Shown here: positions 1 to 64,000 of the stretch, one piece after another | Layout of the letters: every line of letters starts with the position of its first letter | Position numbering within the stretch: the stretch's first letter is position 1 | DNA from: Nemertoderma westbladi | Lineage: Eukaryota > Animalia > Xenacoelomorpha | Direction: 5' to 3' | Assembly: GCA_032718475.1 (NCBI GenBank) | Contig: JAUCBJ010002610.1 | Location: 15,782 to 79,781, forward strand | DNA length: 64,000 nt | Made by a program: the position numbers and the translations under genes | The notes under the pieces: model-generated | Told to the model about the DNA's origin: nothing | What the model saw: only the letters and a program-made list of their open reading frames with translations | Databases searched by the model: none

Positions 1-251
1 GATGTTGGTTGCGTCAATTAATTGGTAAAAAAAATGTATAATGACGTAATATATCATTTTATGACAAAAGATACATTATTTGGTGGCCATAGCCTGTAGG
101 TATAATCAATAGTGACCTTGGATAATGTATGGATATTGAATGATATAGGATGTATTATTCGGTAAGAGTCATTCATTAGCAGACGTGCATGATCTTGGTG
201 GCAGAAGTAATAGTTAGTTATAAAATTCGCTAATGTGCAATTACTTAATGT

Positions 252-2838
252 TGTGTATGATTTAGGTTGCATTATTTGGTAACGCATCATTCCGTAACCG
301 TGTGTATGATTTAGGTTGTATCACTTGGTAACGCATAATTCCGTAACCGTGTGTATGATTTAGGTTGCATCATTTGGTAACGCATCATTCCGTAACCGTG
401 TGTATGATTTGGGTTGCATTATTTGGTAACGCATCATTCCGTAACCGTGTGTATGATTTAGGTTGCATCACTTGGTAACGCATCATTCCGTAACCGAGTG
501 TATGATTTAGGTTGTATCATTTGGTAACGCATCATTCCGTAACCATGTGTATGATTTGGGTTGCATCATTTGGTAACGCATCATTCCGTAACCGTGTGTA
601 TGATTTAGGTTGTATCATTTGGTAACGCATCATTCCGTAACCGTGTGTATGATTTGGGTTGCATCATTTGGTAACGCATCATTCCGTAACCGTGTGTATG
701 ATTTAGGTTGCATCACTTGGTAACGCATCATTCCGTAACCGTGTGTATGATTTAGGTTGTATCATTTGGTAACGCATCATTCCGTAACCGTGTGTATGAT
801 TTAGGTTGCATCACTTGGTAACGCATCATTCCGTAACCGTGTGTATGATTTAGGTTGCATTATTTGGTAACGCATAATTCCGTAACCGTGTGTATGATTT
901 AGGTTGTATCATTTGGTAACGCATCATTCCGTAACCGTGTGTATGATTTGGGTTGCATCATTTGGTAACGCATCATTCCGTAACCGTGTGTATGATTTCG
1001 TTTGCATCATTTGGTAACGCATAATTCCGTAACCGTGTGTATGATTTAGGTTGCATCATTTGGTAACGCATCATTCCGTGACCGTGTGTATGATTTAGGT
1101 TGCATTATTTGGTAACGCATCATTCCGTAACCGTGTGTATGATTTAGTTTGCATCATTTGGTAACGCATCATTCCGTAACCGTGTGTATGATTTAGGTTG
1201 CATTATTTGGTAACGCATCATTCCGTAACCGTGTGTATGATTTGGGTTGCATTATTTGGTAACGCATCATTCCGTAACCGTGTGTATGATTTAGGTTGCA
1301 TCATTTGGTAACGCCTCATTCCGCAACCGTGTGTATGATTTAGGTTGCATCATTTGGTAACGCATCATTCCGTAACCGCGTGTATGATTTAGGTTGCATC
1401 ATTTGGTAACGCATCATTCCGTAACCGTGTGTATGATTTAGGTTGCATCATTTGGTAACGCATCATTCCGTAACCGTGTGTATGATTTAGGTTGCATCAT
1501 TTGGTAACGCATCATTCCGTAACCGTGTGTATGATTTAGGTTGCATTATTTGGTAACGCATCATTCCGTAACCGTGTGTATGATTTAGGTTGCATTATTT
1601 GGTAACGCATCATTCCGTGACCGTGTGTATGATTTGGGTTGCATCATTTGGTAACGCATCATTCCGTAACCGTGTGTATGATTTGGGTTGCATCATTTGG
1701 TAACGCATCATTCCGTAACCGCGTGTATGATTTAGGTTGCATCATTTGGTAACGCATCATTCCGTAACCGTGTGTATGATTTAGGTTGCATCATTTGGTA
1801 ACGCATCATTCCGTAACCGTGTGTATGATTTAGGTTGCATCATTTGGTAACGCATCATTCCGTAACCGTGTGTATGATTTAGTTTGCATCATTTGGTAAC
1901 GCATCATTCCGTAACCGTGTGTATGATTTGGGTTGCATCATTTGGTAACGCATCATTCCGTAACCGTGTGTATGATTTAGGTTGCATCATTTGGTAACGC
2001 ATCATTCCGTAACCGTGTGTATGATTTGGGTTGCATCATTTGGTAACGCATCATTCCGTAACCGTGTGTATGATTTAGGTTGTATCATTTGGTAACGCAT
2101 CATTCCGTAACCGTGTGTATGATTTAGGTTGCATTATTTGGTAACGCATCATTCCGTAACCGTGTGTATGATTTAGGTTGCATCATTTGGTAACGCATCA
2201 TTCCGTAACCGTGTGTATGATTTGGGTTGCATCATTTGGTAACGCATCATTCCGTAACCGTGTGTATGATTTGGGTTGCATCATTTGGTAACGCATCATT
2301 CCGTAACCGTGTGTATGATTTGGGTTGCATCATTTGGTAACGCATCATTCCGTAACCGTGTGTATGATTTAGGTTGCATCATTTGGTAACGCATCATTCC
2401 GTGACCGTGTGTATGATTTGGGTTGCATCATTTGGTAACGCATCATTCCGTGACCGTGTGTATGATTTGGGTTGCATCATTTGGTAACGCATCATTCCGT
2501 AACCGTGTGTATGATTTAGGTTGCATTATTTGGTAACGCATCATTCCGTAACCGTGTGTATGATTTAGTTTGCATCATTTGGTAACGCATCATCCCGTGA
2601 CCGTGTGTATGATTTAGGTTGCATTATTTGGTAACGCATCATTCCGTGACCGTGTGTATGATTTGGGTTGCATCATTTGGTAACGCATCATTCCGTGACC
2701 GTGTGTATGATTTAGGTTGCATTATTTGGTAACGCATCATTCCGTAACCGTGTGTATGATTTAGTTTGCATCATTTGGTAACGCATCATTCCGTAACCGT
2801 GTGTATGATTTAGTTTGCATCATTTGGTAATGCATCAT
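252..2838. repeat. 49-bp tandem repeat, ~53 copies
   Basis: Unit CCGTAACCGTGTGTATGATTTAGGTTGCATCATTTGGTAACGCATCATT repeated with few substitutions; internally built from two 15-nt subrepeats (GCATCATTTGGTAAC / GCATCATTCCGTAAC) plus 19 nt. Confidence 0.97.
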
Positions 2839-3200
2839 ATGGAAATGGATCATTATTGCTAACCGCAATAGTTGTACACACAAGAGCAGGGCAATTTAAA
2901 CCTAAATGGAGCCCAATCCAAACCACGACTGAATAGCCATTAAAGAGCAGTAAACCCACATGAAAGTGAGCCGCCCGGCTGTGCATATCATACACTCAAT
3001 GGCACACACACAATCTAAAACACACACACCTCTCTATTAAAGCCAATAAATACACGGAAGACCTATGGATCCATTGATTATGACTGGATGCAATTCCAGA
3101 TGCTGCAGAAACCACTATAACTCGTAACCATAGAAACACAATGGACAATGCTACCATCTGGCAAAATTCCGATCAATTGTTTTGGGTTTTGTTATTGCAG

Positions 3201-3261
3201 CCGGGATCAGGAATTCATTCACCCCACAGAGAGGCCGCGCAATGAAGGAGCGAGTGAGAGC
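3201..3261 (+). other. Putative 5'UTR exon of FBXO41
   Basis: Acceptor TTTTGTTATTGCAG ends at 3200 and donor GTAAGT starts at 3262; a downstream acceptor TTTTGTTCAG ends at 4140, 31 nt before the FBXO41 ATG. No transcript evidence. Confidence 0.5.
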
Positions 3262-4171
3262 GTAAGTAGGCAACTGACTATTAAACCTCGAGATGCCAAC
3301 CAATACCGTGTTAGCGAATCGAGAAAGTTGGACTGGCAGATGCAGGAATAAGGGTGATTGATGCTGGCTAGCGGCACACAATGCTAACCACGAACTAGGG
3401 TAGGATTCCCAAGCCTGATTCGCTTTACATAAACTAATGGAAGTTTGGGAAGCAGGCATCAATTCAACCATTAGTTCTCCATCATACCTTGACTGAGGAG
3501 AATTGTTTTTGTAAACCATTAGTACTGGGTGTTTATTAATTATCATAGTGGATTAATGTATTCGCGTACGACGCCGCAAAAACTCTTGAAGAGGAACAGA
3601 CGTCGCCTTATTCATATTCAATTACCACATGCCATTTACTACACTGTAAAGCCGATTAAAAGATAATTAAATAAGGATTATTAGTGCACACCAAACAGCA
3701 TCTTTATGTTGAAATAATAATCATATTTATGCGATGCATTTATTACAAGTAAAACCATATATCGCGCATGTTTGATAATTTTACAGCTATACATTAGGTT
3801 TATAATAACGCTTCGCTATCTTTATCTCTATTATATATGTGTTTTACTTAACTGTATAATTCTAAAAACAAATTGAAAGTACAATTATTCATAATATTTA
3901 ATGATAACGTAATTCAAAGTAAACATTTAATATTTGTTCATAAAATATGTGGACTGTGATAGACCACCATCAATTTATTTACAGCGTATTAGATAGTATA
4001 CTGAATGTTATTGTAAATACAATAATAATGTACAACTTATTAATAATTTATCTTAGTTAATAAACACTGTTTTGCTATTACGACAATAAAATTACATGAT
4101 ATGAAAATGCGAAGATATATTATGTAATAGTTTTGTTCAGAACGGGAATAGTAGACAATCAATAACTAACT

Positions 4172-6637
4172 ATGAGTCAACATTCTAGTCGTTTATCATA
4201 CTACCCAACAGATGTTAACTCGCCGCAACACAAACTCGCAAACATTAGCTACACCGCATCACCATCGGCGTCGGCAATGCGAACGGACGAACGCCCACAC
4301 CTACCGGCGCCCGTGGGACAACGCCCACAACTCTACGCAAACACCCCGCCCCCCGTGCCCCCTACGTGGCGGGGTACCGAAGACGACCGCCATCTCCTCT
4401 CAGCGCCCGTGGGCCAACGCCCACAACGCTACGCCATCACGCCGCCCCCTATGCCGGCGTGGCGAGGAAGCGACGACTACCGCACGATGCGTTCCGAAAC
4501 GGTCCGCAACCGGAGCCCCTGCTCCGAGCCGGAATACAGCTGCCATCGCTGTCTGGGCCGCACTAACTTCCACAGTTACCACGCACTCAAGCACCACCTA
4601 GAGTACGAGCACAGCCCCGAGAGCGGGGGGGCCCGGTCGTTAGGGGGGATCCGTTCACTTGGGGGGACGCGCTCGGTTGGGGGCTCCCCGTCAGTAGAGG
4701 GGGCTCCCCCTCGGACACCCTGGTGGCGCGAGAACATAAACCTGCGGTACAAGACCGGAGATTCTAATCACGTTATTAGTCTGTTAGACGAAGAGGCCAA
4801 ACAGCTGGAGAGGCGGTTGACAAGAGCCAAGCAAACCGGTCTAAATAGCCGACTTCTGGAACCCAATTACAAACTGTCCAGTCCGCTGTGGCTAAATCGC
4901 ACCACCCCCTTAGATAATAAATCGCAATCAGCATCGCCCACCGTCGCTAAGGACAGAAGACCCCCCAGTAAAGTGCAGACCTGGTTGGCAACCTCGGTAC
5001 ACAGTGGGAATAGCACCCCATTGTCAAGGCAACGGGATAAACATTTGGCGTCGAGTGACGAGTTCTACGCGCTCACCTCCCAGTACCTGGACACCATCAA
5101 GCGGCTGCGAACGGAACTGAGTTCGCGAGAGCAGCAGCTGACGGCGACCAGGATGCGACTGGAGCAGGTGGCCCAGGAACGGGAGTCAGACACCTCGACG
5201 CGACGGGAGATGGCAACCAATCACGACCTCGTAGCCACGCTGAGCCAACAGCTTACCCTGAAGGAACGGCAACTCATGGAAAAGGAGAAGCAATCGGCTC
5301 AACTCCAAGACAATCTCCTCGATCTCGCCAAGAAGGAGACCTGGGCTAAAGACCAACTCAAGGATTACATTGACCGCCTGATAGACCGAACGAAGCGAGC
5401 GGAGGACGAGGCCCAGTACTTCCGGGAGCAATGGCAGGAGTTGCATGGCTCCTCCCCGCCAACCAGTCTAGACTACCAGTCGGACCCCGCCCCAGTCAGC
5501 CACCCATCCGGGGCGCCATCCAGCGCCCATCCCCCGCACTACTACGCGGCCGGCGACGAGACCACACCAACGCCATCATCGAAACCCGCCAGTCTGAGTA
5601 GCTACACCCCGGACGTGGGGGAGTTCCCCTTCTCCAACCGAGTCGACAACCCCGAACTCCAAAGGGTTCGCAAGAAGGCCCTCTTCCTGGTCATGGGCTA
5701 CCTCGATATCAGACACCTCCTGCATAGCGGCGCAGTCTGCCGCGAATGGCTCACACTTTCCCGCCATCCCGCCTTATGGCGTTACGTCACGTTATCACGT
5801 TCTAGAATATGCTCGCGGTTTATTAAGGGACTATCTCGATGGTGCACGCAGATCCGTTCGCTGTGTCTCCACGGGCTGCGGGGTCGGAAACAACGCGCCG
5901 GTGAGCCGCATTCCGAGTACCTGCGGGAGCTGCAAGGGTGTCTGGAACCGGGGATAGAATCCCTCCTCCGGGCCTGTCACCAGAGTCTCACCGCAGTCGT
6001 TATAGTGGACTGCGGGAACATAGTTACGGACCGAGTCGTATGGTTGCTAGGCTGCCATACTCGCAACCTGGAGAAGTTAACCTACATGAGTAGCTACGAA
6101 CCCCCTGGGGCTGAGGTCATCTGGGCCCTGGGGGCCGGCTGTCCCAAGATTTGGTATATGAGAGTGAACGCCCTGTTCCCCTGCCACCAGCCATACAAAT
6201 TCGATGATGAATGCCTCCGCATGGTGGCGCAATGCTGGCCACTTCTCAAGGTGCTCAGTATTGGCGGACCCGCAGTAACACTCAACGGTCTGCTGGGCGT
6301 GGTTAGCGCTTGTCAGAAACTTCAGTTCCTGGAGCTAGACCACATCTTCGAGATGACTGAAAGTTCAGCCGAGAAGCTTTGCAATCAAGGACTATACGCG
6401 CTGGAAACCTTTGAGATAACTTTTACAAAGATAACCCCCCAGTGCATAATGTATGTTAACAGCGCATGTCCTCATCTATCCTCCCTGTCCATTCACGTCG
6501 GCATCTCCGATTATTTCGACAACGTCGACGACCCTAAAAACGTTGAAACTTACAATCGTCTCATCAACGATCTCCATGAACTAAATCAACAATCAGTGAT
6601 GAAAAACGTACTGAGAATTAAATCTGATTATGGCTAA
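4172..6637 (+). CDS. FBXO41: F-box only protein 41 orthologue (C2H2 finger, coiled coil, F-box, LRR-like C-terminus); single-exon CDS
   Basis: 821-aa ORF. YSCHRCLGRTNFHSYHALKHHLEYEH resembles the vertebrate FBXO41 N-terminal finger; coiled coil ...AKDQLKDYIDRLIDRTKRAE; F-box ALFLVMGYLDIRHLLHSGAVCREWLTLSRHPALW; C-terminal motifs GCLEPGIESLL, EVIWALGAGC, LQFLELDH, VGISDYF recalled as FBXO41-like. AATAAA near 6843 and 6853. Confidence 0.92.
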   Translation: MSQHSSRLSYYPTDVNSPQHKLANISYTASPSASAMRTDERPHLPAPVGQRPQLYANTPPPVPPTWRGTEDDRHLLSAPVGQRPQRYAITPPPMPAWRGSDDYRTMRSETVRNRSPCSEPEYSCHRCLGRTNFHSYHALKHHLEYEHSPESGGARSLGGIRSLGGTRSVGGSPSVEGAPPRTPWWRENINLRYKTGDSNHVISLLDEEAKQLERRLTRAKQTGLNSRLLEPNYKLSSPLWLNRTTPLDNKSQSASPTVAKDRRPPSKVQTWLATSVHSGNSTPLSRQRDKHLASSDEFYALTSQYLDTIKRLRTELSSREQQLTATRMRLEQVAQERESDTSTRREMATNHDLVATLSQQLTLKERQLMEKEKQSAQLQDNLLDLAKKETWAKDQLKDYIDRLIDRTKRAEDEAQYFREQWQELHGSSPPTSLDYQSDPAPVSHPSGAPSSAHPPHYYAAGDETTPTPSSKPASLSSYTPDVGEFPFSNRVDNPELQRVRKKALFLVMGYLDIRHLLHSGAVCREWLTLSRHPALWRYVTLSRSRICSRFIKGLSRWCTQIRSLCLHGLRGRKQRAGEPHSEYLRELQGCLEPGIESLLRACHQSLTAVVIVDCGNIVTDRVVWLLGCHTRNLEKLTYMSSYEPPGAEVIWALGAGCPKIWYMRVNALFPCHQPYKFDDECLRMVAQCWPLLKVLSIGGPAVTLNGLLGVVSACQKLQFLELDHIFEMTESSAEKLCNQGLYALETFEITFTKITPQCIMYVNSACPHLSSLSIHVGISDYFDNVDDPKNVETYNRLINDLHELNQQSVMKNVLRIKSDYG

Positions 6638-7342
6638 ATGCATACCATTCGACTGCAACAGATCCACGAGATACCAAAAACAGTGTAGTATTTAGGGATA
6701 TTAATTTATTATTTGTATACACAACTTCTTGCCAGTTCGTATAAACCTGTGTTGTTTTTTCTTTCACTTTTCTACTAAACCCTAAACTAATAAAACCCTG
6801 TTAACTTAGACATAAATAATATACCGTGTACTCTTATGTCGTAATAAATTTTAATAAAATAATTGTACGTATTACGAGTGGATCATGTCAACCAGAAACA
6901 TGAAATAATGACGCTTGGTGGGGGAGAAAGGGAAGGGAAGGGAAGGAAAATAAATAAAAACGCAATGAAACAGCTACCGCAGGGCATCGCTCTATGTCAC
7001 ATTACATTAACAAAACATGAGCATCAGAAAGTCACTTAAATAAATTGAACATTTGAAAGGGGGATATAGTTATTGTCCTGGTTGAATGCAGATATTCCAG
7101 CTCACCAAAGTTTTCCAAATAAACTGATGAATGAATACTGCAAACAACAGGGGGCATCATCGAATCATGTAAAGGAAGCATAAAGTAATTATGTAGAGCT
7201 TTAACAAACACAGTAAATGATTAATGTATGTCTGTCTGAGGGTACGTCCTTTGGTTGGACGTATACCTACTTAGTTGGACTAAAAAATACTTCCAGTTTG
7301 TGGCAGAAAATCTGATACTTAAGGATAATGTGTACTGGCGTA

Positions 7343-7563
7343 CATGTGAAGAATACCAGAATTTCACTTTTCGGTCGACTTTTTATTGGATTTTTTTTTA
7401 TATGAAGATTTTTTATTTTTTTTTAAATTTATCTTTATTAAGTGTTTTATAGCGCTTATTTCTGTCTTATAACCTGTACATATACTAATTCGTTTATTGT
7501 TTTGGTTAGATTCAGCCCTTCTGTAACCTGTGCTTTTGGTGAAAACCTGGTATTCTTCACATG
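7343..7563. mobile_element. Small MITE-like element with 25-bp terminal inverted repeats
   Basis: CATGTGAAGAATACCAGAATTTCAC (7343-7367) vs reverse complement of 7539-7563, 23/25 match; AT-rich interior; no clear TSD. Confidence 0.6.
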
Positions 7564-9835
7564 GGGGAGAAAAAAAGCTACTGGCTACTGACTACTGATC
7601 TAGAGCAAAAACAACTCTAACGATTTTGATGAAATTTTGCATGAACCATGAAAATATATTTTTATGGGTACTTGTGAAATCGCGGTTTAAATTGAAACAT
7701 CTCAACTTGTTTTATTTCGAAAAAAAGCCCCATTGCACGAAAATACACATCAATCACATTATTTTTTAATAACAAACTGACCGATAAGCCTGTTTACTAT
7801 AATGGGTTATCTTCATGATACTTAATTTTTATGGATATATTATTTTAAATTATTAATATATAAAACTCAGAACAGATGCATTATATATTTTTCTATAAAC
7901 GTGCGAAAATTTGGAAAGTTTTGATAAAATTATCATTACGTTTTCGTGTATCATAAACTGTTGGGCACATTATGCCCAACCCCAGGTGGAATCTCGGACA
8001 AAAGAGCCCAGGTGGAATAGGTTAAGGTAATTTAATATGCGTCGATTTTTACTCAAGATTTTATGAAATAACGGAATAAATGTATATTAATTATTATGGA
8101 GGCCTACTGTAGATATTGTACAGTATGTCTTTTACAAACAGAAAAAAATTGACGGAATAATAATAATTAATTCACAAAAAATAAGTATTGCGAAACTTCT
8201 ATGTGCAAAAAATATTCACAATCTAATAAAAGTTAGTAGTTATTCAATTCTTCTCACTTATTGCCAGCTTTAAGATTGTCCTGTAGCATCCTGTGCAGCG
8301 AGCCACTCACTATATGAGCGAAACCTTAGCGTGCTGTCTGTTTTTGGGTTAAAAATGTTCCCTACCGCAGGGAACATTTTAGGGGTCTGTCGGTCGGTCT
8401 GTCAGTTTGTCTGCAAAAGTTTGAACATAACAAAAAGCTTTCACTTGACTGTCACTGCCTTACACGACTTGCTCCAAGGGCCGCTAGGCCAGTTTCTAGT
8501 TATTACGTAACTAAAGAACCGCTTAACTACATAAACCATTATTGGATATTGAGTTCTGTTTTGGAGTACGCCGCGTAGACACTAAAGTTACAATAACTTT
8601 TTGGGATGGATTTTGCTCAAATTACGTGCAAACCTTTTCTACGTCGATGCTCTTTCACCCCATGTAATAAAAATCATTGCAATCCTATGGGTTACTTTAT
8701 TCCCTAGGAATAAAGTGAAACTTTTTCTCAGATTTTGAGGTATATTCAAGCGAAAAAAGTTACAATTTAAGAATAAAACTTTTCTTATTTCAAATTAAAA
8801 TGAAATGGCGATTTGACCAAAAACTGAGAGATGATAGCGCAAAGACAAATAAGGTACGTATACGAAACTATATTTCGTTGTCCTACAGAAATTTGGCATT
8901 TGTAATGCCAAAAAATAAAGGGGGGGGGGGGGGGGGGGGGTTTGGCGAGGGGGGGTTGTTTCTATATCGAAATTTATCATTTTTGTTTAAATATTAATAA
9001 GAGTAGATTTACTAATAATATTAATTGTATTTATAGAGCACACTATACATGATGATCTAGGCGCTAACGCACTGTAAAAATCAATCTATTATAGATCATT
9101 ACATTATAAAATGAGCTTTTAAAAATAATGCATATGAAATAAAAATGAATGTTAAAATCGAATTTGATATAATCTAATCATGGCAGTCCTCAATCAATCG
9201 AGCCTCTTTATGAGGATTCCAAATCTGAAAATCGCTTAGCAAGATCTCTTTTACTTCTCGAGATAAGGATTTCTGTCCGCTTAACTGTCGGGCTATCCGT
9301 CCAAACTAAACTAGATAACTTATGGATTGTAGAGTTCATGACAGTAATACACCAAAATACACCATGCCCCGGGATATACCGTCGTAATTTAGTGACATGG
9401 AGAGCCCCCCCGCCCTCACCCAAAAAAAAAAATTTCCACATATCTTAATGAGCTTGCATGAAATTACACTCCCCTCCTCCTTACTGGGTGAATCAGAACA
9501 TAATTATTATTTTGCTTTCATTCTCTAGCTAGAAAAGCGTTTGAAAAAGGTGTCCCCGTCGATATTGCACCAGTTACACCGCAGTTATTCCTCAATATTA
9601 TAAATAAGGTTGTGTTGGCACTAATGGGAAGCTGTCCCTACAAGGATTCCAAATATGTAACACAATCTGAATTTCGTAGAACAATAGCTGAGATATGGGC
9701 GAGCGAAAGTTGCATGTGTTTGCTTCCGCTGAAGGCCATTTATTTTATTTAATCTGCCCATCATATTCTAGAAAATTTAGTTCATGTATGAATATCTCAG
9801 TACTGGAATTATTATATAGGCAATGCATTGTTGCT

Positions 9836-10773
9836 GATGTAAAATTTGATGGTGATTCCGAATCTGAAATCAGCTTTTCGAAAGTTGTGTCGTTCTCCAG
9901 TTGTCAACTCTTGAAATTTTCACCCAAAATTTGAAAATTTTTAATTTTGGTGCAGCACCACATTTGACACCAAAATCTCAAAAGAAAATCATTTTTGAAA
10001 AATTTTAAAAAAATTTCACTTTTGGTACCGGAACATGTTTGGTCAGGTAATCAGGATGAAATTTAAATGTAATTTTCTCGCGTTGGCAGTTTTTGGGACA
10101 CTTTCTATATCTACTTTTTAACTACTCAACCGATTTTCGTTCTAGTCGCAGAATATGTAGAGGAATATTCCGCGCAAAATTTGTGTTGACATAATTTTGA
10201 AATTTTGCTTCAAAAAAAGGTTACGGCATTTTTCGTTTCAAAAATACCGAAAAATCGAAAAAGAATCCAAAATTTCGCGATTTTTTATACAAAAAATGCC
10301 ATAACTTTTTTGAAACAAAATTTCAAAATTCTGTCAACACAATTTTTGCGCGGAATATTCCTCTACATAATTCTGCAAACAGAACGAAAATCGGTTGAGT
10401 AGTTAAAAAGTAGATCGAGAAAGTGTCCCAAAAAAGCCAACGCGAGAAAAGTGACATTTAAACTTCCTCCTGATTACAACTGACCAAACATGCAACAAAA
10501 GTGAAAAGTTTTAAAAAATTTCAAAAATTATCTTATTTTTGGTTTTGATACCTATAGGCTAATTTTCGGCGCTGATTCCGAAAATGGCAAAATATTTCGA
10601 AATGTCTGGGTGTTTATTGTCTTTTTTGGTGTTAATGTTAAATGTGGTGCTGCACCAAAATTAATAATTTCCAAATTTTGGGTGAAAATTACAAAAGTTG
10701 ACATGACTCGGAAAACAAAATAACTTATCGAAAAACTGATTTCAGATTCGGAATCACCATAAAATTTTACATC
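9836..10773. mobile_element. Foldback / palindromic non-autonomous DNA element
   Basis: Arms of ~400-480 bp in inverted orientation, e.g. GATGTAAAATTTGATGGTGATTCCGAATCTGAAATCAG at the left end vs CTGATTTCAGATTCGGAATCACCATAAAATTTTACATC at the right end; short spacer near 10235-10290. Confidence 0.8.
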
Positions 10774-11674
10774 GGAAAACACATTAAAAAAATCTGATGA
10801 AAAAAAGACTCGGGGTGAACCCCACCCCCCCCCCCCCCCCCTAAACATGCTACTCCTTTGTTATGCTTTATTTTCAGAAGTACTCAAAAAAGTTTTTTCA
10901 GAAGATGATTGGCCGATTACGTGAAAAAAATCTAGCAGAATTTTTGTTTTGTACTTTTCAAGGAAAATACCGATATTTTCCAAAATTATTTTCAGATTTT
11001 CAGATTTTTTTCGTAAAAAATTCTATAACAGATGAATAATTGCAAAACTAAAGAAAATACCTGAGGAACTATAATTTTATCATGCGCATGTGCACACTAC
11101 TAGCTTTCATTTGATACCAAAAAACTTACAAATTAGTTGAAAAATAGCGTAGGAGAATTAATTGATTTAAAAATGAAAAAATACAATTCTGAGATAATCG
11201 CCCATAAATTTTAAATTTTAAATGGTTTCGAAGTCGCAATCGCATTATAACTTGTTAAAAATATTTTCTGGTAAAGCGACCATTTTTTGGTGAATATTTA
11301 TTATTATTTATTTATTATATTATTTGGCAAAAAATTTCAAACTGTAAAATATTGTCTCTTGTTGGATAAAAACCCTAAAGGTATAGGGGTTTTCGAGGTC
11401 GCTGATCACTAGGAAACTAGTCAAAAATATTTTTGTTAATGCATCCATCATTTTTGGTGCTATTCTGCTGGGACAAAAATACTGTAGCAAAAATACTGGT
11501 AGCTTTTGCCTTTGATTAGGCAATTTTGAGGCTACACGCCCCGGGCCAAATAGGGACAATTTAATATATTTATTATTCTTACAGTATAGAATTACAGATT
11601 ACGGTTATTCCGGCATCTGATTTCCTAATTTACCCGGTGTGGATGTACCTGGGGTGTAGTGTATTTGTATATAT

Positions 11675-12421
11675 TAGGGATGTGGCGAATGTCCGCATCC
11701 GCATCCGCGGATATCCGCATGATTTTTCGCATCCGCACCCATGGTATGCGGATGTGACATGCGGATGTTACATGCACTATTCAAGCATCCTGCCTGAAGG
11801 CCCAGCAACCACTCAATTAAATTTTCAATAATAATTACTTTTTCCCTTATGAAATTTTTTTATTTTATCTTAAAACTATCAAAGTATAAGATATCAAAAT
11901 GTCAAAACTGACATCGGAAATGAGTTCGCCGACCTGGAAAACCCCCATAGGCAAATTTTGGTGAGGTCAAATGATTTTGTTTATTTTTTGACCGACAAAC
12001 AGACCGACAAACAGACAGACAAAAAGACAGTTTCTGTAAGAGGAGCAACCTTAGAAGTTCGATTTTGTGTACCAGTGTGTGTGTAGGTGGGGGTTGGGGG
12101 GGGGGGGGGGGGGGGGGGTGTACACGTACATTGTTGTACACTATACAGTATACACTAACACTCGACGGGAACAATATAAAAAATGTTTGTTGTATTTATT
12201 GTTTAGTTATATTATGTCCCATTCTGTTCTATAACCTTAGACTCTTGTTAGTTTATTAATATAAGATTAGAATATAATATTAAAATGCTGGTATAACCTT
12301 GATGTAAAAGGGAGGCCAGGCAAAAATATATATGTTTTAATAGACATCCGCATCCGTGCGGATGTCACTTCAGACATCTGCATCCGCGGATGTTAAAAAT
12401 ATGACATTCGCAACATCCCTA
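11675..12421. mobile_element. hAT-type MITE
   Basis: TIRs TAGGGATGTGGCGAATGTC / GACATTCGCAACATCCCTA; 8-bp TSD GTATATAT (11667-11674 and 12422-12429); subterminal CGCATC/GCGGAT repeats. Confidence 0.88.
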
Positions 12422-12625
12422 GTATATATAATATTAATTGTAATGGTATAACCATGTCTTGCTATTTTACTGTGTTTTTATAGTCCTAAATTTCTTTAAG
12501 GGGCGCAATAAATAAATAATTGATTGTTTCTCTAGTTTCTTTGATTTCAATCCTTTACACATATTTAGTGATTGTAGCATAGACCCTGGGGTGGCACAAC
12601 AATTTGGAAATTTCTCGAAGAGATA

Positions 12626-12662
<37 letters not shown>

Positions 12663-12999
12663 ACAAGAAAACGAATTGACAAATCGTGAAAAATGTTTGG
12701 TTGATGTCTACCGCAAAGCCACCAAAGTTACAATCGGGATCAGTGGTTAGGTCGTGTTGGACTTTTTATAGATGTTAGAAGCGCATTTCGTTGATTTAGT
12801 GGGGGGCCGGTGGGGCTAGGTGAAACAAAAACTGTAAAAAAAAGTTAATATGCTTAGCATTCTAATATGTTAGCATGCCATTTTTATCTCAAATTATTGT
12901 GACAAAAAAATCGGCCCCATTGGAACTGCAATGGTTGATTTATTTGAACAAAAGAGAGAGAGAGAGGAGTGATAGACCTGTTTACTCCCACAGAATCCA

Positions 13000-13290
13000 G
13001 TTCCTTCCCCGCATTGTCCCAATCCATCCAAATGCTGTCCCAGGTTACCACCACATTGTCCAGCCCCTTCTCACTCAATGTCCCAGTCCATCCCCATGCT
13101 GTCCCATGTTACTTCCACATTGTCCAGTCCCTTCCCCGCATTGTCTCAGTCACTCCCCATGCTGTCCCCGGGTACTCCAACGGCGCTCCCACCCACTCCC
13201 ATGGTGTCCCTGTCCAATCCCTTCCCCGCATTGTCCCAGTCCAGTCCCCAGGGGTCGCGAGTTGGTTCCACAGTGCCCCCACACCCAGGG
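13000..13290. repeat. Degenerate low-complexity repeat (CATTGTCCCAGTCCCTTCCCCG-like)
   Basis: Recurrent TTGTCCC / TCCCCGCA / CCATGCTGTCCC motifs directly 5' of the LINE fragment. Confidence 0.7.
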
Positions 13291-13299
13291 ATCATCATC

Positions 13300-14870
13300 G
13301 ACTCAGTGCTGGTACGCGGACGACGCCTCGGCGGCAGGGAGTCTGCGTGGAGTTGCACAGTGTTGGTCCGACCTGCAGCTAAAAGGTTCCCAAATCGGCT
13401 ACTTCCCCGAACCGACCAAAACTTACCTGGTAATAAAGCCAGGGCTGGAGGCAGAAGCCCGGGAAAGGTTCGATGGGAGTGGCGTCCAGATAGTCTCCGG
13501 ACACCGGTTCCTGGGGGGATATATCGGCGATGCCGAGGGACGGAAGCAGTTTGTGTCGGACAAGGTTGCGGGGTGGGTGGGACATATAGACAAACTCTCG
13601 GAGGTTGCCATGGAGTACCCCCAGACTGCTCACACAGGGATGTCCAAGTGTGTGCAGGCTGAATGGGACTTTCTAATGCGGGTAGTCCCAACGGATGTTG
13701 AGGATTTCGCTCCTATCCGGACCGCGCTGCTGCGTCAGTATATCCCCTCCCTGTTCGGTATCCCATTGGGCCCCTCGGACGAGGACTTGGTCCTCCTGCC
13801 TGTTCGCCATGGTGGGATCGGGTTGCAGGACCCCCTAATGCGGTTTGGCCATGCCCGTGCTGCGTCCACCGAGGGGACTTCTCTTGTGGTTGAAGCAATC
13901 CAGTCTGGTCTGCCGCTTCACGTGGCCGACCACACTGTGCGGCTGCGTAAAGTCCTCACCGAGTCGCGGGCCACCCAGGATACCGCGTATAAGGAGAAAC
14001 TGGAGGCCGCACTAGGGGCGCTACCAGCCGAGCGTCGGCGAACCGCGGAGCGGACGACGCGGAACAAGACGCGGGGGGCTGGTTATCGGCCCAGCCGTCT
14101 GTGCTGGACAACACAGACTTGGGGCCTGACGAGTTCCGGGACAACCTCGCCCTTCGTTATGGTCTCACCCCACCCCGCCGGGTCTACCAGTTAAGTGCGA
14201 GGGGCGCGGGGGCCCATTCAGCACCTCCCACGCACTGAGCTGCAAATCCGGGGGCCTAATCATCAAACGTCATGACGAGGTTGGCCAGGTGTTTGGCGAC
14301 CTCTTGGCCTCGGCTTTCGGCCAGTCAAGTGTCGAGCGTGAGGTGACCCTCTCCCAAGGACACATCGACAGACAGGGGCGGGAGATCGGGGGGGTAAGGG
14401 CAGACCTGGTTGCCCGGGGGGTCTGGACCAACCAACGAGTGGCGTCGTTTGACATTGCGATAATCAACGCTGACGCCACCTCGTACGTCCAGGCCAACCG
14501 GTCGACCGAGTCCCTCTTGGAGCAGCGGGCCCGGCTGAAACACGCCCATTACCGGACCGTCTGTGAAGACCGGAGGATGTCCTTTACCCCACTGGTCGGT
14601 ACAACCGACGGCGTATGGTGCAATGAGGCAGAGATTCTCATTCGCCATCTGGCCGAGACCCTTGTCTCGAGACAAGCTGGGATGGCCGAGAGGGGCCTTG
14701 CCTGTGTGCAGGGTGGAGTTCGCCGGAGGATTCAATTCGCCCTCCTCCGATCGAATTCTCTCTGCCTCAGAGGTGGTCGACGGTCTTGGCGCGGGTCGGG
14801 CTTTGGGGATGGGGCAGGTCTGCGGGGGTTCGATCTGACTTGGCTACCCAATACTGAGTTTTATTGTCCT
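13300..14870 (+). mobile_element. 5'-truncated, frameshifted CRE-clade non-LTR retrotransposon (RT C-terminal half, CCHC, restriction-like endonuclease)
   Basis: RT motif QCWYADDASAAG and GYFPEPTKTYLV, LLPVRHGGIGL; after frameshifts near 14070 and 14175: WLSAQPS...EFRDNLALRYG, KCEGRG..FSTSHALSCKSGGLIIKRHDEV, RADLVARGVW...FDIAIINAD, FTPLVGTTDG. Confidence 0.82.
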
Positions 14871-15789
14871 CGTCCTGCCAACGTGTGTATAACATTGTAT
14901 GTATAGTTATACAGTAGGTTTGTTAACTGATACTAGCCATTGTGCGCTATAATTTGATCAAAATATATTATATTGATAATTCATATCGATTGATCAATAC
15001 ATACGAAAATAAAAATGGGACTACCAATGTTTAAGACCATACTTTTTCAGCTTTTTACAAGCCAAGTTCTTCTGCTCAGAAGCATACTCAGTACTCACCC
15101 TCATTGAAGATGTAGACTTTTAGTTCTAGTGATGGTAAGTGACGCATTCTGGTCTCATTGGATCCCCAGAATGCATTGCGATGATGACCACAAGGCCTTG
15201 GCTTGCAATAGGTAATATAATATAGACCGTAACTGCAGTAATGAGTTACTCTTACTTAACAGATCGATTTCTTCCTATATAGTCCAATTAAATAGACCAC
15301 TGCGCTGCCGTGTTAAGGCAAAACACCCTATCTTGAGAAATGTCATTTTGAGAAAATCACGATTTAGTTTGATAGATTGTCCACGCTTAGAATATTTGAT
15401 ACGTAACTCAGCAATGGTCCCCAAGGTGGTAAAAAATGCGCAGAATTTTTGTGGTATATACCTAGAAGTACTTTAAACACTAGATGGCGCCAAAATAATA
15501 GGTAGGGTGTTTTGCCAAAAATATTTTTGATAGAATCCGACCTGTCATTACCCTATCTCACACATAGGGTATTATTTGATAGATAGGGTAAATATGTTAT
15601 TGAACTAATAGTACTGTGGTGTTACACACAATTTGAGACAATTTATTTTCTTAATAACTCAGTTCCATTTAAAGCAAATTTATTCTTCAAGGCGACATAT
15701 GAAAGCCAGATTATTAATTAAAACAGTTAAAACAATTAATATACAACCAGTAAATTAGACAAATGTTTCTTGACTAATGTATTTGTGAG

Positions 15790-18700
15790 TTAGTTATCTT
15801 TACTGCGGCTCAGCTCGTTCCAAAACTTCATTCTATTCGGAGGAATAATCGATCCTAGACGTCGTATTAATTCTTCTAGTCTGTCAGCAGGTACACCTTT
15901 AGGTTCCTTTAAGAAATTGGGAACTAGGAAGCTTGCGTTTCTCTTCATAATATCACCTGCTACTATCCAATTAGCATCACTGTTGTAGTTCACCTTATAC
16001 TTCATCAAACGTAAACCTTTCTCGAATCGCAATGCTACAATTGACTTTAATAGCGGAAACGTACCCATTTCTCGACACTTGTTAAGTTTATAAGTAGAAG
16101 TTTCATTGGTCCAATCGTGAACGTCACTGTGGTTGACAATCATCACCTCTGATTTATAATTGGCGGCTTTCTTAACACACTTAGCAAAGTCTTGGAAATC
16201 GTAAACTTTCTTCATAGCCTTTATTTCTTTATTGACAAGTCTATGCAGGTTGTCTGCAGACATGGAAGAGTGGTGTGGCTCGAAATACCATAATTCGACA
16301 GCATCCTGTCCCATGAATTGAATCAATGTAAGAAGGCATGAGAAGAGTGTGTAATTTTTGTTTTGGGCTCCGCAATTGTCCAACCAAATCTTCACCAACT
16401 TCTTATCGCGCACTGAATTCAGAAAATAAAAGAATGTGGAAGCTATATCTTCGTCGTTACGACCATGTTCCCCATCGTGCCATATGGCGCAAAATACATC
16501 CTCATTAATTCGGTGCTTTCCGAGGGGAACGAAAGATTCGTGAAAAGCCACGATTCGCCGCAGGAACTGTACATCTTTAAACATCTCAAGTACAGGCAAC
16601 ATTATTACTTTCTGTAAATCAGCAGAAACTATGGTCATTGATTCATCCCTTTGTATCTCAGCATCCCTCTGATAGCAATCCCTGGAGCGCTGGAGGCAAC
16701 GGCACGGTCACAATGGGCTTGATGTTCAGCACAAATATCACATACAGATCCTTCAGAACTCGTGGCTGCAGTTGATGCACATGCATGTAGAGAATATGCT
16801 TCGCATTTAATACATTCTTCATGTCCCAATTGTGCGAAAGATATATTCATAGATCTGAATACTTGACAGTATTTTTGGTATTCAACAGGATGTTCGGGGT
16901 GCTTCATATTGCAATCTTCATTAAGGGCAACTAATGTAAATTCCGAAGGTAAGTATCGTCTATTTGGTGCATGCTCATATCGATAATGAGCTATTTCAGG
17001 CTGGTATGATTCTATATGCGCTTTAATAGGGGCATCAGAAATTTTATTGGCGGGTTCGTGTCGGCCGCGGGTATCTTTATGAGGAACTACATCGCTTACA
17101 GATCCCCTCAATGCCGTCTTTATTGGTTGATTGTTACTTGCTTTATACCCCAGTGTTGTCAAAATAAATTTTTGACAAACTTGACTCCGATCACCAGCTT
17201 CACTTGTGAGAAAATATTTACAAATCTTCTTTTTACGTTTTTGTGTAGCTGGAATAGATTGTTCTATTGAAGATAGCAGAAATTGGTTTCTTTGACTAGG
17301 TCCCATTGACCAAAAACTATCTCTTAAATACTGACGTCGATCTTCCCCAATACTTAATTTGCAACGAAGTTGACACATCACTACATACCGATGCTTTAAT
17401 TATATGTATCTCTCCTTTCCTTAACATTTGTTCTTTCTCCGTTCTCGCCCGAGGCTTTATAGGTGGTCTTTGACGTTTCTTCTTGTTCACTGGACGTATT
17501 TGATCTTCAGCAGATGCATCAGTAGTGTCTTCGGTAGTATCCTCAGAAACATTACCTGACAGTGGAAGCCATTCCTCTTCTATATCTTCCTCAGAGCTAT
17601 TGGACTGAATTTGGTTGGTGTTTGTCTCTATTTCAGGTGACATTTGGCCGTGACTCGGAACATTTAAAGATGGTCTGATTTCTATATCGAGCATCTCCAC
17701 ATTATCTGTATTACTGGTATAATAAAATAAACTATTCAGTATATCTTCAGCACTTTCCAAGTTACTCTGGGTCGTTCCAAGTTCGACCGATTCACCCTGC
17801 ACCGTTCCAAGTTCGACCGATTCACCCTGCACCGTTTCAAGTTCGACCGATTCACCCTGCACCGTTCCAAGTTCGACCGATTCACCCTGCACCGTTCCAA
17901 GTTCGACTGAGTCACCCTGGGCCGTTCCAACTTCGACCGAGTCACCCTGGGCCATTCCGAGTTCGACCGAATCACCCTGGGCCATTCTAAGTTCGACCGA
18001 GTCACCCTGGGCCATTCCGAGTTCGACCGAATCACCCTGGGCCGTTCCAACTTCGACCAAATCACCCTGGGCCATCCCAAGTTCGACCGAATCACCCTGG
18101 GCCGTTCCAACTTCGACCAAATCACCCTGGGCCATCCCAAGTTCGACCGAGTCACCCTGGGCCATTCCGAGTTCGACCGAATCACCCTGGGCCATTCTAA
18201 GTTCGACCGAGTCACCCTGGGCCATTCCAAGTTCGACTGAGTCACCCTGGGCCATTCCGAGTTCGACCAAGTCACCCTGGGCCATTCCAAGTTCGACCGA
18301 TTCACCCTGCACCGTTTCAAGTTCGACCGATTCACCCTGCACCGTTCCAAGTTCGACTGAGTCACCCTGGGCCGTTCCAAGTTCGACCGAATCACCCTGG
18401 GCCATTCCAAGTTCGACCGAGTCACCCTGTGCCATTCCAAGTTCGACCGAGTCAGCCTGGAGCGTTTCGACCGAGTCACCCTGGGCCATTCCGAGTTCGA
18501 CCGAGTCACCCTGGGCCATTCCGAGTTCACCCTGGGCCATTCTGAGTTCGACCGAATCACCCTGGGCCATTCCAAGTTCGACTGAGTCACCCTGGGCCAT
18601 TCCAAGTTCGACCGAGTCACCCTGGGCCATTCCAAGTTCGACCGAGTCAGCCTGGAGCGTTTCGACCGAGTCACCCTGGGCCATTCCGAGTTCGACCGAG

Positions 18701-18837
18701 TCACCCTGGGCCATCCTTTTGGGGTAGGATCTTGTAACTGGTATGTTCCTTTTTTTCCTTCTCCTGTGCCGATTTGACTCAAATCCCATAAAAACTTCCC
18801 CATCATCGTCGTCACTCTCGTTGTGCTCAAAATACAT
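15790..18837 (-). pseudogene. Sola-type DDD transposase in three frames
   Basis: ORFs 17317-18837, 16635-17381 and 15790-16638. Motifs VCQKFILTTLG, DTRGRH, HYRYEHAPNRRYLP, ECIKC, SADLQKVIMLP (D1), WLDNCGAQNKN (D2), HSSMSADNLH (D3). Frame breaks near 17385 and 16690. Confidence 0.82.
17760..18715 (-). repeat. 30-bp coding tandem repeat (~32 units) encoding ELGMAQGDSV in the transposase N-terminus
   Basis: Unit on + strand GTCACCCTGGGCCATTCCAAGTTCGACCGA; in frame in ORF 17317-18837. Confidence 0.95.
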
Positions 18838-19848
18838 GCTGAATAAACTCCGACTTTAAAACTATAATATATTTATATATAACTATTTATACCATAACCA
18901 TAAATACTATTAATTTAGTTTAAAGCTAATAATATGCTTTGATATTATGGCATTTTATTCTAGGTCTAGTTCATTGACGGTGTTTGCAAATTTGTGCTCG
19001 CTTCGCTAGCGTTATTCGTTCTATTTGACCTACTCTATTACCTACATCTATACGTTATTACGCCGAAAATTTGTGTCGGTGAAGCACAGATTTTTTGCTT
19101 AGGTCAAGTGTTGAAGAGCAATTCCAGGGCAGTATGCCATAATTTGAAATCTGGCAAAATACCCTATCTATACCAAAAGGGTGTTGTTCATTTCAAATTT
19201 CCCTCTTTATGTACTTAGTTCGAAATTACAGTCATTATGAGGCTCAATATTATAACTATTATAATGGCATTGACAGCGGCGACCTTATTCTTTCCTTAGA
19301 CTCCGTTAACCCTATATTAAGATGTAAATACCCTATCTCATTTATATTGATATAGGTTATTGTAAAATGCCCAAATATTTTTAGGCAATATACCCTATCT
19401 GTTCCAGCTCGCGATAGGGTGTTTTGCCTTAACATAAAGGACAAATAGGTGTTTTATAGGGTATTTTGCCACCTGAAAACTCTATTTTGCGCTCTGAAAC
19501 AGCCTTATCGTTCTATACTGTTAGATAGAGCGTAAAATTTTATGTGGATTTGTAAAATAAAAAAAAATTTATATTTTTTGAGATAGGGTGTTTTGCCTTA
19601 ACACGGCAGTGCGGTTCCAATGAGATAAAAGAAACCGCAGATACACGACACAAAGTAAAAGCTTACCTACACTACTAAGAATTAAGTACAGTTCGATAAC
19701 ATCGCAAAACATTATAATATTTAATATTTTTAATTGTTAATAATAAATTTAAGAAAATAACACGCATCTCAGTCTCACAAATATTAACTTTTTTTTTACA
19801 GTTTTAGTCTTACCTACCGGCTACCCCCACTAAATCAAATCTGAATAT

Positions 19849-22800
19849 GTTACTAACTCACCCTCCTATCCCTCTAGGAACCCAAATCAGTTAGTAACTC
19901 ACTCTCGTATCCCTCTAGGTACCCAAATCAGTTAGTAACTCACCCTCATATCTCTTTAGGAACCCAAATCAGTTAATAACTCACCCTCGTATCTCTCTAG
20001 GAACCCAAATCAGTTACTAACTCACCCTCCTATCCCTCTAGGAACCCAAATCAGTTACTAACTCACCCTCCTATCCCTCTAGGAACCCAAATAAGTTAGT
20101 TACTCACCCTCCTATCTCTCTAGGAACCCAAATCAGTTAGTTACTCACCCTCCTATCTCTCTAGGAACCCAAATCAGTTAGTAACTCACCCTGTTATCTC
20201 TCTAAACCCAAATCAGTTACTAACTCACCCTCCTATCCCTCTAGGAACCCAAATCAGTTAGTAACTCACCCTCCTATCTCTCTAGGAACCCAAATCAGTT
20301 AGTAACTCACCCTGTTATCTCTCTAAACCCAAATCAGTTACTAACTCACCCTCCTATCCCTCTAGGAACCCAAATCAGTTAGTAACTCACCCTCCTATCC
20401 CTCTAGGAACCCAAACCAGTTAGTAACTCACCCTCCTATCTCTCTAGGAACCCAAACCAGTTAGTAACTCACCCTCCTATCTCTCTAGGAACCCAAATCA
20501 GTTAGTAACTCACCCTCCTATCTCTCTAGGAACCCAAATCAGTTAGTAACTCACCCTCCTATCCCTCTAGGAACCCAAACCAGTTAGTAACTCACCCTCC
20601 TATCTCTCTAGGAACCCAAATCAGTTAATAACTCACCCTCGTATCTCTCTAGGAACCCAAATCAGTTACTAACTCATCCTCCTATCCCTCTAGGAACCCA
20701 AACCAGTTAGTAACTCACCCTCCTATCTCTCTAGGAACCCAAATAAGTTAGTAACTCACCCTCCTATCTCTCTAGGAACCCAAATCAGTTAGTAACTCAC
20801 CCTCCTATCCCTCTAGGAACCCAAATCAGTTAGTAACTCACCCTCCTATCCCTCTAGGAACCCAAATCAGTTAGTAACTCACCCTCCTATCCCTCTAGGA
20901 ATCCAAATCAGTTAGTAACTCACCCTCCTATCTCTCTAGGAACCCAAATCAGTTAGTAACTCACCCTCATATCTCTCTAGGAACCCAAATCAGTTGTAGT
21001 AACTCACCCTCATATCTCTCTAGGAACCCAAATAAGTTAGTAACTCACCCTCCTATCCCTCTAAGCACCCAAATCAGTTAGTAACTCACCCTCATATCTC
21101 TCTAGGAACCCAAATCAGTTGTAGTAACTCACCCTCATATCTCTCTAGGAACCCAAATAAGTTAGTAACTCACCCTCCTATCTCTCTAGGAACCCAAATA
21201 AGTTAGTAACTCACCCTCCTATCTCTCTAGGAACCCAAATCAGTTGTAGTAACTCACCCTCATATCACTCTAGGAACCCAAATCAGTTAGTAACTCACCC
21301 TCCTATCCCTCTAGGAATCCAAATCAGTTAGTAACTCACCCTCCTATCTCTCTAGGAACCCAAATCAGTTAGTAACTCACCCTCATATCTCTCTAGGAAC
21401 CCAAATCAGTTGTAGTAACTCACCCTCATATCTCTCTAGGAACCCAAATAAGTTAGTAACTCACCCTCCTATCCCTCTAAGCACCCAAATCAGTTAGTAA
21501 CTCACCCTCATATCTCTCTAGGAACCCAAATCAGTTGTAGTAACTCACCCTCATATCTCTCTAGGAACCCAAATAAGTTAGTAACTCACCCTCCTATCTC
21601 TCTAGGAACCCAAATAAGTTAGTAACTCACCCTCCTATCTCTCTAGGAACCCAAATCAGTTGTAGTAACTCACCCTCATATCTCTCTAGGAACCCAAATC
21701 AGTTAGTTACTCACCCTCCTATCTCTCTAGGAACCCAAATAAGTTAGTAACTCACCCTCCTATCTCTCTAGGAACCCAAATCAGTTGTAGTAACTCACCC
21801 TCATATCTCTCTAGGAACCCAAATAAGTTAGTAACTCACCCTCCTATCCCTCTAGGAACCCAAACCAGTTATAGTAACTCACCCTCCTATCTCTCTAGGA
21901 ACCCAAATCAGTTAGTAACTCACCCTATTATCTCTCTAGGAACCCAAATAAGTTAGTAACTCACCCTCCTATCTCTCTAGGAACCCAAATCAGTTGTAGT
22001 AACTCACCCTCATATCTCTCTAGGAACCCAAATCAGTTACTAACTCACCCTCCTATCCCTCTAGGAACCCAAATCAGTTACTAACTCACCCTCCTATCCC
22101 TCTAGGAACCCAAATAAGTTAGTAACTCACCCTCATATCTCTCTAGGAACCCAAATAAGTTAGTAACTCACCCTCCTATCTCTCTAGGAACCCAAATCAG
22201 TTACTAACTCACCCTCCTATCCCTCTAGGAACCCAAATCAGTTACTAACTCACCCTCCTATCCCTCTAGGAACCCAAATCAGTTAGTAACTCACCCTCCT
22301 ATCCCTCTAGGAACCCAAATCAGTTAGTAACTCACCCTCCTATCCCTCTAAGCACCCAAATCAGTTAGTAACTCACCCTCATATCTCTCTAGGAACCCAA
22401 ATCAGTTGTAGTAACTCACCCTCATATCTCTCTAGGAACCCAAATAAGTTAGTAACTCACCCTCCTATCTCTCTAGGAACCCAAATAAGTTAGTAACTCA
22501 CCCTCCTATCTCTCTAGGAACCCAAATCAGTTGTAGTAACTCACCCTCATATCTCTCTAGGAACCCAAATAAGTTAGTAACTCACCCTCCTATCTCTCTA
22601 GGAACCCAAATCAGTTACTAACTCACCCTCCTATCCCTCTAGGAACCCAAATCAGTTAGTAACTCACCCTCATATCTCTCTAGGAACCCAAATCAGTTGT
22701 AGTAACTCACCCTCATATCTCTCTAGGAACCCAAATAAGTTAGTAACTCACCCTCCTATCTCTCTAGGAACCCAAATCAGTTACTAACTCACCCTCCTAT

Positions 22801-25800
22801 CCCTCTAGGAACCCAAATCAGTTAGTAACTCACCCTCCTATCCCTCTAGGAACCCAAATCAGTTAGTAACTCACCCTCCTATCCCTCTAAGCACCCAAAT
22901 CAGTTAGTAACTCACCCTCATATCTCTCTAGGAACCCAAATCAGTTGTAGTAACTCACCCTCATATCTCTCTAGGAACCCAAATAAGTTAGTAACTCACC
23001 CTCCTATCTCTCTAGGAACCCAAATAAGTTAGTAACTCACCCTCCTATCCCTCTAAGCACCCAAATCAGTTAGTAACTCACCCTCATATCTCTCTAGGAA
23101 CCCAAATCAGTTGTAGTAACTCACCCTCATATCTCTCTAGGAACCCAAATAAGTTAGTAACTCACCCTCCTATCTCTCTAGGAACCCAAATAAGTTAGTA
23201 ACTCACCCTCATATCTCTCTAGGAACCCAAATCAGTTGTAGTAACTCACCCTCATATCTCTCTAGGAACCCAAATAAGTTAGTAACTCACCCTCCTATCT
23301 CTCTAGGAACCCAAATAAGTTAGTAACTCACCCTCCTATCTCTCTAGGAACCCAAATAAGTTAGTAACTCACCCTCCTATCTCTCTAGGAACCCAAATCA
23401 GTTAGTAATTCAACCTCCTATCTCTCTAGGAACCCAAATCAGTTAGTAACTCACCCTCCTATCCCTCTAGGAACCCAAATCAGTTAGTAACTCACCCTCA
23501 TATCTCTTTAGGAACCCAAATCAGTTAGTAACTCACCTTCATATCTCTCTAGGAACCCAAATCAGTTAGTTACTCACCCTATCTCTCTAGAACCCAAATA
23601 AGTTAGTAACTCACCCTCATATCTCTCTAGGGACCCAAATAAGTTAGTAACTCACCCTCATATCTCTCTAGGAACCCAAATCAGTTAGTTACTCACCCTC
23701 CTATCTCTCTAGGAACCCAACTAAGTTAGTAACTCACCCTCATATCTCTCTAGGAACCCAAATAAGTTAGTAACTCGCCCTCATATCTCTCTAGTAACCC
23801 AAATAAGTTAGTAACTCACCCTCCTATCTCTCTAGGAACCCAAATCAGTTAGTTACTCACCCTCCTATCCCTCTAGGAACCCAAATCAGTTAGTAACTCA
23901 CCCTCCTATCTCTCTAGGAACCCAACTAAGTTAGTAACTCACCCTCATATCTCTCTAGGAACCCAAATCAGTTAGTTACTCACCCTCCTATCTCTCTAGG
24001 AACCCAAATAAGTTAGTAACTCACCCTCATATCTCTCTAGGAACCCAAATCAGTTAGTTACTCACCCTCCTATCTCTCTAGGAACCCAAATAAGTTAGTA
24101 ACTCACCCTCATATCTCTCTAGGAACCCAAATCAGTTAGTTACTCACCCTCCTATCTCTCTAGGAACCCAAATAAGTTAGTAACTCACCCTCCTATCTCT
24201 CTAGGAACCCAAATCAGTTAGTAACTCACCCTCGTATCTCTCTAGGAACCCAAATCAGTTAGTTACTCACCCTCCTATCTCTCTAGGAACCCAAATAAGT
24301 TAGTAACTCACCCTCATATCTCTCTAGGAACCCAAATCAGTTAGTTACTCACCCTCCTATCTCTCTAGGAACCCAAATAAGTTAGTAACTCACCCTCATA
24401 TCTCTCTAGGAACCCAAATCAGTTAGTAACTCACCTTCATATCTCTCTAGGAACCCAAATAAGTTAGTAACTCACCCTCATATCTCTCTAGGAACCCAAA
24501 TCAGTTAGTTACTCACCCTCCTATCTCTCTAGGAACCCAAATAAGTTAGTAACTCACCCTCATATCTCTCTAGGAACCCAAATCAGTTAGTTACTCACCC
24601 TCCTATCTCTCTAGGAACCCAAATAAGTTAGTAACTCACCCTCCTATCTCTCTAGGAACCCAAATAAGTTAGTAACTCACCCTCATATCTCTCTAGGAAC
24701 CCAAATCAGTTAGTTACTCACCCTCCTATCTCTCTAGGAACCCAAATAAGTTAGTAACTCACCCTCATATCTCTCTAGGAACCCAAATCAGTTAGTTACT
24801 CACCCTCCTATCTCTCTAGGAACCCAAATAAGTTAGTAACTCACCCTCATAGCTCTCTAGGAACCCAAATCAGTTAGTTACTCACCCTCCTATCTCTCTA
24901 GGAACCCAAATAAGTTAGTAACTCACCCTCATATCTCTCTAGGAACCCAAATCAGTTAGTTACTCACCCTCCTATCTCTCTAGGAACCCAAATAAGTTAG
25001 TAACTCACCCTCCTATCTCTCTAGGAACCCAAATAAGTTAGTAACTCACCCTCATATCTCTCTAGGAACCCAAATCAGTTAGTTACTCACCCTCCTATCT
25101 CTCTAGGAACCCAAATAAGTTAGTAACTCACCCTCATATCTCTCTAGGAACCCAAATCAGTTAGTTACTCACCCTCCTATCTCTCTAGGAACCCAAATAA
25201 GTTAGTAACTCACCCTCATATCTCTCTAGGAACCCAAATCAGTTAGTTACTCACCCTCCTATCTCTCTAGGAACCCAAATAAGTTAGTAACTCACCCTCA
25301 TATCTCTCTAGGAACCCAAATCAGTTAGTTACTCACCCTCCTATCTCTCTAGGAACCCAAATAAGTTAGTAACTCACCCTCATATCTCTCTAGGAATCCA
25401 AATAAGTTAGTAACTCACCCTCATATCTCTCTAGGAACCCAAATCAGTTAGTTACTCACCCTCCTATCTCTCTAGGAACCCAAATAAGTTAGTAACTCAC
25501 CCTCATATCTCTCTAGTAACCCAAATCAGTTAGTAACTCACCCTCGTATCTCTCTAGGAACCCAAATCAGTTAGTTACTCACCCTCCTATCTCTCTAGGA
25601 ACCCAAATAAGTTAGTAACTCACCCTCATATCTCTCTAGGAACCCAAATCAGTTAGTTACTCACCCTCATATCTCTCTAGGAACCCAAATCAGTTAGTTA
25701 CTCACCCTCCTATCTCTCTAGGAACCCAAATAAGTTAGTAACTCACCCTCATATCTCTCTAGGAACCCAAATCAGTTAGTTACTCACCCTCCTATCTCTC

Positions 25801-28800
25801 TAGGAACCCAAATAAGTTAGTAACTCACCCTCATATCTCTCTAGGAATCCAAATAAGTTAGTAACTCACCCTCATATCTCTCTAGGAACCCAAATCAGTT
25901 AGTTACTCACCCTCCTATCTCTCTAGGAACCCAAATAAGTTAGTAACTCACCCTCATATCTCTCTAGGAACCCAAATCAGTTAGTTACTCACCCTCCTAT
26001 CTCTCTAGGAACCCAAATAAGTTAGTAACTCACCCTCATATCTCTCTAGGAATCCAAATAAGTTAGTAACTCACCCTCATATCTCTCTAGGAACCCAAAT
26101 CAGTTAGTTACTCACCCTCCTATCTCTCTAGGAACCCAAATAAGTTAGTAACTCACCCTCATATCTCTCTAGGAATCCAAATAAGTTAGTAACTCACCCT
26201 CATATCTCTCTAGGAACCCAAATCAGTTAGTAACTCACCCTCATATCTCTCTAGGAACCCAAATAAGTTAGTAACTCACCCTCCTATCTCTCTAGGAACC
26301 CAAATAAGTTAGTAACTCACCCTCATATCTCTCTAGGAACCCAAATAAGTTAGTAACTCACCCTCATATCTCTCTAGGAACCCAAATAAGTTAGTAACTC
26401 ACCCTCGTATCTCTCTAGGAACCCAAATCAGTTAGTTACTCACCCTCCTATCTCTCTAGGAACCCAAATAAGTTAGTAACTCACCCTCATATCTCTCTAG
26501 GAACCCAAATCAGTTAGTTACTCACCCTCCTATCTCTCTAGGAACCCAAATAAGTTAGTAACTCACCCTCCTATCTCTCTAGGAACCCAAATAAGTTAGT
26601 AACTCACCCTCATATCTCTCTAGGAACCCAAATAAGTTAGTAACTCACCCTCATATCTCTCTAGGAACCCAAATAAGTTAGTAACTCACCCTCGTATCTC
26701 TCTAGGAACCCAAATCAGTTAGTTACTCACCCTCCTATCTCTCTAGGAACCCAAATAAGTTAGTAACTCACCCTCATATCTCTCTAGGAACCCAAATCAG
26801 TTAGTTACTCACCCTCCTATCTCTCTAGGAACCCAAATAAGTTAGTAACTCACCCTCATATCTCTCTAGGAATCCAAATAAGTTAGTAACTCACCCTCAT
26901 ATCTCTCTAGGAACCCAAATCAGTTAGTTACTCACCCTCCTATCTCTCTAGGAACCCAAATAAGTTAGTAACTCACCCTCCTATCTCTCTAGGAACCCAA
27001 ATCAGTTAGTAACTCACCCTCCTATCTCTCTAGGAACCCAAATAAGTTAGTAACTCACCCTCATATCTCTCTAGGAACCCAAATCAGTTAGTTACTCACC
27101 CTCCTATCTCTCTAGGAACCCAAATAAGTTAGTAACTCACCCTCATATCTCTCTAGGAACCCAAATCAGTTAGTTACTCACCCTCCTATCTCTCTAGGAA
27201 CCCAAATAAGTTAGTAACTCACCCTCCTATCCCTCTAGGAACCCAAATAAGTTAGTAACTCACCCTGTTATCTCTCTAAACCCAAATCAGTTAGTTACTC
27301 ACCCTCCTATCTCTCTAGGAACCCAAATAAGTTAGTAACTCACCCTCATATCTCTCTAGTAACCCAAATCAGTTAGTTACTCACCCTCCTATCTCTCTAG
27401 GAACCCAAATCAGTTAGTAACTCACCCTATTATCTCTCTAGGAACCCAAATCAGTTAGTAACTCACCCTATTATCTCTCTAGGAACCCATATCAGTTAGT
27501 AACTCACCCTCATATCTCTCTAGTAACCCAAATCAGTTAGTTACTCACCCTCCTATCTCTCTAGGAACCCAAATCAGTTAGTTACTCACCCTCCTATCTC
27601 TCTAGGAACCCAAATCAGTTAGTAACTCTCCCTCATATCTCTCTATAGGAACCCAAACCAGTTAGTAACTCATCCTCATATCTCTCTATAGGAACCCAAA
27701 CCAGTTAGTAACTCACCCTCATATCTCTCTAGGAACCCAAATAAGTTAGTAACTCACCCTCCTATCTCTCTAGGAACCCAAATAAGTTAGTAACTCACCC
27801 TCCTATCCCTCTAAGCACCCAAATCAGTTAGTAACTCACCCTCATATCTCTCTAGGAACCCAAATCAGTTGTAGTAACTCACCCTCATATCTCTCTAGGA
27901 ACCCAAATAAGTTAGTAACTCACCCTCCTATCTCTCTAGGAACCCAAATAAGTTAGTAACTCACCCTCATATCTCTCTAGGAACCCAAATCAGTTGTAGT
28001 AACTCACCCTCATATCTCTCTAGGAACCCAAATAAGTTAGTAACTCACCCTCCTATCTCTCTAGGAACCCAAATAAGTTAGTAACTCACCCTCCTATCTC
28101 TCTAGGAACCCAAATAAGTTAGTAACTCACCCTCCTATCTCTCTAGGAACCCAAATCAGTTAGTAATTCAACCTCCTATCTCTCTAGGAACCCAAATCAG
28201 TTAGTAACTCACCCTCCTATCCCTCTAGGAACCCAAATCAGTTAGTAACTCACCCTCATATCTCTTTAGGAACCCAAATCAGTTAGTAACTCACCTTCAT
28301 ATCTCTCTAGGAACCCAAATCAGTTAGTTACTCACCCTATCTCTCTAGAACCCAAATAAGTTAGTAACTCACCCTCATATCTCTCTAGGGACCCAAATAA
28401 GTTAGTAACTCACCCTCATATCTCTCTAGGAACCCAAATCAGTTAGTTACTCACCCTCCTATCTCTCTAGGAACCCAACTAAGTTAGTAACTCACCCTCA
28501 TATCTCTCTAGGAACCCAAATAAGTTAGTAACTCGCCCTCATATCTCTCTAGTAACCCAAATAAGTTAGTAACTCACCCTCCTATCTCTCTAGGAACCCA
28601 AATCAGTTAGTTACTCACCCTCCTATCCCTCTAGGAACCCAAATCAGTTAGTAACTCACCCTCCTATCTCTCTAGGAACCCAACTAAGTTAGTAACTCAC
28701 CCTCATATCTCTCTAGGAACCCAAATCAGTTAGTTACTCACCCTCCTATCTCTCTAGGAACCCAAATAAGTTAGTAACTCACCCTCATATCTCTCTAGGA

Positions 28801-31800
28801 ACCCAAATCAGTTAGTTACTCACCCTCCTATCTCTCTAGGAACCCAAATAAGTTAGTAACTCACCCTCATATCTCTCTAGGAACCCAAATCAGTTAGTTA
28901 CTCACCCTCCTATCTCTCTAGGAACCCAAATAAGTTAGTAACTCACCCTCCTATCTCTCTAGGAACCCAAATCAGTTAGTAACTCACCCTCGTATCTCTC
29001 TAGGAACCCAAATCAGTTAGTTACTCACCCTCCTATCTCTCTAGGAACCCAAATAAGTTAGTAACTCACCCTCATATCTCTCTAGGAACCCAAATCAGTT
29101 AGTTACTCACCCTCCTATCTCTCTAGGAACCCAAATAAGTTAGTAACTCACCCTCATATCTCTCTAGGAACCCAAATCAGTTAGTAACTCACCTTCATAT
29201 CTCTCTAGGAACCCAAATAAGTTAGTAACTCACCCTCATATCTCTCTAGGAACCCAAATCAGTTAGTTACTCACCCTCCTATCTCTCTAGGAACCCAAAT
29301 AAGTTAGTAACTCACCCTCATATCTCTCTAGGAACCCAAATCAGTTAGTTACTCACCCTCCTATCTCTCTAGGAACCCAAATAAGTTAGTAACTCACCCT
29401 CCTATCTCTCTAGGAACCCAAATAAGTTAGTAACTCACCCTCATATCTCTCTAGGAACCCAAATCAGTTAGTTACTCACCCTCCTATCTCTCTAGGAACC
29501 CAAATAAGTTAGTAACTCACCCTCATATCTCTCTAGGAACCCAAATCAGTTAGTTACTCACCCTCCTATCTCTCTAGGAACCCAAATAAGTTAGTAACTC
29601 ACCCTCATAGCTCTCTAGGAACCCAAATCAGTTAGTTACTCACCCTCCTATCTCTCTAGGAACCCAAATAAGTTAGTAACTCACCCTCATATCTCTCTAG
29701 GAACCCAAATCAGTTAGTTACTCACCCTCCTATCTCTCTAGGAACCCAAATAAGTTAGTAACTCACCCTCCTATCTCTCTAGGAACCCAAATAAGTTAGT
29801 AACTCACCCTCATATCTCTCTAGGAACCCAAATCAGTTAGTTACTCACCCTCCTATCTCTCTAGGAACCCAAATAAGTTAGTAACTCACCCTCATATCTC
29901 TCTAGGAACCCAAATCAGTTAGTTACTCACCCTCCTATCTCTCTAGGAACCCAAATAAGTTAGTAACTCACCCTCATATCTCTCTAGGAACCCAAATCAG
30001 TTAGTTACTCACCCTCCTATCTCTCTAGGAACCCAAATAAGTTAGTAACTCACCCTCATATCTCTCTAGGAACCCAAATCAGTTAGTTACTCACCCTCCT
30101 ATCTCTCTAGGAACCCAAATAAGTTAGTAACTCACCCTCATATCTCTCTAGGAATCCAAATAAGTTAGTAACTCACCCTCATATCTCTCTAGGAACCCAA
30201 ATCAGTTAGTTACTCACCCTCCTATCTCTCTAGGAACCCAAATAAGTTAGTAACTCACCCTCATATCTCTCTAGTAACCCAAATCAGTTAGTAACTCACC
30301 CTCGTATCTCTCTAGGAACCCAAATCAGTTAGTTACTCACCCTCCTATCTCTCTAGGAACCCAAATAAGTTAGTAACTCACCCTCATATCTCTCTAGGAA
30401 CCCAAATCAGTTAGTTACTCACCCTCATATCTCTCTAGGAACCCAAATCAGTTAGTTACTCACCCTCCTATCTCTCTAGGAACCCAAATAAGTTAGTAAC
30501 TCACCCTCATATCTCTCTAGGAACCCAAATCAGTTAGTTACTCACCCTCCTATCTCTCTAGGAACCCAAATAAGTTAGTAACTCACCCTCATATCTCTCT
30601 AGGAATCCAAATAAGTTAGTAACTCACCCTCATATCTCTCTAGGAACCCAAATCAGTTAGTTACTCACCCTCCTATCTCTCTAGGAACCCAAATAAGTTA
30701 GTAACTCACCCTCATATCTCTCTAGGAACCCAAATCAGTTAGTTACTCACCCTCCTATCTCTCTAGGAACCCAAATAAGTTAGTAACTCACCCTCATATC
30801 TCTCTAGGAATCCAAATAAGTTAGTAACTCACCCTCATATCTCTCTAGGAACCCAAATCAGTTAGTTACTCACCCTCCTATCTCTCTAGGAACCCAAATA
30901 AGTTAGTAACTCACCCTCATATCTCTCTAGGAATCCAAATAAGTTAGTAACTCACCCTCATATCTCTCTAGGAACCCAAATCAGTTAGTAACTCACCCTC
31001 ATATCTCTCTAGGAACCCAAATAAGTTAGTAACTCACCCTCCTATCTCTCTAGGAACCCAAATAAGTTAGTAACTCACCCTCATATCTCTCTAGGAACCC
31101 AAATAAGTTAGTAACTCACCCTCATATCTCTCTAGGAACCCAAATAAGTTAGTAACTCACCCTCGTATCTCTCTAGGAACCCAAATCAGTTAGTTACTCA
31201 CCCTCCTATCTCTCTAGGAACCCAAATAAGTTAGTAACTCACCCTCATATCTCTCTAGGAACCCAAATCAGTTAGTTACTCACCCTCCTATCTCTCTAGG
31301 AACCCAAATAAGTTAGTAACTCACCCTCCTATCTCTCTAGGAACCCAAATAAGTTAGTAACTCACCCTCATATCTCTCTAGGAACCCAAATAAGTTAGTA
31401 ACTCACCCTCATATCTCTCTAGGAACCCAAATAAGTTAGTAACTCACCCTCGTATCTCTCTAGGAACCCAAATCAGTTAGTTACTCACCCTCCTATCTCT
31501 CTAGGAACCCAAATAAGTTAGTAACTCACCCTCATATCTCTCTAGGAACCCAAATCAGTTAGTTACTCACCCTCCTATCTCTCTAGGAACCCAAATAAGT
31601 TAGTAACTCACCCTCATATCTCTCTAGGAATCCAAATAAGTTAGTAACTCACCCTCATATCTCTCTAGGAACCCAAATCAGTTAGTTACTCACCCTCCTA
31701 TCTCTCTAGGAACCCAAATAAGTTAGTAACTCACCCTCCTATCTCTCTAGGAACCCAAATCAGTTAGTAACTCACCCTCCTATCTCTCTAGGAACCCAAA

Positions 31801-34800
31801 TAAGTTAGTAACTCACCCTCATATCTCTCTAGGAACCCAAATCAGTTAGTTACTCACCCTCCTATCTCTCTAGGAACCCAAATAAGTTAGTAACTCACCC
31901 TCATATCTCTCTAGGAACCCAAATCAGTTAGTTACTCACCCTCCTATCTCTCTAGGAACCCAAATAAGTTAGTAACTCACCCTCCTATCCCTCTAGGAAC
32001 CCAAATAAGTTAGTAACTCACCCTGTTATCTCTCTAAACCCAAATCAGTTAGTTACTCACCCTCCTATCTCTCTAGGAACCCAAATAAGTTAGTAACTCA
32101 CCCTCATATCTCTCTAGTAACCCAAATCAGTTAGTTACTCACCCTCCTATCTCTCTAGGAACCCAAATCAGTTAGTAACTCACCCTATTATCTCTCTAGG
32201 AACCCAAATCAGTTAGTAACTCACCCTATTATCTCTCTAGGAACCCATATCAGTTAGTAACTCACCCTCATATCTCTCTAGTAACCCAAATCAGTTAGTT
32301 ACTCACCCTCCTATCTCTCTAGGAACCCAAATAAGTTAGTAACTCACCCTCATATCTCTCTAGTAACCCAAATCAGTTAGTTACTCACCCTCCTATCTCT
32401 CTAGGAACCCAAATCAGTTAGTAACTCTCCCTCATATCTCTCTATAGGAACCCAAATCAGTTAGTAACTCACCCTATTATCTCTCTAGGAACCCATATCA
32501 GTTAGTAACTCACCCTCATATCTCTCTAGTAACCCAAATCAGTTAGTAACTCACCCTCGTATCTCTCTAGGAACCCAAATCAGTTAGTAACTCACCCTAT
32601 TATCTCTCTAGGAACCCATATCAGTTAGTAACTCACCTTCATATCTCTCTAGGAACCCAAATCAGTTAGTAACTCACCCTATTATCTCTCTAGGAACCCA
32701 TATCAGTTAGTAACTCACCCTCATATCTCTCTAGTAACCCAAATCAGTTAGTTACTCACCCTCCTATCTCTCTAGGAACCCAAATAAGTTAGTAACTCAC
32801 CCTCCTATCTCTCTAGGAACCCAAATCAGTTAGTAACTCTCCCTCATATCTCTCTATAGGAACCCAAACCAGTTAGTAACTCACCCTCCTATCTCTCTAG
32901 GAACCCAAATCAGTTAGTTACTCACCCTCCTATCTCTCTAGGAACCCAAATAAGTTAGTAACTCACCCTCATATCTCTCTAGTAACCCAAATCAGTTAGT
33001 TACTCACCCTCCTATCTCTCTAGTAACCCAAATCAGTTAGTTACTCACCCTCATATCTCTCTAGTAACCCAAATCAGTTAGTTACTCACCCTCCTATCTC
33101 TCTAGGAACCCAAATAAGTTAGTAACTCACCCTCATATCTCTCTAGTAACCCAAATCAGTTAGTTACTCACCCTCCTATCTCTCTAGGAACCCAAATCAG
33201 TTAGTAACTCTCCCTCATATCTCTCTATAGGAACCCAAACCAGTTAGTAACTCACCCTCGTATCTCTCTAGGAACCCAAATCAGTTAGTAACTCACCCTA
33301 TTATCTCTCTAGGAACCCAAATCAGTTAGTTACTCACCCTCCTATCTCTCTAGGAACCCAAATAAGTTAGTAACTCACCCTCATATCTCTCTAGTAACCC
33401 AAATCAGTTAGTTACTCACCCTCCTATCTCTCTAGGAACCCAAATCAGTTAGTAACTCTCCCTCATATCTCTCTATAGGAACCCAAACCAGTTAGTAACT
33501 CACCCTCGTATCTCTCTAGGAACCCAACTAAGTTAGTAACTCACCCTCATATCTCTCTAGGAACCCAAATCAGTTACTAACTCACCCTCATATCTCTCTA
33601 GGAACCCAAATCAGTTAGTTACTCACCCTCCTATCTCTCTAGGAACCCAAATCACTTAGTAACTCACCCTCCTATCCCTCTAGGAACCCAAACCAGTTAG
33701 TAATTCAACCTCCTATCTCTCTAGGAACCCAAATCAGTTAGTTACTCACCCTGTTATCTCTCTAAACCCAAATAAGTTAGTAACTCACCCTCCTATCTCT
33801 CTAGGAATCCAAATAAGTTAGTAACTCACCCTCATATCTCTCTAGGGACCCAAATAAGTTAGTAACTCACCCTCGTATCTCTCTAGGAACCCAAATCAGT
33901 TAGTAACTCACCCTATTATCTCTCTAGGAACCCATATCAGTTAGTAACTCACCTTCATATCTCTCTAGGAACCCAAATCAGTTAGTAACTCACCCTATTA
34001 TCTCTCTAGGAACCCATATCAGTTAGTAACTCACTTTCATATCTCTCTAGGAACCCAAATCAGTTAGTAACTCACCCTGTTATCTCTCTAAACCCAAATC
34101 AGTTAGTTACTCACCCTCCTATCTCTCTAGGAACCCAAATCAGTTAGTAACTCACCCTGTTATCTCTCTAAACCCAAATCAGTTAGTTACTCACCCTCCT
34201 ATCCCTCTAGGAACCCAAATCAGTTAGTAAATCACCCTCCTATCTCTCTAGGAATCCAAATCAGTTATAGTAATTCACCCTCCTATCCCTCTAGGAACCC
34301 AAATCAGTTAGTAACTCACCCTATTATCTCTCTAGGAACCCATATCAGTTAGTAACTCACCTTCATATCTCTCTAGGAACCCAAATAAGTTAGTAACTCA
34401 CCCTCATATCTCTCTAGTAACCCAAATCAGTTAGTTACTCACCCTCCTATCTCTCTAGGAACCCAAATCAGTTAGTTACTCACCCTCCTATCTCTCTAGG
34501 AACCCAAATCAGTTAGTAACTCACCCTCATATCTCTCTAGGAACCCAAATCAGTTAGTAACTCACCCTCATATCTCTCTAGGAACCCAAATCAGTTAGTA
34601 ACTCACCCTCATATCTCTCTAGGAACCCAAATCAGTTAGTAACTCACCCTCATATCTCTCTAGGAACCCAAATCAGTTAGTAACTCACCCTCGTATCTCT
34701 CTAGGAACCCAAATCAGTTAGTTACTCACCCTCCTATCTCTCTAGGAACCCAAATAAGTTAGTAACTCACCCTCATATCTCTCTAGGAACCCAAATCAGT

Positions 34801-35773
34801 TAGTTACTCACCCTCCTATCTCTCTAGGAACCCAAATCAGTTAGTAACTCACCCTCATATCTCTCTAGGAACCCAAATCAGTTAGTAACTCACCCTCCTA
34901 TCTCTCTAGGAACCCAAATCAGTTAGTTACTCACCCTCCTATCTCTCTAGGAACCCAAATCAGTTAGTAACTCACCCTCCTATCTCTCTAGGAACCCAAA
35001 TCAGTTAGTTACTCACCCTCCTATCTCTCTAGGAACCCAAATCAGTTAGTTACTCACCCTCCTATCTCTCTAGGAACCCAAATCAGTTAGTAACTCACCC
35101 TCCTATCTCTCTAGGAACCCAAATCAGTTAGTAACTCACCCTCATATCTCTCTAGGAACCCAAATCAGTTAGTTACTCACCCTCATATCTCTCTAGGAAC
35201 CCAAATCAGTTAGTAACTCACCCTCATATCTCTCTAGGAACCCAAATCAGTTAGTAACTCACCCTCTTATCTCTCTAGGAACCCAAATCAGTTAGTAACT
35301 CACCCTCATATCTCTCTAGGAACCCAAATCAGTTAGTAACTCACCCTCATATCTCTCTAGGAACCCAAATCAGTTAGTAACTCACCCTCCTATCTCTCTA
35401 GGAACCCAAATCAGTTAGTTACTCACCCTCCTATCTCTCTAGGAACCCAAATAAGTTAGTAACTCACCCCCCTATCTCTCTAGGAACCCAAACCAGTTAG
35501 TAACTCACCCTGTTATCTCTCTAAACCCAAATCAGTTAGTTACTCACCCTCCTATCTCTCTAGGAACCCAAATCAGTTATAGTAACTCACCCTCATATCT
35601 CTCTAGGAACCCAAATAAGTTAGTAACTCACCCTCCTATCTCTCTAGGAACCCAAATCAGTTAGTAACTCACCTTCATATCTCTCTAGGAACCCAAACCA
35701 GTTAGTAACTCACCCTCCTATCCCAGAGGAACCCAAACCAGTTAGTAACTCACCCTCCTATCCCAGAGGAACC
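19849..35773 (-). repeat. 41-bp satellite (~390 copies) derived from the GGT exon-3 / intron donor junction
   Basis: Minus-strand unit GGTTCCTAGAGAGATAGGAGG|GTGAGTTACTAACTGATTTG vs the genuine junction GGTTCCTCTGGGATAGGAGG|GTGAGTTACTAACTGGTTTG at 35773-35734. Confidence 0.97.
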
Positions 35774-35905
35774 ACTGTGGATCACAGATATACAAAATGT
35801 TGCCGCCACTGCCGCGTCCACTGCATTCCCGCCGCTCTGTAGAATTTTCGTACCGACTTGGGAACATTGAGTGGCGTCGCTCGCTACTGCACCGTGCGGG
35901 AGAAC
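35754..35905 (-). CDS. GGT7: GGT7-like gamma-glutamyltransferase, coding exon 3 (152 nt)
   Basis: TTCTAG| VLPHGAVASDATQCSQVGTKILQSGGNAVDAAVAATFCISVIHSGSSGIGG |GTGAGT; GGT N-terminal signature GAV..D..CS..G..IL..GGNAVDAAVA...SSGIGG. Phase 0 start, phase 2 end. Confidence 0.92.
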
Positions 35906-36016
35906 CTAGAACCATAGTGAGTGATCAGTGGACATGGACAGGATTAAATTGGATAATATAAAATAAAAAATTAATGAAAGTATAGGCCTATTCTTATAAA
36001 ATAAACGGAGCGAAAA

Positions 36017-36377
36017 TGTCGTAATTCAGTGACATGATCCCCCCCCCCCCCCCCCCCTCAAGTTTTCTACAGGTTGGGAAATAGTTGAGTTATGGGCATT
36101 CGAATGTTGCATGTAGGCCTTAGGCCTATTTGTTTCCTATGTATATGTACTAGTATTATGAATATTATGTATTTATTAGATAGAATAAATTGCCTGCACC
36201 AGATGCAAAATCATTAAGATTTGTAGAAAAATTTGGGGTGGGGTGGGGTGGGGTGGGGGTGGGGTGGGGGTGGGGGTGGGGTGGGGTGGGGTGGGGTGGG
36301 GTGGGGTGGGGTGGGGTGGGGTGGGGTGGGGTGGGGTGGGGGGGGGGGGGGGGGGGGGGTATCACTGAATTACGACA
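36017..36377. mobile_element. MITE-like element with 16-bp inverted repeats, containing poly-C and (GGGGT)n
   Basis: TGTCGTAATTCAGTGA (36017-36032) / TCACTGAATTACGACA (36362-36377); a related end sequence occurs at 9361-9400. Confidence 0.6.
36234..36360 (+). repeat. (GGGGT)n / poly-G tract, G-quadruplex-prone
   Basis: About 20 consecutive G4-G5 runs separated by T, then poly-G. Confidence 0.9.
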
Positions 36378-36628
36378 CTATATTCCAGGACATGGTGTAA
36401 ACTGTTAAGTAGTGAGACATTACTACTTGCTGACTTGGACTAGGAAATTAAAATTATATTAGAAAATATAAATATTTCATGATTTATTGATTTAAACTCA
36501 ATTCTTAAACATTAAATAACTAATCTTACCAGGATGGTTGATTATATTGGTGGATCAATGATTGATTAACATACAATTTATATTTCAAAAATAAATATAT
36601 ACCGGTATAGAAATAATAATAAACTCAC

Positions 36629-36825
36629 AGGTGGAACTCCTATAACATTTTCCACTATAACACCGATTGTCAAGGCAACTGCGAGAACTATAGAAGAGCC
36701 TATAATCACATAAAGTTGAGTCTTTTCGCTGCCACATTTAGAATCCCATAAACCTCGTCCTTCTGAGCTCAACGGAGTTTTCTCAGACAGATCGCTGTTG
36801 CGTGAAGCCAAGGGCAATGTGTCCG
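36629..36825 (-). CDS. GGT7: GGT7-like gene, coding exon 2 (cytosolic tail plus type II transmembrane anchor)
   Basis: TTGTAG|CG GAC ACA TTG... DTLPLASRNSDLSEKTPL...LYVIIGSSIVLAVALTIGVIVENVIGVPP|GTGAGT; phase 0 end joins exon 3 in frame. Long tail and TM followed by G.P resemble GGT7 more than GGT1; paralogue assignment is tentative. Confidence 0.8.
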
Positions 36826-39800
36826 CTACAATTAAAACAGTTAAAACAAATTAGATAGTCTGTCTGACTAATCGGGTTTACCAAAATATCACAGAATCAA
36901 AATGGCATTGATAAGATGCTAAAACATATGAGATAATTGCTATAGGCCTAAGTAAAAATATTCATCAAATTGTCTGCCAGTCTGCCACTCCGACGCTCTA
37001 CGTATGTTGTTAGGCTCTTAATAAATGTATACAGTCAAATGGTGTAATCATATACACCATTTCCCATAATACAACAACCATGTTTAGCAAGTCGGAGAGC
37101 ACCCCCACGCCCCCCCCCCCCCCAATTTTTTCAAATTTCACTCAAATTTCAATTTCAAATTTGGAATTTTTTGGTGAAATTCAAAACAGTTTTCCGATTC
37201 TGGAGATAAAGGCGGTTCCAATGGTATCCGGATTACAGGTATAACCAAAAGACGAAAAATAAAGTCAATAGAGATGGTAAAATATTGCTTAAGAGGCGTT
37301 TTAATGGCTTGTTGTATCGAAATGCGAAATGGAACAGAAATTGAAAAATCCGGCTCTGCCCGCAGTAAGAAAAGTGGGTACGGGTAGGACTAAAAACCAA
37401 AACGGACCCAAACGGCAACGGGGAAATACGTAGTTATATCGGATTTATTCATATCACAATGGTGTGGCGAAAAGATCTGGAAATACAATTTACCACTTAA
37501 TTAATTAATTAATTAATTAAGTAAGCCCTAAAACCTTAATTGATTTCCTGCATGCCTAGATGTGCTGATACGATGGTACCGGTACAAACTACAAAGGACT
37601 TTCAGTTTCTCAGTATAACACCATACACCGTGTGTAGGTTCAGTTTGGGTGAGTTCCAATATTTTGATGATTAAATCGCCACAATGGAGGTTAAACTTTT
37701 TACTACTGTAGTATGCTGCCGCTATGGTCGCTATGGAGAAAACAATCGCCACAACGGAGGTTATACTGTCTGACCGGGGTTGCCGCAAGTTGAGGAAACT
37801 ATTTCAGTGAAATAGGCCTATTTTATTTCCGTTTTATTCACATTCTTCGTAAATTGTATTTCCAGCCACACCGTTTGCCGTTGTGATATTAATATGTCCA
37901 ATACCGGTCGCCTGTATGGAATCCATCCAAAAAGTGCGCCGGACAGCGCGCCGACCAATATTTATGCGCTCCGCGCGCCGATGCAATTTCGAAGCAAACC
38001 CTGCGTCAACGAAAATTTTAAGCGTGCCGCACATTGCTGCCAATGTCAGTACTGCTGTACCTGTCCCTGCTGCCCTGTACAGCAGTAGCCTAACCACTGA
38101 ACCATACAACAGAAAAAAGAAAGGCGATTGAAGCGAGTCGAAATTTTTAAACAGCTAATGCAATTTTTAAGGCACTTCCGTAATTGTTAAACTAACAAAT
38201 CGGCGCCGGTTTTTATTTTTGGGAGCGCCACGCGCCAAAGCCGGCGCGCTTTACGATTTTCGAGCGCGCCACGCGCGCTTTTATTGCAAAGCGCGCTGGA
38301 TTCCAGTCTGGACCGGTCGTATAACTCCGAATTTCCCCGTTTGGGTATCGTTTGTGTCCGTTTGGATTATAGTCCTACCGACTGACCGAGAAAAGTTGTG
38401 GAACTAATTTTAAAATCACTCAATCAATCATCATTTCTAAATTTGAAAAATATTAGGCCGGGCCGGGAGTGCGGGAGATGGTGTATAAACTATAAAGCAG
38501 CAAGTTATCCCTTAGGAGAGTACAGAGTACACTGATACCTATTTGGAGCCGTTTCCCAGCTTGCGGATACCGGGATATGCAGTATGATATGGATAACATT
38601 CGGATAACAATCAGATAGCTGTATAGGCATAAACAAAACTAAAGTATCACATGCTTCAAAGGCTGAAATGGAACTAAACGTAATTATAATTGACAACGTG
38701 AACATCACCACAAGGCACTAGGCAGCAAGCAGGCAAGGGGGCATTAAAGTTTGAGAAACGGTGTGACAGAAGAAAAATCGAATTTGTGTCAAAATTTAGA
38801 AAGAGTGAGAAAACCAAATTGATTCTAGTCGAAAAACGGGATGAAATGAAATACGGGATGACATTATTTTCATTATATGTCTTTATGTAGGAATGGCAGA
38901 ATGGAAAGATAGATAGATATACTGAACTGTGAGTGAAGGATGATTTAGATTGCAGGGCAATTGTATCAGCATTACACAGTTCTGCAGTTACAATCTTTAA
39001 CTATCAGACTATTATTGGTACAAACAACAATCCAGCAATCAAATCAACCACCTCCCCAAGCAGCGCCAGAGATTACTAGCAAAAATAAACTATCACCAGT
39101 CAGCTGGTCAGTCTGTGTTTGTGTTATTGATTCTCATTCTCACCTTATTTACGATTTATTACAATATATAGCTGTATTGGTTAGAACTTATAATATGCCA
39201 CTCCACTACCGGTATAAGCAATAAGTATAACCTGGCCCTTAGGTAGTTAGGCCTAACATTTCAGGATCTATGGAATGACCATAGGACTTAATGACGCAGA
39301 ACGATATAAGCCATATTCATATTCAATGAGTTAGTTAAGTTGCCAAATATGGCAACAACGGCTTTATATCTGTATATAGTTGCCAAATCAGGCAATCAGA
39401 AATGTTGCCAGATTTTGCTTGGTTGCCAAATATGGCAATCACAATCATGTGCAATGTATCATTGTACAATGGCCAAATTTGGCCATTGTACCTAACCTAA
39501 CTGACATTACAAATACAAATTACGAGAATAAGAACAGAATGATGTTTATGAATACAGGAATATGAAGATTGCATGTAAAACTAGGCCTGCCAAAATTGGC
39601 AGTACTATCAATTTTGGCAGTAAAACTACCAATATTGTAACATGCCAAAATTGGTAATGTGCCCGACTTACAACGGAAGGCAGTAGGCAGTAGGCAGGTA
39701 GGCCTATGTTTGGTTGATTCTGTTTGTTATAACAGTGCCGCATGCCGCGGTGCCGGTATATTTTCCTGCTAAAGCTAAAGTCATGGTTGTTGGTTTCTTA

Positions 39801-40110
39801 TTACTGTAACGGCAGACCGGCTGACCGTACTGCAGTCTGGCAGTCCAGTCAGCCAGTAGGCCCTATACAGTAATACTGTAATAGGCCTACAGGTGCAGGT
39901 ATTCTGGTATTCGGCAGTTCGGTATACAGGCTGACAGGCAGTGAGGCAGGCAGGTCAGCAGGCAGGCAGGTATAGGTATATTATCAGATTATAGGAGTAT
40001 ACTGGTATAGGATAGGATAGGGCTGTAGCCGCTGTAGGGCGACCAGCCGACAGATCAGCAACTGCAGATAAACAAATACAGAAATACCGTACTGGAACTT
40101 CAGAACTTAC

Positions 40111-40144
40111 CTGCACCGTCACCGGCGCCTTTATTTGAAGCCAT
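40111..40144 (-). CDS. GGT7: GGT7-like gene, probable first coding exon
   Basis: GCAATGG Kozak context; ATG GCT TCA AAT AAA GGC GCC GGT GAC GGT GCA G|GTAAGT; the phase-1 donor matches the 2-nt CG start of exon 2 (MASNKGAGDGA-A-DTLPL...). Confidence 0.7.
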
Positions 40145-40359
40145 TGCAAATGTGTTCAGGCACCCGACAGCCCGACCGGGTATCAGCAAGTTAAGACACA
40201 ATCACTGAATTATGTTGATTTTAGTACATAGTCCTGTCAGCCTGTTGTCAGATAGTACCGGTACTGTGATACAGTACTACAGTAGTACTGTAGTAGGCCT
40301 AACGCTGTACCGTACTGCCGTATGCTATGCTGGACTGGTAGCCTATCCTATATACTGAT

Positions 40360-41130
40360 ACTATTCGACTGGGCGACCGACAACAGACTGAGTTTGAACT
40401 TTGACAAGAATAAATCAATTTTATTTGGGACACATCAATGTCTAGTCGACAACTGTGAATTGAAAGTATTTTGTAATGGGATCCACATAGAACAGCAAAA
40501 ATCTATTAAATACTTGGGTTGTTATTTAGACGCTGACTTTTCTGGAGATACCATGGCATCGCATGTCATTACAAAGGGGAACAAGACACTATGAAATTTA
40601 TTTACAGACATGGGGCAGATTTAGACGGTTATACACGTCGTCTTCTATGTAACGCTCTCATACAACCCCACTTGGGTTTCGTTTCCTCCTGTTGGTATCC
40701 AAGTGCTTCTAAACGGCTACAGCTGCAACTGCAAGCACTGCAAAGAAAATGTATTCGTTTTTGTCTAGGTCTCGGAAGTAGAACGCACATTGGCCAAGAG
40801 CATTATAATGAAATCTCATGGCTTCCGATAGAATCTCGCATCGATCATCAGCTAACAGCCAATCATGTATCGTATAACACAGTCGCTACCTTCCTCGTAT
40901 CTCTCATCATTATTGGTCCAGTTCAACTCTGTATCGGTTAATCTCTGACATGGATGTACTCGCGATGTGCCTTGCGACGAACTATAACGAAGTGAATGCT
41001 TCTCGTTTCTAGGGCCGTTGATATGGAACTCGCTACCATTGGATGTAAGAAACTCTGTCTCCCTGGAAACGTTCAAACACAAAGTCAAGAATTACTTTAC
41101 TCGACAAACTGGCAATGAAGGATAACTCGA
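40360..41130 (+). mobile_element. 3' fragment of an L2/CR1-group (Crack/Daphne-like) LINE, degenerate
   Basis: WATDNRLSLNFDKNKSILFG, IKYLGCYLD, LLCNALIQPHL..SSCWY, LQALQRKCIRF, F.FLGPLIWNSLP..V...SLETFKHKVK across frameshifts; followed by AT-rich degenerate repeats to ~41740. Confidence 0.8.
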
Positions 41131-43029
41131 TTTTGAATTAATAAATTTGCAAGTTATGGTTTCCAACTTTTAATTATTTTTTGCGTTAAATTTCAGTTGT
41201 AATTATTTGCACTATTTGCTGCTTTATTTTATTTATTTTTTAAATTACATACTGTCTACCATATTTTAATCCGTAATGTTTTATTACGTCATAACTATTT
41301 TTTTTATTTTCTTTTTACCTATGTTTTACATATTTCTATTTTACGACCTATTTGCTGCTTTATTTTCAAATTACGGTCTACCATACTTTATTCCTTGTGT
41401 GTGTATCTCTGTACTTAATAACTATTGCTATATTTATTGCCTATGTTTTACATATCTCGATTTTATGACATATTTGCTGCTTTATTTTTAAATTCTTTCT
41501 GTTATATTTTTAAATTTCTAACTGAACTACGGTCTACCATATTTTATTTATTTGTTCTGTTATATTTCTATCTGCACCGGAACTTCATTTTTTATTTATT
41601 TTTTAATTACATACTATGTCTTCCATATTTTATTTCTTTGTGTCAGTCGGTACATCATAACTATTGCTATTGCTATATCTATAACTTAATTTTCTATTGT
41701 TTTCCATATTTCGTGTTGCTGTTATATATTTTTAATTACGTACAGTAGGTACTTGGTAATTGCCAAGTTATAGACTGGGATCTCTCTCGCAAATAACATT
41801 TTACCCAGCTGATGCTCCTTTCACAGAATACAACACAAACTCTTTCCCTGGATTCAATGAAATTGAATGTCTATTACAGTAAGTTCCTGGGAAATCTGGC
41901 TTCCTGAATGACTTTTTTGTTATACAGTAGTGTACATGTGCAGTTTTGCGCTTGAAAAATTGCCTTTTTAATAATTTATTGTGAACATATTATTCTATTG
42001 TTAGTTGGCTCCCAGACACGCGTAAGAGCGCCTGGCTTGCTAGTGCTGAAACAATTGGAACATTGACTACTAGGGTCTAGGGATAAATTCCTTTTTACAC
42101 AGAGTTCAAGTGTTAACTGTAGGTTTGCTTAGGAAAATAGTCTATTTGCTATTCGTGTGCAGCCAACTGTACTAGCGCCCCGACGAGTATCCCTTACAGC
42201 ATGAAGTAAACGAATGCCTGCCGGCCGACCTCATGGTACTTGATATGTCTTAACGCGCTAAAAAGCGCCGCAGAAACCTGTCGATAAACATAAATGCAAA
42301 TCGAACAAATACTAAACATCATTTGATAAATTAAGAGTTTATTTCATTGGAATATTTATGTTTACAAATTGTGAAATGCTTTTAAATATGAACATCAAAT
42401 GAATAAATTTCAATAGTAAATACTATCAATAAAGCTACTCTATTACAGTATTACAATCTTTTCCATCAGAAAAATCATGGAGAATGCTCTGTAAAACGAT
42501 TCATTATACAACGTTATTTTCACTCTGAACTGAATATACAGTATCTACTGTATATTGTTATTCGTATATATGTTTACTGTCACCTCACAATGAACCGTTT
42601 AATAGGCAGATAATCCTTACATGATTTCACCCATTTTTCCATTCCTTATAGAGTTTGTAACACTTTCTACCTACCAACTGAGTATAAACTCCTTACACTA
42701 GTTCGACCCCCTCTCTCCATTCCTTACATGATTTCAACGACCAATCAAAATATAGCACATTAACCAATCCCAGGCACCAATTCATGATGTGTTCCTACTA
42801 GTAGTGTAAGGATTGGGAATACGCCACCGGGTGATGGCAGAGTGAGTTATGTACTTTAAAACAACTTTCTGACTTTTGCATTGGCAGCTTGGCATCGATG
42901 TCATAGAAGTCCACAGTCAAAATACCAGTACTCAAAAATATTATTAGTATTCTCCATTCCTCGCTCCTCAGCGGTTAGTACATTTTGCCCGTAGCGCTAA
43001 TGCAGTGCGTTACCAAAAGTCGAGGTTGT

Positions 43030-43202
43030 CATTAATTTTTGTGATCCCTTACAATTGTTTGTGGCCCTCATTAATGTTTGTGATCCCTTATTATTGTATG
43101 TGGCCCTCATTAATGTTTGTGATCCCTTATTAATGTTTGTGTCCCTTATTAATGTTTGTGATCCCTTATAATTGTTTGTGGCCCTCATTAATGTTTGTGA
43201 TT
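43030..43202. repeat. Short minisatellite (~39-bp unit, ~4.5 copies)
   Basis: CATTAATGTTTGTGATCCCTTATAATTGTTTGTGGCCCT variants. Confidence 0.85.
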
Positions 43203-43743
43203 GTTCGCGCTTTCAGACCTTCAGCAGTTTAACCTGCCAAATTTAGATGTCTTTAGATTATAAATAGACTTTAGCATATGACGAGTATTTGATGCACTAC
43301 ATTAGCCGAAGCCAGTCTATGCGCGACCATTCACCCGCTGGATATACCCGGGAGACTGGATTCGGAAGCTTTGACCTTATTGCGGTGTAGGCCTACTGTA
43401 TTATTCGACTGATCGTTAATATATAATTTCTGACAAATATTATTCACTTTCGGGAAATATCAACAGTTCCTTTTGGACGTGGCGCTCTAAATATGTAAAC
43501 AGAGTTATGACTTACACTAGACACAACGGGATGGCTATGGATTCACGTATAAAGCGCATTCTTTAGGAGATGCTTTGTTATCAGTCACAATCATGCACAC
43601 TACCGCACAATGCTGCACACCGATCTGCCGACCTTCACTAATTTTAGTCACATATAAAGAGAACAACAACCGACACATGTAGTGCCTATGAAATAGCATT
43701 AGATTCACTCCAAAACCACTTTAATGAAGTCGCAATTGCTATA

Positions 43744-44413
43744 TGTAACCGGTCTCTTACCTTCAGTATATCAAGAAGATTGGGGGTTTTATGATTATTT
43801 ATCGATATTATCCAAATATAATAATATTCCATCAACTGATATAATTAATAACCGACAGTGAATAGCAGTAAAAATGCGGTGTTTGTAGTTGACAATATGA
43901 TTTGCATTGATATGCAGTGTGTTGATTTGACATGCAGTGTGGTTTGATTTGATTTGATAACGGTTATACGTTTCTATGACCAAAGCCTACTAATGTTTTG
44001 CTAAAGTCTGAAACTTCCACAGAAGTACAGAAGAATCCTAAGCCGGTGTTCAGGGCTTAGAAAGATACACACACACTGACTGACTTGCATGAGTTTCTGT
44101 ATACAATCTCCAACACAGAGTGAAAACCGCTCTGATTGGTCGACCGAACAAAGAACGAACAAAGAACAAAGAAAAAGTTACACGTGGACACAGCTGATAG
44201 ATGTCGTCATCGGAGTTCCGATGTTTAGAGTATTTGGCTTATTGCGACATAAAATCGCTAGTTATGTCCGCTAAAGTACACATACAGAAGAAATGGCTTT
44301 TTATGTCCACTAAAACACCGGTACAGTAAGGAAACGGCTTTTTATGTCCGTTAAAACAACTACAGAGTACTTTGCGGGGAAAATAACCAGCTAATTCCGC
44401 AAAAGCCTTTACA
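43744..44413 (-). mobile_element. Putative 3' LTR of the BEL/Pao element
   Basis: On the - strand a purine-rich GGGAGCGG (PPT-like) directly precedes TGTAAAGG at 44413; candidate end GGTTACA at 43744 gives TGTAA...TTACA termini; CCAATCAG box inside. The 5' LTR is outside the window, so the distal boundary is unverified. Confidence 0.55.
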
Positions 44414-44699
44414 CCGCTCCCAGAAAATGGGATTTAATTCTATAAAATATAAAAAATCACAGTTTCTAAAATATAAAAATACTCTAAACAGTTAGTCCTT
44501 CTTACGCGGACGGCGTTTACGCAGTTTTTTGAGGCTTGCAAGAGTCCTTTTCTCTTTGGGGCGAGCCACTTTATTAGGAGGGCTATAACTCCTGGGTGAA
44601 GGGTGCAATACAATTGCATCAGAAGGTTTAGGATTACGATCGGTGTATCCGCCGGTCGAGGTACCTGGTTGATCGATATCAACTTCAGTGGAGCGAGGT

Positions 44700-47600
44700 C
44701 TAACGGCCTTTAGGGCGCGTCTTAGGACAGCAGCTCCTACTGGTCCCTGACGAGTCGTCTGGACAATAGCGGTAGGTGGACCGTGAGTGGTGAGGTTTAA
44801 TGGTTCTTTCCAGCTCGCGTTCTCGGGCTCGATATTCGTAGGGCCGTCGAGATACTTCCTGTAACTCAGGGTGCGAGTTAATAAATAAATCGCCATACTC
44901 AGGGTCTTGACGGATGAAATTGATCAAATGGTATGAATTAATATCGTTAGGATTGACGTTCCTGAGATATTTTCGAACAAATTTGGTGGAAATACACTCA
45001 CCAACACGCTTCATTAGTTCGTAACTCGGTGTGCGTATTTTTTGTTCAACAGATGTGAATAGATAAGGATGGAACGCGTAAACTCCCTCGTAGGCGCGTC
45101 CAGGGTAATAGCGATGGCGTGACTCACAATGCAAATCCGCGTTCGCTTCCCAAGCTCGGATGTAGCGCAGGGTAATCATCTCATCTACGCTTTCCAAATC
45201 GCGGTTAAAAGGGCAATTAAAACTGGCATGTCCTTTAAGTTGACAGTGGTGGCAGTGAGTCATAAATTGGGAGCAAACTGCAAAAATGTGCGAGTTATTG
45301 AGTCTGCAATACGCACAATAGATCTCCATCATCGGTTGTTCGTGGAAATAGGAGCAGGGTACGTCTGAGTCCATAGGGGTGAAATGATCTCTTAATGCGC
45401 ATAATCGGCAACGTTTTCGAGAAACATAGTTGGCGTGCCGATAATCGTATGCGGTGAGACATTGTGGACCTTGATACCATTCCAAGACGTAGTCGTTATC
45501 GCTGCTCCGGGGCGCTGTAGGCTGAATCTCCTCAGATTCTAAGCATATTGGTTCGTCTTCCAATTGCATCGCTGAGATAGGTGCGGCTGTCTCCGCAAGC
45601 GAACCCACTGTCTGAACTTCCACGACAGAATAACCCGTGGGTATTCGAGGTCTTTGTATAACAGATGAATGTAAGTTCTGTATACAAACGTCCTTGAAAA
45701 TGGCGAATCCCGCGCTGTCTAACTTCTCTGCAGCTGAGTCTCTTAGGCTGAGTTTGGTCAGAGCGCGGTCCTTGAACTGACTATCAACGTTACGGAACGG
45801 AGTCAGAAAGCGCCTAAAACATTCGAAGCGGATGAATTTATTGTGTTCATCTAGCTTGGCGAGTTTGGTTCCAAGTATTAAGGGATGGGCGCGTATGGTA
45901 CGACTGCACACATCGGCTAGCCAACCGGCAAGTGCGGCGTTTTCAAAGATCGTGTATATAGCTAAGGAGGGACGAAGTGGAACACTCATAAAGCTATACA
46001 CGGCGCCAGGTGCGGTCAATGGTCCGTCAAAGTATAATCGAGAATAATGATCTCCGTATACTTGTTGGTAGTTGATAGGATTTCCAACTTTGAAATTCCA
46101 TCCGTATTCTTGAAAGGCAAGATGTCCGATGGAGGTTCGTTGTACTTTAGTAATGCCGCTGGGTGTGGGGCGAGCCACGAAGTTGGCGGAGCCTTAGCGA
46201 ATTGACACTGTTAGGGGGTGGGTCAATTTATGCAAATAGTTGTCGTCGTCGTCGTCGTCGTCGTTGTCGTCGTCGTCGTTGTCGTCGTCGTCGTTGTCGT
46301 CGTCGTTACGATTTTGACATGCTAATAACTTTGTCGGATTTAAAGCTGCCAAGTTGAAAATTTGTAGGTATCAATATGAGCAAAAGTTGAGATTTTTGAG
46401 AGACTTTCAGACACCATCAGTGCAATGGTCTCCCGCTAGAGGGCCACATGTCTAAACATTAAATGGCCACCCATTTCTTTGCTTTTAATCCGTTTAAGCT
46501 GAAACTTGGGAAGTATGTACTAGACCATTAGCTGTAAATTTCAAAGGAGGCTAATCTGTCTGCAGTTCTCCAGTCTGCCGCTAGAGGGCGAAATGTCCCG
46601 AATGTGAAATTATTCTTCCATTTAGTTGTTTATGATCTGATTACGCTGAAACTTGTCATATATGTACTAGATGACATCCTGAGTCTTTGTGTGGATTGTA
46701 ATCGGTCCGAAGTTTTCCAGTCTCCCGCTAGAGGGCCACATGTCTAAACATTAAATGGCCACCCATTTCTTTGCTTTTAATCCGTTTAAGCTGAAACTTG
46801 GGAAGTATGTACTAGACCATTAGCTGTAAATTTCAAAGGAGGCTAATCTGTCTGCAGTTCTCCAGTCTGCCGCTAGAGGGCGAAATGTCCCGAATGTGAA
46901 ATTATTCTTCCATTTAGTTGTTTATGATCTGATTACGCTGAAACTTGTCATATATGTACTAGAAGACATCCTAAGTCTTTGTGTGGACAGTAATCGGTCC
47001 GGAGTTTTCGAGTCTGCCGCTAGAGGGCGAAATGTAGGAAAGTGATAACCTTTGCGAATTCCTTGATCTTAATCTATTTAAGCTGAATTTTGGAATATAC
47101 AGTACCGGTATGTACTAGACCACATGCCTCGTCTTTGTGAGGAAGGTGATCGATCCGTAGTTCTTTAATATGCCGCTAGAGGGCTAAATGTATGAAAGTG
47201 AAAACCTTCCAACATTTCGTTATTTATGATCCGTCAATCGGAAACTTGGTAGATATGTAATAGACCATAGGATGTGGCTTTGTAGGGAAACTAATCCTTC
47301 CTTCTTCAGTTACCCAGTCTCCCGCTAGAGGGTTAACGTTTTCCGGGAAAATCTTCTCCTATGTTTTTATAATCCTTTCGAGTTGATACTTAGCATTAAC
47401 TCATTTCACGTGCTGCGCGAAGGCCCCACTTCGTGTATTTGCATACATAGTGCGGAAGAAACCTCGGCCTTCTGCCCAGGGAGCAATCAGCTGAGTATCG
47501 ACGAAAGGGTATGGAATGTTTTCCATGTTCCGAAAGTCGTTTTGGAGATCGCCATAAACAGCTGAGCCGATTTTAAGGATTCTTTCGTTAAACAACACCT

Positions 47601-49983
47601 CGAGCACAGGCTGGGGTAACATCGATCCATCGATACCCATGGCCGGTTTGCGCTCGGTGTCGGTGACGTAACGCTGCGCGAGTTCGAATTGTCCATGTCG
47701 GAGTTTCTTTTGTGTCTCGGTAAGGGTCTCAAAAGAATAATCAATCACATCGGAACACGCTCGAGTAAATACGTGGGTAGAACCAGCTAGTCCTCGTATG
47801 TGTATCATTCTCGTACTTCCCAGTTCTCCAACCGGAACGCTACCTTCGTTATCGTAAGTGACAACTCCATACATCTCGATAACGTTAAGAGTCTCATTCC
47901 ACTCTTTAGTGGCGTTTTCTAGAGTCATTCCCACTGGATGCCACAAGGTAGCGCATTCGCTAGCATTAGGTAGATCTCTATACTTTAAATATTGCGTATT
48001 ATATGTCTCTACATCTCCATATCTTTCCACGTCGAGATTCCAGTGTACTAATCGAGTTTTGATGAATCCATCAAGATTATACGGAGGTATTGTCTCTTTC
48101 TCTATCCTGGAAACATTATAGGGTTTTCGAAATGAGTTTACTTTAACTAACTGATCAAGATGTTTCTGCAGTTGTTCGAGTTCGACAAGATCGAGAGGAT
48201 TTATTAGTGGTAGAAACCTCAGACTATGTGTAGGATCTTCCGGTTTTACCATGTAATATTGCGTTAGATTGACGTAATAAGGGTGATCTTTGATCCCATA
48301 AAACGAGTTCGGTAAAGGTCTAGCGCGTATGTTAACATCGTGTACCATACGACGGACAAGATCCGCTCTATTGTCCGGAGGTTCAACGAGTATACCATCG
48401 ACACGAGCAGCCTCGATTGGCGGACGTTGCAACATGGGAGCATCAGCGATAAGATCTCGAGATCTTAGGTTGATATCAACCGGTTGAGGCTGTGCCGTGG
48501 CGAAGAGTTTGTCTCCGAAATGGGGAACCATCGAAGGATGGATGATGGTTTTAGAATAGAGATCCGTCATAAGAATTTGAGCTTCTGGCTGGGCTAAAGC
48601 TGCTTCTTCTCTCTCATCCATTTCTATGTGTTTCTCCTCGAGCTGATTTTCCTCCGCTTGTTGTTGTAAACGCTCGTCTAGGAACTCTTGTAAAGAATAG
48701 GTGCGTCCACGTTCGATGTCTTCCTCGAGATCCTGGATTTCTCCATTGAACTGGGGTAAAGCTAATTCTTTCACCGCTTGGACTTGTTGCTGCAATTTGC
48801 GTTTCTCTAAACAATCGTAAGTTCCTTTTCCGATTTTCTGCCGAATAGCGTCTAAAGTGTTTCGTACAACGCTCTCTTCGACTTCAGTAACGGGTTGTAT
48901 CGGGTTTAAGCCTGGACGGTTGTACGGGTTAAACGGCGATATTAGATGACCGCGTCCTAATCCGGCTAGGTAGGGTTGGCGAATATCTAGTGAGCCCACT
49001 ACCGGAGTGCCACCGACTAACTGTTCGGGTAACACTAGATCTTTGAACAGTGAGTACAGTTCGGGAGGATCTGTGATACTATTAGGATCAAGAGTCTGAT
49101 GTCTCACTAGGGAGTGAGGAGGTCTGACCGAGTATTCTGGAACTCTGATCATAGGCTTATTTAAGGATCGTTTGAGTCGAGCGAGCGTAGGTGATACATC
49201 GAACAGGTTTCGCTCGAAACTCCCATAAGTATATCGTGTAAAACTGTGTTTAGCGCAACGTCTCCGCGGATGTTTATGTCTTTCCGTTTGCTGATTGGGT
49301 CTAGGGCATTCGTCGCAATAATACCAAAGACGCACGTCCCGCAGGGGAAACGCGGGTGATCGTTCTCCAGTTTTACAATATTCCTCCATCTGTTCGAAGC
49401 TATCTGGGACGACAGGTAGCGGTCGATCGGCGGTAAGATACATCATAGTGAAATAGAGTCGTTTGAGTTCTATCATAGGGTCATGATGTATACCTTGAGG
49501 ATATCGAGTTTCTAGATTTTGTTGACTGGCAATATTGAGATATGTTTCTCTCAGGAATTCCAGATAATCGTTGAAGTCGCTGCGTTTATCCGGCTCTTCA
49601 ACGTCTTCCCTTTCGAGTCTGTTTTGAATAGAATTCTCATGTTCTATTCTCGGTTTATCGTTCCAACTCCGCTGGGTATGATATTTAAATAAAACCATTT
49701 CCCTTTCGGTGTCTACATCGTCCGTATCGTGTAAATCGATAGGATGGCCAGTAGTTAAGAAGTCCATATACGTACCATTACGATGCGTATAGCGAGCGGT
49801 GAATTTTCTATAGTCCAATTCACGCGTAAGTTGCTCCTGGGACATTGGCGGTTCGATATAACGACCATCGTCCTCCGTAGTAGTTGGACCAGCGTCGCCG
49901 CGTATCAAGCTATCGACAAACGCTTGTAAAGGTAGAGTATATCGCTCCCTGATACCAAGATCATCTTCTATCAACTCAGTCAT
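44700..49983 (-). pseudogene. Extra ORF of the BEL/Pao element: ~1342-aa protein with DEDDy 3'-5' exonuclease and CCHC knuckles, split by an insertion at 46185-47439
   Basis: Removing 46185-47439 joins ORF 47401-49983 to ORF 44700-46178 in frame (RTMYA|NFVARP). Motifs GVVTYDNEG (ExoI), LPQPVLEVLFNERILKIGSAVYGDL (ExoII), FVDTQLIA, SIGHLAFQEYG, PLRPSLAIYTIFEN (ExoIII-like); CAYCRLNNSHIFAVC and CHHCQLKGHASFNC. Confidence 0.75.
46185..47439. mobile_element. Non-autonomous Helentron/DINE-1-like (HINE) element with internal ~146-bp tandem repeats
   Basis: Inserted in a T run with net +2 T; sub-terminal IRs GCGGAGCCTTAGCG / CGCGAAGGCCCCAC (11/14); hairpin AATTGAC...GTCAATT; (GTC)n microsatellite 46240-46305; 7 repeats of 145-156 bp including a near-identical 292-bp dimer. 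Confidence 0.78.
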
Positions 49984-51611
49984 ATCTGCTACATGAGTTT
50001 ATCAATATTATAATGAGTTTATATTTAGGCTAGCGGGCGTCGCTGCCTACCCCTCTCTGCCCCCGGACAGTGCAAGATCCTCAGCGCCGATGTACCGTCG
50101 TCGCTGTGTTTTCGCCAACGTAGTAGCTACACAACGACAACGATAACCGGCACAAGTCACTCCACTGTCCGTCCCAAAGGCTTAGATTTACTTCAGGTTC
50201 TTGCTGCAGAGTTAGGGCTACTTTCACAATTGCGACTCGCTACTGTAAACACACTTTAGTAGTAACATTCACCTATAAACGCACAAATTCCACACAACTG
50301 TCACAAATTGTACACGTTCGGGCCATTTGTCCGTTAGTCAAGTGCCTTCCAGAATGCCACGTTATTATTATGTATCCTTGGATACTAGCAGTGTGCTATT
50401 TATTCCCTATACTATTCAATGGGGTAAGCTTTCTATTGTTCTTTTAACTCACTTCTAATTCTAGCGTGGTTGTTGCTATGGTGACATTATGGAAAGCTAG
50501 CGGTAGAATTAGGGTAATTCTCATGCATACAGATCTGGGATGCTATTTAATAGTAATTCTTTAATTGTCAATATCCCCTTTATACATGATTTTATGAATT
50601 TTATCGGCTATTGACTATATATTGGAGATTCTCGCACACTAATACTTAATAGGGTGAATCTCCGCTCCCATGATCTATTAATTAATGTAATTTTCGGAAT
50701 GTTATAAATTGTATAAAAATAACAATTTATCAATTCATTAAAATATGAATTTAAATTTATTCCCGTAAATTTTATTATTTAATATTATAATAGACATAAT
50801 TTTATTCCAGAACATGTCTGGGGACTGGGATCCTTGATTCTAGGAAATTGGTCTTTTTAAGAATATCGGTAAGTGCTACGATATCTTAATAGACTAGAAT
50901 TTTAAAGGATCTGAATTTGACAGACTTTATAAATATTAATAATTAATATTTAAGATGGGCACCGGTTTATTCCAGAACTTGTCTGGGGACGTTAACCACT
51001 GATTCTAGAATTTTGTCTTTCAAGTATATCGGTGGGTGCCGCGATATCTTAATCGACTAGAATTACAGATGGTCAAAGGTTTTAACAGATTTATTTTGCG
51101 TTATACGCTACTGTTAAAGGGACATCACGCTACTATATGTATTATTTAATATACGTTATGAGAGCAATATCGCACGAAGCAATGTCAGTGAGAAGAGGCA
51201 AGTCGTTTCCAAGGTCTACCCAGAGCTTGGTTTAGCCGAGACACGAGGATCTGAATTTTGCATTCCTAATACTCTACTTACCAATAATACTTGAATATAG
51301 TAGGAGCTTTATTGTACTTTAATAAGTACGGATATTTCATCTTACTGTAGTTACGTATTTGTAATGTAATACGGACAGTAAGGGAAGAGAAAAACAATTA
51401 TTTCTCGCCGTCGCACTAAATATATAATATATAAGTAATTAAGTAATAAACGCGAATATATATTGCACTAATCTACTAGATAATCGCTAAAATAACATTC
51501 TACTAAATAAAATTAAAGAAAACGATTATAATAAAATTACATAATAATACCTACATAAATATAAAATAATAAAAACAAATATAAAATATAGTCACACACC
51601 CACTCCAGACG

Positions 51612-54600
51612 CTATTGCGTAGGGGAGTCCCTGGATGTTTGTTGGATTAGGGAGGTGGTCGTGGGAAGAGTATCTTGCCTTCCATAGTTTCCGGAGAGTT
51701 CTCGGTCTCTTTCCAGTAAACATAAACGACCAACTGGGCGATTGAGCTGCTGTGTCTCGAAGACAATTCCCGGTTTCTTAAAGTTACGTTGCATGACAAC
51801 GAGTTCTACCGATCGCACCAAACCATCATCCGAGATGTGAGTCTCGATGATACGACCTGTCTGCCACCGCTTACGTGGAAGATCTGAATCCACAATAAGG
51901 ACCATGTCTCCAGTGCTGACGTTTTCTTGCTGCGCAAACCACTTAGTTCGAAGTTGTAGCGTGGGCAGATAATGTTTTTCGAAATGGTCAGCGAAACGAC
52001 GGGATAACAACTGCATAAGTTGCCAAGTTTGCCGGCAGTATTCGTCTCCGTCTGTGATTTCCGAGCGTGGGAGCATGGCTACAGGTTTCTTCAGTAGGAA
52101 GTGCGCGGGTGTTAGCGCTTCCAGGGAATCGGGACTCGAGGAGACTGGCATAAGCGGTCTCTCGTTGAGATAGGCGGCGATTTCCTCCATTAACGTCCGC
52201 AAAAGTTCGTCGGTGAGATACGCGCGGCACGGCACTATGAAGTGAAATGCGGTCTTCACGCTCCTGATTAATCTCTCCCAACTTCCTCCCCACCAAGGGG
52301 CGTCGGCGGCGTTGAAGGTCCAGCTAGACGCTGTTACCCTTAGCTGATCGTCCACCTGTCTTTGGTTCCAATCTTTGACGTAAGCTTTGATTTCATTGTT
52401 GGCACCAATGAAGTTCGTTCCCTTATCAGATCTCATCGTGTTACTAGTTCCAAAGCGAGCGATCTGTCGCTGTAAGCTCAATAGGAAGCTGTTGGTAGAT
52501 AAATCGTTCACCATATCGTGATGGATAGCTCTACAAGTCATACAAACAAAGATGACACACCATCTCTTGACTATAGTCCTAGCACGATATACTTCAATTG
52601 GGCCAAATAAATCTACACCAGTATTAGTAAAGGGTGGTTCATAGAAGCTTACTCGTTCCCTAGGTAATTCTGCCTCTCGATGTGTTAAAGGCCTACTGAA
52701 TGCTTTCCTACAGGGTATGCAGTTCCTAAGAACTTGGTTCAGAGCTCTACGGGGTTTATAAAAATAATAGCGAGTTCGAATTTCGCTAAGAACTCGTTCT
52801 CTACCAGCATGATAAAGTTTGCTGTGGACATCTACAATCATCTTGATTTGTATTTCAAGATTTCTAATGAGTATGGGAAACTTGGTGTCAAAGGATAATG
52901 GAGCATTAGTTAATCTTCCTCCAACACGTATCAACGCATCTATCATTGTGCTAGAGAAACGATCCCTTAAGCGCATCTGTGGATTTCTCAACAACAGGAA
53001 ATACTTATCGGAATCCTCATAGCATTGCAGGAGTCTCAGCATCTGCTTGTTGGTTTCTTCATGCTCCTGATAACTGATCTTCTCCTTCAGAAACCTGTCG
53101 GATATCTTATATTTGGGAAGATCTTTAACAACATGGACCTGCACAGATGTCAGTGGAGCGGTATCACTATTGGTCTTCGCCCTGGAGTAGTGATGATAAA
53201 AACATCGCTTTAAATATGTAACGGCCTTACAGAGCCGATTCCAGGAACTGTAGTGATATATCGCTCTCTGCAGGAGAGGTGAGAGTCCTTGCGAGACATC
53301 TGGTATTCCAGATTTCCAATCCCTCTCTCTGATTTCCACAACAGACTTATTTGTGGCTGTGGGTTTCGGATCCGAAGCGTCGTCTCCGGAAGTGTGTAGT
53401 ACAGACAGATCTACCACGGGTTTAAATAACTTCGATTTACTCGCCCGAGTTTTAGGTTTGACTTTCTCCGCTCCCTTGGCCTGTCTAATCTCTGCCGTAG
53501 TAAGATGAGGAGGCCATTCATCCTCTTCTTTGCTTAGGAAGTCGGGTCCACCTAACCAGTCTGGAGTATCTATCAGTTCTTGTGGAGTTGCTCCCCTGGA
53601 GGCGATGTCTGCTGGATTAATCGTTCCGGGGCAATGTCTCCATTGATCCATCTTCGTGCGACTAAGTATAATGGCTACTCTGTTGGTAACGAAGATGCTG
53701 AACTGACAGACTTCATTGGTTATATACTCCAACACGAGTAAAGCATCGGTCCAATAGACAGTTTTCTCCAGTGGATAGTCGATCTGTTCTGTTACATTCC
53801 GGCCGATGGCTGTAGCGTATAAAGCCGCTTTTAACTCCGCTTGAGGAACTTTCAACTTGTTGTTTATCAATGCCTTAGAGGTAACCAAGGCGACTTTGAT
53901 TCCATCCGGAGTTTCCACTCTCAGGTAGGCTACTATACCTATTCCCATATCGCTGGCGTCTCCAAACACATGGAGTTGATAGGAATACGTAGGGAGAACA
54001 TGACCAAAATATGAACGGGAAATTATAAAGTTCTCGATGGCTGGTAGAGAATCTTCCCATTTCATCCACTTCTTTAATAATTCTCCCTTAAGTGGATCGT
54101 CCCATGAGTGGTTTTCAAGCCACATTTGTTGTACTAAACTCCGAGCAATCAATATAACTGGGCTAATAAATCCCAATGGATCGAAATAAGTGCTCAGGAT
54201 ACTTAAACAAATCCGTTTAGTCCGAACTGGATTATCTCGCTGTTTTAGCTGGAAAAACAGGATATCTCTCTCTGTGTCCCATTTCAAACCAAGTGTCTTG
54301 GTTTCTGGAAGATCATCTTTGATTAGGTCTAGGTCTTTCGCTCCTCGATCTTTTACCGGGATCGATTCTAGAAACTCACGGGAGTTGCTGGTGAATTTAG
54401 TTAATCAAAATCCACCTCTTTTTAAGCACTCTACCGTTCCTTTGGCGACATCAATGGCTTCTTCCACAGATGGAAGGGACTTTAAATTGTTGTCCATGTA
54501 TATATCCCGTTTGATGTTGTCGATCACCTCTTTTGAGAAGGCGTCCTGGTTGTCATCAGCAGTGGTGCGCACCACTGAGCAGGCGTTTGAAGGGCTTGAG

Positions 54601-57176
54601 ATGATCCCAAAAGCCTGGATGGTCATCCAATACTCCACCGGTTTCTGGTTGAGGTCTCCTTCAGGACACCACAGAAATCGTAGGCTGTCTCGATCCCTAT
54701 CCAGCGCCTTGACTTGTAAGAACATGCCTTCTATGTCGGAGGCGAAAGCGATTGAATATTGTCATAATCTTAAGAGTATTCCCAACAAGGATTGGAGTAA
54801 GTTGGGTCCTGGTAACAACTCGGAATTAAGGGATTGGCCCATGTAGAGGGCGGAGCCGTCAAATACTACTCGTACCTCATGGGGTTTACCAGGTTTGGGA
54901 ACGTAATGATGTGTTAAATAGTACGTTCTCTCAGTTAGGGGTGTTCCTTCCGGTACTCGCTCCGCATATCCCTTGTTAATAAATTTCTTCAACTGAGTCT
55001 GATACATTTCTTTAGCTGAAGCATTTGCCGTAAGGCGTCGATGTAGTTGAGCAATTCTTTTCTCCGCCAAGGGTCGGTTGTTTATGAATTTTGGTTCTCG
55101 CTTTCGGAATGGGAGACCGATTTCATATCTACCTTGATCTTTAAGAAAACGTGTAGTTGTCTCCTGGATCTGCTTGGCTTTCTTCTTCTACCGATAGGGC
55201 CTTATCGTAGGAATTGGGCTCTACAGCCTCTTGAGTAAAGAATCGTACGGCGTGTTCATCTCGAGTTTTCGCGTTATATCTCTCGATTACGTCATTCAGT
55301 TCGTCGTTATAGTCGACTTGTCCTGATGGACGAATGACTTGACATAGGTTCACTTGGTTTTGCCAAGTCTCGTTTTCCGTAAGGATATCGATGGTATTCT
55401 CCTCGTCAAAGAGCTGGTGGATATCGTCATTATCTGAGGAGTATGGTGTTCCCTCAGTTGGGTCGTCAACTTCACTGCTCTCCACTTCCCATTCACTTAA
55501 TTGATATACCTGTTCTTTTGGTAATCTTTCCATGAGAGTTCTACGGGAAGGGCCAGTAAAGTACCAACCTACTCTAGTTCTTCCCGCATAGACTTGTAAT
55601 GGTTGCGGTTGAGCAGGCCGTTTCTCCAATGTCTCAAGCGCTTCATGCGCATTTTGGCCGATGAGTATTTGCACTCCAGGGTAATCTGTGTTGAATCTAG
55701 GTATATTAAGCTGCTGGGTGGAATCGTCCTCATCCCAGTTATAAGGTTCTACTTGGCTGGTAGCGAAGTTCTTTATCGCCACCATTTTTACTGACCTTAT
55801 ACGGTGTTCTCCTAGTTCATCCTGGGGGGTGGACAACGCACCTACATAATAATCTGCTATTACTGTAGATTTCCAAACCTGCATAATTCCTGACATGTTT
55901 AACTTAGTTCGGAACTTGGGTTGTCCAGCAAAGATGTCTTCGGCTAGTTCTTTGTCGATGAATGTTCCTGTGCTACCGGAGTCAAGGAGGGCGTTCACTA
56001 TATAACTCCTTTCAGGTCCATGGACCCTCAACTGCACTACGGGAAATTCTCGGATTCCTACATTGGAAGTTGGAGCTTTCCAAGATGGTTGTCGGTCAGA
56101 AGTAGTTAGGGGGAGCTCGCTGTCGGTGTCCTTTTCATACGTAAGTGCTCGATACACTGCGGTATTTATCAGGTAACAGGATTCGTTTTCATCGGAGAAT
56201 TCGTCCGTATAGAATCCTTCCATCTCAGAACTTTGGTCAGTGTCGTTCACATCACTGAATTGGACATGCAGTTCGGAATCACTTACCTGACTCGGGCTGT
56301 TTCGTTCGAATTCAGTATGCAACAAGAGATGATGTTTTGCGCCGCACTTCGCACACCTTGCGTCTGAGTAACAGGTTCGCCGTTGGTGTCCTTGTCTGAG
56401 GCAATTATAACACAACCGCTTATCCCACATGACTTCCCGTCTATCCTTTAATGATTTCTTTAGGAATTCATCACACACATTCAAACGGTGGGTCCCGTCA
56501 TATAGCGCACATTTCGGTTTGATATTACTTACCTTATTTTGAGTAACGTTGTGCACACTCGTTCTTTCTTCGGGCTTTCTTACCTGAATTCTCTTAGGAG
56601 ACGTAGGAGGAGTTTTTCTTACCTGTTCTCTCCTGTCATTGGTTCGAGACTTGAATTTACTTACGTCTTTAGGCGTTTTATTGACATAATAAGATCTTTC
56701 AGTGTCTTTCCCGCTGTCTTCTTCTTGAGAAGCCTGGCTTTCGCCGTCGTCGGTATAACACACTGGTGTTGCCTTTCTCCTAGAAACGGGTTTCTCACTT
56801 ACCTTGTTTTCCGGTGTCTTCTCTCTGGACTGCTTTAGGAGCTGTAATTTCACTTCTCCATCTAAGAATGACATGAGATCAGCCATGGTAGGGTCTCGTC
56901 GTTGTTGTTCCATCATATATAACACTTTCTTATCCCAGCGTGTGCCTACTCCACCCTTAGGTAAAGTTGAGGCCACGGCTCCAATAACCATAGAACTCTG
57001 ATATTCATGAGACTTACCTAGCCAATCTAATTGTCTACAGATCTCTTGAATCTCATCGGAAAACTCTATAATCCCGCTGCTAATGAACTTTAGGGGCGCT
57101 ACCAATTTTGCATACAAATATTTGGCTATGTTATTCCTATTACCATACCTGATGTTTAGTGTATCCCAAACTTGTC
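51612..57176 (-). pseudogene. BEL/Pao gag-pol polyprotein (one frameshift, two nonsense codons, N-terminus cut off)
   Basis: Gag VWDTLNIRYG, CYNCLRQGHQRRTC, CAKCGAKHHLLLH; PR ALLDSGSTGTFI; RT VRVVFDGS, LLPGPNLL, SDIEGMFLQV, IYMDN; RNase H LHVFGDAS, YWTDA; IN DLFGP, SDKGTNF, WWGGSWERLIRSVK. Frameshift near 55180; TGA stops at 54762 and 54405. Confidence 0.93.
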
Positions 57177-57299
57177 TTAAACTTAGGTTTTGGATTAACC
57201 GGAACGACGTTTTACGTGGCGTATTCATAATTACAGGATTAATAAAGGCAAGGAAGGGTCTTTCACCACGTGGATATATAAAAAATGAAGTTAATTATT

Positions 57300-57341
57300 T
57301 ACCGTATGGCCATTTCACCCTCGCGGGCGTCTTCAGCGGTA
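57300..57341 (-). ncRNA. Minimal type I hammerhead ribozyme in the pLTR
   Basis: TACCG CTGAAGA C GCCC-GCGA-GGGT GAAA T GGCC ATA^CGGTA: stem I TACCG/CGGTA, CUGANGA and GAAA cores, GNRA-capped stem II, short palindromic stem III. Confidence 0.85.
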
Positions 57342-57972
57342 TATTCAATTAAAATAGCGTTAAAATATAGTTTAATTTAAAAATTAGTTCACAATTTAAA
57401 AGTTTAGGGTACCTACCAAGCAGCATTTACAGTAAATAATGGGAAATTTTACATTGAAATATTTAGGGGCCTAATTAAAACAGTGAAACGTTGTGAGTAC
57501 CGGTAGTGCAGTTGCATAGTTGTGGTGGGGCTACGGCACTACAGCCTAAGCACTGACTGCCTGTCATCAGGCTGCATACGTGTACCGTGTGTACGGTATG
57601 TTGCACCTTTACAGTAGTTGCTAAAAGATAACCAAGTAAACATAATTTATACAGTAGGTAGTTAATTGCGGGTGAGTGGCTTGAGAAACTTAATAATATA
57701 TGTGTTATTTTGCACCAAATAGTTAAACATTAGAAAAATTAATAATATATGTGTTATTTTGCACCAAACATTTGAACAGTAGAAAATTAAAAATAATATC
57801 AAAGATTAAAACTAAGCAAATGTGTTACTGGAAATAAGTTAAGTTAAGTGCATATTTATACAGTAGTTATTGCACTTAATAAATTTATCAAATTATTAAT
57901 AAATAAGTCTACATACAGTAGATAGTTAGTATCGGGTGGGTGGCAGGATTAACATGATTAAATTATTTTGCA

Positions 57973-60900
57973 TTACATAGAAGGTATAACTTTATTAAGA
58001 GTTGGGTGGATCATATTAATGTAACAGGACTCTGCATGAACTCGTCGCTGGTGGTTGCGGAACTGTTTAAAGCAGGTTACGGTCAGTTGGTCTATTTCAC
58101 AGTTAGTGAAATGTTGTAGGAGAAGGATTTCGGGGCTAGTTGGGTCGCAGCCTTTACGGGCTTCCCTAATACTATGTCTGTGCTTATTAAGCCGGTCGTG
58201 GAGGAATTGTTCCGTCTGGCCGATGTAGAAATCACTCGGATGAGTTCTACAGGAGATAATGTAGAGCACATTGTGGGATTTGCAGTTAAAGCGGCCGTGA
58301 ATGGATTCATTCCAGTGTGTTTTACGAAGGTTTGTAATGGCTAGACAACATAAGCAACGGGGAGCGCGACATTGGTGATTACCTACCGGGATAAGTGGGT
58401 CTAGTTTACGTATAAGCATTTGTCCAAGGTTTGGGAGGTTGCGTGGGACGGGTTTAATGGCAATACCTATGTTACTAAGGTGGTTTTGATGCCGGGCGAT
58501 GGTTTTGGACATAGATGTTAAAAAATAAGGAGTTGTGGGTATGTAGATGGGGGGAGGGTGAGTATGCTGTATAGTGGTGTAGGTGGCGGGTAACTGTTTG
58601 GCTGGTTTCCATAGATACATTGATAGTAAGAAGTTTAGTGGGTATCCTCTAAGTTTGCATAGTTCCAAGTAATTATGGCGGGTGACATTAAAAAGGTTAT
58701 CTGAGTCAGTAAGTCTGCGGTAACGGAGGATTTCAGCTTTAACAACTGCGAGTAGGGTGGGTTTATGGTGAAAACTAGCGTATAGGATGGGTAATTTATT
58801 GGACATGGGCTTCTTATATAGGTGGGTAAGTAATTTGTCATCCTGGCGGTATATTGTGAGGTCAAGGTAGTTTAAGGTGGAGTAGGAGTGTTCTATGGTG
58901 AATTGTATTGAGTTCGTATTATATAGTTCGAGGCAGGCTTGGTTGAGTGACGTTTTCAAACCACTTAACTCATTGGTGTTGAGTTCCCTATCGAATTCAA
59001 CAATGCTATCGTCAACGAGTGTTTTAAAATACTGGGCTGAGTAAAGGGTGGTATTTAGGGCTCGCTTGAGGACTCTGCATGAGGCTATAACGGCATAATC
59101 ACCGCTATGTGAGCCTCCCATGGGCGCACCAGAGATTTGGAGGTAAAATTTGTCACTATACCTAAAAAAGTTATGGTAAAGTAGAAACCTTAGTATAAGA
59201 CATAACTGATATGGCGTGAAAATAGACCGGTGTGGCAGGGATGGGTCTTCGGTAAGTGTTTGCATAGTGGCTTGTAACCCGAGCTCGTGTGGAATACTAG
59301 TAAACATATCGACTACATCTACTGCGATGAGAGTACATGATGAGTTATTGAGGTGGGTAGGCATTGTGTGTTTTAAATGTAATGAACTACAAAGATAATT
59401 GGACGAGTTAGTGACTAGAGGGTGTAAGTAGAAATGCATCAATTTAGAAAGTGGTGAGAAAAAGGCGTCAGTATTGGATATAATTGGTCGGCCTTTAGGG
59501 ATTAGTTTACCGTTTGGGTGTTGGATCCATTCCTCTTTGGGTTTGTGATCTTTGAGGGAGATAAAAATGTGGCCTGTGGTAAAAGTATTGGGAAATAGGT
59601 GCGTTTGGAGTTCGGGGTTGCGTAACGACAGTTCACGTAGGAGGGCTCGACATTTGACACGGAAGCGGGCGGTTGGATCTTTAGTTAGTTGTTCGTAGGT
59701 TGTAGTGTCGCTGAGGATCCTTAGGATTTCAAAGTGTTTATCGGCGGTATCTAGTAGAATAATGTTACCGGTTTTATCTCCTTTGAGGAAGGAGACATCT
59801 TTAATTTTCTTAAGAGATTGGAGAGCAGTGAGTTGAGATTTATTTAAGTTAGGGGGGTGTTGGTTGTTGTATCGCTGTAGATTAATTGAGTTGGTTGTTT
59901 TGTGTAGGTCGTGTATAAGTGATTCTATGCCAGGGTCATCGGCGCGGGGGGCGACGTATCTTGCGTGGCGGTAGAATGGGGGGTCGGGTGGTTCCGGGTC
60001 GATATTGGGTTGTTCGGTAATCGTATTTAGCTTCGTCACTCGTGGTAGGGTGCGCGTTGTCGGTGTTCGCGTTTTCGAACGTGTTCGCGATGATGGCGTG
60101 TCTAGGGGTGTGCATGGGCCTCGCGACGGTGGTGGGTGGGACGGCAGGTTGTGGGGGTCATCGAGTGGGGTAGTTGGTATGTATGTGTATGTTGGGGCAA
60201 TCGGCGGTGCTGGCTCAACATCGGATGTTTGTTCGGTGTTTAGTGCCGGGAACAAACAGCGTTGTGCCGACTTACGGGTGCTCGGTTTATATATGGCGGA
60301 AATTGGTGGTTGCCCTGGCAACGCGGCGGCAAACGTATCCGTTGGCGGGAGGATCGGCCGGTGGGTGGGAGTTAGAATGGTCGGGTTCGATCCGTGGTTG
60401 CCGTTGGTGGGTGGGGGATTGTGGTCCGCTAATCTCCGACACCGATTGCGGAGTTTGGTCGCTGCGATGGCCATGTCGACGTGGCTATCGAAACGGTCGG
60501 TGTTCGTTATACCTCTGTTGGGAATAAAGGTAAAACCGAGGCCTAGTAAGTCGTGCTGGTCTTTGTCTAATGTGATACTCGAAAGATTGGTGACTGGTGC
60601 TTGCGCTTGGGGAAAGGGGTTAGTAGCTTGGGCGTCTTCGGGAGCGATATCTTTAACATTGAACCGTCGATTGGTATCCGGGTGGCTTGGAGGGCGCAGG
60701 ATGTTGTCCATTGTCTCGTAGCCGCAGTCGAAACTGTATTTGTAATCTAGACGGTAACACGTTACGTCGATTTCTCTGTCCTCTACTACCGGTAGCCAGT
60801 AATTTAAGAAGTTGATGCTATCAGTGTTGTACCGTGCACTCGCTTGTACTCTGTTAAGGTGGTATTTGAATTCGCGTTTCAGTTTGCGTAGTCTACTAAA

Positions 60901-61164
60901 TCTATCGCTGATCTCAGTTCTAAATACTCGTGCGAGTAGACCGTTGTAGAGCGAAGGGTAGAACTTCAGGATCTGGCTGATTCTAGGAACAATGAACGAA
61001 GGCGGGAAGTTGGATTCCCTGGCGGATTTAAAGTATTGGATTTGGTATTTAGTGCGTGCTTGGTGGATCCTAATTTTAAGACACATCCGAATGTCGTTTG
61101 CTGCCCTTGGTGTTAAACTTAGGTTTTGGATTAACCGGAACGACGTTTTACGTGGCGTATTCAT
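57973..61164 (-). CDS. Penelope-like RT plus GIY-YIG endonuclease (1063 aa, intact)
   Basis: KGDKTGNIILLD, KDHK, GRPIIS, AVDVVDMFTSIP, QISGAPMGG, LVDD, LNYLDL, LYKKP; Neptune-like Cys linker CRAPRCLCC...FNCKSHNVLYIISC...FYIGQT...RLNKH; E..YI....P.LN. Confidence 0.95.
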   Translation of the reverse strand: MNTPRKTSFRLIQNLSLTPRAANDIRMCLKIRIHQARTKYQIQYFKSARESNFPPSFIVPRISQILKFYPSLYNGLLARVFRTEISDRFSRLRKLKREFKYHLNRVQASARYNTDSINFLNYWLPVVEDREIDVTCYRLDYKYSFDCGYETMDNILRPPSHPDTNRRFNVKDIAPEDAQATNPFPQAQAPVTNLSSITLDKDQHDLLGLGFTFIPNRGITNTDRFDSHVDMAIAATKLRNRCRRLADHNPPPTNGNHGSNPTILTPTHRPILPPTDTFAAALPGQPPISAIYKPSTRKSAQRCLFPALNTEQTSDVEPAPPIAPTYTYIPTTPLDDPHNLPSHPPPSRGPCTPLDTPSSRTRSKTRTPTTRTLPRVTKLNTITEQPNIDPEPPDPPFYRHARYVAPRADDPGIESLIHDLHKTTNSINLQRYNNQHPPNLNKSQLTALQSLKKIKDVSFLKGDKTGNIILLDTADKHFEILRILSDTTTYEQLTKDPTARFRVKCRALLRELSLRNPELQTHLFPNTFTTGHIFISLKDHKPKEEWIQHPNGKLIPKGRPIISNTDAFFSPLSKLMHFYLHPLVTNSSNYLCSSLHLKHTMPTHLNNSSCTLIAVDVVDMFTSIPHELGLQATMQTLTEDPSLPHRSIFTPYQLCLILRFLLYHNFFRYSDKFYLQISGAPMGGSHSGDYAVIASCRVLKRALNTTLYSAQYFKTLVDDSIVEFDRELNTNELSGLKTSLNQACLELYNTNSIQFTIEHSYSTLNYLDLTIYRQDDKLLTHLYKKPMSNKLPILYASFHHKPTLLAVVKAEILRYRRLTDSDNLFNVTRHNYLELCKLRGYPLNFLLSMYLWKPAKQLPATYTTIQHTHPPPIYIPTTPYFLTSMSKTIARHQNHLSNIGIAIKPVPRNLPNLGQMLIRKLDPLIPVGNHQCRAPRCLCCLAITNLRKTHWNESIHGRFNCKSHNVLYIISCRTHPSDFYIGQTEQFLHDRLNKHRHSIREARKGCDPTSPEILLLQHFTNCEIDQLTVTCFKQFRNHQRRVHAESCYINMIHPTLNKVIPSM

Positions 61165-61235
61165 AATTACAGGATTAATAAAGGCAAGGAAGGGTCTTTC
61201 ACCACGTGGATATATAAAAAATGAAGTTAATTATT

Positions 61236-61277
61236 TACCGTATGGCCATTTCACCCTCGCGGGCGTCTTCAGCGGTA
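61236..61277 (-). ncRNA. Minimal type I hammerhead ribozyme, second pLTR copy
   Basis: Identical to 57300-57341 at offset 3936. Confidence 0.85.
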
Positions 61278-61908
61278 TATTCAATTAAAATAGCGTTAAA
61301 ATATAGTTTAATTTAAAAATTAGTTCACAATTTAAAAGTTTAGGGTACCTACCAAGCAGCATTTACAGTAAATAATGGGAAATTTTACATTGAAATATTT
61401 AGGGGCCTAATTAAAACAGTGAAACGTTGTGAGTACCGGTAGTGCAGTTGCATAGTTGTGGTGGGGCTACGGCACTACAGCCTAAGCACTGACTGCCTGT
61501 CATCAGGCTGCATACGTGTACCGTGTGTACGGTATGTTGCACCTTTACAGTAGTTGCTAAAAGATAACCAAGTAAACATAATTTATACAGTAGGTAGTTA
61601 ATTGCGGGTGAGTGGCTTGAGAAACTTAATAATATATGTGTTATTTTGCACCAAATAGTTAAACATTAGAAAAATTAATAATATATGTGTTATTTTGCAC
61701 CAAACATTTGAACAGTAGAAAATTAAAAATAATATCAAAGATTAAAACTAAGCAAATGTGTTACTGGAAATAAGTTAAGTTAAGTGCATATTTATACAGT
61801 AGTTATTGCACTTAATAAATTTATCAAATTATTAATAAATAAGTCTACATACAGTAGATAGTTAGTATCGGGTGGGTGGCAGGATTAACATGATTAAATT
61901 ATTTTGCA

Positions 61909-64000
61909 TTACATAGAAGGTATAACTTTATTAAGAGTTGGGTGGATCATATTAATGTAACAGGACTCTGCATGAACTCGTCGCTGGTGGTTGCGGAACT
62001 GTTTAAAGCAGGTTACGGTCAGTTGGTCTATTTCACAGTTAGTGAAATGTTGTAGGAGAAGGATTTCGGGGCTAGTTGGGTCGCAGCCTTTACGGGCTTC
62101 CCTAATACTATGTCTGTGCTTATTAAGCCGGTCGTGGAGGAATTGTTCCGTCTGGCCGATGTAGAAATCACTCGGATGAGTTCTACAGGAGATAATGTAG
62201 AGCACATTGTGGGATTTGCAGTTAAAGCGGCCGTGAATGGATTCATTCCAGTGTGTTTTACGAAGGTTTGTAATGGCTAGACAACATAAGCAACGGGGAG
62301 CGCGACATTGGTGATTACCTACCGGGATAAGTGGGTCTAGTTTACGTATAAGCATTTGTCCAAGGTTTGGGAGGTTGCGTGGGACGGGTTTAATGGCAAT
62401 ACCTATGTTACTAAGGTGGTTTTGATGCCGGGCGATGGTTTTGGACATAGATGTTAAAAAATAAGGAGTTGTGGGTATGTAGATGGGGGGAGGGTGAGTA
62501 TGCTGTATAGTGGTGTAGGTGGCGGGTAACTGTTTGGCTGGTTTCCATAGATACATTGATAGTAAGAAGTTTAGTGGGTATCCTCTAAGTTTGCATAGTT
62601 CCAAGTAATTATGGCGGGTGACATTAAAAAGGTTATCTGAGTCAGTAAGTCTGCGGTAACGGAGGATTTCAGCTTTAACAACTGCGAGTAGGGTGGGTTT
62701 ATGGTGAAAACTAGCGTATAGGATGGGTAATTTATTGGACATGGGCTTCTTATATAGGTGGGTAAGTAATTTGTCATCCTGGCGGTATATTGTGAGGTCA
62801 AGGTAGTTTAAGGTGGAGTAGGAGTGTTCTATGGTGAATTGTATTGAGTTCGTATTATATAGTTCGAGGCAGGCTTGGTTGAGTGACGTTTTCAAACCAC
62901 TTAACTCATTGGTGTTGAGTTCCCTATCGAATTCAACAATGCTATCGTCAACGAGTGTTTTAAAATACTGGGCTGAGTAAAGGGTGGTATTTAGGGCTCG
63001 CTTGAGGACTCTGCATGAGGCTATAACGGCATAATCACCGCTATGTGAGCCTCCCATGGGCGCACCAGAGATTTGGAGGTAAAATTTGTCACTATACCTA
63101 AAAAAGTTATGGTAAAGTAGAAACCTTAGTATAAGACATAACTGATATGGCGTGAAAATAGACCGGTGTGGCAGGGATGGGTCTTCGGTAAGTGTTTGCA
63201 TAGTGGCTTGTAACCCGAGCTCGTGTGGAATACTAGTAAACATATCGACTACATCTACTGCGATGAGAGTACATGATGAGTTATTGAGGTGGGTAGGCAT
63301 TGTGTGTTTTAAATGTAATGAACTACAAAGATAATTGGACGAGTTAGTGACTAGAGGGTGTAAGTAGAAATGCATCAATTTAGAAAGTGGTGAGAAAAAG
63401 GCGTCAGTATTGGATATAATTGGTCGGCCTTTAGGGATTAGTTTACCGTTTGGGTGTTGGATCCATTCCTCTTTGGGTTTGTGATCTTTGAGGGAGATAA
63501 AAATGTGGCCTGTGGTAAAAGTATTGGGAAATAGGTGCGTTTGGAGTTCGGGGTTGCGTAACGACAGTTCACGTAGGAGGGCTCGACATTTGACACGGAA
63601 GCGGGCGGTTGGATCTTTAGTTAGTTGTTCGTAGGTTGTAGTGTCGCTGAGGATCCTTAGGATTTCAAAGTGTTTATCGGCGGTATCTAGTAGAATAATG
63701 TTACCGGTTTTATCTCCTTTGAGGAAGGAGACATCTTTAATTTTCTTAAGAGATTGGAGAGCAGTGAGTTGAGATTTATTTAAGTTAGGGGGGTGTTGGT
63801 TGTTGTATCGCTGTAGATTAATTGAGTTGGTTGTTTTGTGTAGGTCGTGTATAAGTGATTCTATGCCAGGGTCATCGGCGCGGGGGGCGACGTATCTTGC
63901 GTGGCGGTAGAATGGGGGGTCGGGTGGTTCCGGGTCGATATTGGGTTGTTCGGTAATCGTATTTAGCTTCGTCACTCGTGGTAGGGTGCGCGTTGTCGGT
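61909..64000 (-). CDS. Second copy of the Penelope-like RT/GIY-YIG ORF (5' part outside the window)
   Basis: Translation matches the C-terminal ~690 aa of ORF 57973-61164. Confidence 0.93.
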   Translation of the reverse strand, partial: PTTRTLPRVTKLNTITEQPNIDPEPPDPPFYRHARYVAPRADDPGIESLIHDLHKTTNSINLQRYNNQHPPNLNKSQLTALQSLKKIKDVSFLKGDKTGNIILLDTADKHFEILRILSDTTTYEQLTKDPTARFRVKCRALLRELSLRNPELQTHLFPNTFTTGHIFISLKDHKPKEEWIQHPNGKLIPKGRPIISNTDAFFSPLSKLMHFYLHPLVTNSSNYLCSSLHLKHTMPTHLNNSSCTLIAVDVVDMFTSIPHELGLQATMQTLTEDPSLPHRSIFTPYQLCLILRFLLYHNFFRYSDKFYLQISGAPMGGSHSGDYAVIASCRVLKRALNTTLYSAQYFKTLVDDSIVEFDRELNTNELSGLKTSLNQACLELYNTNSIQFTIEHSYSTLNYLDLTIYRQDDKLLTHLYKKPMSNKLPILYASFHHKPTLLAVVKAEILRYRRLTDSDNLFNVTRHNYLELCKLRGYPLNFLLSMYLWKPAKQLPATYTTIQHTHPPPIYIPTTPYFLTSMSKTIARHQNHLSNIGIAIKPVPRNLPNLGQMLIRKLDPLIPVGNHQCRAPRCLCCLAITNLRKTHWNESIHGRFNCKSHNVLYIISCRTHPSDFYIGQTEQFLHDRLNKHRHSIREARKGCDPTSPEILLLQHFTNCEIDQLTVTCFKQFRNHQRRVHAESCYINMIHPTLNKVIPSM

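What the first reader, a model, noticed from the sequence alone, without database searches (positions are those of the whole stretch)
19849..35773. 16-kb satellite made of ~390 copies of a live exon/intron donor junction
Seen: the array begins exactly at the end of GGT exon 3. The unit is the last 20 nt of the exon plus the first 20 nt of the intron. The first extra copy is an exact 40-mer (GGTTCCTCTGGGATAGGAGG|GTGAGTTACTAACTGGTTTG); the rest are a derived 41-mer that keeps G|GTGAGT in nearly every copy. The pre-mRNA therefore carries hundreds of consensus U1 sites behind the real one. Skipping the true donor reads GGG TGA, an immediate stop. Inference: this is a satellite whose origin can be read directly. 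It may act as a U1 snRNP landing array (decoy donors, protection from premature polyadenylation across a >35-kb intron, or NMD-coupled control), or may simply be tolerated. Short duplications of exon ends are known; function at this scale is not established.
Basis: partly seen in the sequence, partly recalled or inferred. Interest (0 to 1): 0.85.

Follow-up and report, generated by a model that had tools for sequence, protein, structure and literature searches.

The report
Giant splice-donor repeat in GGT intron
In an invertebrate's gamma-glutamyl transpeptidase (GGT) gene, the last 20 bases of an exon and its splice signal are repeated about 388 times (16 kb) into the next intron, yet the one RNA-like assembly seen is spliced at the first signal, so this is likely a tolerated, oversized example of a repeat type known from lancelets and a few human genes.

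Summary
Observation confirmed. A 41-bp array (387 full units plus one partial, 19849-35773) starts 20 nt inside GGT exon 3; 369 of 385 derived units keep G|GTGAGT. One run that behaves as RNA joins exon 2 to exon 3 and exon 3 in frame to an exon 4 outside the window, through the first donor. Two DNA samples carry the array and its far junction. The build is known: lancelet "mirages" and human F7, CBS, IFI6, LMNB2, PDGF minisatellites (5-26 copies); only the size is new. A U1-array function is unsupported: donor positions mutate at the normal rate (7 changes, 6.8 expected) and the array holds no poly(A) signal. An exact 4.6-kb internal duplicate leaves the length uncertain (about 270-390 units). 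The scan already noted many giant donor and acceptor arrays in this genome and smaller ones in other genomes (unchecked notes), so the genome-wide pattern is the better question.

The parts
40111..40144 (-). candidate first coding exon of GGT (ATG to GTAAGT donor)
   Evidence: sequence and frame fit with exon 2; not checked against RNA
36629..36825 (-). GGT exon 2, encodes the predicted membrane anchor
   Evidence: AG/GTGAGT borders and open frame; its 3' end is the loose end of an X4 contig at 35905
35754..35905 (-). GGT exon 3 (152 nt); its donor at 35754/35753 is the first and used one
   Evidence: PF01019, human GGT1 match E 5.5e-10, X4 contigs cover exactly 35754-35905 with loose ends at both borders
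35734..35773 (-). unit 1: last 20 nt of exon 3 plus first 20 nt of the intron (real donor)
35694..35733 (-). unit 2: exact 40-nt copy of unit 1; likely absent in run X1
19849..35693 (-). 385 derived units (mostly 41 nt) plus a partial end unit; pseudo-donor in 369 of 385; also a CTAAC branch-point-like word (351 of 385) and a gained CTAG (362 of 385) 12 nt before the next pseudo-donor
22948..32332 (.). two exact copies of a 4,627-bp block, 4,758 bp apart (32332-27706 and 27574-22948)
19781..19848 (.). far junction; flank is a fragment of a dispersed repeat (81% copy at 12791-12851, inverted)
   Evidence: bridged by contigs of X1 and X2 (19700-19883) and nearly so by X3 (to 19878)

Best explanation
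The array is a junction-spanning ('mirage') minisatellite: a stretch holding the end of GGT exon 3 and its splice donor was duplicated and likely grew by slippage and unequal exchange to hundreds of copies, and it is likely tolerated because the spliceosome takes the first donor. Shown: the units derive from the exon end; the array and its far junction exist in two DNA samples; the mRNA seen uses donor 1 in frame. Inferred: the copies fall in the intron, so the protein is unchanged; exon definition from the exon-3 acceptor and 5'-to-3' donor choice favour donor 1, as shown for human F7; any transcript cut at a later donor carries a stop right after the exon and would be cleared by NMD; growth to 16 kb reflects this genome's array turnover rather than a job for the copies.
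For: Units. Splicing at donor 1 into an in-frame exon 4 that continues the GIGGGGF motif as in homologues P0005 and P0007. Array and junction in samples S1 and S2. Exon half has decayed for coding: stop codon in the derived units, 6 distinct changes at -5/-4. Donor positions -1..+6 carry 7 distinct changes against 6.8 expected, GT alone 4 against 2.0. Block-wise variant pattern and an exact 4.6-kb repeat show ordinary array turnover. Two other long tandem arrays lie in the same window. Precedent: only the most upstream donor is used in F7, LMNB2, PDGF (PMC1557585); mirages do not disturb splicing (PMC3087553; PMC3902484).
Against: Donor-breaking changes stay at 1-5 copies against a median of 7-8 for other changes (one-sided p 0.017 raw, 0.015 without the duplicated block, 0.036 and 0.054 after merging linked changes), and -1..+6 is the least changed of 41 possible 7-nt windows. 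The RNA evidence is one run, assembled contigs that drop rare forms, with no NMD block, labelled 'DNA?' by the tool, from a sample whose array genotype is unknown. In IFI6 and CBS the next two pseudo-donors are used (PMC1557585). No array-free allele was seen in 2 DNA samples.
Confidence: 0.72

Rival explanations
1. The array has no job, but its donors are kept because they mask the copies' own cryptic acceptors. Each derived unit has a branch-point-like word starting 7 nt after its donor and an AG 12 nt before the next donor; U1 on the donor would block that branch point. A unit that loses its donor would expose an acceptor and create a 12-nt cryptic exon inside a conserved GGT motif, so donor-less units would be weakly purged.
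For: Donor-breaking changes do not spread; a toy neutral simulation gave p<=0.05 in 3.7% and p<=0.02 in 0.8% of 1,424 usable runs of 1,500. CTAAC in 351 and CTAG in 362 of 385 units. The 12-nt piece keeps the frame; among the 12 commonest forms it has a stop in 148 of 366 units.
Against: Only 6-7 events in one haplotype; several statistics were tried; the summed-copy test gives p 0.076 and GT alone p 0.52. The pyrimidine tract is poor. By the type table (read by eye) donor-less units keep their branch-point word and are followed by intact AG units, yet persist at up to 5 copies.
Confidence: 0.13
2. One reading: the copies load many U1 snRNPs and so protect the long intron from premature polyadenylation, or feed an NMD-coupled switch that sets GGT level.
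For: [quoted passage not shown] Array seen in both DNA samples. Weak donor retention.
Against: The array has no AATAAA/ATTAAA; 42 of the 45 hexamers beyond it are more than 1 kb from the last copy, past the 0.5-1 kb reach cited in PMC5499120. The listed X4 loose end at the donor shows only the normal exon 4 (36 loose ends not shown). Depth hints that copy number differs between samples.
Confidence: 0.05
3. The array is real but its assembled length or its join is wrong: the exact 4.6-kb repeat is an assembler duplicate (true size about 270 units), or the sequence beyond the array is not GGT intron 3. This does not exclude the best explanation.
For: Zero differences over 4,627 bp while the next longest exact repeat is 415 bp. 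Summed depth ratios 1272 (X1), 685 (X2), 102 (X3) against 2664 simulated for the assembled array and 1862 without the block. Exon 4 is absent from the window and an opposite-strand F-box gene lies beyond the array.
Against: Recent unequal exchange also gives exact blocks. X2 and X3 are one sample yet differ about sevenfold, so the depth measure is crude, and X1 differs from the window in sequence. Both ends of the array are joined to the same flanks in public runs.
Confidence: 0.25

Closest known systems
Human F7 IVS7 37-bp VNTR, with IFI6 (6-16), CBS intron 13, LMNB2 and PDGF intron 4 minisatellites (PMC1557585: abstract, synopsis, introduction and passages read; the other genes only as cited there)
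   Same: First monomer spans the exon-intron border; the donor is reiterated in the intron; unit size in range (37 bp in F7); only the most upstream donor is used in F7, LMNB2 and PDGF.
   Different: 5-9 (F7), 25 pseudo-sites (6-16), 15-20 (CBS), 10-15 (LMNB2), 16-18 (PDGF) copies against about 388 (or about 270) here; here the derived unit also gained an acceptor-like AG.
Amphioxus 'mirage' minisatellites: Adh3, globins BflGb6 and BflGb9, troponin C, PGBD5 (PMC3087553 and PMC3902484, passages read)
   Same: Tandem repeats of an exon-intron border in an invertebrate, several loci per genome, splice signals kept in many units, no disturbance of normal splicing, length instability, mechanism of origin stated as unclear.
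   Different: 2-7 units in the globin and PGBD5 cases read, against hundreds here; higher-order blocks up to 4.8 kb.

Membership tests
junction-spanning (mirage / F7-type) minisatellite | first monomer spans a real exon-intron border | tested here: met
   unit 1 = 35773-35734 across the donor at 35754/35753 that RNA-like contigs use
junction-spanning (mirage / F7-type) minisatellite | head-to-tail copies reiterate the splice signal in the intron | tested here: met
   369 of 385 derived units keep G|GTGAGT
junction-spanning (mirage / F7-type) minisatellite | normal mRNA still made, from the outermost site | tested here: met
   one run (X4): in-frame exon 3 to exon 4 join at donor 1, contig depth 562; rare forms not visible
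junction-spanning (mirage / F7-type) minisatellite | copy number varies between alleles | tested here: inconclusive
   exact unit 2 seems absent in X1; depth ratios differ between samples but also within one sample
functional U1-binding element (telescripting or decoy array) | splice motif more conserved than the rest of the unit | tested here: inconclusive
   7 changes vs 6.8 expected; spread lower, one-sided p 0.015-0.054; summed copies p 0.076
functional U1-binding element (telescripting or decoy array) | poly(A) signals within about 1 kb downstream of the U1 sites | tested here: not met
   0 hexamers in the array; 3 of 45 beyond it lie within 1 kb of the last copy
functional U1-binding element (telescripting or decoy array) | U1 binding and a phenotype on removal | not testable with these tools
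   needs CLIP and deletion

The most novel reading that the evidence does not exclude
This genome amplifies splice junctions themselves into giant satellites by a process aimed at exon borders, and within such an array the splicing machinery shapes repeat evolution: units that lose the donor are held back because U1 on each copy hides the branch point next to it. The array would then be a self-silencing satellite and a natural 388-fold test of 5' splice-site choice.
Probability: 0.13. Interest if true: 0.7.

Novelty: new member of a known kind. Interest (0 to 1): 0.3.

Why it matters
As a single locus it shows that first-donor choice holds with hundreds of equal or stronger donors downstream, over ten times the published cases found, and it is a satellite whose seed can be read. 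That extends a known rule; it does not overturn one. It would matter more if the weak retention of donors holds across arrays, or if a genome-wide count shows arrays starting at splice sites more often than chance, since PMC3087553 calls the origin of mirages unclear.

Tried and rejected
No genome held, so no genome-wide scan and no exon 4 position. First Pfam scan of exon 3 used a wrong frame (redone). tblastn of 121 GGT-family proteins found only exon 3; the next best cluster (19313-19492, E 0.008, 28% identity, inside a transposon) was judged noise. A 20-nt exon-4 motif had no match in the window at up to 4 mismatches. First unit split was faulty and was replaced. X4 has no depth on array units: a hole proves nothing and is not used as evidence. 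X2 and X3 have no cover on exon 3, same caveat. No loose end showing an array-free allele among those listed (36 not shown). A 24-nt junction pattern found 0 matches in metagenome contigs. Depth could not settle 270 versus 388 units. No look-up near this place in earlier findings. Paper searches found no report of a junction array with hundreds of copies; the library lacks most subscription papers, and supplements were not opened. PMC10078293 (passages) did not address this build. A UPF3A splice-donor VNTR that I recall gave 0 papers and is not used. A GGT7 assignment rests on recall only and is not claimed.

Full report
What is there. A GGT gene runs on the minus strand: candidate exon 1 (40144-40111), exon 2 (36825-36629) and exon 3 (35905-35754), in one frame with AG/GT borders. 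Exon 3 matches PF01019, human GGT1 and 279 of 1,568 candidates, all 120 listed with PF01019. No later GGT exon lies in the window.

The array. TRF gives 387.5 copies of 41 bp at 93%. I count 387 full units from 35773 and one partial unit ending at 19849, 57 distinct sequences. Unit 1 is the last 20 exon bases and the first 20 intron bases; unit 2 is identical. The other 385 share a change that puts a stop and an AG in the exon half; 369 keep G|GTGAGT and 12 lost the GT. The exon half encodes the conserved GGT motif only in the real exon, so the direction exon to satellite is secure. The intron half has no outside witness, because no array-free allele was seen. A 4,627-bp block is repeated exactly 4,758 bp away; the next longest exact repeat is 415 bp.

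Is it real? Of 22 runs listed, 4 from one organism held 0.28-0.69 of the words; these 4 (3 samples) were laid. X1 and X2 have single contigs across the far junction (19700-19883), X3 to 19878, at depths 12.7, 26.4 and 16.5, with summed depth of 1,700-18,000 on the units. Summed ratios of 1272, 685 and 102 compare with 2664 simulated from the assembled array and 1862 without one block: an array of order 100 or more units in two samples, exact size unsettled. X1's exon-3 contig starts at 35727 and a loose end there is a derived unit; with the exact second copy a graph would break at 35744, so that copy may be a recent local slip and not the founding intermediate.

Is the gene working? X4, labelled 'DNA?', covers exactly 35754-35905 and leaves by two loose ends: the end of exon 2, and a new sequence that continues the frame with the GIGGGGF motif seen in homologues. 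So GGT is expressed and donor 1 is used. Limits: one run, contigs only, no NMD block, array genotype of that animal unknown, 36 loose ends not shown.

Are the donors maintained? Against: positions -1..+6 carry 7 distinct changes where 6.8 are expected, GT alone 4 where 2.0 are expected; summed changed copies give p 0.076 against random positions, GT alone 0.52. For: -1..+6 is the least changed of 41 contiguous 7-nt windows, and the 7 donor changes reach 1-5 copies (median 2) against a median of 8 for the 31 others, one-sided p 0.017, 0.015 without the duplicated block. Merging linked changes by hand gives 0.036 (7 vs 28) and 0.054 (6 vs 26, two ancestral states dropped); a toy neutral model was not over-liberal. 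With several statistics tried on one haplotype this is a hint, not a result.

Would U1 on the copies do anything? By a crude pairing count 369 copies equal or beat the real donor, 107 beat it, so U1 could bind. But the array has no AATAAA or ATTAAA, and only 3 of the 45 hexamers in the 19.8 kb beyond it are within 1 kb; U1 protection reaches about 500-1000 nt (PMC5499120, passages). Use of any later donor meets a stop at once and would feed NMD; that cannot be seen here. The 29-nt spacing is too short to splice, and U1 on a donor would overlap the branch point beside it (inference). That gives a reason, without any function, why donor-less units might be purged.

What is known. PMC1557585 (abstract, synopsis, introduction, passages) describes minisatellites whose first monomer spans an exon-intron border in F7, 6-16, CBS, LMNB2 and PDGF, with 5-26 units, and shows 5'-to-3' choice of the first donor even against better U1 matches. 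PMC3087553 and PMC3902484 (passages) describe lancelet mirages that do not disturb splicing and whose origin is unclear. The primary papers on those genes were not read. Nine searches found no junction array with hundreds of copies; the library is partial and supplements were not opened.

Context from the scan. Unchecked notes list many giant donor arrays (about 400-2,100 copies) and acceptor arrays in this genome, and smaller ones in other genomes. I tested none. They gave me the mirage papers, and if true they weaken a U1-specific purpose, since acceptor arrays bind no U1, and shift interest to how this genome amplifies exon borders. They are also a selected sample, so enrichment over chance is not shown.

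Verdict. Real, well-described observation; new and very large member of a known kind; most likely tolerated through first-donor choice (0.72). Interest 0.3. The boldest open reading, splicing-driven retention of donors and border-directed amplification, has probability about 0.13 and would deserve 0.7.

Noticed in passing
window 4166-6637 (+): Single 823-aa open frame for an FBXO41-like F-box protein (42-46% identity to hemichordate, annelid, brachiopod and echinoderm proteins), on the strand opposite GGT and apparently nested in its intron 3.
   Followed up: partly
window 15305-19609: DNA transposon with 29-bp terminal inverted repeats (read by eye), frames with a weak DUF7869 match and a 30-bp x 32 coding repeat, 240 bp from the far end of the array.
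   Followed up: no
window 252-2838: Second long array, 49 bp x 53 copies, 96% matches; no exon border recognised at its ends by eye.
   Followed up: no
window 47401-49998 (-): 865-aa open frame downstream of a Pao/BEL retrotransposon pol; its C-terminal part resembles DNA_pol_A_exo1 3'-5' exonuclease clusters by Atlas features (0.91-0.92, family on 17-40% of members), no Pfam hit. With the 497-aa frame at 44700-46193 it may be extra cargo of the element.
   Followed up: partly
window 51612-57294 (-) and 57174-64000: Pao/BEL element (PF05380, PF18701, PF17921) abutting a 3,936-bp tandem repeat, 99.97% identical over 2,891 bp, that holds a 1,085-aa frame which looks Penelope-like by recall only (no Pfam hit).
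   Followed up: no
window 19849-24200: Units that keep the exon's G at -10 cluster at the far end of the array (28 of 36 within the last 105 units), and none also keeps the real intron's G at +16: the far end holds older states.
   Followed up: partly
window 12866-14906 (+): Two overlapping frames that look like a reverse-transcriptase retroelement fragment (recall; no Pfam hit).
   Followed up: no

What the first reader, a model, noticed from the sequence alone, without database searches (positions are those of the whole stretch)
19849..35713. Each satellite unit is a complete splice cassette: donor, TACTAAC branch point, TAG acceptor and a 12-nt frame-preserving microexon
Seen on the GGT sense strand: GTGAGT TACTAAC TGATTTGGGTTCCTAG | AGAGATAGGAGG | GTGAGT... 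The derived unit gained the TAG acceptor (ancestral exon TCTGGG became TAGAGAG), with the branch A 18 nt upstream of the piece. Spliced after the phase-2 donor, the 12-nt piece adds E-I-G-G, but common variants read ATA TGA (stop) or ATA CGA. In the middle of the array, sense and stop versions alternate as an 82-bp dimer. A single 29-nt intron is too short for most animals, but any donor could pair with an acceptor n units on (29+41n nt). Inference: a lattice for stepwise/recursive removal of the array, or a bank of poison microexons. The polypyrimidine tract is weak, so use is uncertain.
Basis: partly seen in the sequence, partly recalled or inferred. Interest (0 to 1): 0.8.

Follow-up and report, generated by a model that had tools for sequence, protein, structure and literature searches.

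The report
Giant splice-junction satellite in GGT intron
The end of an exon of an animal's glutathione-breakdown (GGT) gene and the start of the next intron are repeated about 388 times over 16 kb, and most copies carry all three splicing signals, but the cell likely uses only the first signal and skips the rest, making this an oversized case of a repeat type known from human and lancelet genes.

Summary
The motifs are real, but not in every unit. The 41-bp array (19849-35762, minus strand) began as a duplication of the last 20 nt of GGT exon 3 plus the first 20 nt of intron 3. Of 387 full units, 375 keep GT, 254 TACTAAC (353 CTAAC), and 376 give a 12-nt piece, 157 of them with TGA; 222 are strictly complete. 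True recursive splicing fails its defining test: splicing into the TAG regenerates no donor, and only 8 units have AG|GT. Donor and branch A of one unit lie 12 nt apart. The microexon reading is weak: short, predicted-paired tract, almost no UGC, and an insertion into the conserved IGGG motif. The ancestral unit already had a TAG. Splice-signal columns are not clearly more conserved than others. Best reading: a giant 'mirage' (F7/CBS-type) satellite, spliced from the first donor, with at most low-level leak; nested splicing between units remains open. No transcript of this gene could be examined. The scan noted similar giant junction satellites on other DNA of this genome.

The parts
40111..40144 (-). 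Likely GGT exon 1, coding part (MASNKGAGDGA, phase-1 donor GTAAGT)
   Evidence: frame fits exon 2 (inferred, no transcript)
36629..36825 (-). Likely GGT exon 2 with a hydrophobic membrane anchor, ending at a phase-0 donor
   Evidence: open 66-codon frame accepted (no Pfam hit); weak alignment to mollusc GGT P0006, E 1.5
35754..35905 (-). GGT exon 3 (152 nt, VLPHGAV...HSGSSGIG-G), phase-2 donor; its last 20 nt seed the repeat
   Evidence: PF01019 E 4.5e-10; human GGT1 chain 4z9o_A E 5.5e-10
35714..35753 (-). Authentic donor and unit 1 (40 nt), the only copy with the ancestral exon tail; has a TAG 24 nt after the branch A
19849..35713 (-). Derived 41-nt satellite, 386 full units plus a final partial one; donor, branch-point motif, TAG and 12-nt piece in most units
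27706..32332 (.). 4,627-bp block identical to 22948-27574 (offset 4,758 bp, 116 units): recent unequal crossover or assembly artefact
19781..19838 (+). Dispersed repeat abutting the last, truncated unit; 81% like 12791-12851 in the opposite orientation

Best explanation
This is a giant exon-intron junction satellite ('mirage' type) at the start of GGT intron 3, which the spliceosome likely skips by joining the first, authentic donor to a distant exon 4 while the internal splice signals stay largely silent. Shown: the unit is the last 20 nt of exon 3 plus the first 20 nt of the intron, so donor and TACTAAC were inherited in one duplication; a later change in the exon tail moved the first AG 8 nt closer to the branch point; the array then grew by block duplications. 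Inferred: the first donor wins because only it closes a full-length exon. Within a unit the donor and branch point overlap, so U1 and U2 would compete for the same bases. The tract is short, G-interrupted and predicted to be partly paired. Any leak (a later donor, a stop-bearing piece, a longer pseudo-exon) would meet an in-frame TGA and likely be degraded; the sense piece would likely give a faulty enzyme. The array would thus be tolerated, not selected.
For: Origin from the junction is read directly. Signal columns are not clearly more conserved than others: with one copy of the duplicated block and unit 1 left out (274 of 387 units), P = 0.31-0.65 for distinct alleles and 0.05-0.29 for frequency over four definitions. 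Variants that damage signals have spread: 133 of 387 units lack TACTAAC, 34 lack CTAAC, 12 lack GT. 157 of 376 12-nt pieces carry TGA. Reading through a donor meets a stop at 379 of 386 junctions. [ILVM]GGG is unbroken in 101 of 105 homologues where the motif was found, of 120 examined. In human F7 only the most upstream of identical donors is used (PMC1557585 abstract and section 6). Lancelet mirages often carry AG/GT signals yet do not disturb splicing (PMC3087553 and PMC3902484 passages). An exact 4.6-kb duplicate and edge-retained older variants fit ordinary satellite turnover.
Against: The perfect TACTAAC with a well-placed YAG is rare by chance (2 of 20,000 shuffles). The unit's tract (9-10 pyrimidines of 14) is as good as the gene's own two acceptors (8 and 9 of 14) and better than 80-89% of 719 background YAG sites, so weakness alone does not exclude use. 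One frequency-weighted test favoured constraint (P = 0.024; it kept the duplicated block, ignored indels and left out the variable T of TACTAAC; 0.051 after correction). The allele tests have low power. In human 6-16 and CBS, two pseudo-donors are used besides the real one (PMC1557585 passage). No GGT exon 4 was found in the 19.8 kb downstream.
Confidence: 0.67

Rival explanations
1. Nested (intra-) splicing: internal donors regularly pair with acceptors one or more units downstream (70, 111, ... nt introns), collapsing the array in jumps, while the outer intron from the exon 3 donor is removed last and leaves no trace in mRNA.
For: Donor to next-unit branch A is 53 nt, just above the roughly 50 nt minimum reported for human extracts (PMC6692369 passages). 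321 of 387 units have GT, CTAAC, YAG and a following GT. The acceptor is as pyrimidine-rich as the gene's real ones. Nested events exist in human introns (bioRxiv 10.1101/159350 abstract).
Against: No sign of constraint on branch point plus AG columns (P = 0.36 and 0.22). Each branch point overlaps a U1 site (sequence; competition inferred). The same acceptors would also be open to the exon 3 donor and would then trap a piece in the mRNA.
Confidence: 0.17
2. Regulatory decoy or poison array: the signals are used to include stop-bearing pieces, or to bind U1, U2/SF1 or STAR-family proteins (ACUAAC; motif assignment recalled) and promote intron retention, lowering GGT output.
For: 157 stop-bearing pieces and 353 CTAAC motifs. 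Folding predicts the tract is more paired in sense units (unpaired probability 0.17) than in stop units (0.36), which would bias any leak toward stops. A decoy-exon model exists (PMC7373989, search listing only).
Against: The ancestral unit already gave a frameshifting 4-nt piece, so the change added no poison. Hundreds of copies are not needed for a poison exon. Branch-to-AG distance is 17-18 nt, against medians of 45 nt for human neural microexons; TGC is present in 6 of 387 units.
Confidence: 0.07
3. The GGT copy is truncated or dead, so the array is not spliced at all.
For: No later GGT exon in window 1-19849 by tblastn with 20 homologues, an HMM, or motif scans; transposons and an opposite-strand F-box ORF lie there.
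Against: Three exons with an open frame, matching phases and canonical splice sites. The window ends 19.8 kb past the array, so exon 4 may lie beyond it.
Confidence: 0.07
4. True recursive splicing: the exon 3 donor ratchets through the array unit by unit.
For: 8 units end in AG directly before a GT.
Against: Ratchet points are juxtaposed acceptor and donor (PMC8605326 passages). Here 12 nt separate them, so each step would leave a piece in the RNA. In the 8 AG|GT units several AGs lie nearer the branch point.
Confidence: 0.02

Closest known systems
Human junction-spanning minisatellites: F7 IVS7 (37 bp, 5-9 copies), 6-16 (25 pseudo-sites), CBS intron 13, lamin B2, PDGF (PMC1557585: abstract, section 6 and passages read)
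   Same: First unit spans an exon-intron boundary, so the donor is repeated into the intron; similar unit size.
   Different: About 388 copies over 16 kb instead of 5-25. Units here also hold a perfect branch-point motif and a YAG; the passages read describe donors only.
Lancelet 'mirages': Adh3, globins BflGb6/BflGb9, troponin C, PGBD5 (PMC3087553, PMC3902484: passages read)
   Same: Tandem copies of an intron-exon border in an invertebrate gene; many units keep AG/GT signals; edge units escape homogenisation; splicing reported normal; proposed as a route to intron gain.
   Different: 3-6 units in BflGb6 against about 388 here. This one is donor-derived, with a later shift of the acceptor.
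Recursive splice sites / RS-exons (PMC8605326: passages read)
   Same: Acceptor and donor motifs close together inside a long intron.
   Different: No donor is regenerated at the acceptor; no conservation shown.
Neural microexons (PMC12871342: abstract and section 20 read)
   Same: 12-nt, frame-preserving piece between AG and GT.
   Different: Short branch-to-AG distance, no extended tract, almost no UGC, region predicted paired, 42% carry a stop.
UBC tandem dual-specific splice sites (PMC10809524: abstract read)
   Same: Tandem array in which each monomer carries splice signals; there splicing is stochastic between monomers.
   Different: UBC uses AGGT dual sites in coding repeats; this array is intronic and lacks AG|GT in 379 of 387 units.

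Membership tests
Junction-spanning minisatellite / mirage | Tandem unit is a copy of the gene's own exon-intron boundary | tested here: met
   Unit 1 = last 20 nt of exon 3 + first 20 nt of intron
Junction-spanning minisatellite / mirage | Copies keep splice signals and show concerted turnover with older variants at the edges | tested here: met
   375 of 387 GT; ancestral tail only in unit 1, intermediate tail enriched at the far end; 4.6-kb duplicate
Junction-spanning minisatellite / mirage | Mature mRNA uses the authentic site | tested here: inconclusive
   No run covering exon 3 was obtained
Recursive splice site (ratchet point) | Acceptor AG directly followed by donor GT, so splicing regenerates a donor | tested here: not met
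   TAG is followed by AG, 12 nt before GT; AG|GT in 8 of 387 units
Recursive splice site (ratchet point) | Saw-tooth coverage or intermediates in nascent RNA | not testable with these tools
   No nascent RNA data for this organism in hand
Neural microexon | Short, frame-preserving length | tested here: met
   12 nt in 376 of 387 units, but 157 with TGA
Neural microexon | Extended, accessible branch-to-AG region with UGC motif | tested here: not met
   17-18 nt; mean predicted unpaired probability 0.34; TGC in 6 of 387. Hallmarks come from vertebrates
Neural microexon | Conserved sequence, inclusion in mRNA | tested here: inconclusive
   No clear constraint within the array; no orthologue or transcript found
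Nested / intra-splicing | Internal donor and acceptor with enough donor-to-branch distance | tested here: met
   53 nt to the next unit's branch A, 12 nt within a unit
Nested / intra-splicing | Lariat or junction reads between internal sites | not testable with these tools
   Needs lariat or long-read nascent RNA

The most novel reading that the evidence does not exclude
A donor-only junction repeat became a working splice lattice: once the acceptor moved next to a perfect branch point, internal donors and acceptors began to cut the 16-kb array out in random jumps before the outer intron is removed. A selfish satellite would thereby carry its own means of excision, and its 12-nt pieces would be raw material for new microexons.
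Probability: 0.15. Interest if true: 0.75.

Novelty: new variant of a known kind. Interest (0 to 1): 0.35.

Why it matters
If silent, it shows that an animal spliceosome can ignore about 375 near-identical donors and over 300 branch-point-plus-AG sites in one intron. That makes it a natural, sequence-barcoded test of first-come donor choice and of U1/U2 competition, since unit variants can be told apart in reads. If the internal sites are used, it would be a direct case of satellite growth creating nested introns or microexons, the intron-gain route proposed for lancelet mirages. Seven literature searches listed no donor-derived satellite of this size with all three signals; the library is limited to open-licence papers.

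Tried and rejected
No whole genome is held, so other copies and exon 4 could not be sought. Run search with 35673-36830: no RNA holder listed; 24 runs at shares 0.07-0.08. Eight of the 24 were laid on 35673-36030: none covered exon 3; two gave only 31-letter AT-rich matches at 35953-35982. This is no evidence on expression; the share probably came from the G-rich run near 36234 (my inference). A unit pattern found nothing in metagenome contigs. Exon 2 found no homologue. Exon 4 search in the window was negative; a TAG 32 nt after the last donor gives G-G-G-S-R-stop and lies in a dispersed repeat, so it was rejected. No splice-strength model was available; pyrimidine counts against the gene's own acceptors were used instead. 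Scan notes by place 'near', by sequence and by words returned nothing.

Full report
Observation. Tandem Repeats Finder gives one array at 19849-35762, period 41, 387.5 copies, 93% matches. Cut at the donor position on the minus strand it has 387 full units and a truncated last one. Of the 387, 375 start with GT and 373 with GTGAGT; 254 have TACTAAC and 353 CTAAC; 376 give a 12-nt piece after the first downstream AG, 157 of them with an in-frame TGA. Sense and stop units alternate more than chance in the middle (178 of 259 steps against 138 in shuffles), though the longest strict run is 10 units. So the description holds for most units, not for each.

Host gene. The exon at 35905-35754 encodes the N-terminal GGT segment (PF01019, E 4.5e-10; human GGT1 structure, E 5.5e-10). 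Two upstream exons fit it in frame and phase. No later GGT exon lies in the 19.8 kb after the array, so intron 3 is over 35 kb or the gene is incomplete. No whole genome is held and no close relative was found.

Origin. Unit 1 is the last 20 nt of exon 3 plus the first 20 nt of the intron. Donor and TACTAAC were therefore copied together in one event. TACTAAC sits in a dyad, AGTTA-C-TAACT, and 12 units carry the central base flipped. The exon tail changed from TCTGGG to TAGAGGG and then TAGAGAG; the intermediate form is commonest at the far end. The ancestral unit already had a TAG 24 nt after the branch A, giving a 4-nt piece; the change moved the first AG to 17 nt. A 4,627-bp block is duplicated exactly, which is either a recent crossover or an assembly artefact.

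More than chance? A perfect TACTAAC with a well-spaced YAG arose in 2 of 20,000 shuffles of the unit and 0 of 60 flanking donor-like sites; the degenerate animal motif yTnAy did so in 1,512 of 20,000 and 7 of 60. The perfect motif is thus unusual, but it is one event, chosen after the fact. The tract has 9-10 pyrimidines in 14 nt, as many as the gene's own acceptors (8 and 9) and more than 80-89% of 719 background YAG sites. Use cannot be excluded on strength.

Is it kept by selection? Counting distinct alleles per column, signal columns are not spared (P = 0.44). One frequency-weighted test gave P = 0.024, but it kept the duplicated block, ignored indels and left out the variable first T. With one copy of the block and unit 1 removed (274 units) and indels counted, four definitions gave P = 0.31-0.65 for alleles and 0.05-0.29 for frequency. 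Power is low, so this is absence of support, not proof of neutrality.

Mechanism. Within a unit the branch A is 12 nt from the donor; about 50 nt is needed in human extracts (PMC6692369 passages). To the next unit it is 53 nt, so pairing across units is possible. Recursive splicing needs a juxtaposed AG|GT (PMC8605326 passages); joining exon 3 to the TAG regenerates no donor, and only 8 units end AG|GT. The piece would stay in the RNA. The sense piece would insert four residues into [ILVM]GGG, which is unbroken in 101 of 105 homologues where the motif was found (15 of 120 missed by the pattern). Reading through any later donor hits a stop at 379 of 386 junctions. Vertebrate neural microexons have a long, open branch-to-AG region, often with UGC (PMC12871342 section 20); here it is 17-18 nt, predicted unpaired only 0.34 on average, with TGC in 6 units. 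In sense units a TCCTA/TAGGA hairpin is predicted to cover the tract. What remains feasible is nested splicing between internal sites (bioRxiv 10.1101/159350 abstract), which would leave mRNA normal and cannot be seen without lariat data.

Comparison. Human F7 intron 7 has a 37-bp unit spanning the junction; only the first donor is used and the next takes over when it is mutated (PMC1557585). In 6-16 and CBS two extra donors leak. Lancelet mirages often keep AG/GT signals, splice normally, and were proposed as a route to intron gain (PMC3087553, PMC3902484). This array meets the structural definition of that class; normal splicing was not testable here. It differs in size and in carrying a perfect branch motif plus acceptor in a donor-derived unit. 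Unreviewed scan notes describe many similar giant junction satellites in this genome, one with both signals in NF-kB and one with possible use of an internal donor in GALNS; I treat them as leads and did not test them. Supplements of the papers were not read.

Verdict. Observation partly confirmed; recursive and microexon-bank readings not supported; nested splicing open. Best explanation: a giant, tolerated junction satellite (0.67). Novelty: new variant of a known kind. Interest 0.35; a working self-excising lattice has probability about 0.15 and would deserve 0.75.

Noticed in passing
window 15299-19615: Likely DNA transposon with terminal inverted repeats (84% over 51 nt), holding three minus-strand ORFs: one with a 30-bp coding repeat (17760-18714) and one with a sub-threshold DUF7869 hit.
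   Followed up: partly
window 12866-14903 (+): GC-rich overlapping ORFs that look like a non-LTR retrotransposon remnant (my reading); no Pfam hit.
   Followed up: partly
window 4166-6634 (+): 823-codon open frame with an F-box-like domain (E 1.4e-6), opposite in strand to GGT and possibly inside its intron.
   Followed up: partly
window 252-2838: A second satellite (49 bp, 52.8 copies) with no GTRAG or CTRAY motif on either strand.
   Followed up: partly
window 51615-57294 (-): BEL/Pao LTR retrotransposon ORFs (Peptidase_A17, DUF5641, integrase zinc finger).
   Followed up: partly
window 57300-64000 (-): A roughly 3.9-kb unit present twice in tandem (repeat rows at 57684 and 61620) with a long ORF that looks reverse-transcriptase-like by eye; no Pfam hit.
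   Followed up: no
window 44703-49998 (-): Two long ORFs (497 and 865 codons) without Pfam hits, flanking a 145/292-bp repeat.
   Followed up: no
window 35906-35929 (-): The real acceptor of exon 3 resembles the satellite's acceptor (both have ACTGAT upstream and end GGTT(C)CTAG); coincidence or exchange is unresolved.
   Followed up: no
window 36234-36360: 125-bp TGGGG/G run in GGT intron 2, G-quadruplex-like on the plus strand.
   Followed up: no

Follow-up and report, generated by a model that had tools for sequence, protein, structure and literature searches.

Exonuclease domains of the PF01612 type occur in the host proteins EXD1, Mut-7/Nibbler, WRN-exo and Rrp6, which have small-RNA or nuclear RNA roles. 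Among retroelements, a DEDDy exonuclease was described as the ORF3 of Juno and Vesta, LTR retrotransposons of bdelloid rotifers (Rodriguez et al. 2017, PMC5408684), a precedent which the first-pass annotation of the DNA studied here had named and which the accessible part of that source supports. In the Terminons of rotifers, which are Athena/Penelope-like elements, a DEDDy exonuclease is likewise found among the accessory ORFs (PMC6431247, accessible text), and Dada DNA transposons are also mobile elements with a DnaQ-like exonuclease (PMC3706591, accessible text). Regarding BEL/Pao elements (Belpaoviridae), the only third gene described in PMC8742986 and in the accessible parts of PMC3118150 is env-like, and Pao elements are absent from the accessible text of PMC5408684. 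Our literature search returned no BEL/Pao case of DEDDy exonuclease cargo, and it met such cargo only in rotifers, in retroelements of other types.

We analysed a window of 64,000 nt of Nemertoderma westbladi (GCA_032718475.1, JAUCBJ010002610.1, positions 15,782-79,781), in which a long gene, here called the cargo gene, adjoins a BEL/Pao pol. The features in the direction of transcription are these:

57174-64000, minus strand: tandem Penelope-like insertion with a 1085-aa ORF, interrupting gag; 57174-60064 is repeated at 61110-64000 (99.97%)
55141-57173, minus strand: 3' part of BEL/Pao gag, and protease
54405-55187, minus strand: putative reverse transcriptase region, with one frameshift and two stops (ORF pieces and sequence)
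51612-54404, minus strand: BEL/Pao pol from the end of RT to integrase, 930 aa open
51596-51610, minus strand: PPT-like site A with TG, right after the pol stop (motif scan); candidate LTR start, or internal or relic PPT
49984-51500, minus strand: AT-rich multi-copy spacer before the ORF, covered in four of four runs
50087-50150, minus strand: long hairpin, ~100 nt ahead of the ATG
47433-49983, minus strand: 5' part of the cargo gene, with ExoI and ExoII
46163-47432, no strand: nested non-coding dispersed repeat of 1,270 nt, made of ~146-nt tandem cores and a GTC microsatellite
44700-46162, minus strand: 3' part of the cargo gene, with an ExoIII-like motif and three CCHC-type clusters
44492-44794, minus strand: probable true C-terminus, shifted to another frame here
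44411-44425, minus strand: PPT-like site B with TG, candidate 3' LTR start
43300-44413, minus strand: candidate 3' LTR, end not found; multi-copy, with 39-nt tandem repeats, covered in four of four runs

Judged by its domains and relatives, the pol upstream of the cargo gene is BEL/Pao, as the first-pass annotation had held. Peptidase_A17 (E 5e-36), DUF5641 (E 1e-20) and Integrase_H2C2 stand above the Pfam cut-off, its 352 relatives are BEL/Pao polyproteins (the 120 listed at 29-40% identity), and the Pao-type domains stand in the order PR-RT-RH-IN of Belpaoviridae. In gag and protease, DUF1759 (E 3e-4) and Asp_protease_2 (E 0.011) remain below the cut-off. The region taken to be reverse transcriptase, from its motifs, has no match in Pfam. 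Pol had no match in viral contigs, where a 20-nt pattern was also searched and not found, and Rfam gave 0 matches over 41000-64000. The element is decayed, and the window ends before its 5' part and 5' LTR are reached, past the tandem insertion; this insertion is presumably Penelope-like from its RT and GIY-YIG motifs, and Pfam found neither RT nor GIY-YIG in it.

The cargo gene is read in two pieces, ORF-A (49983-47401, minus strand, 860 aa from the ATG) and ORF-B (46193-44700, minus strand, 497 aa from stop to stop), on the same strand as pol, which lies 1.6 kb upstream. The contigs of the public runs X1, X3 and X5 join 46162 to 47433 without the insert, and in a contig of X4 position 46155 is linked to 47435 through 9 intervening letters. 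Since contigs of four runs cross the gap in this way, ORF-A and ORF-B are one gene split by a later repeat insertion, which bears out the in-frame fusion proposed by the first-pass annotation; the insertion, which is missing from other copies, is of 1,270 nt (boundary ambiguous by 4 nt) and not of 1255 bp as then given. At 46164, 23 contigs of X4 leave for unlike flanks, which is a sign of a dispersed repeat. A second break is likely: loose ends, read by eye, accumulate at 44794/44795 in X1, X3 and X4, and a short frameshifting deletion near 44794 would explain why the C-terminal piece, with a basic, NLS-like tail whose final 25 aa include 13 K/R, is out of frame in this copy. The annotation had suggested that this piece may be the true C-terminus, reached by a frameshift; it is the likely C-terminus, but a programmed frameshift was rejected, as other copies differ there by a short indel. 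Other copies thus likely encode about 1,400 aa (850+456+99 codons), in place of the ~1340 aa estimated before, and these ~1,400 codons are free of in-frame stops save the two breaks.

The N-terminal ~700 aa have no domain assignment and hold a Cys/His cluster at aa 223-246 as well as an acidic helical stretch. All motifs quoted in the first-pass annotation were found in the translated ORFs. At the catalytic positions the protein has D711 and E713 (ExoI), D812 (ExoII) and an ExoIII-like Y-x3-E (45956-45942) with Glu at the Asp position, as noted earlier, where ExoI and ExoIII are presumed from the usual motif spacing. An alternative ExoIII nearer the insert was discarded, since no Y-x3-D spacing was seen there by eye. 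For ORF-A, the ESM Atlas gave PF01612 in 28 of 30 matches (top 0.92, 171 shared features), and the ten best family matches all agree on PF01612, with rotifer-rich clusters at ranks 3 and 18; shuffled proteins score 0.9 in 4-10 of 100. Our own profile of 40 bacterial PF01612 domains scored 9.1 bits against the cargo protein (best of 200 shuffles, 3.2), in the ExoII region only, and hhalign with this profile gave E 1e-4 and a probability of 56%. Against a nuclease stand several results: Pfam, one of the checks proposed by the first-pass annotation, had no PF01612 match for either ORF at E up to 1 or up to 10; no relative was found in PDB, for whole ORF-A among 1.84 billion protein representatives, for ORF-A 400-860 among proteins of near length, or for ORF-B among proteins of longer length; and the Atlas had nothing usable for ORF-B 10-200, the ExoIII part. 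A search with ORF-B in metagenome contigs, a phage search and tblastn of both ORFs against 83 loci gave no match either. A single-sequence AlphaFold model of ORF-A 560-860 reached a pLDDT of 28.8, too low to speak for or against the fold. Two separate methods, the Atlas and our own profile, point to the same family, which supports a likely remote DEDDy assignment; we consider it quite likely that the fold is of DEDDy type, with Y-x3-E as third motif after D, E and D. The WRN/EXD/RNase D-like domain claimed earlier is supported by the Atlas and the profile and missed by Pfam and PDB.

The three CCHC-type clusters reported before are present (from 45410, 45317 and 45254), but only one has the canonical CX2CX4HX4C spacing, and Pfam zf-CCHC_3 stays below cut-off (E 0.33 and 0.12). 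HRDC, helicase or Lsm domains were not seen. In neither ORF is there a hydrophobic segment (19-residue Kyte-Doolittle maxima 1.06 and 1.19); with no transmembrane segment the protein is not env, in agreement with the earlier opinion.

The cargo gene is multi-copy, with insert-spanning joints in all four runs and 30 of 30 bins covered. Among the coding variants listed, 16 of 26 are synonymous versus 22-28% expected (p 4e-4), and of the 11 variants with a share below 90%, 9 are synonymous; in this small sample of 26 sites, the excess shows a gene apparently under purifying selection. Internally deleted forms, for example with the joint 45561-49616, reach depths of hundreds to thousands, where depth means contig depth and not copy number, and such abundance is expected if the gene product works in trans. 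The reading of run X5 as RNA is only a guess, and this run was left out of the expression evidence.

In BEL/Pao elements a PPT of ~10 nt precedes the 3' LTR, and a tRNA-Arg/Gly PBS follows the 5' LTR. Site A, which passed the PPT-like filter, is 142 nt past the last conserved pol motif, within the 94-480 nt found in eight of nine relatives with two LTR copies; site B did not pass, and resembles the LTR junction of the relative L020. The DNA after site A is not homologous to that after site B, and the window holds no LTR pair. Between pol and the ORF no BEL-type PBS was found, the best fit to four relatives' PBS words having at least 5 mismatches of 16, and there are no terminal inverted repeats of note around the ORF, by which a TIR transposon was rejected. 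Taken together, the missing PBS and TIR and the unrelated DNA after the two sites make the cassette unlike a self-contained LTR or TIR element. The hairpin (-33.1 kcal/mol, z -5.0, 0 of 200 shuffles) is the strongest 70-nt window within 43300-51500 and is stable on the sense strand only (opposite strand -14.9); a PBS at ~50090 was dismissed, as it is the 3' arm of this hairpin and no BEL-type PBS word fits. Loose ends with unlike flanks were found neither between pol and the ORF, among the 24 of 2,318 rows listed, nor at site B, among those listed.

In 80 related BEL loci, all distant and only 16 of them holding at least 2 kb after pol, neither a match to the ORF nor another third ORF was found. 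Ten relatives have a long ORF after pol: BLAST identifies five of these as the gag of collapsed circles, those of L035, L053 and L073 look like gag N-termini by eye and have no Pfam match of note, that of L017 has no Pfam match of note either, and that of L025 is antisense. We judge it likely, and only likely, that the cargo gene sits inside the element, bounded by pol and by a 3' LTR whose start is 44413, since a site just as suited to begin an LTR comes directly after pol and no such ORF appears in those loci. Against an internal ORF3 speak the position of site A exactly where the LTR of relatives begins, the 80 loci, a depth which falls past site B in part of the candidate LTR (lowest at 43848-44121) and is high in the spacer, a CpG observed/expected of 1.2-1.3 in the ORF vs 0.9 in gag and pol, and a size of >13 kb vs the 4.2-10 kb of ICTV (PMC8742986). 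From the first-pass placement of the ORF between pol and PPT/LTR, its adjacency to pol on the same strand holds, but enclosure is unconfirmed and the second PPT with TG after pol had been overlooked.

An LTR that begins at site A could leave the exonuclease gene to a separate mobile unit beside or within it. This is rather unlikely: site A is canonical in position and look, in X1, X3 and X5 the spacer frequently has several-fold the depth of the ORF body, the CpG content differs, and an abundant deleted form of X4 seems limited to ~44400-50400, but no PBS, TIR or matching LTR pair exists for such a unit in the window, no flank junction is among those listed in the spacer, and X4, with a contig spanning the ATG (49849-50258), has no spacer excess, contig depth again not being copy number. 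Retroviral LTRs can encode accessory genes, and a giant LTR from site A (>7 kb without the insert), with the gene inside U3 and site B as a donor relic, would be consistent with site A, with a multi-copy cover that runs unbroken from 51500 to 43300, and with the absence of flank junctions among those listed. Such an LTR is improbable, as BEL/Pao LTRs are reported at 0.2-1.2 kb and no second copy is visible in the window.

The reading we prefer, with a confidence just short of even, is a multi-copy, twice-broken third, non-env gene of a large BEL/Pao family, predicted to encode a nuclear RNA-binding 3'-5' exonuclease of ~1,400 aa that would act in trans to shield element transcripts from silencing. 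Site A would be an internal or relic PPT left at cassette capture. A subgenomic RNA, from an own promoter or a splice in the spacer and with the hairpin in its leader, may express the gene, and the basic tail would drive nuclear import. The CCHC clusters may bind RNA and pass it on, a role like that of Air-type knuckles for Rrp6, and the nuclease would work in trans on RNA ends, guarding the transcripts against host silencing. The weakest step, which we hold possible but doubtful, concerns the substrates: that the nuclease acts on host RNAs of the silencing or antisense kind instead of on RNA or cDNA of the element. It seems unlikely that the whole of a bolder version applies, in which capture of a DEDDy nuclease took place independently in a BEL/Pao lineage, the enzyme was joined to RNA-binding zinc knuckles and to a nuclear signal, and it degrades or trims RNAs of the host piRNA pathway, the gene possibly sitting in a giant LTR.

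Two other functions are each somewhat unlikely in our estimate. The nuclease may serve the element's own cycle by trimming 3' ends of its RNA, primers or cDNA, the knuckles being a second nucleocapsid; this function was the one proposed first for the rotifer ORF3s (PMC5408684, accessible part), and processing of transposition ends was proposed for the Dada DEDDy domains (PMC3706591, accessible part), but the gene is missing from 80 related loci, so BEL/Pao replication can generally do without it, and an NLS-like tail and a separate ORF do not suggest packaging. Or it may be a pseudo-nuclease that binds host factors or the ends of RNA and does not cut, in the manner of EXD1 and Maelstrom, which are named as inactive DEDD derivatives (PMC5408684, accessible part). 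The Glu at ExoIII, insertions of ~45 and ~24 aa in the domain relative to the WRN spacing, and the very low similarity to known enzymes favour this, while all four positions are acidic, the Tyr is present, and rotifer ORF3s with one Asp-to-Glu change were judged possibly active in the same part of PMC5408684. That the likeness to exonucleases arose by chance, or that the ORF is a fragment from the host copied neutrally, is very improbable: homologues are missing from Pfam, PDB and the databases, and shuffles reach 0.9 in the Atlas, but the agreement of two methods, the synonymous excess among copies and the open length of the frame all oppose it.

If the gene lies inside the element, BEL/Pao third genes would extend beyond env, and exonuclease cargo would have been gained by a third retroelement class, after Juno/Vesta and the Terminons, which would point to a recurring need rather than a rotifer oddity. 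A separate unit, should the gene belong to one, would be a high-copy mobile element also worth finding. A selected, nuclear-looking, putative RNA-binding nuclease is a concrete candidate for the question whether the retrotransposons of animals carry genes for active counter-measures against silencing by small RNAs, and the anti-silencing reading, if true, would mean that an LTR retrotransposon of an animal makes a catalytic protein of its own against silencing.

Compared with host EXD1, Mut-7/Nibbler, WRN-exo and Rrp6, the cargo gene has no sequence match and is multi-copy and element-linked. In Dada the DEDDy domain is within the DDE transposase and keeps all four catalytic residues (PMC3706591, accessible text), and Terminons are of the non-LTR Penelope class and telomere-attached (PMC6431247, accessible text). 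The element shares with Belpaoviridae the order Gag-PR-RT-RH-IN, Peptidase_A17, DUF5641, DUF1759 and the style of the PPT+TG junction (PMC8742986; PMC3118150, accessible parts), and would differ in its third gene and size. The closest likeness is to the ORF3 of Juno and Vesta, in the accessible part of PMC5408684 a non-env ORF downstream of pol for an RNase D/WRN-type exonuclease with no transmembrane segment and with one catalytic Asp changed to Glu; those elements differ by a dUTPase in pol, short LTRs of 159-551 bp and the motif DEED, where the cargo protein reads DEDE. Compared by description only, the cargo protein adds to that ORF3 a long N-terminus, three CCHC clusters and a basic tail.

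The candidate cargo gene downstream of the BEL/Pao pol is a real feature, and its two minus-strand halves, ORF-A (49983-47401, 860 aa) and ORF-B (46193-44700, 497 aa), both found as the first-pass annotation had described them, are one gene. Contigs of four sequencing runs from four studies (X1, possibly the source of the window itself; X3 and X4, which share an organism label; X5, labelled differently) were aligned to 43300-51500. All 30 of 30 bins are covered in 4 of 4 runs, with 56,745 contigs aligned in X1, which makes the entire stretch a repeat family. The joint 46162-47433 occurs in contigs of X1, X3 and X5, and one X4 contig has 46155-47435 with nine letters between; the fusion proposed earlier is thus borne out in every run, but the skipped length, which fits the frame offset of the two ORFs, is 1,270 nt and not 1255. 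Since 23 X4 contigs diverge at 46164 into unlike flanks (agreement 0.43), the insert, containing cores of about 146 nt and a GTC microsatellite, is a dispersed repeat. Loose ends at 44794/44795 (12 and 5 contigs in X1, 9 in X3, 2 in X4), judged by eye, bear on the suggestion that a basic-tail ORF (44492-44794, minus strand; 13 K/R among 25 residues of the tail) is the true C-terminus: other copies likely run on into it, while the supposed frameshift is a short deletion in the window copy. From the reading frames, the product of copies without breaks would be about 1,400 aa.

The cargo protein is selected, multi-copy and soluble-looking. Among the 40 best supported of 1,371 variant rows, a small and tool-chosen sample but one chosen independently of codon position, 26 lie inside ORF-A or ORF-B, and 16 of these are synonymous against 22-28% expected under random change (p 4e-4). 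Synonymous changes make up 9/11 of the variants below 90% share and 7/15 of those at 90% or more (p 0.10). Of the 14 rows excluded, 13 lie in the insert or in non-coding DNA; the remaining one, at 44675 in the region of the tail, proved synonymous on manual reading in the frame of the tail. The protein has no hydrophobic segment, in agreement with the earlier statement that no TM is evident.

As regards its identity, the cargo domain is very probably of the DEDDy type, a prediction for which the ESM Atlas and our own profile speak, but Pfam and PDB do not, for neither these two nor three large protein searches gave any relative of the protein. In the Atlas, PF01612, the DEDDy 3'-5' exonuclease family, appears in 28/30 matches to residues 640-860 (family shares 17-40% of members), and clusters rich in rotifer members rank 3rd and 18th; the top score is 0.92, a level of 0.9 being reached by 4-10 of every 100 shuffled proteins. 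With a profile built from 40 bacterial PF01612 domains, an X read-through of the cargo domain scored 9.1 bits, against 3.2 for the highest-scoring of 200 shuffles, with weaker margins for the two 20-sequence subsets (2.8 versus 1.0; 5.7 versus 2.6), the alignment being limited to the ExoII region (about aa 790-838); hhalign reported E 1e-4 and probability 56%. ExoI (D711, E713) and ExoIII (Y-x3-E) are tentatively placed by motif spacing, and the ExoIII part had no Atlas match. As to the three CCHC clusters claimed, one is canonical and two are variant, and about 700 aa at the N-terminus match no assigned domain.

Repeats are abundant across the window, which has the look of animal DNA and whose other features are as follows.

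Features of the window besides the cargo ORFs
4166-6637, plus: uninterrupted 823-aa ORF with F-box (E 1e-6), leucine-rich-looking C-terminus and coiled region; may be a host gene without introns, or a retrocopy
12866-14906, plus: two overlapping ORFs, no Pfam match; we take them to resemble a non-LTR element of CRE/SLACS type, with RT and restriction-like endonuclease
15790-18872, minus: probable DNA transposon ORFs (DUF7869, E 1.5e-5), long coding tandem repeat upstream
about 19714-36000: 41-nt satellite, about 360 copies, strong GC skew
40286-40941, plus: two short ORFs, no Pfam match; presumably akin to the C-terminal portion of a LINE of CR1/L2 type
50087-50150, minus: 64-nt hairpin, 100 nt before the cargo ATG, z -5.0
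ending at 51612, minus: 930-aa pol piece, preceded on this strand, after the insertion below, by cut gag and protease and a broken RT region
57174-64000 (window end), minus: tandem insertion of head-to-tail copies (99.97% repeat), inside BEL gag, with intact 1085-aa ORF; Penelope-like, as we take it from its motifs

The insertion into BEL gag is very young. Judged by its domains and relatives, the host element is classed as BEL/Pao: Peptidase_A17, DUF5641 and Integrase_H2C2 in pol are all over the Pfam cut-off, and the best 120 of 352 pol relatives, which share 29-40% identity, belong to BEL/Pao polyproteins and carry no PF01612 domain. The 5' LTR lies outside the window.

The cargo gene is probably the third gene of this element, and we incline, with reasonable though limited confidence, to an internal ORF3. 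In favour of this are the shared strand with pol, the continuous multi-copy cover, and a pol-to-ORF stretch with no BEL-type PBS, no TIR and no flank junction among 24 of 2,318 loose-end rows. Against it are counted the higher CpG content of the cargo ORF, the canonical place of site A (51596-51610, a PPT-like site with TG after pol), a spacer depth that is high in three runs, a low depth at 43848-44121, and the lack of a flank junction at site B (44411-44425, the like site after the cargo gene) among the same 24 of 2,318 rows; because of this row sample, and because contig depth is not copy number, depth and junctions are hints only. It is unlikely that the exonuclease gene is a separate unit, and more unlikely still that it is carried in a giant LTR.

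The comparison set, the best 80 of at least 548 confirmed BEL loci from metagenome contigs, has no match to the cargo ORF in any locus, with at least 2 kb after pol present in 16. Nine relatives were chosen because their upstream repeat copy falls within the contig. Their LTR begins 28-429 nt past the pol stop, or 94-480 nt past the final conserved motif of pol, which could be located in eight of them; one boundary (L017) is without TG and possibly inexact. Site A, at 142 nt, resembles the junction of L005, and site B, at 44413, that of L020; the DNA after the one is not homologous to that after the other (best E 8e-4, in AT-rich DNA).

Within 44400-50400, deleted cargo-gene forms are abundant and vary from run to run: 45561-49616 mainly in X4 (depth 2,918), 44645-48612 in X3 (depth 1,437), and 49746-49956 in X1 and X3. 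Such internally deleted forms point to a gene that is not required in cis. X4 depth also has a sharp peak at 44396-44669. The hairpin, with four G-U stem pairs in its predicted structure, is stable on the sense strand only, which suggests that it may act in RNA; it is long, strand-specific and of pre-miRNA-like size, and has no match in Rfam. A TATA-like word and AG-CAG directly before the ATG would be compatible with an internal promoter or with a splice acceptor. The product would presumably be nuclear, with knuckles that hold RNA and pass it to the 3'-5' exonuclease. For its substrate, counter-silencing is our first choice, held tentatively; self-processing of the element and non-catalytic binding are each rather doubtful, to the same degree.

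Regarding known systems, third genes in the ICTV profile are env-like only. The word "exonuclease" is absent from the main text of the four BEL/Pao-covering surveys among PMC6431247, PMC3706591, PMC6338049, PMC3118150, PMC8220671, PMC8556966 and PMC6238403, and BEL/Pao exonuclease cargo is in no title or abstract found, while Repbase, subscription journals and supplements may hold such entries. The rotifer precedent invoked by the first-pass annotation is real: Rodriguez et al. (PMC5408684) report DEDDy ORF3s, with DEED, for the rotifer elements Juno and Vesta as well as for Terminons, their activity being putative. By analogy with this rotifer cargo, the gene described here may work in a like manner.
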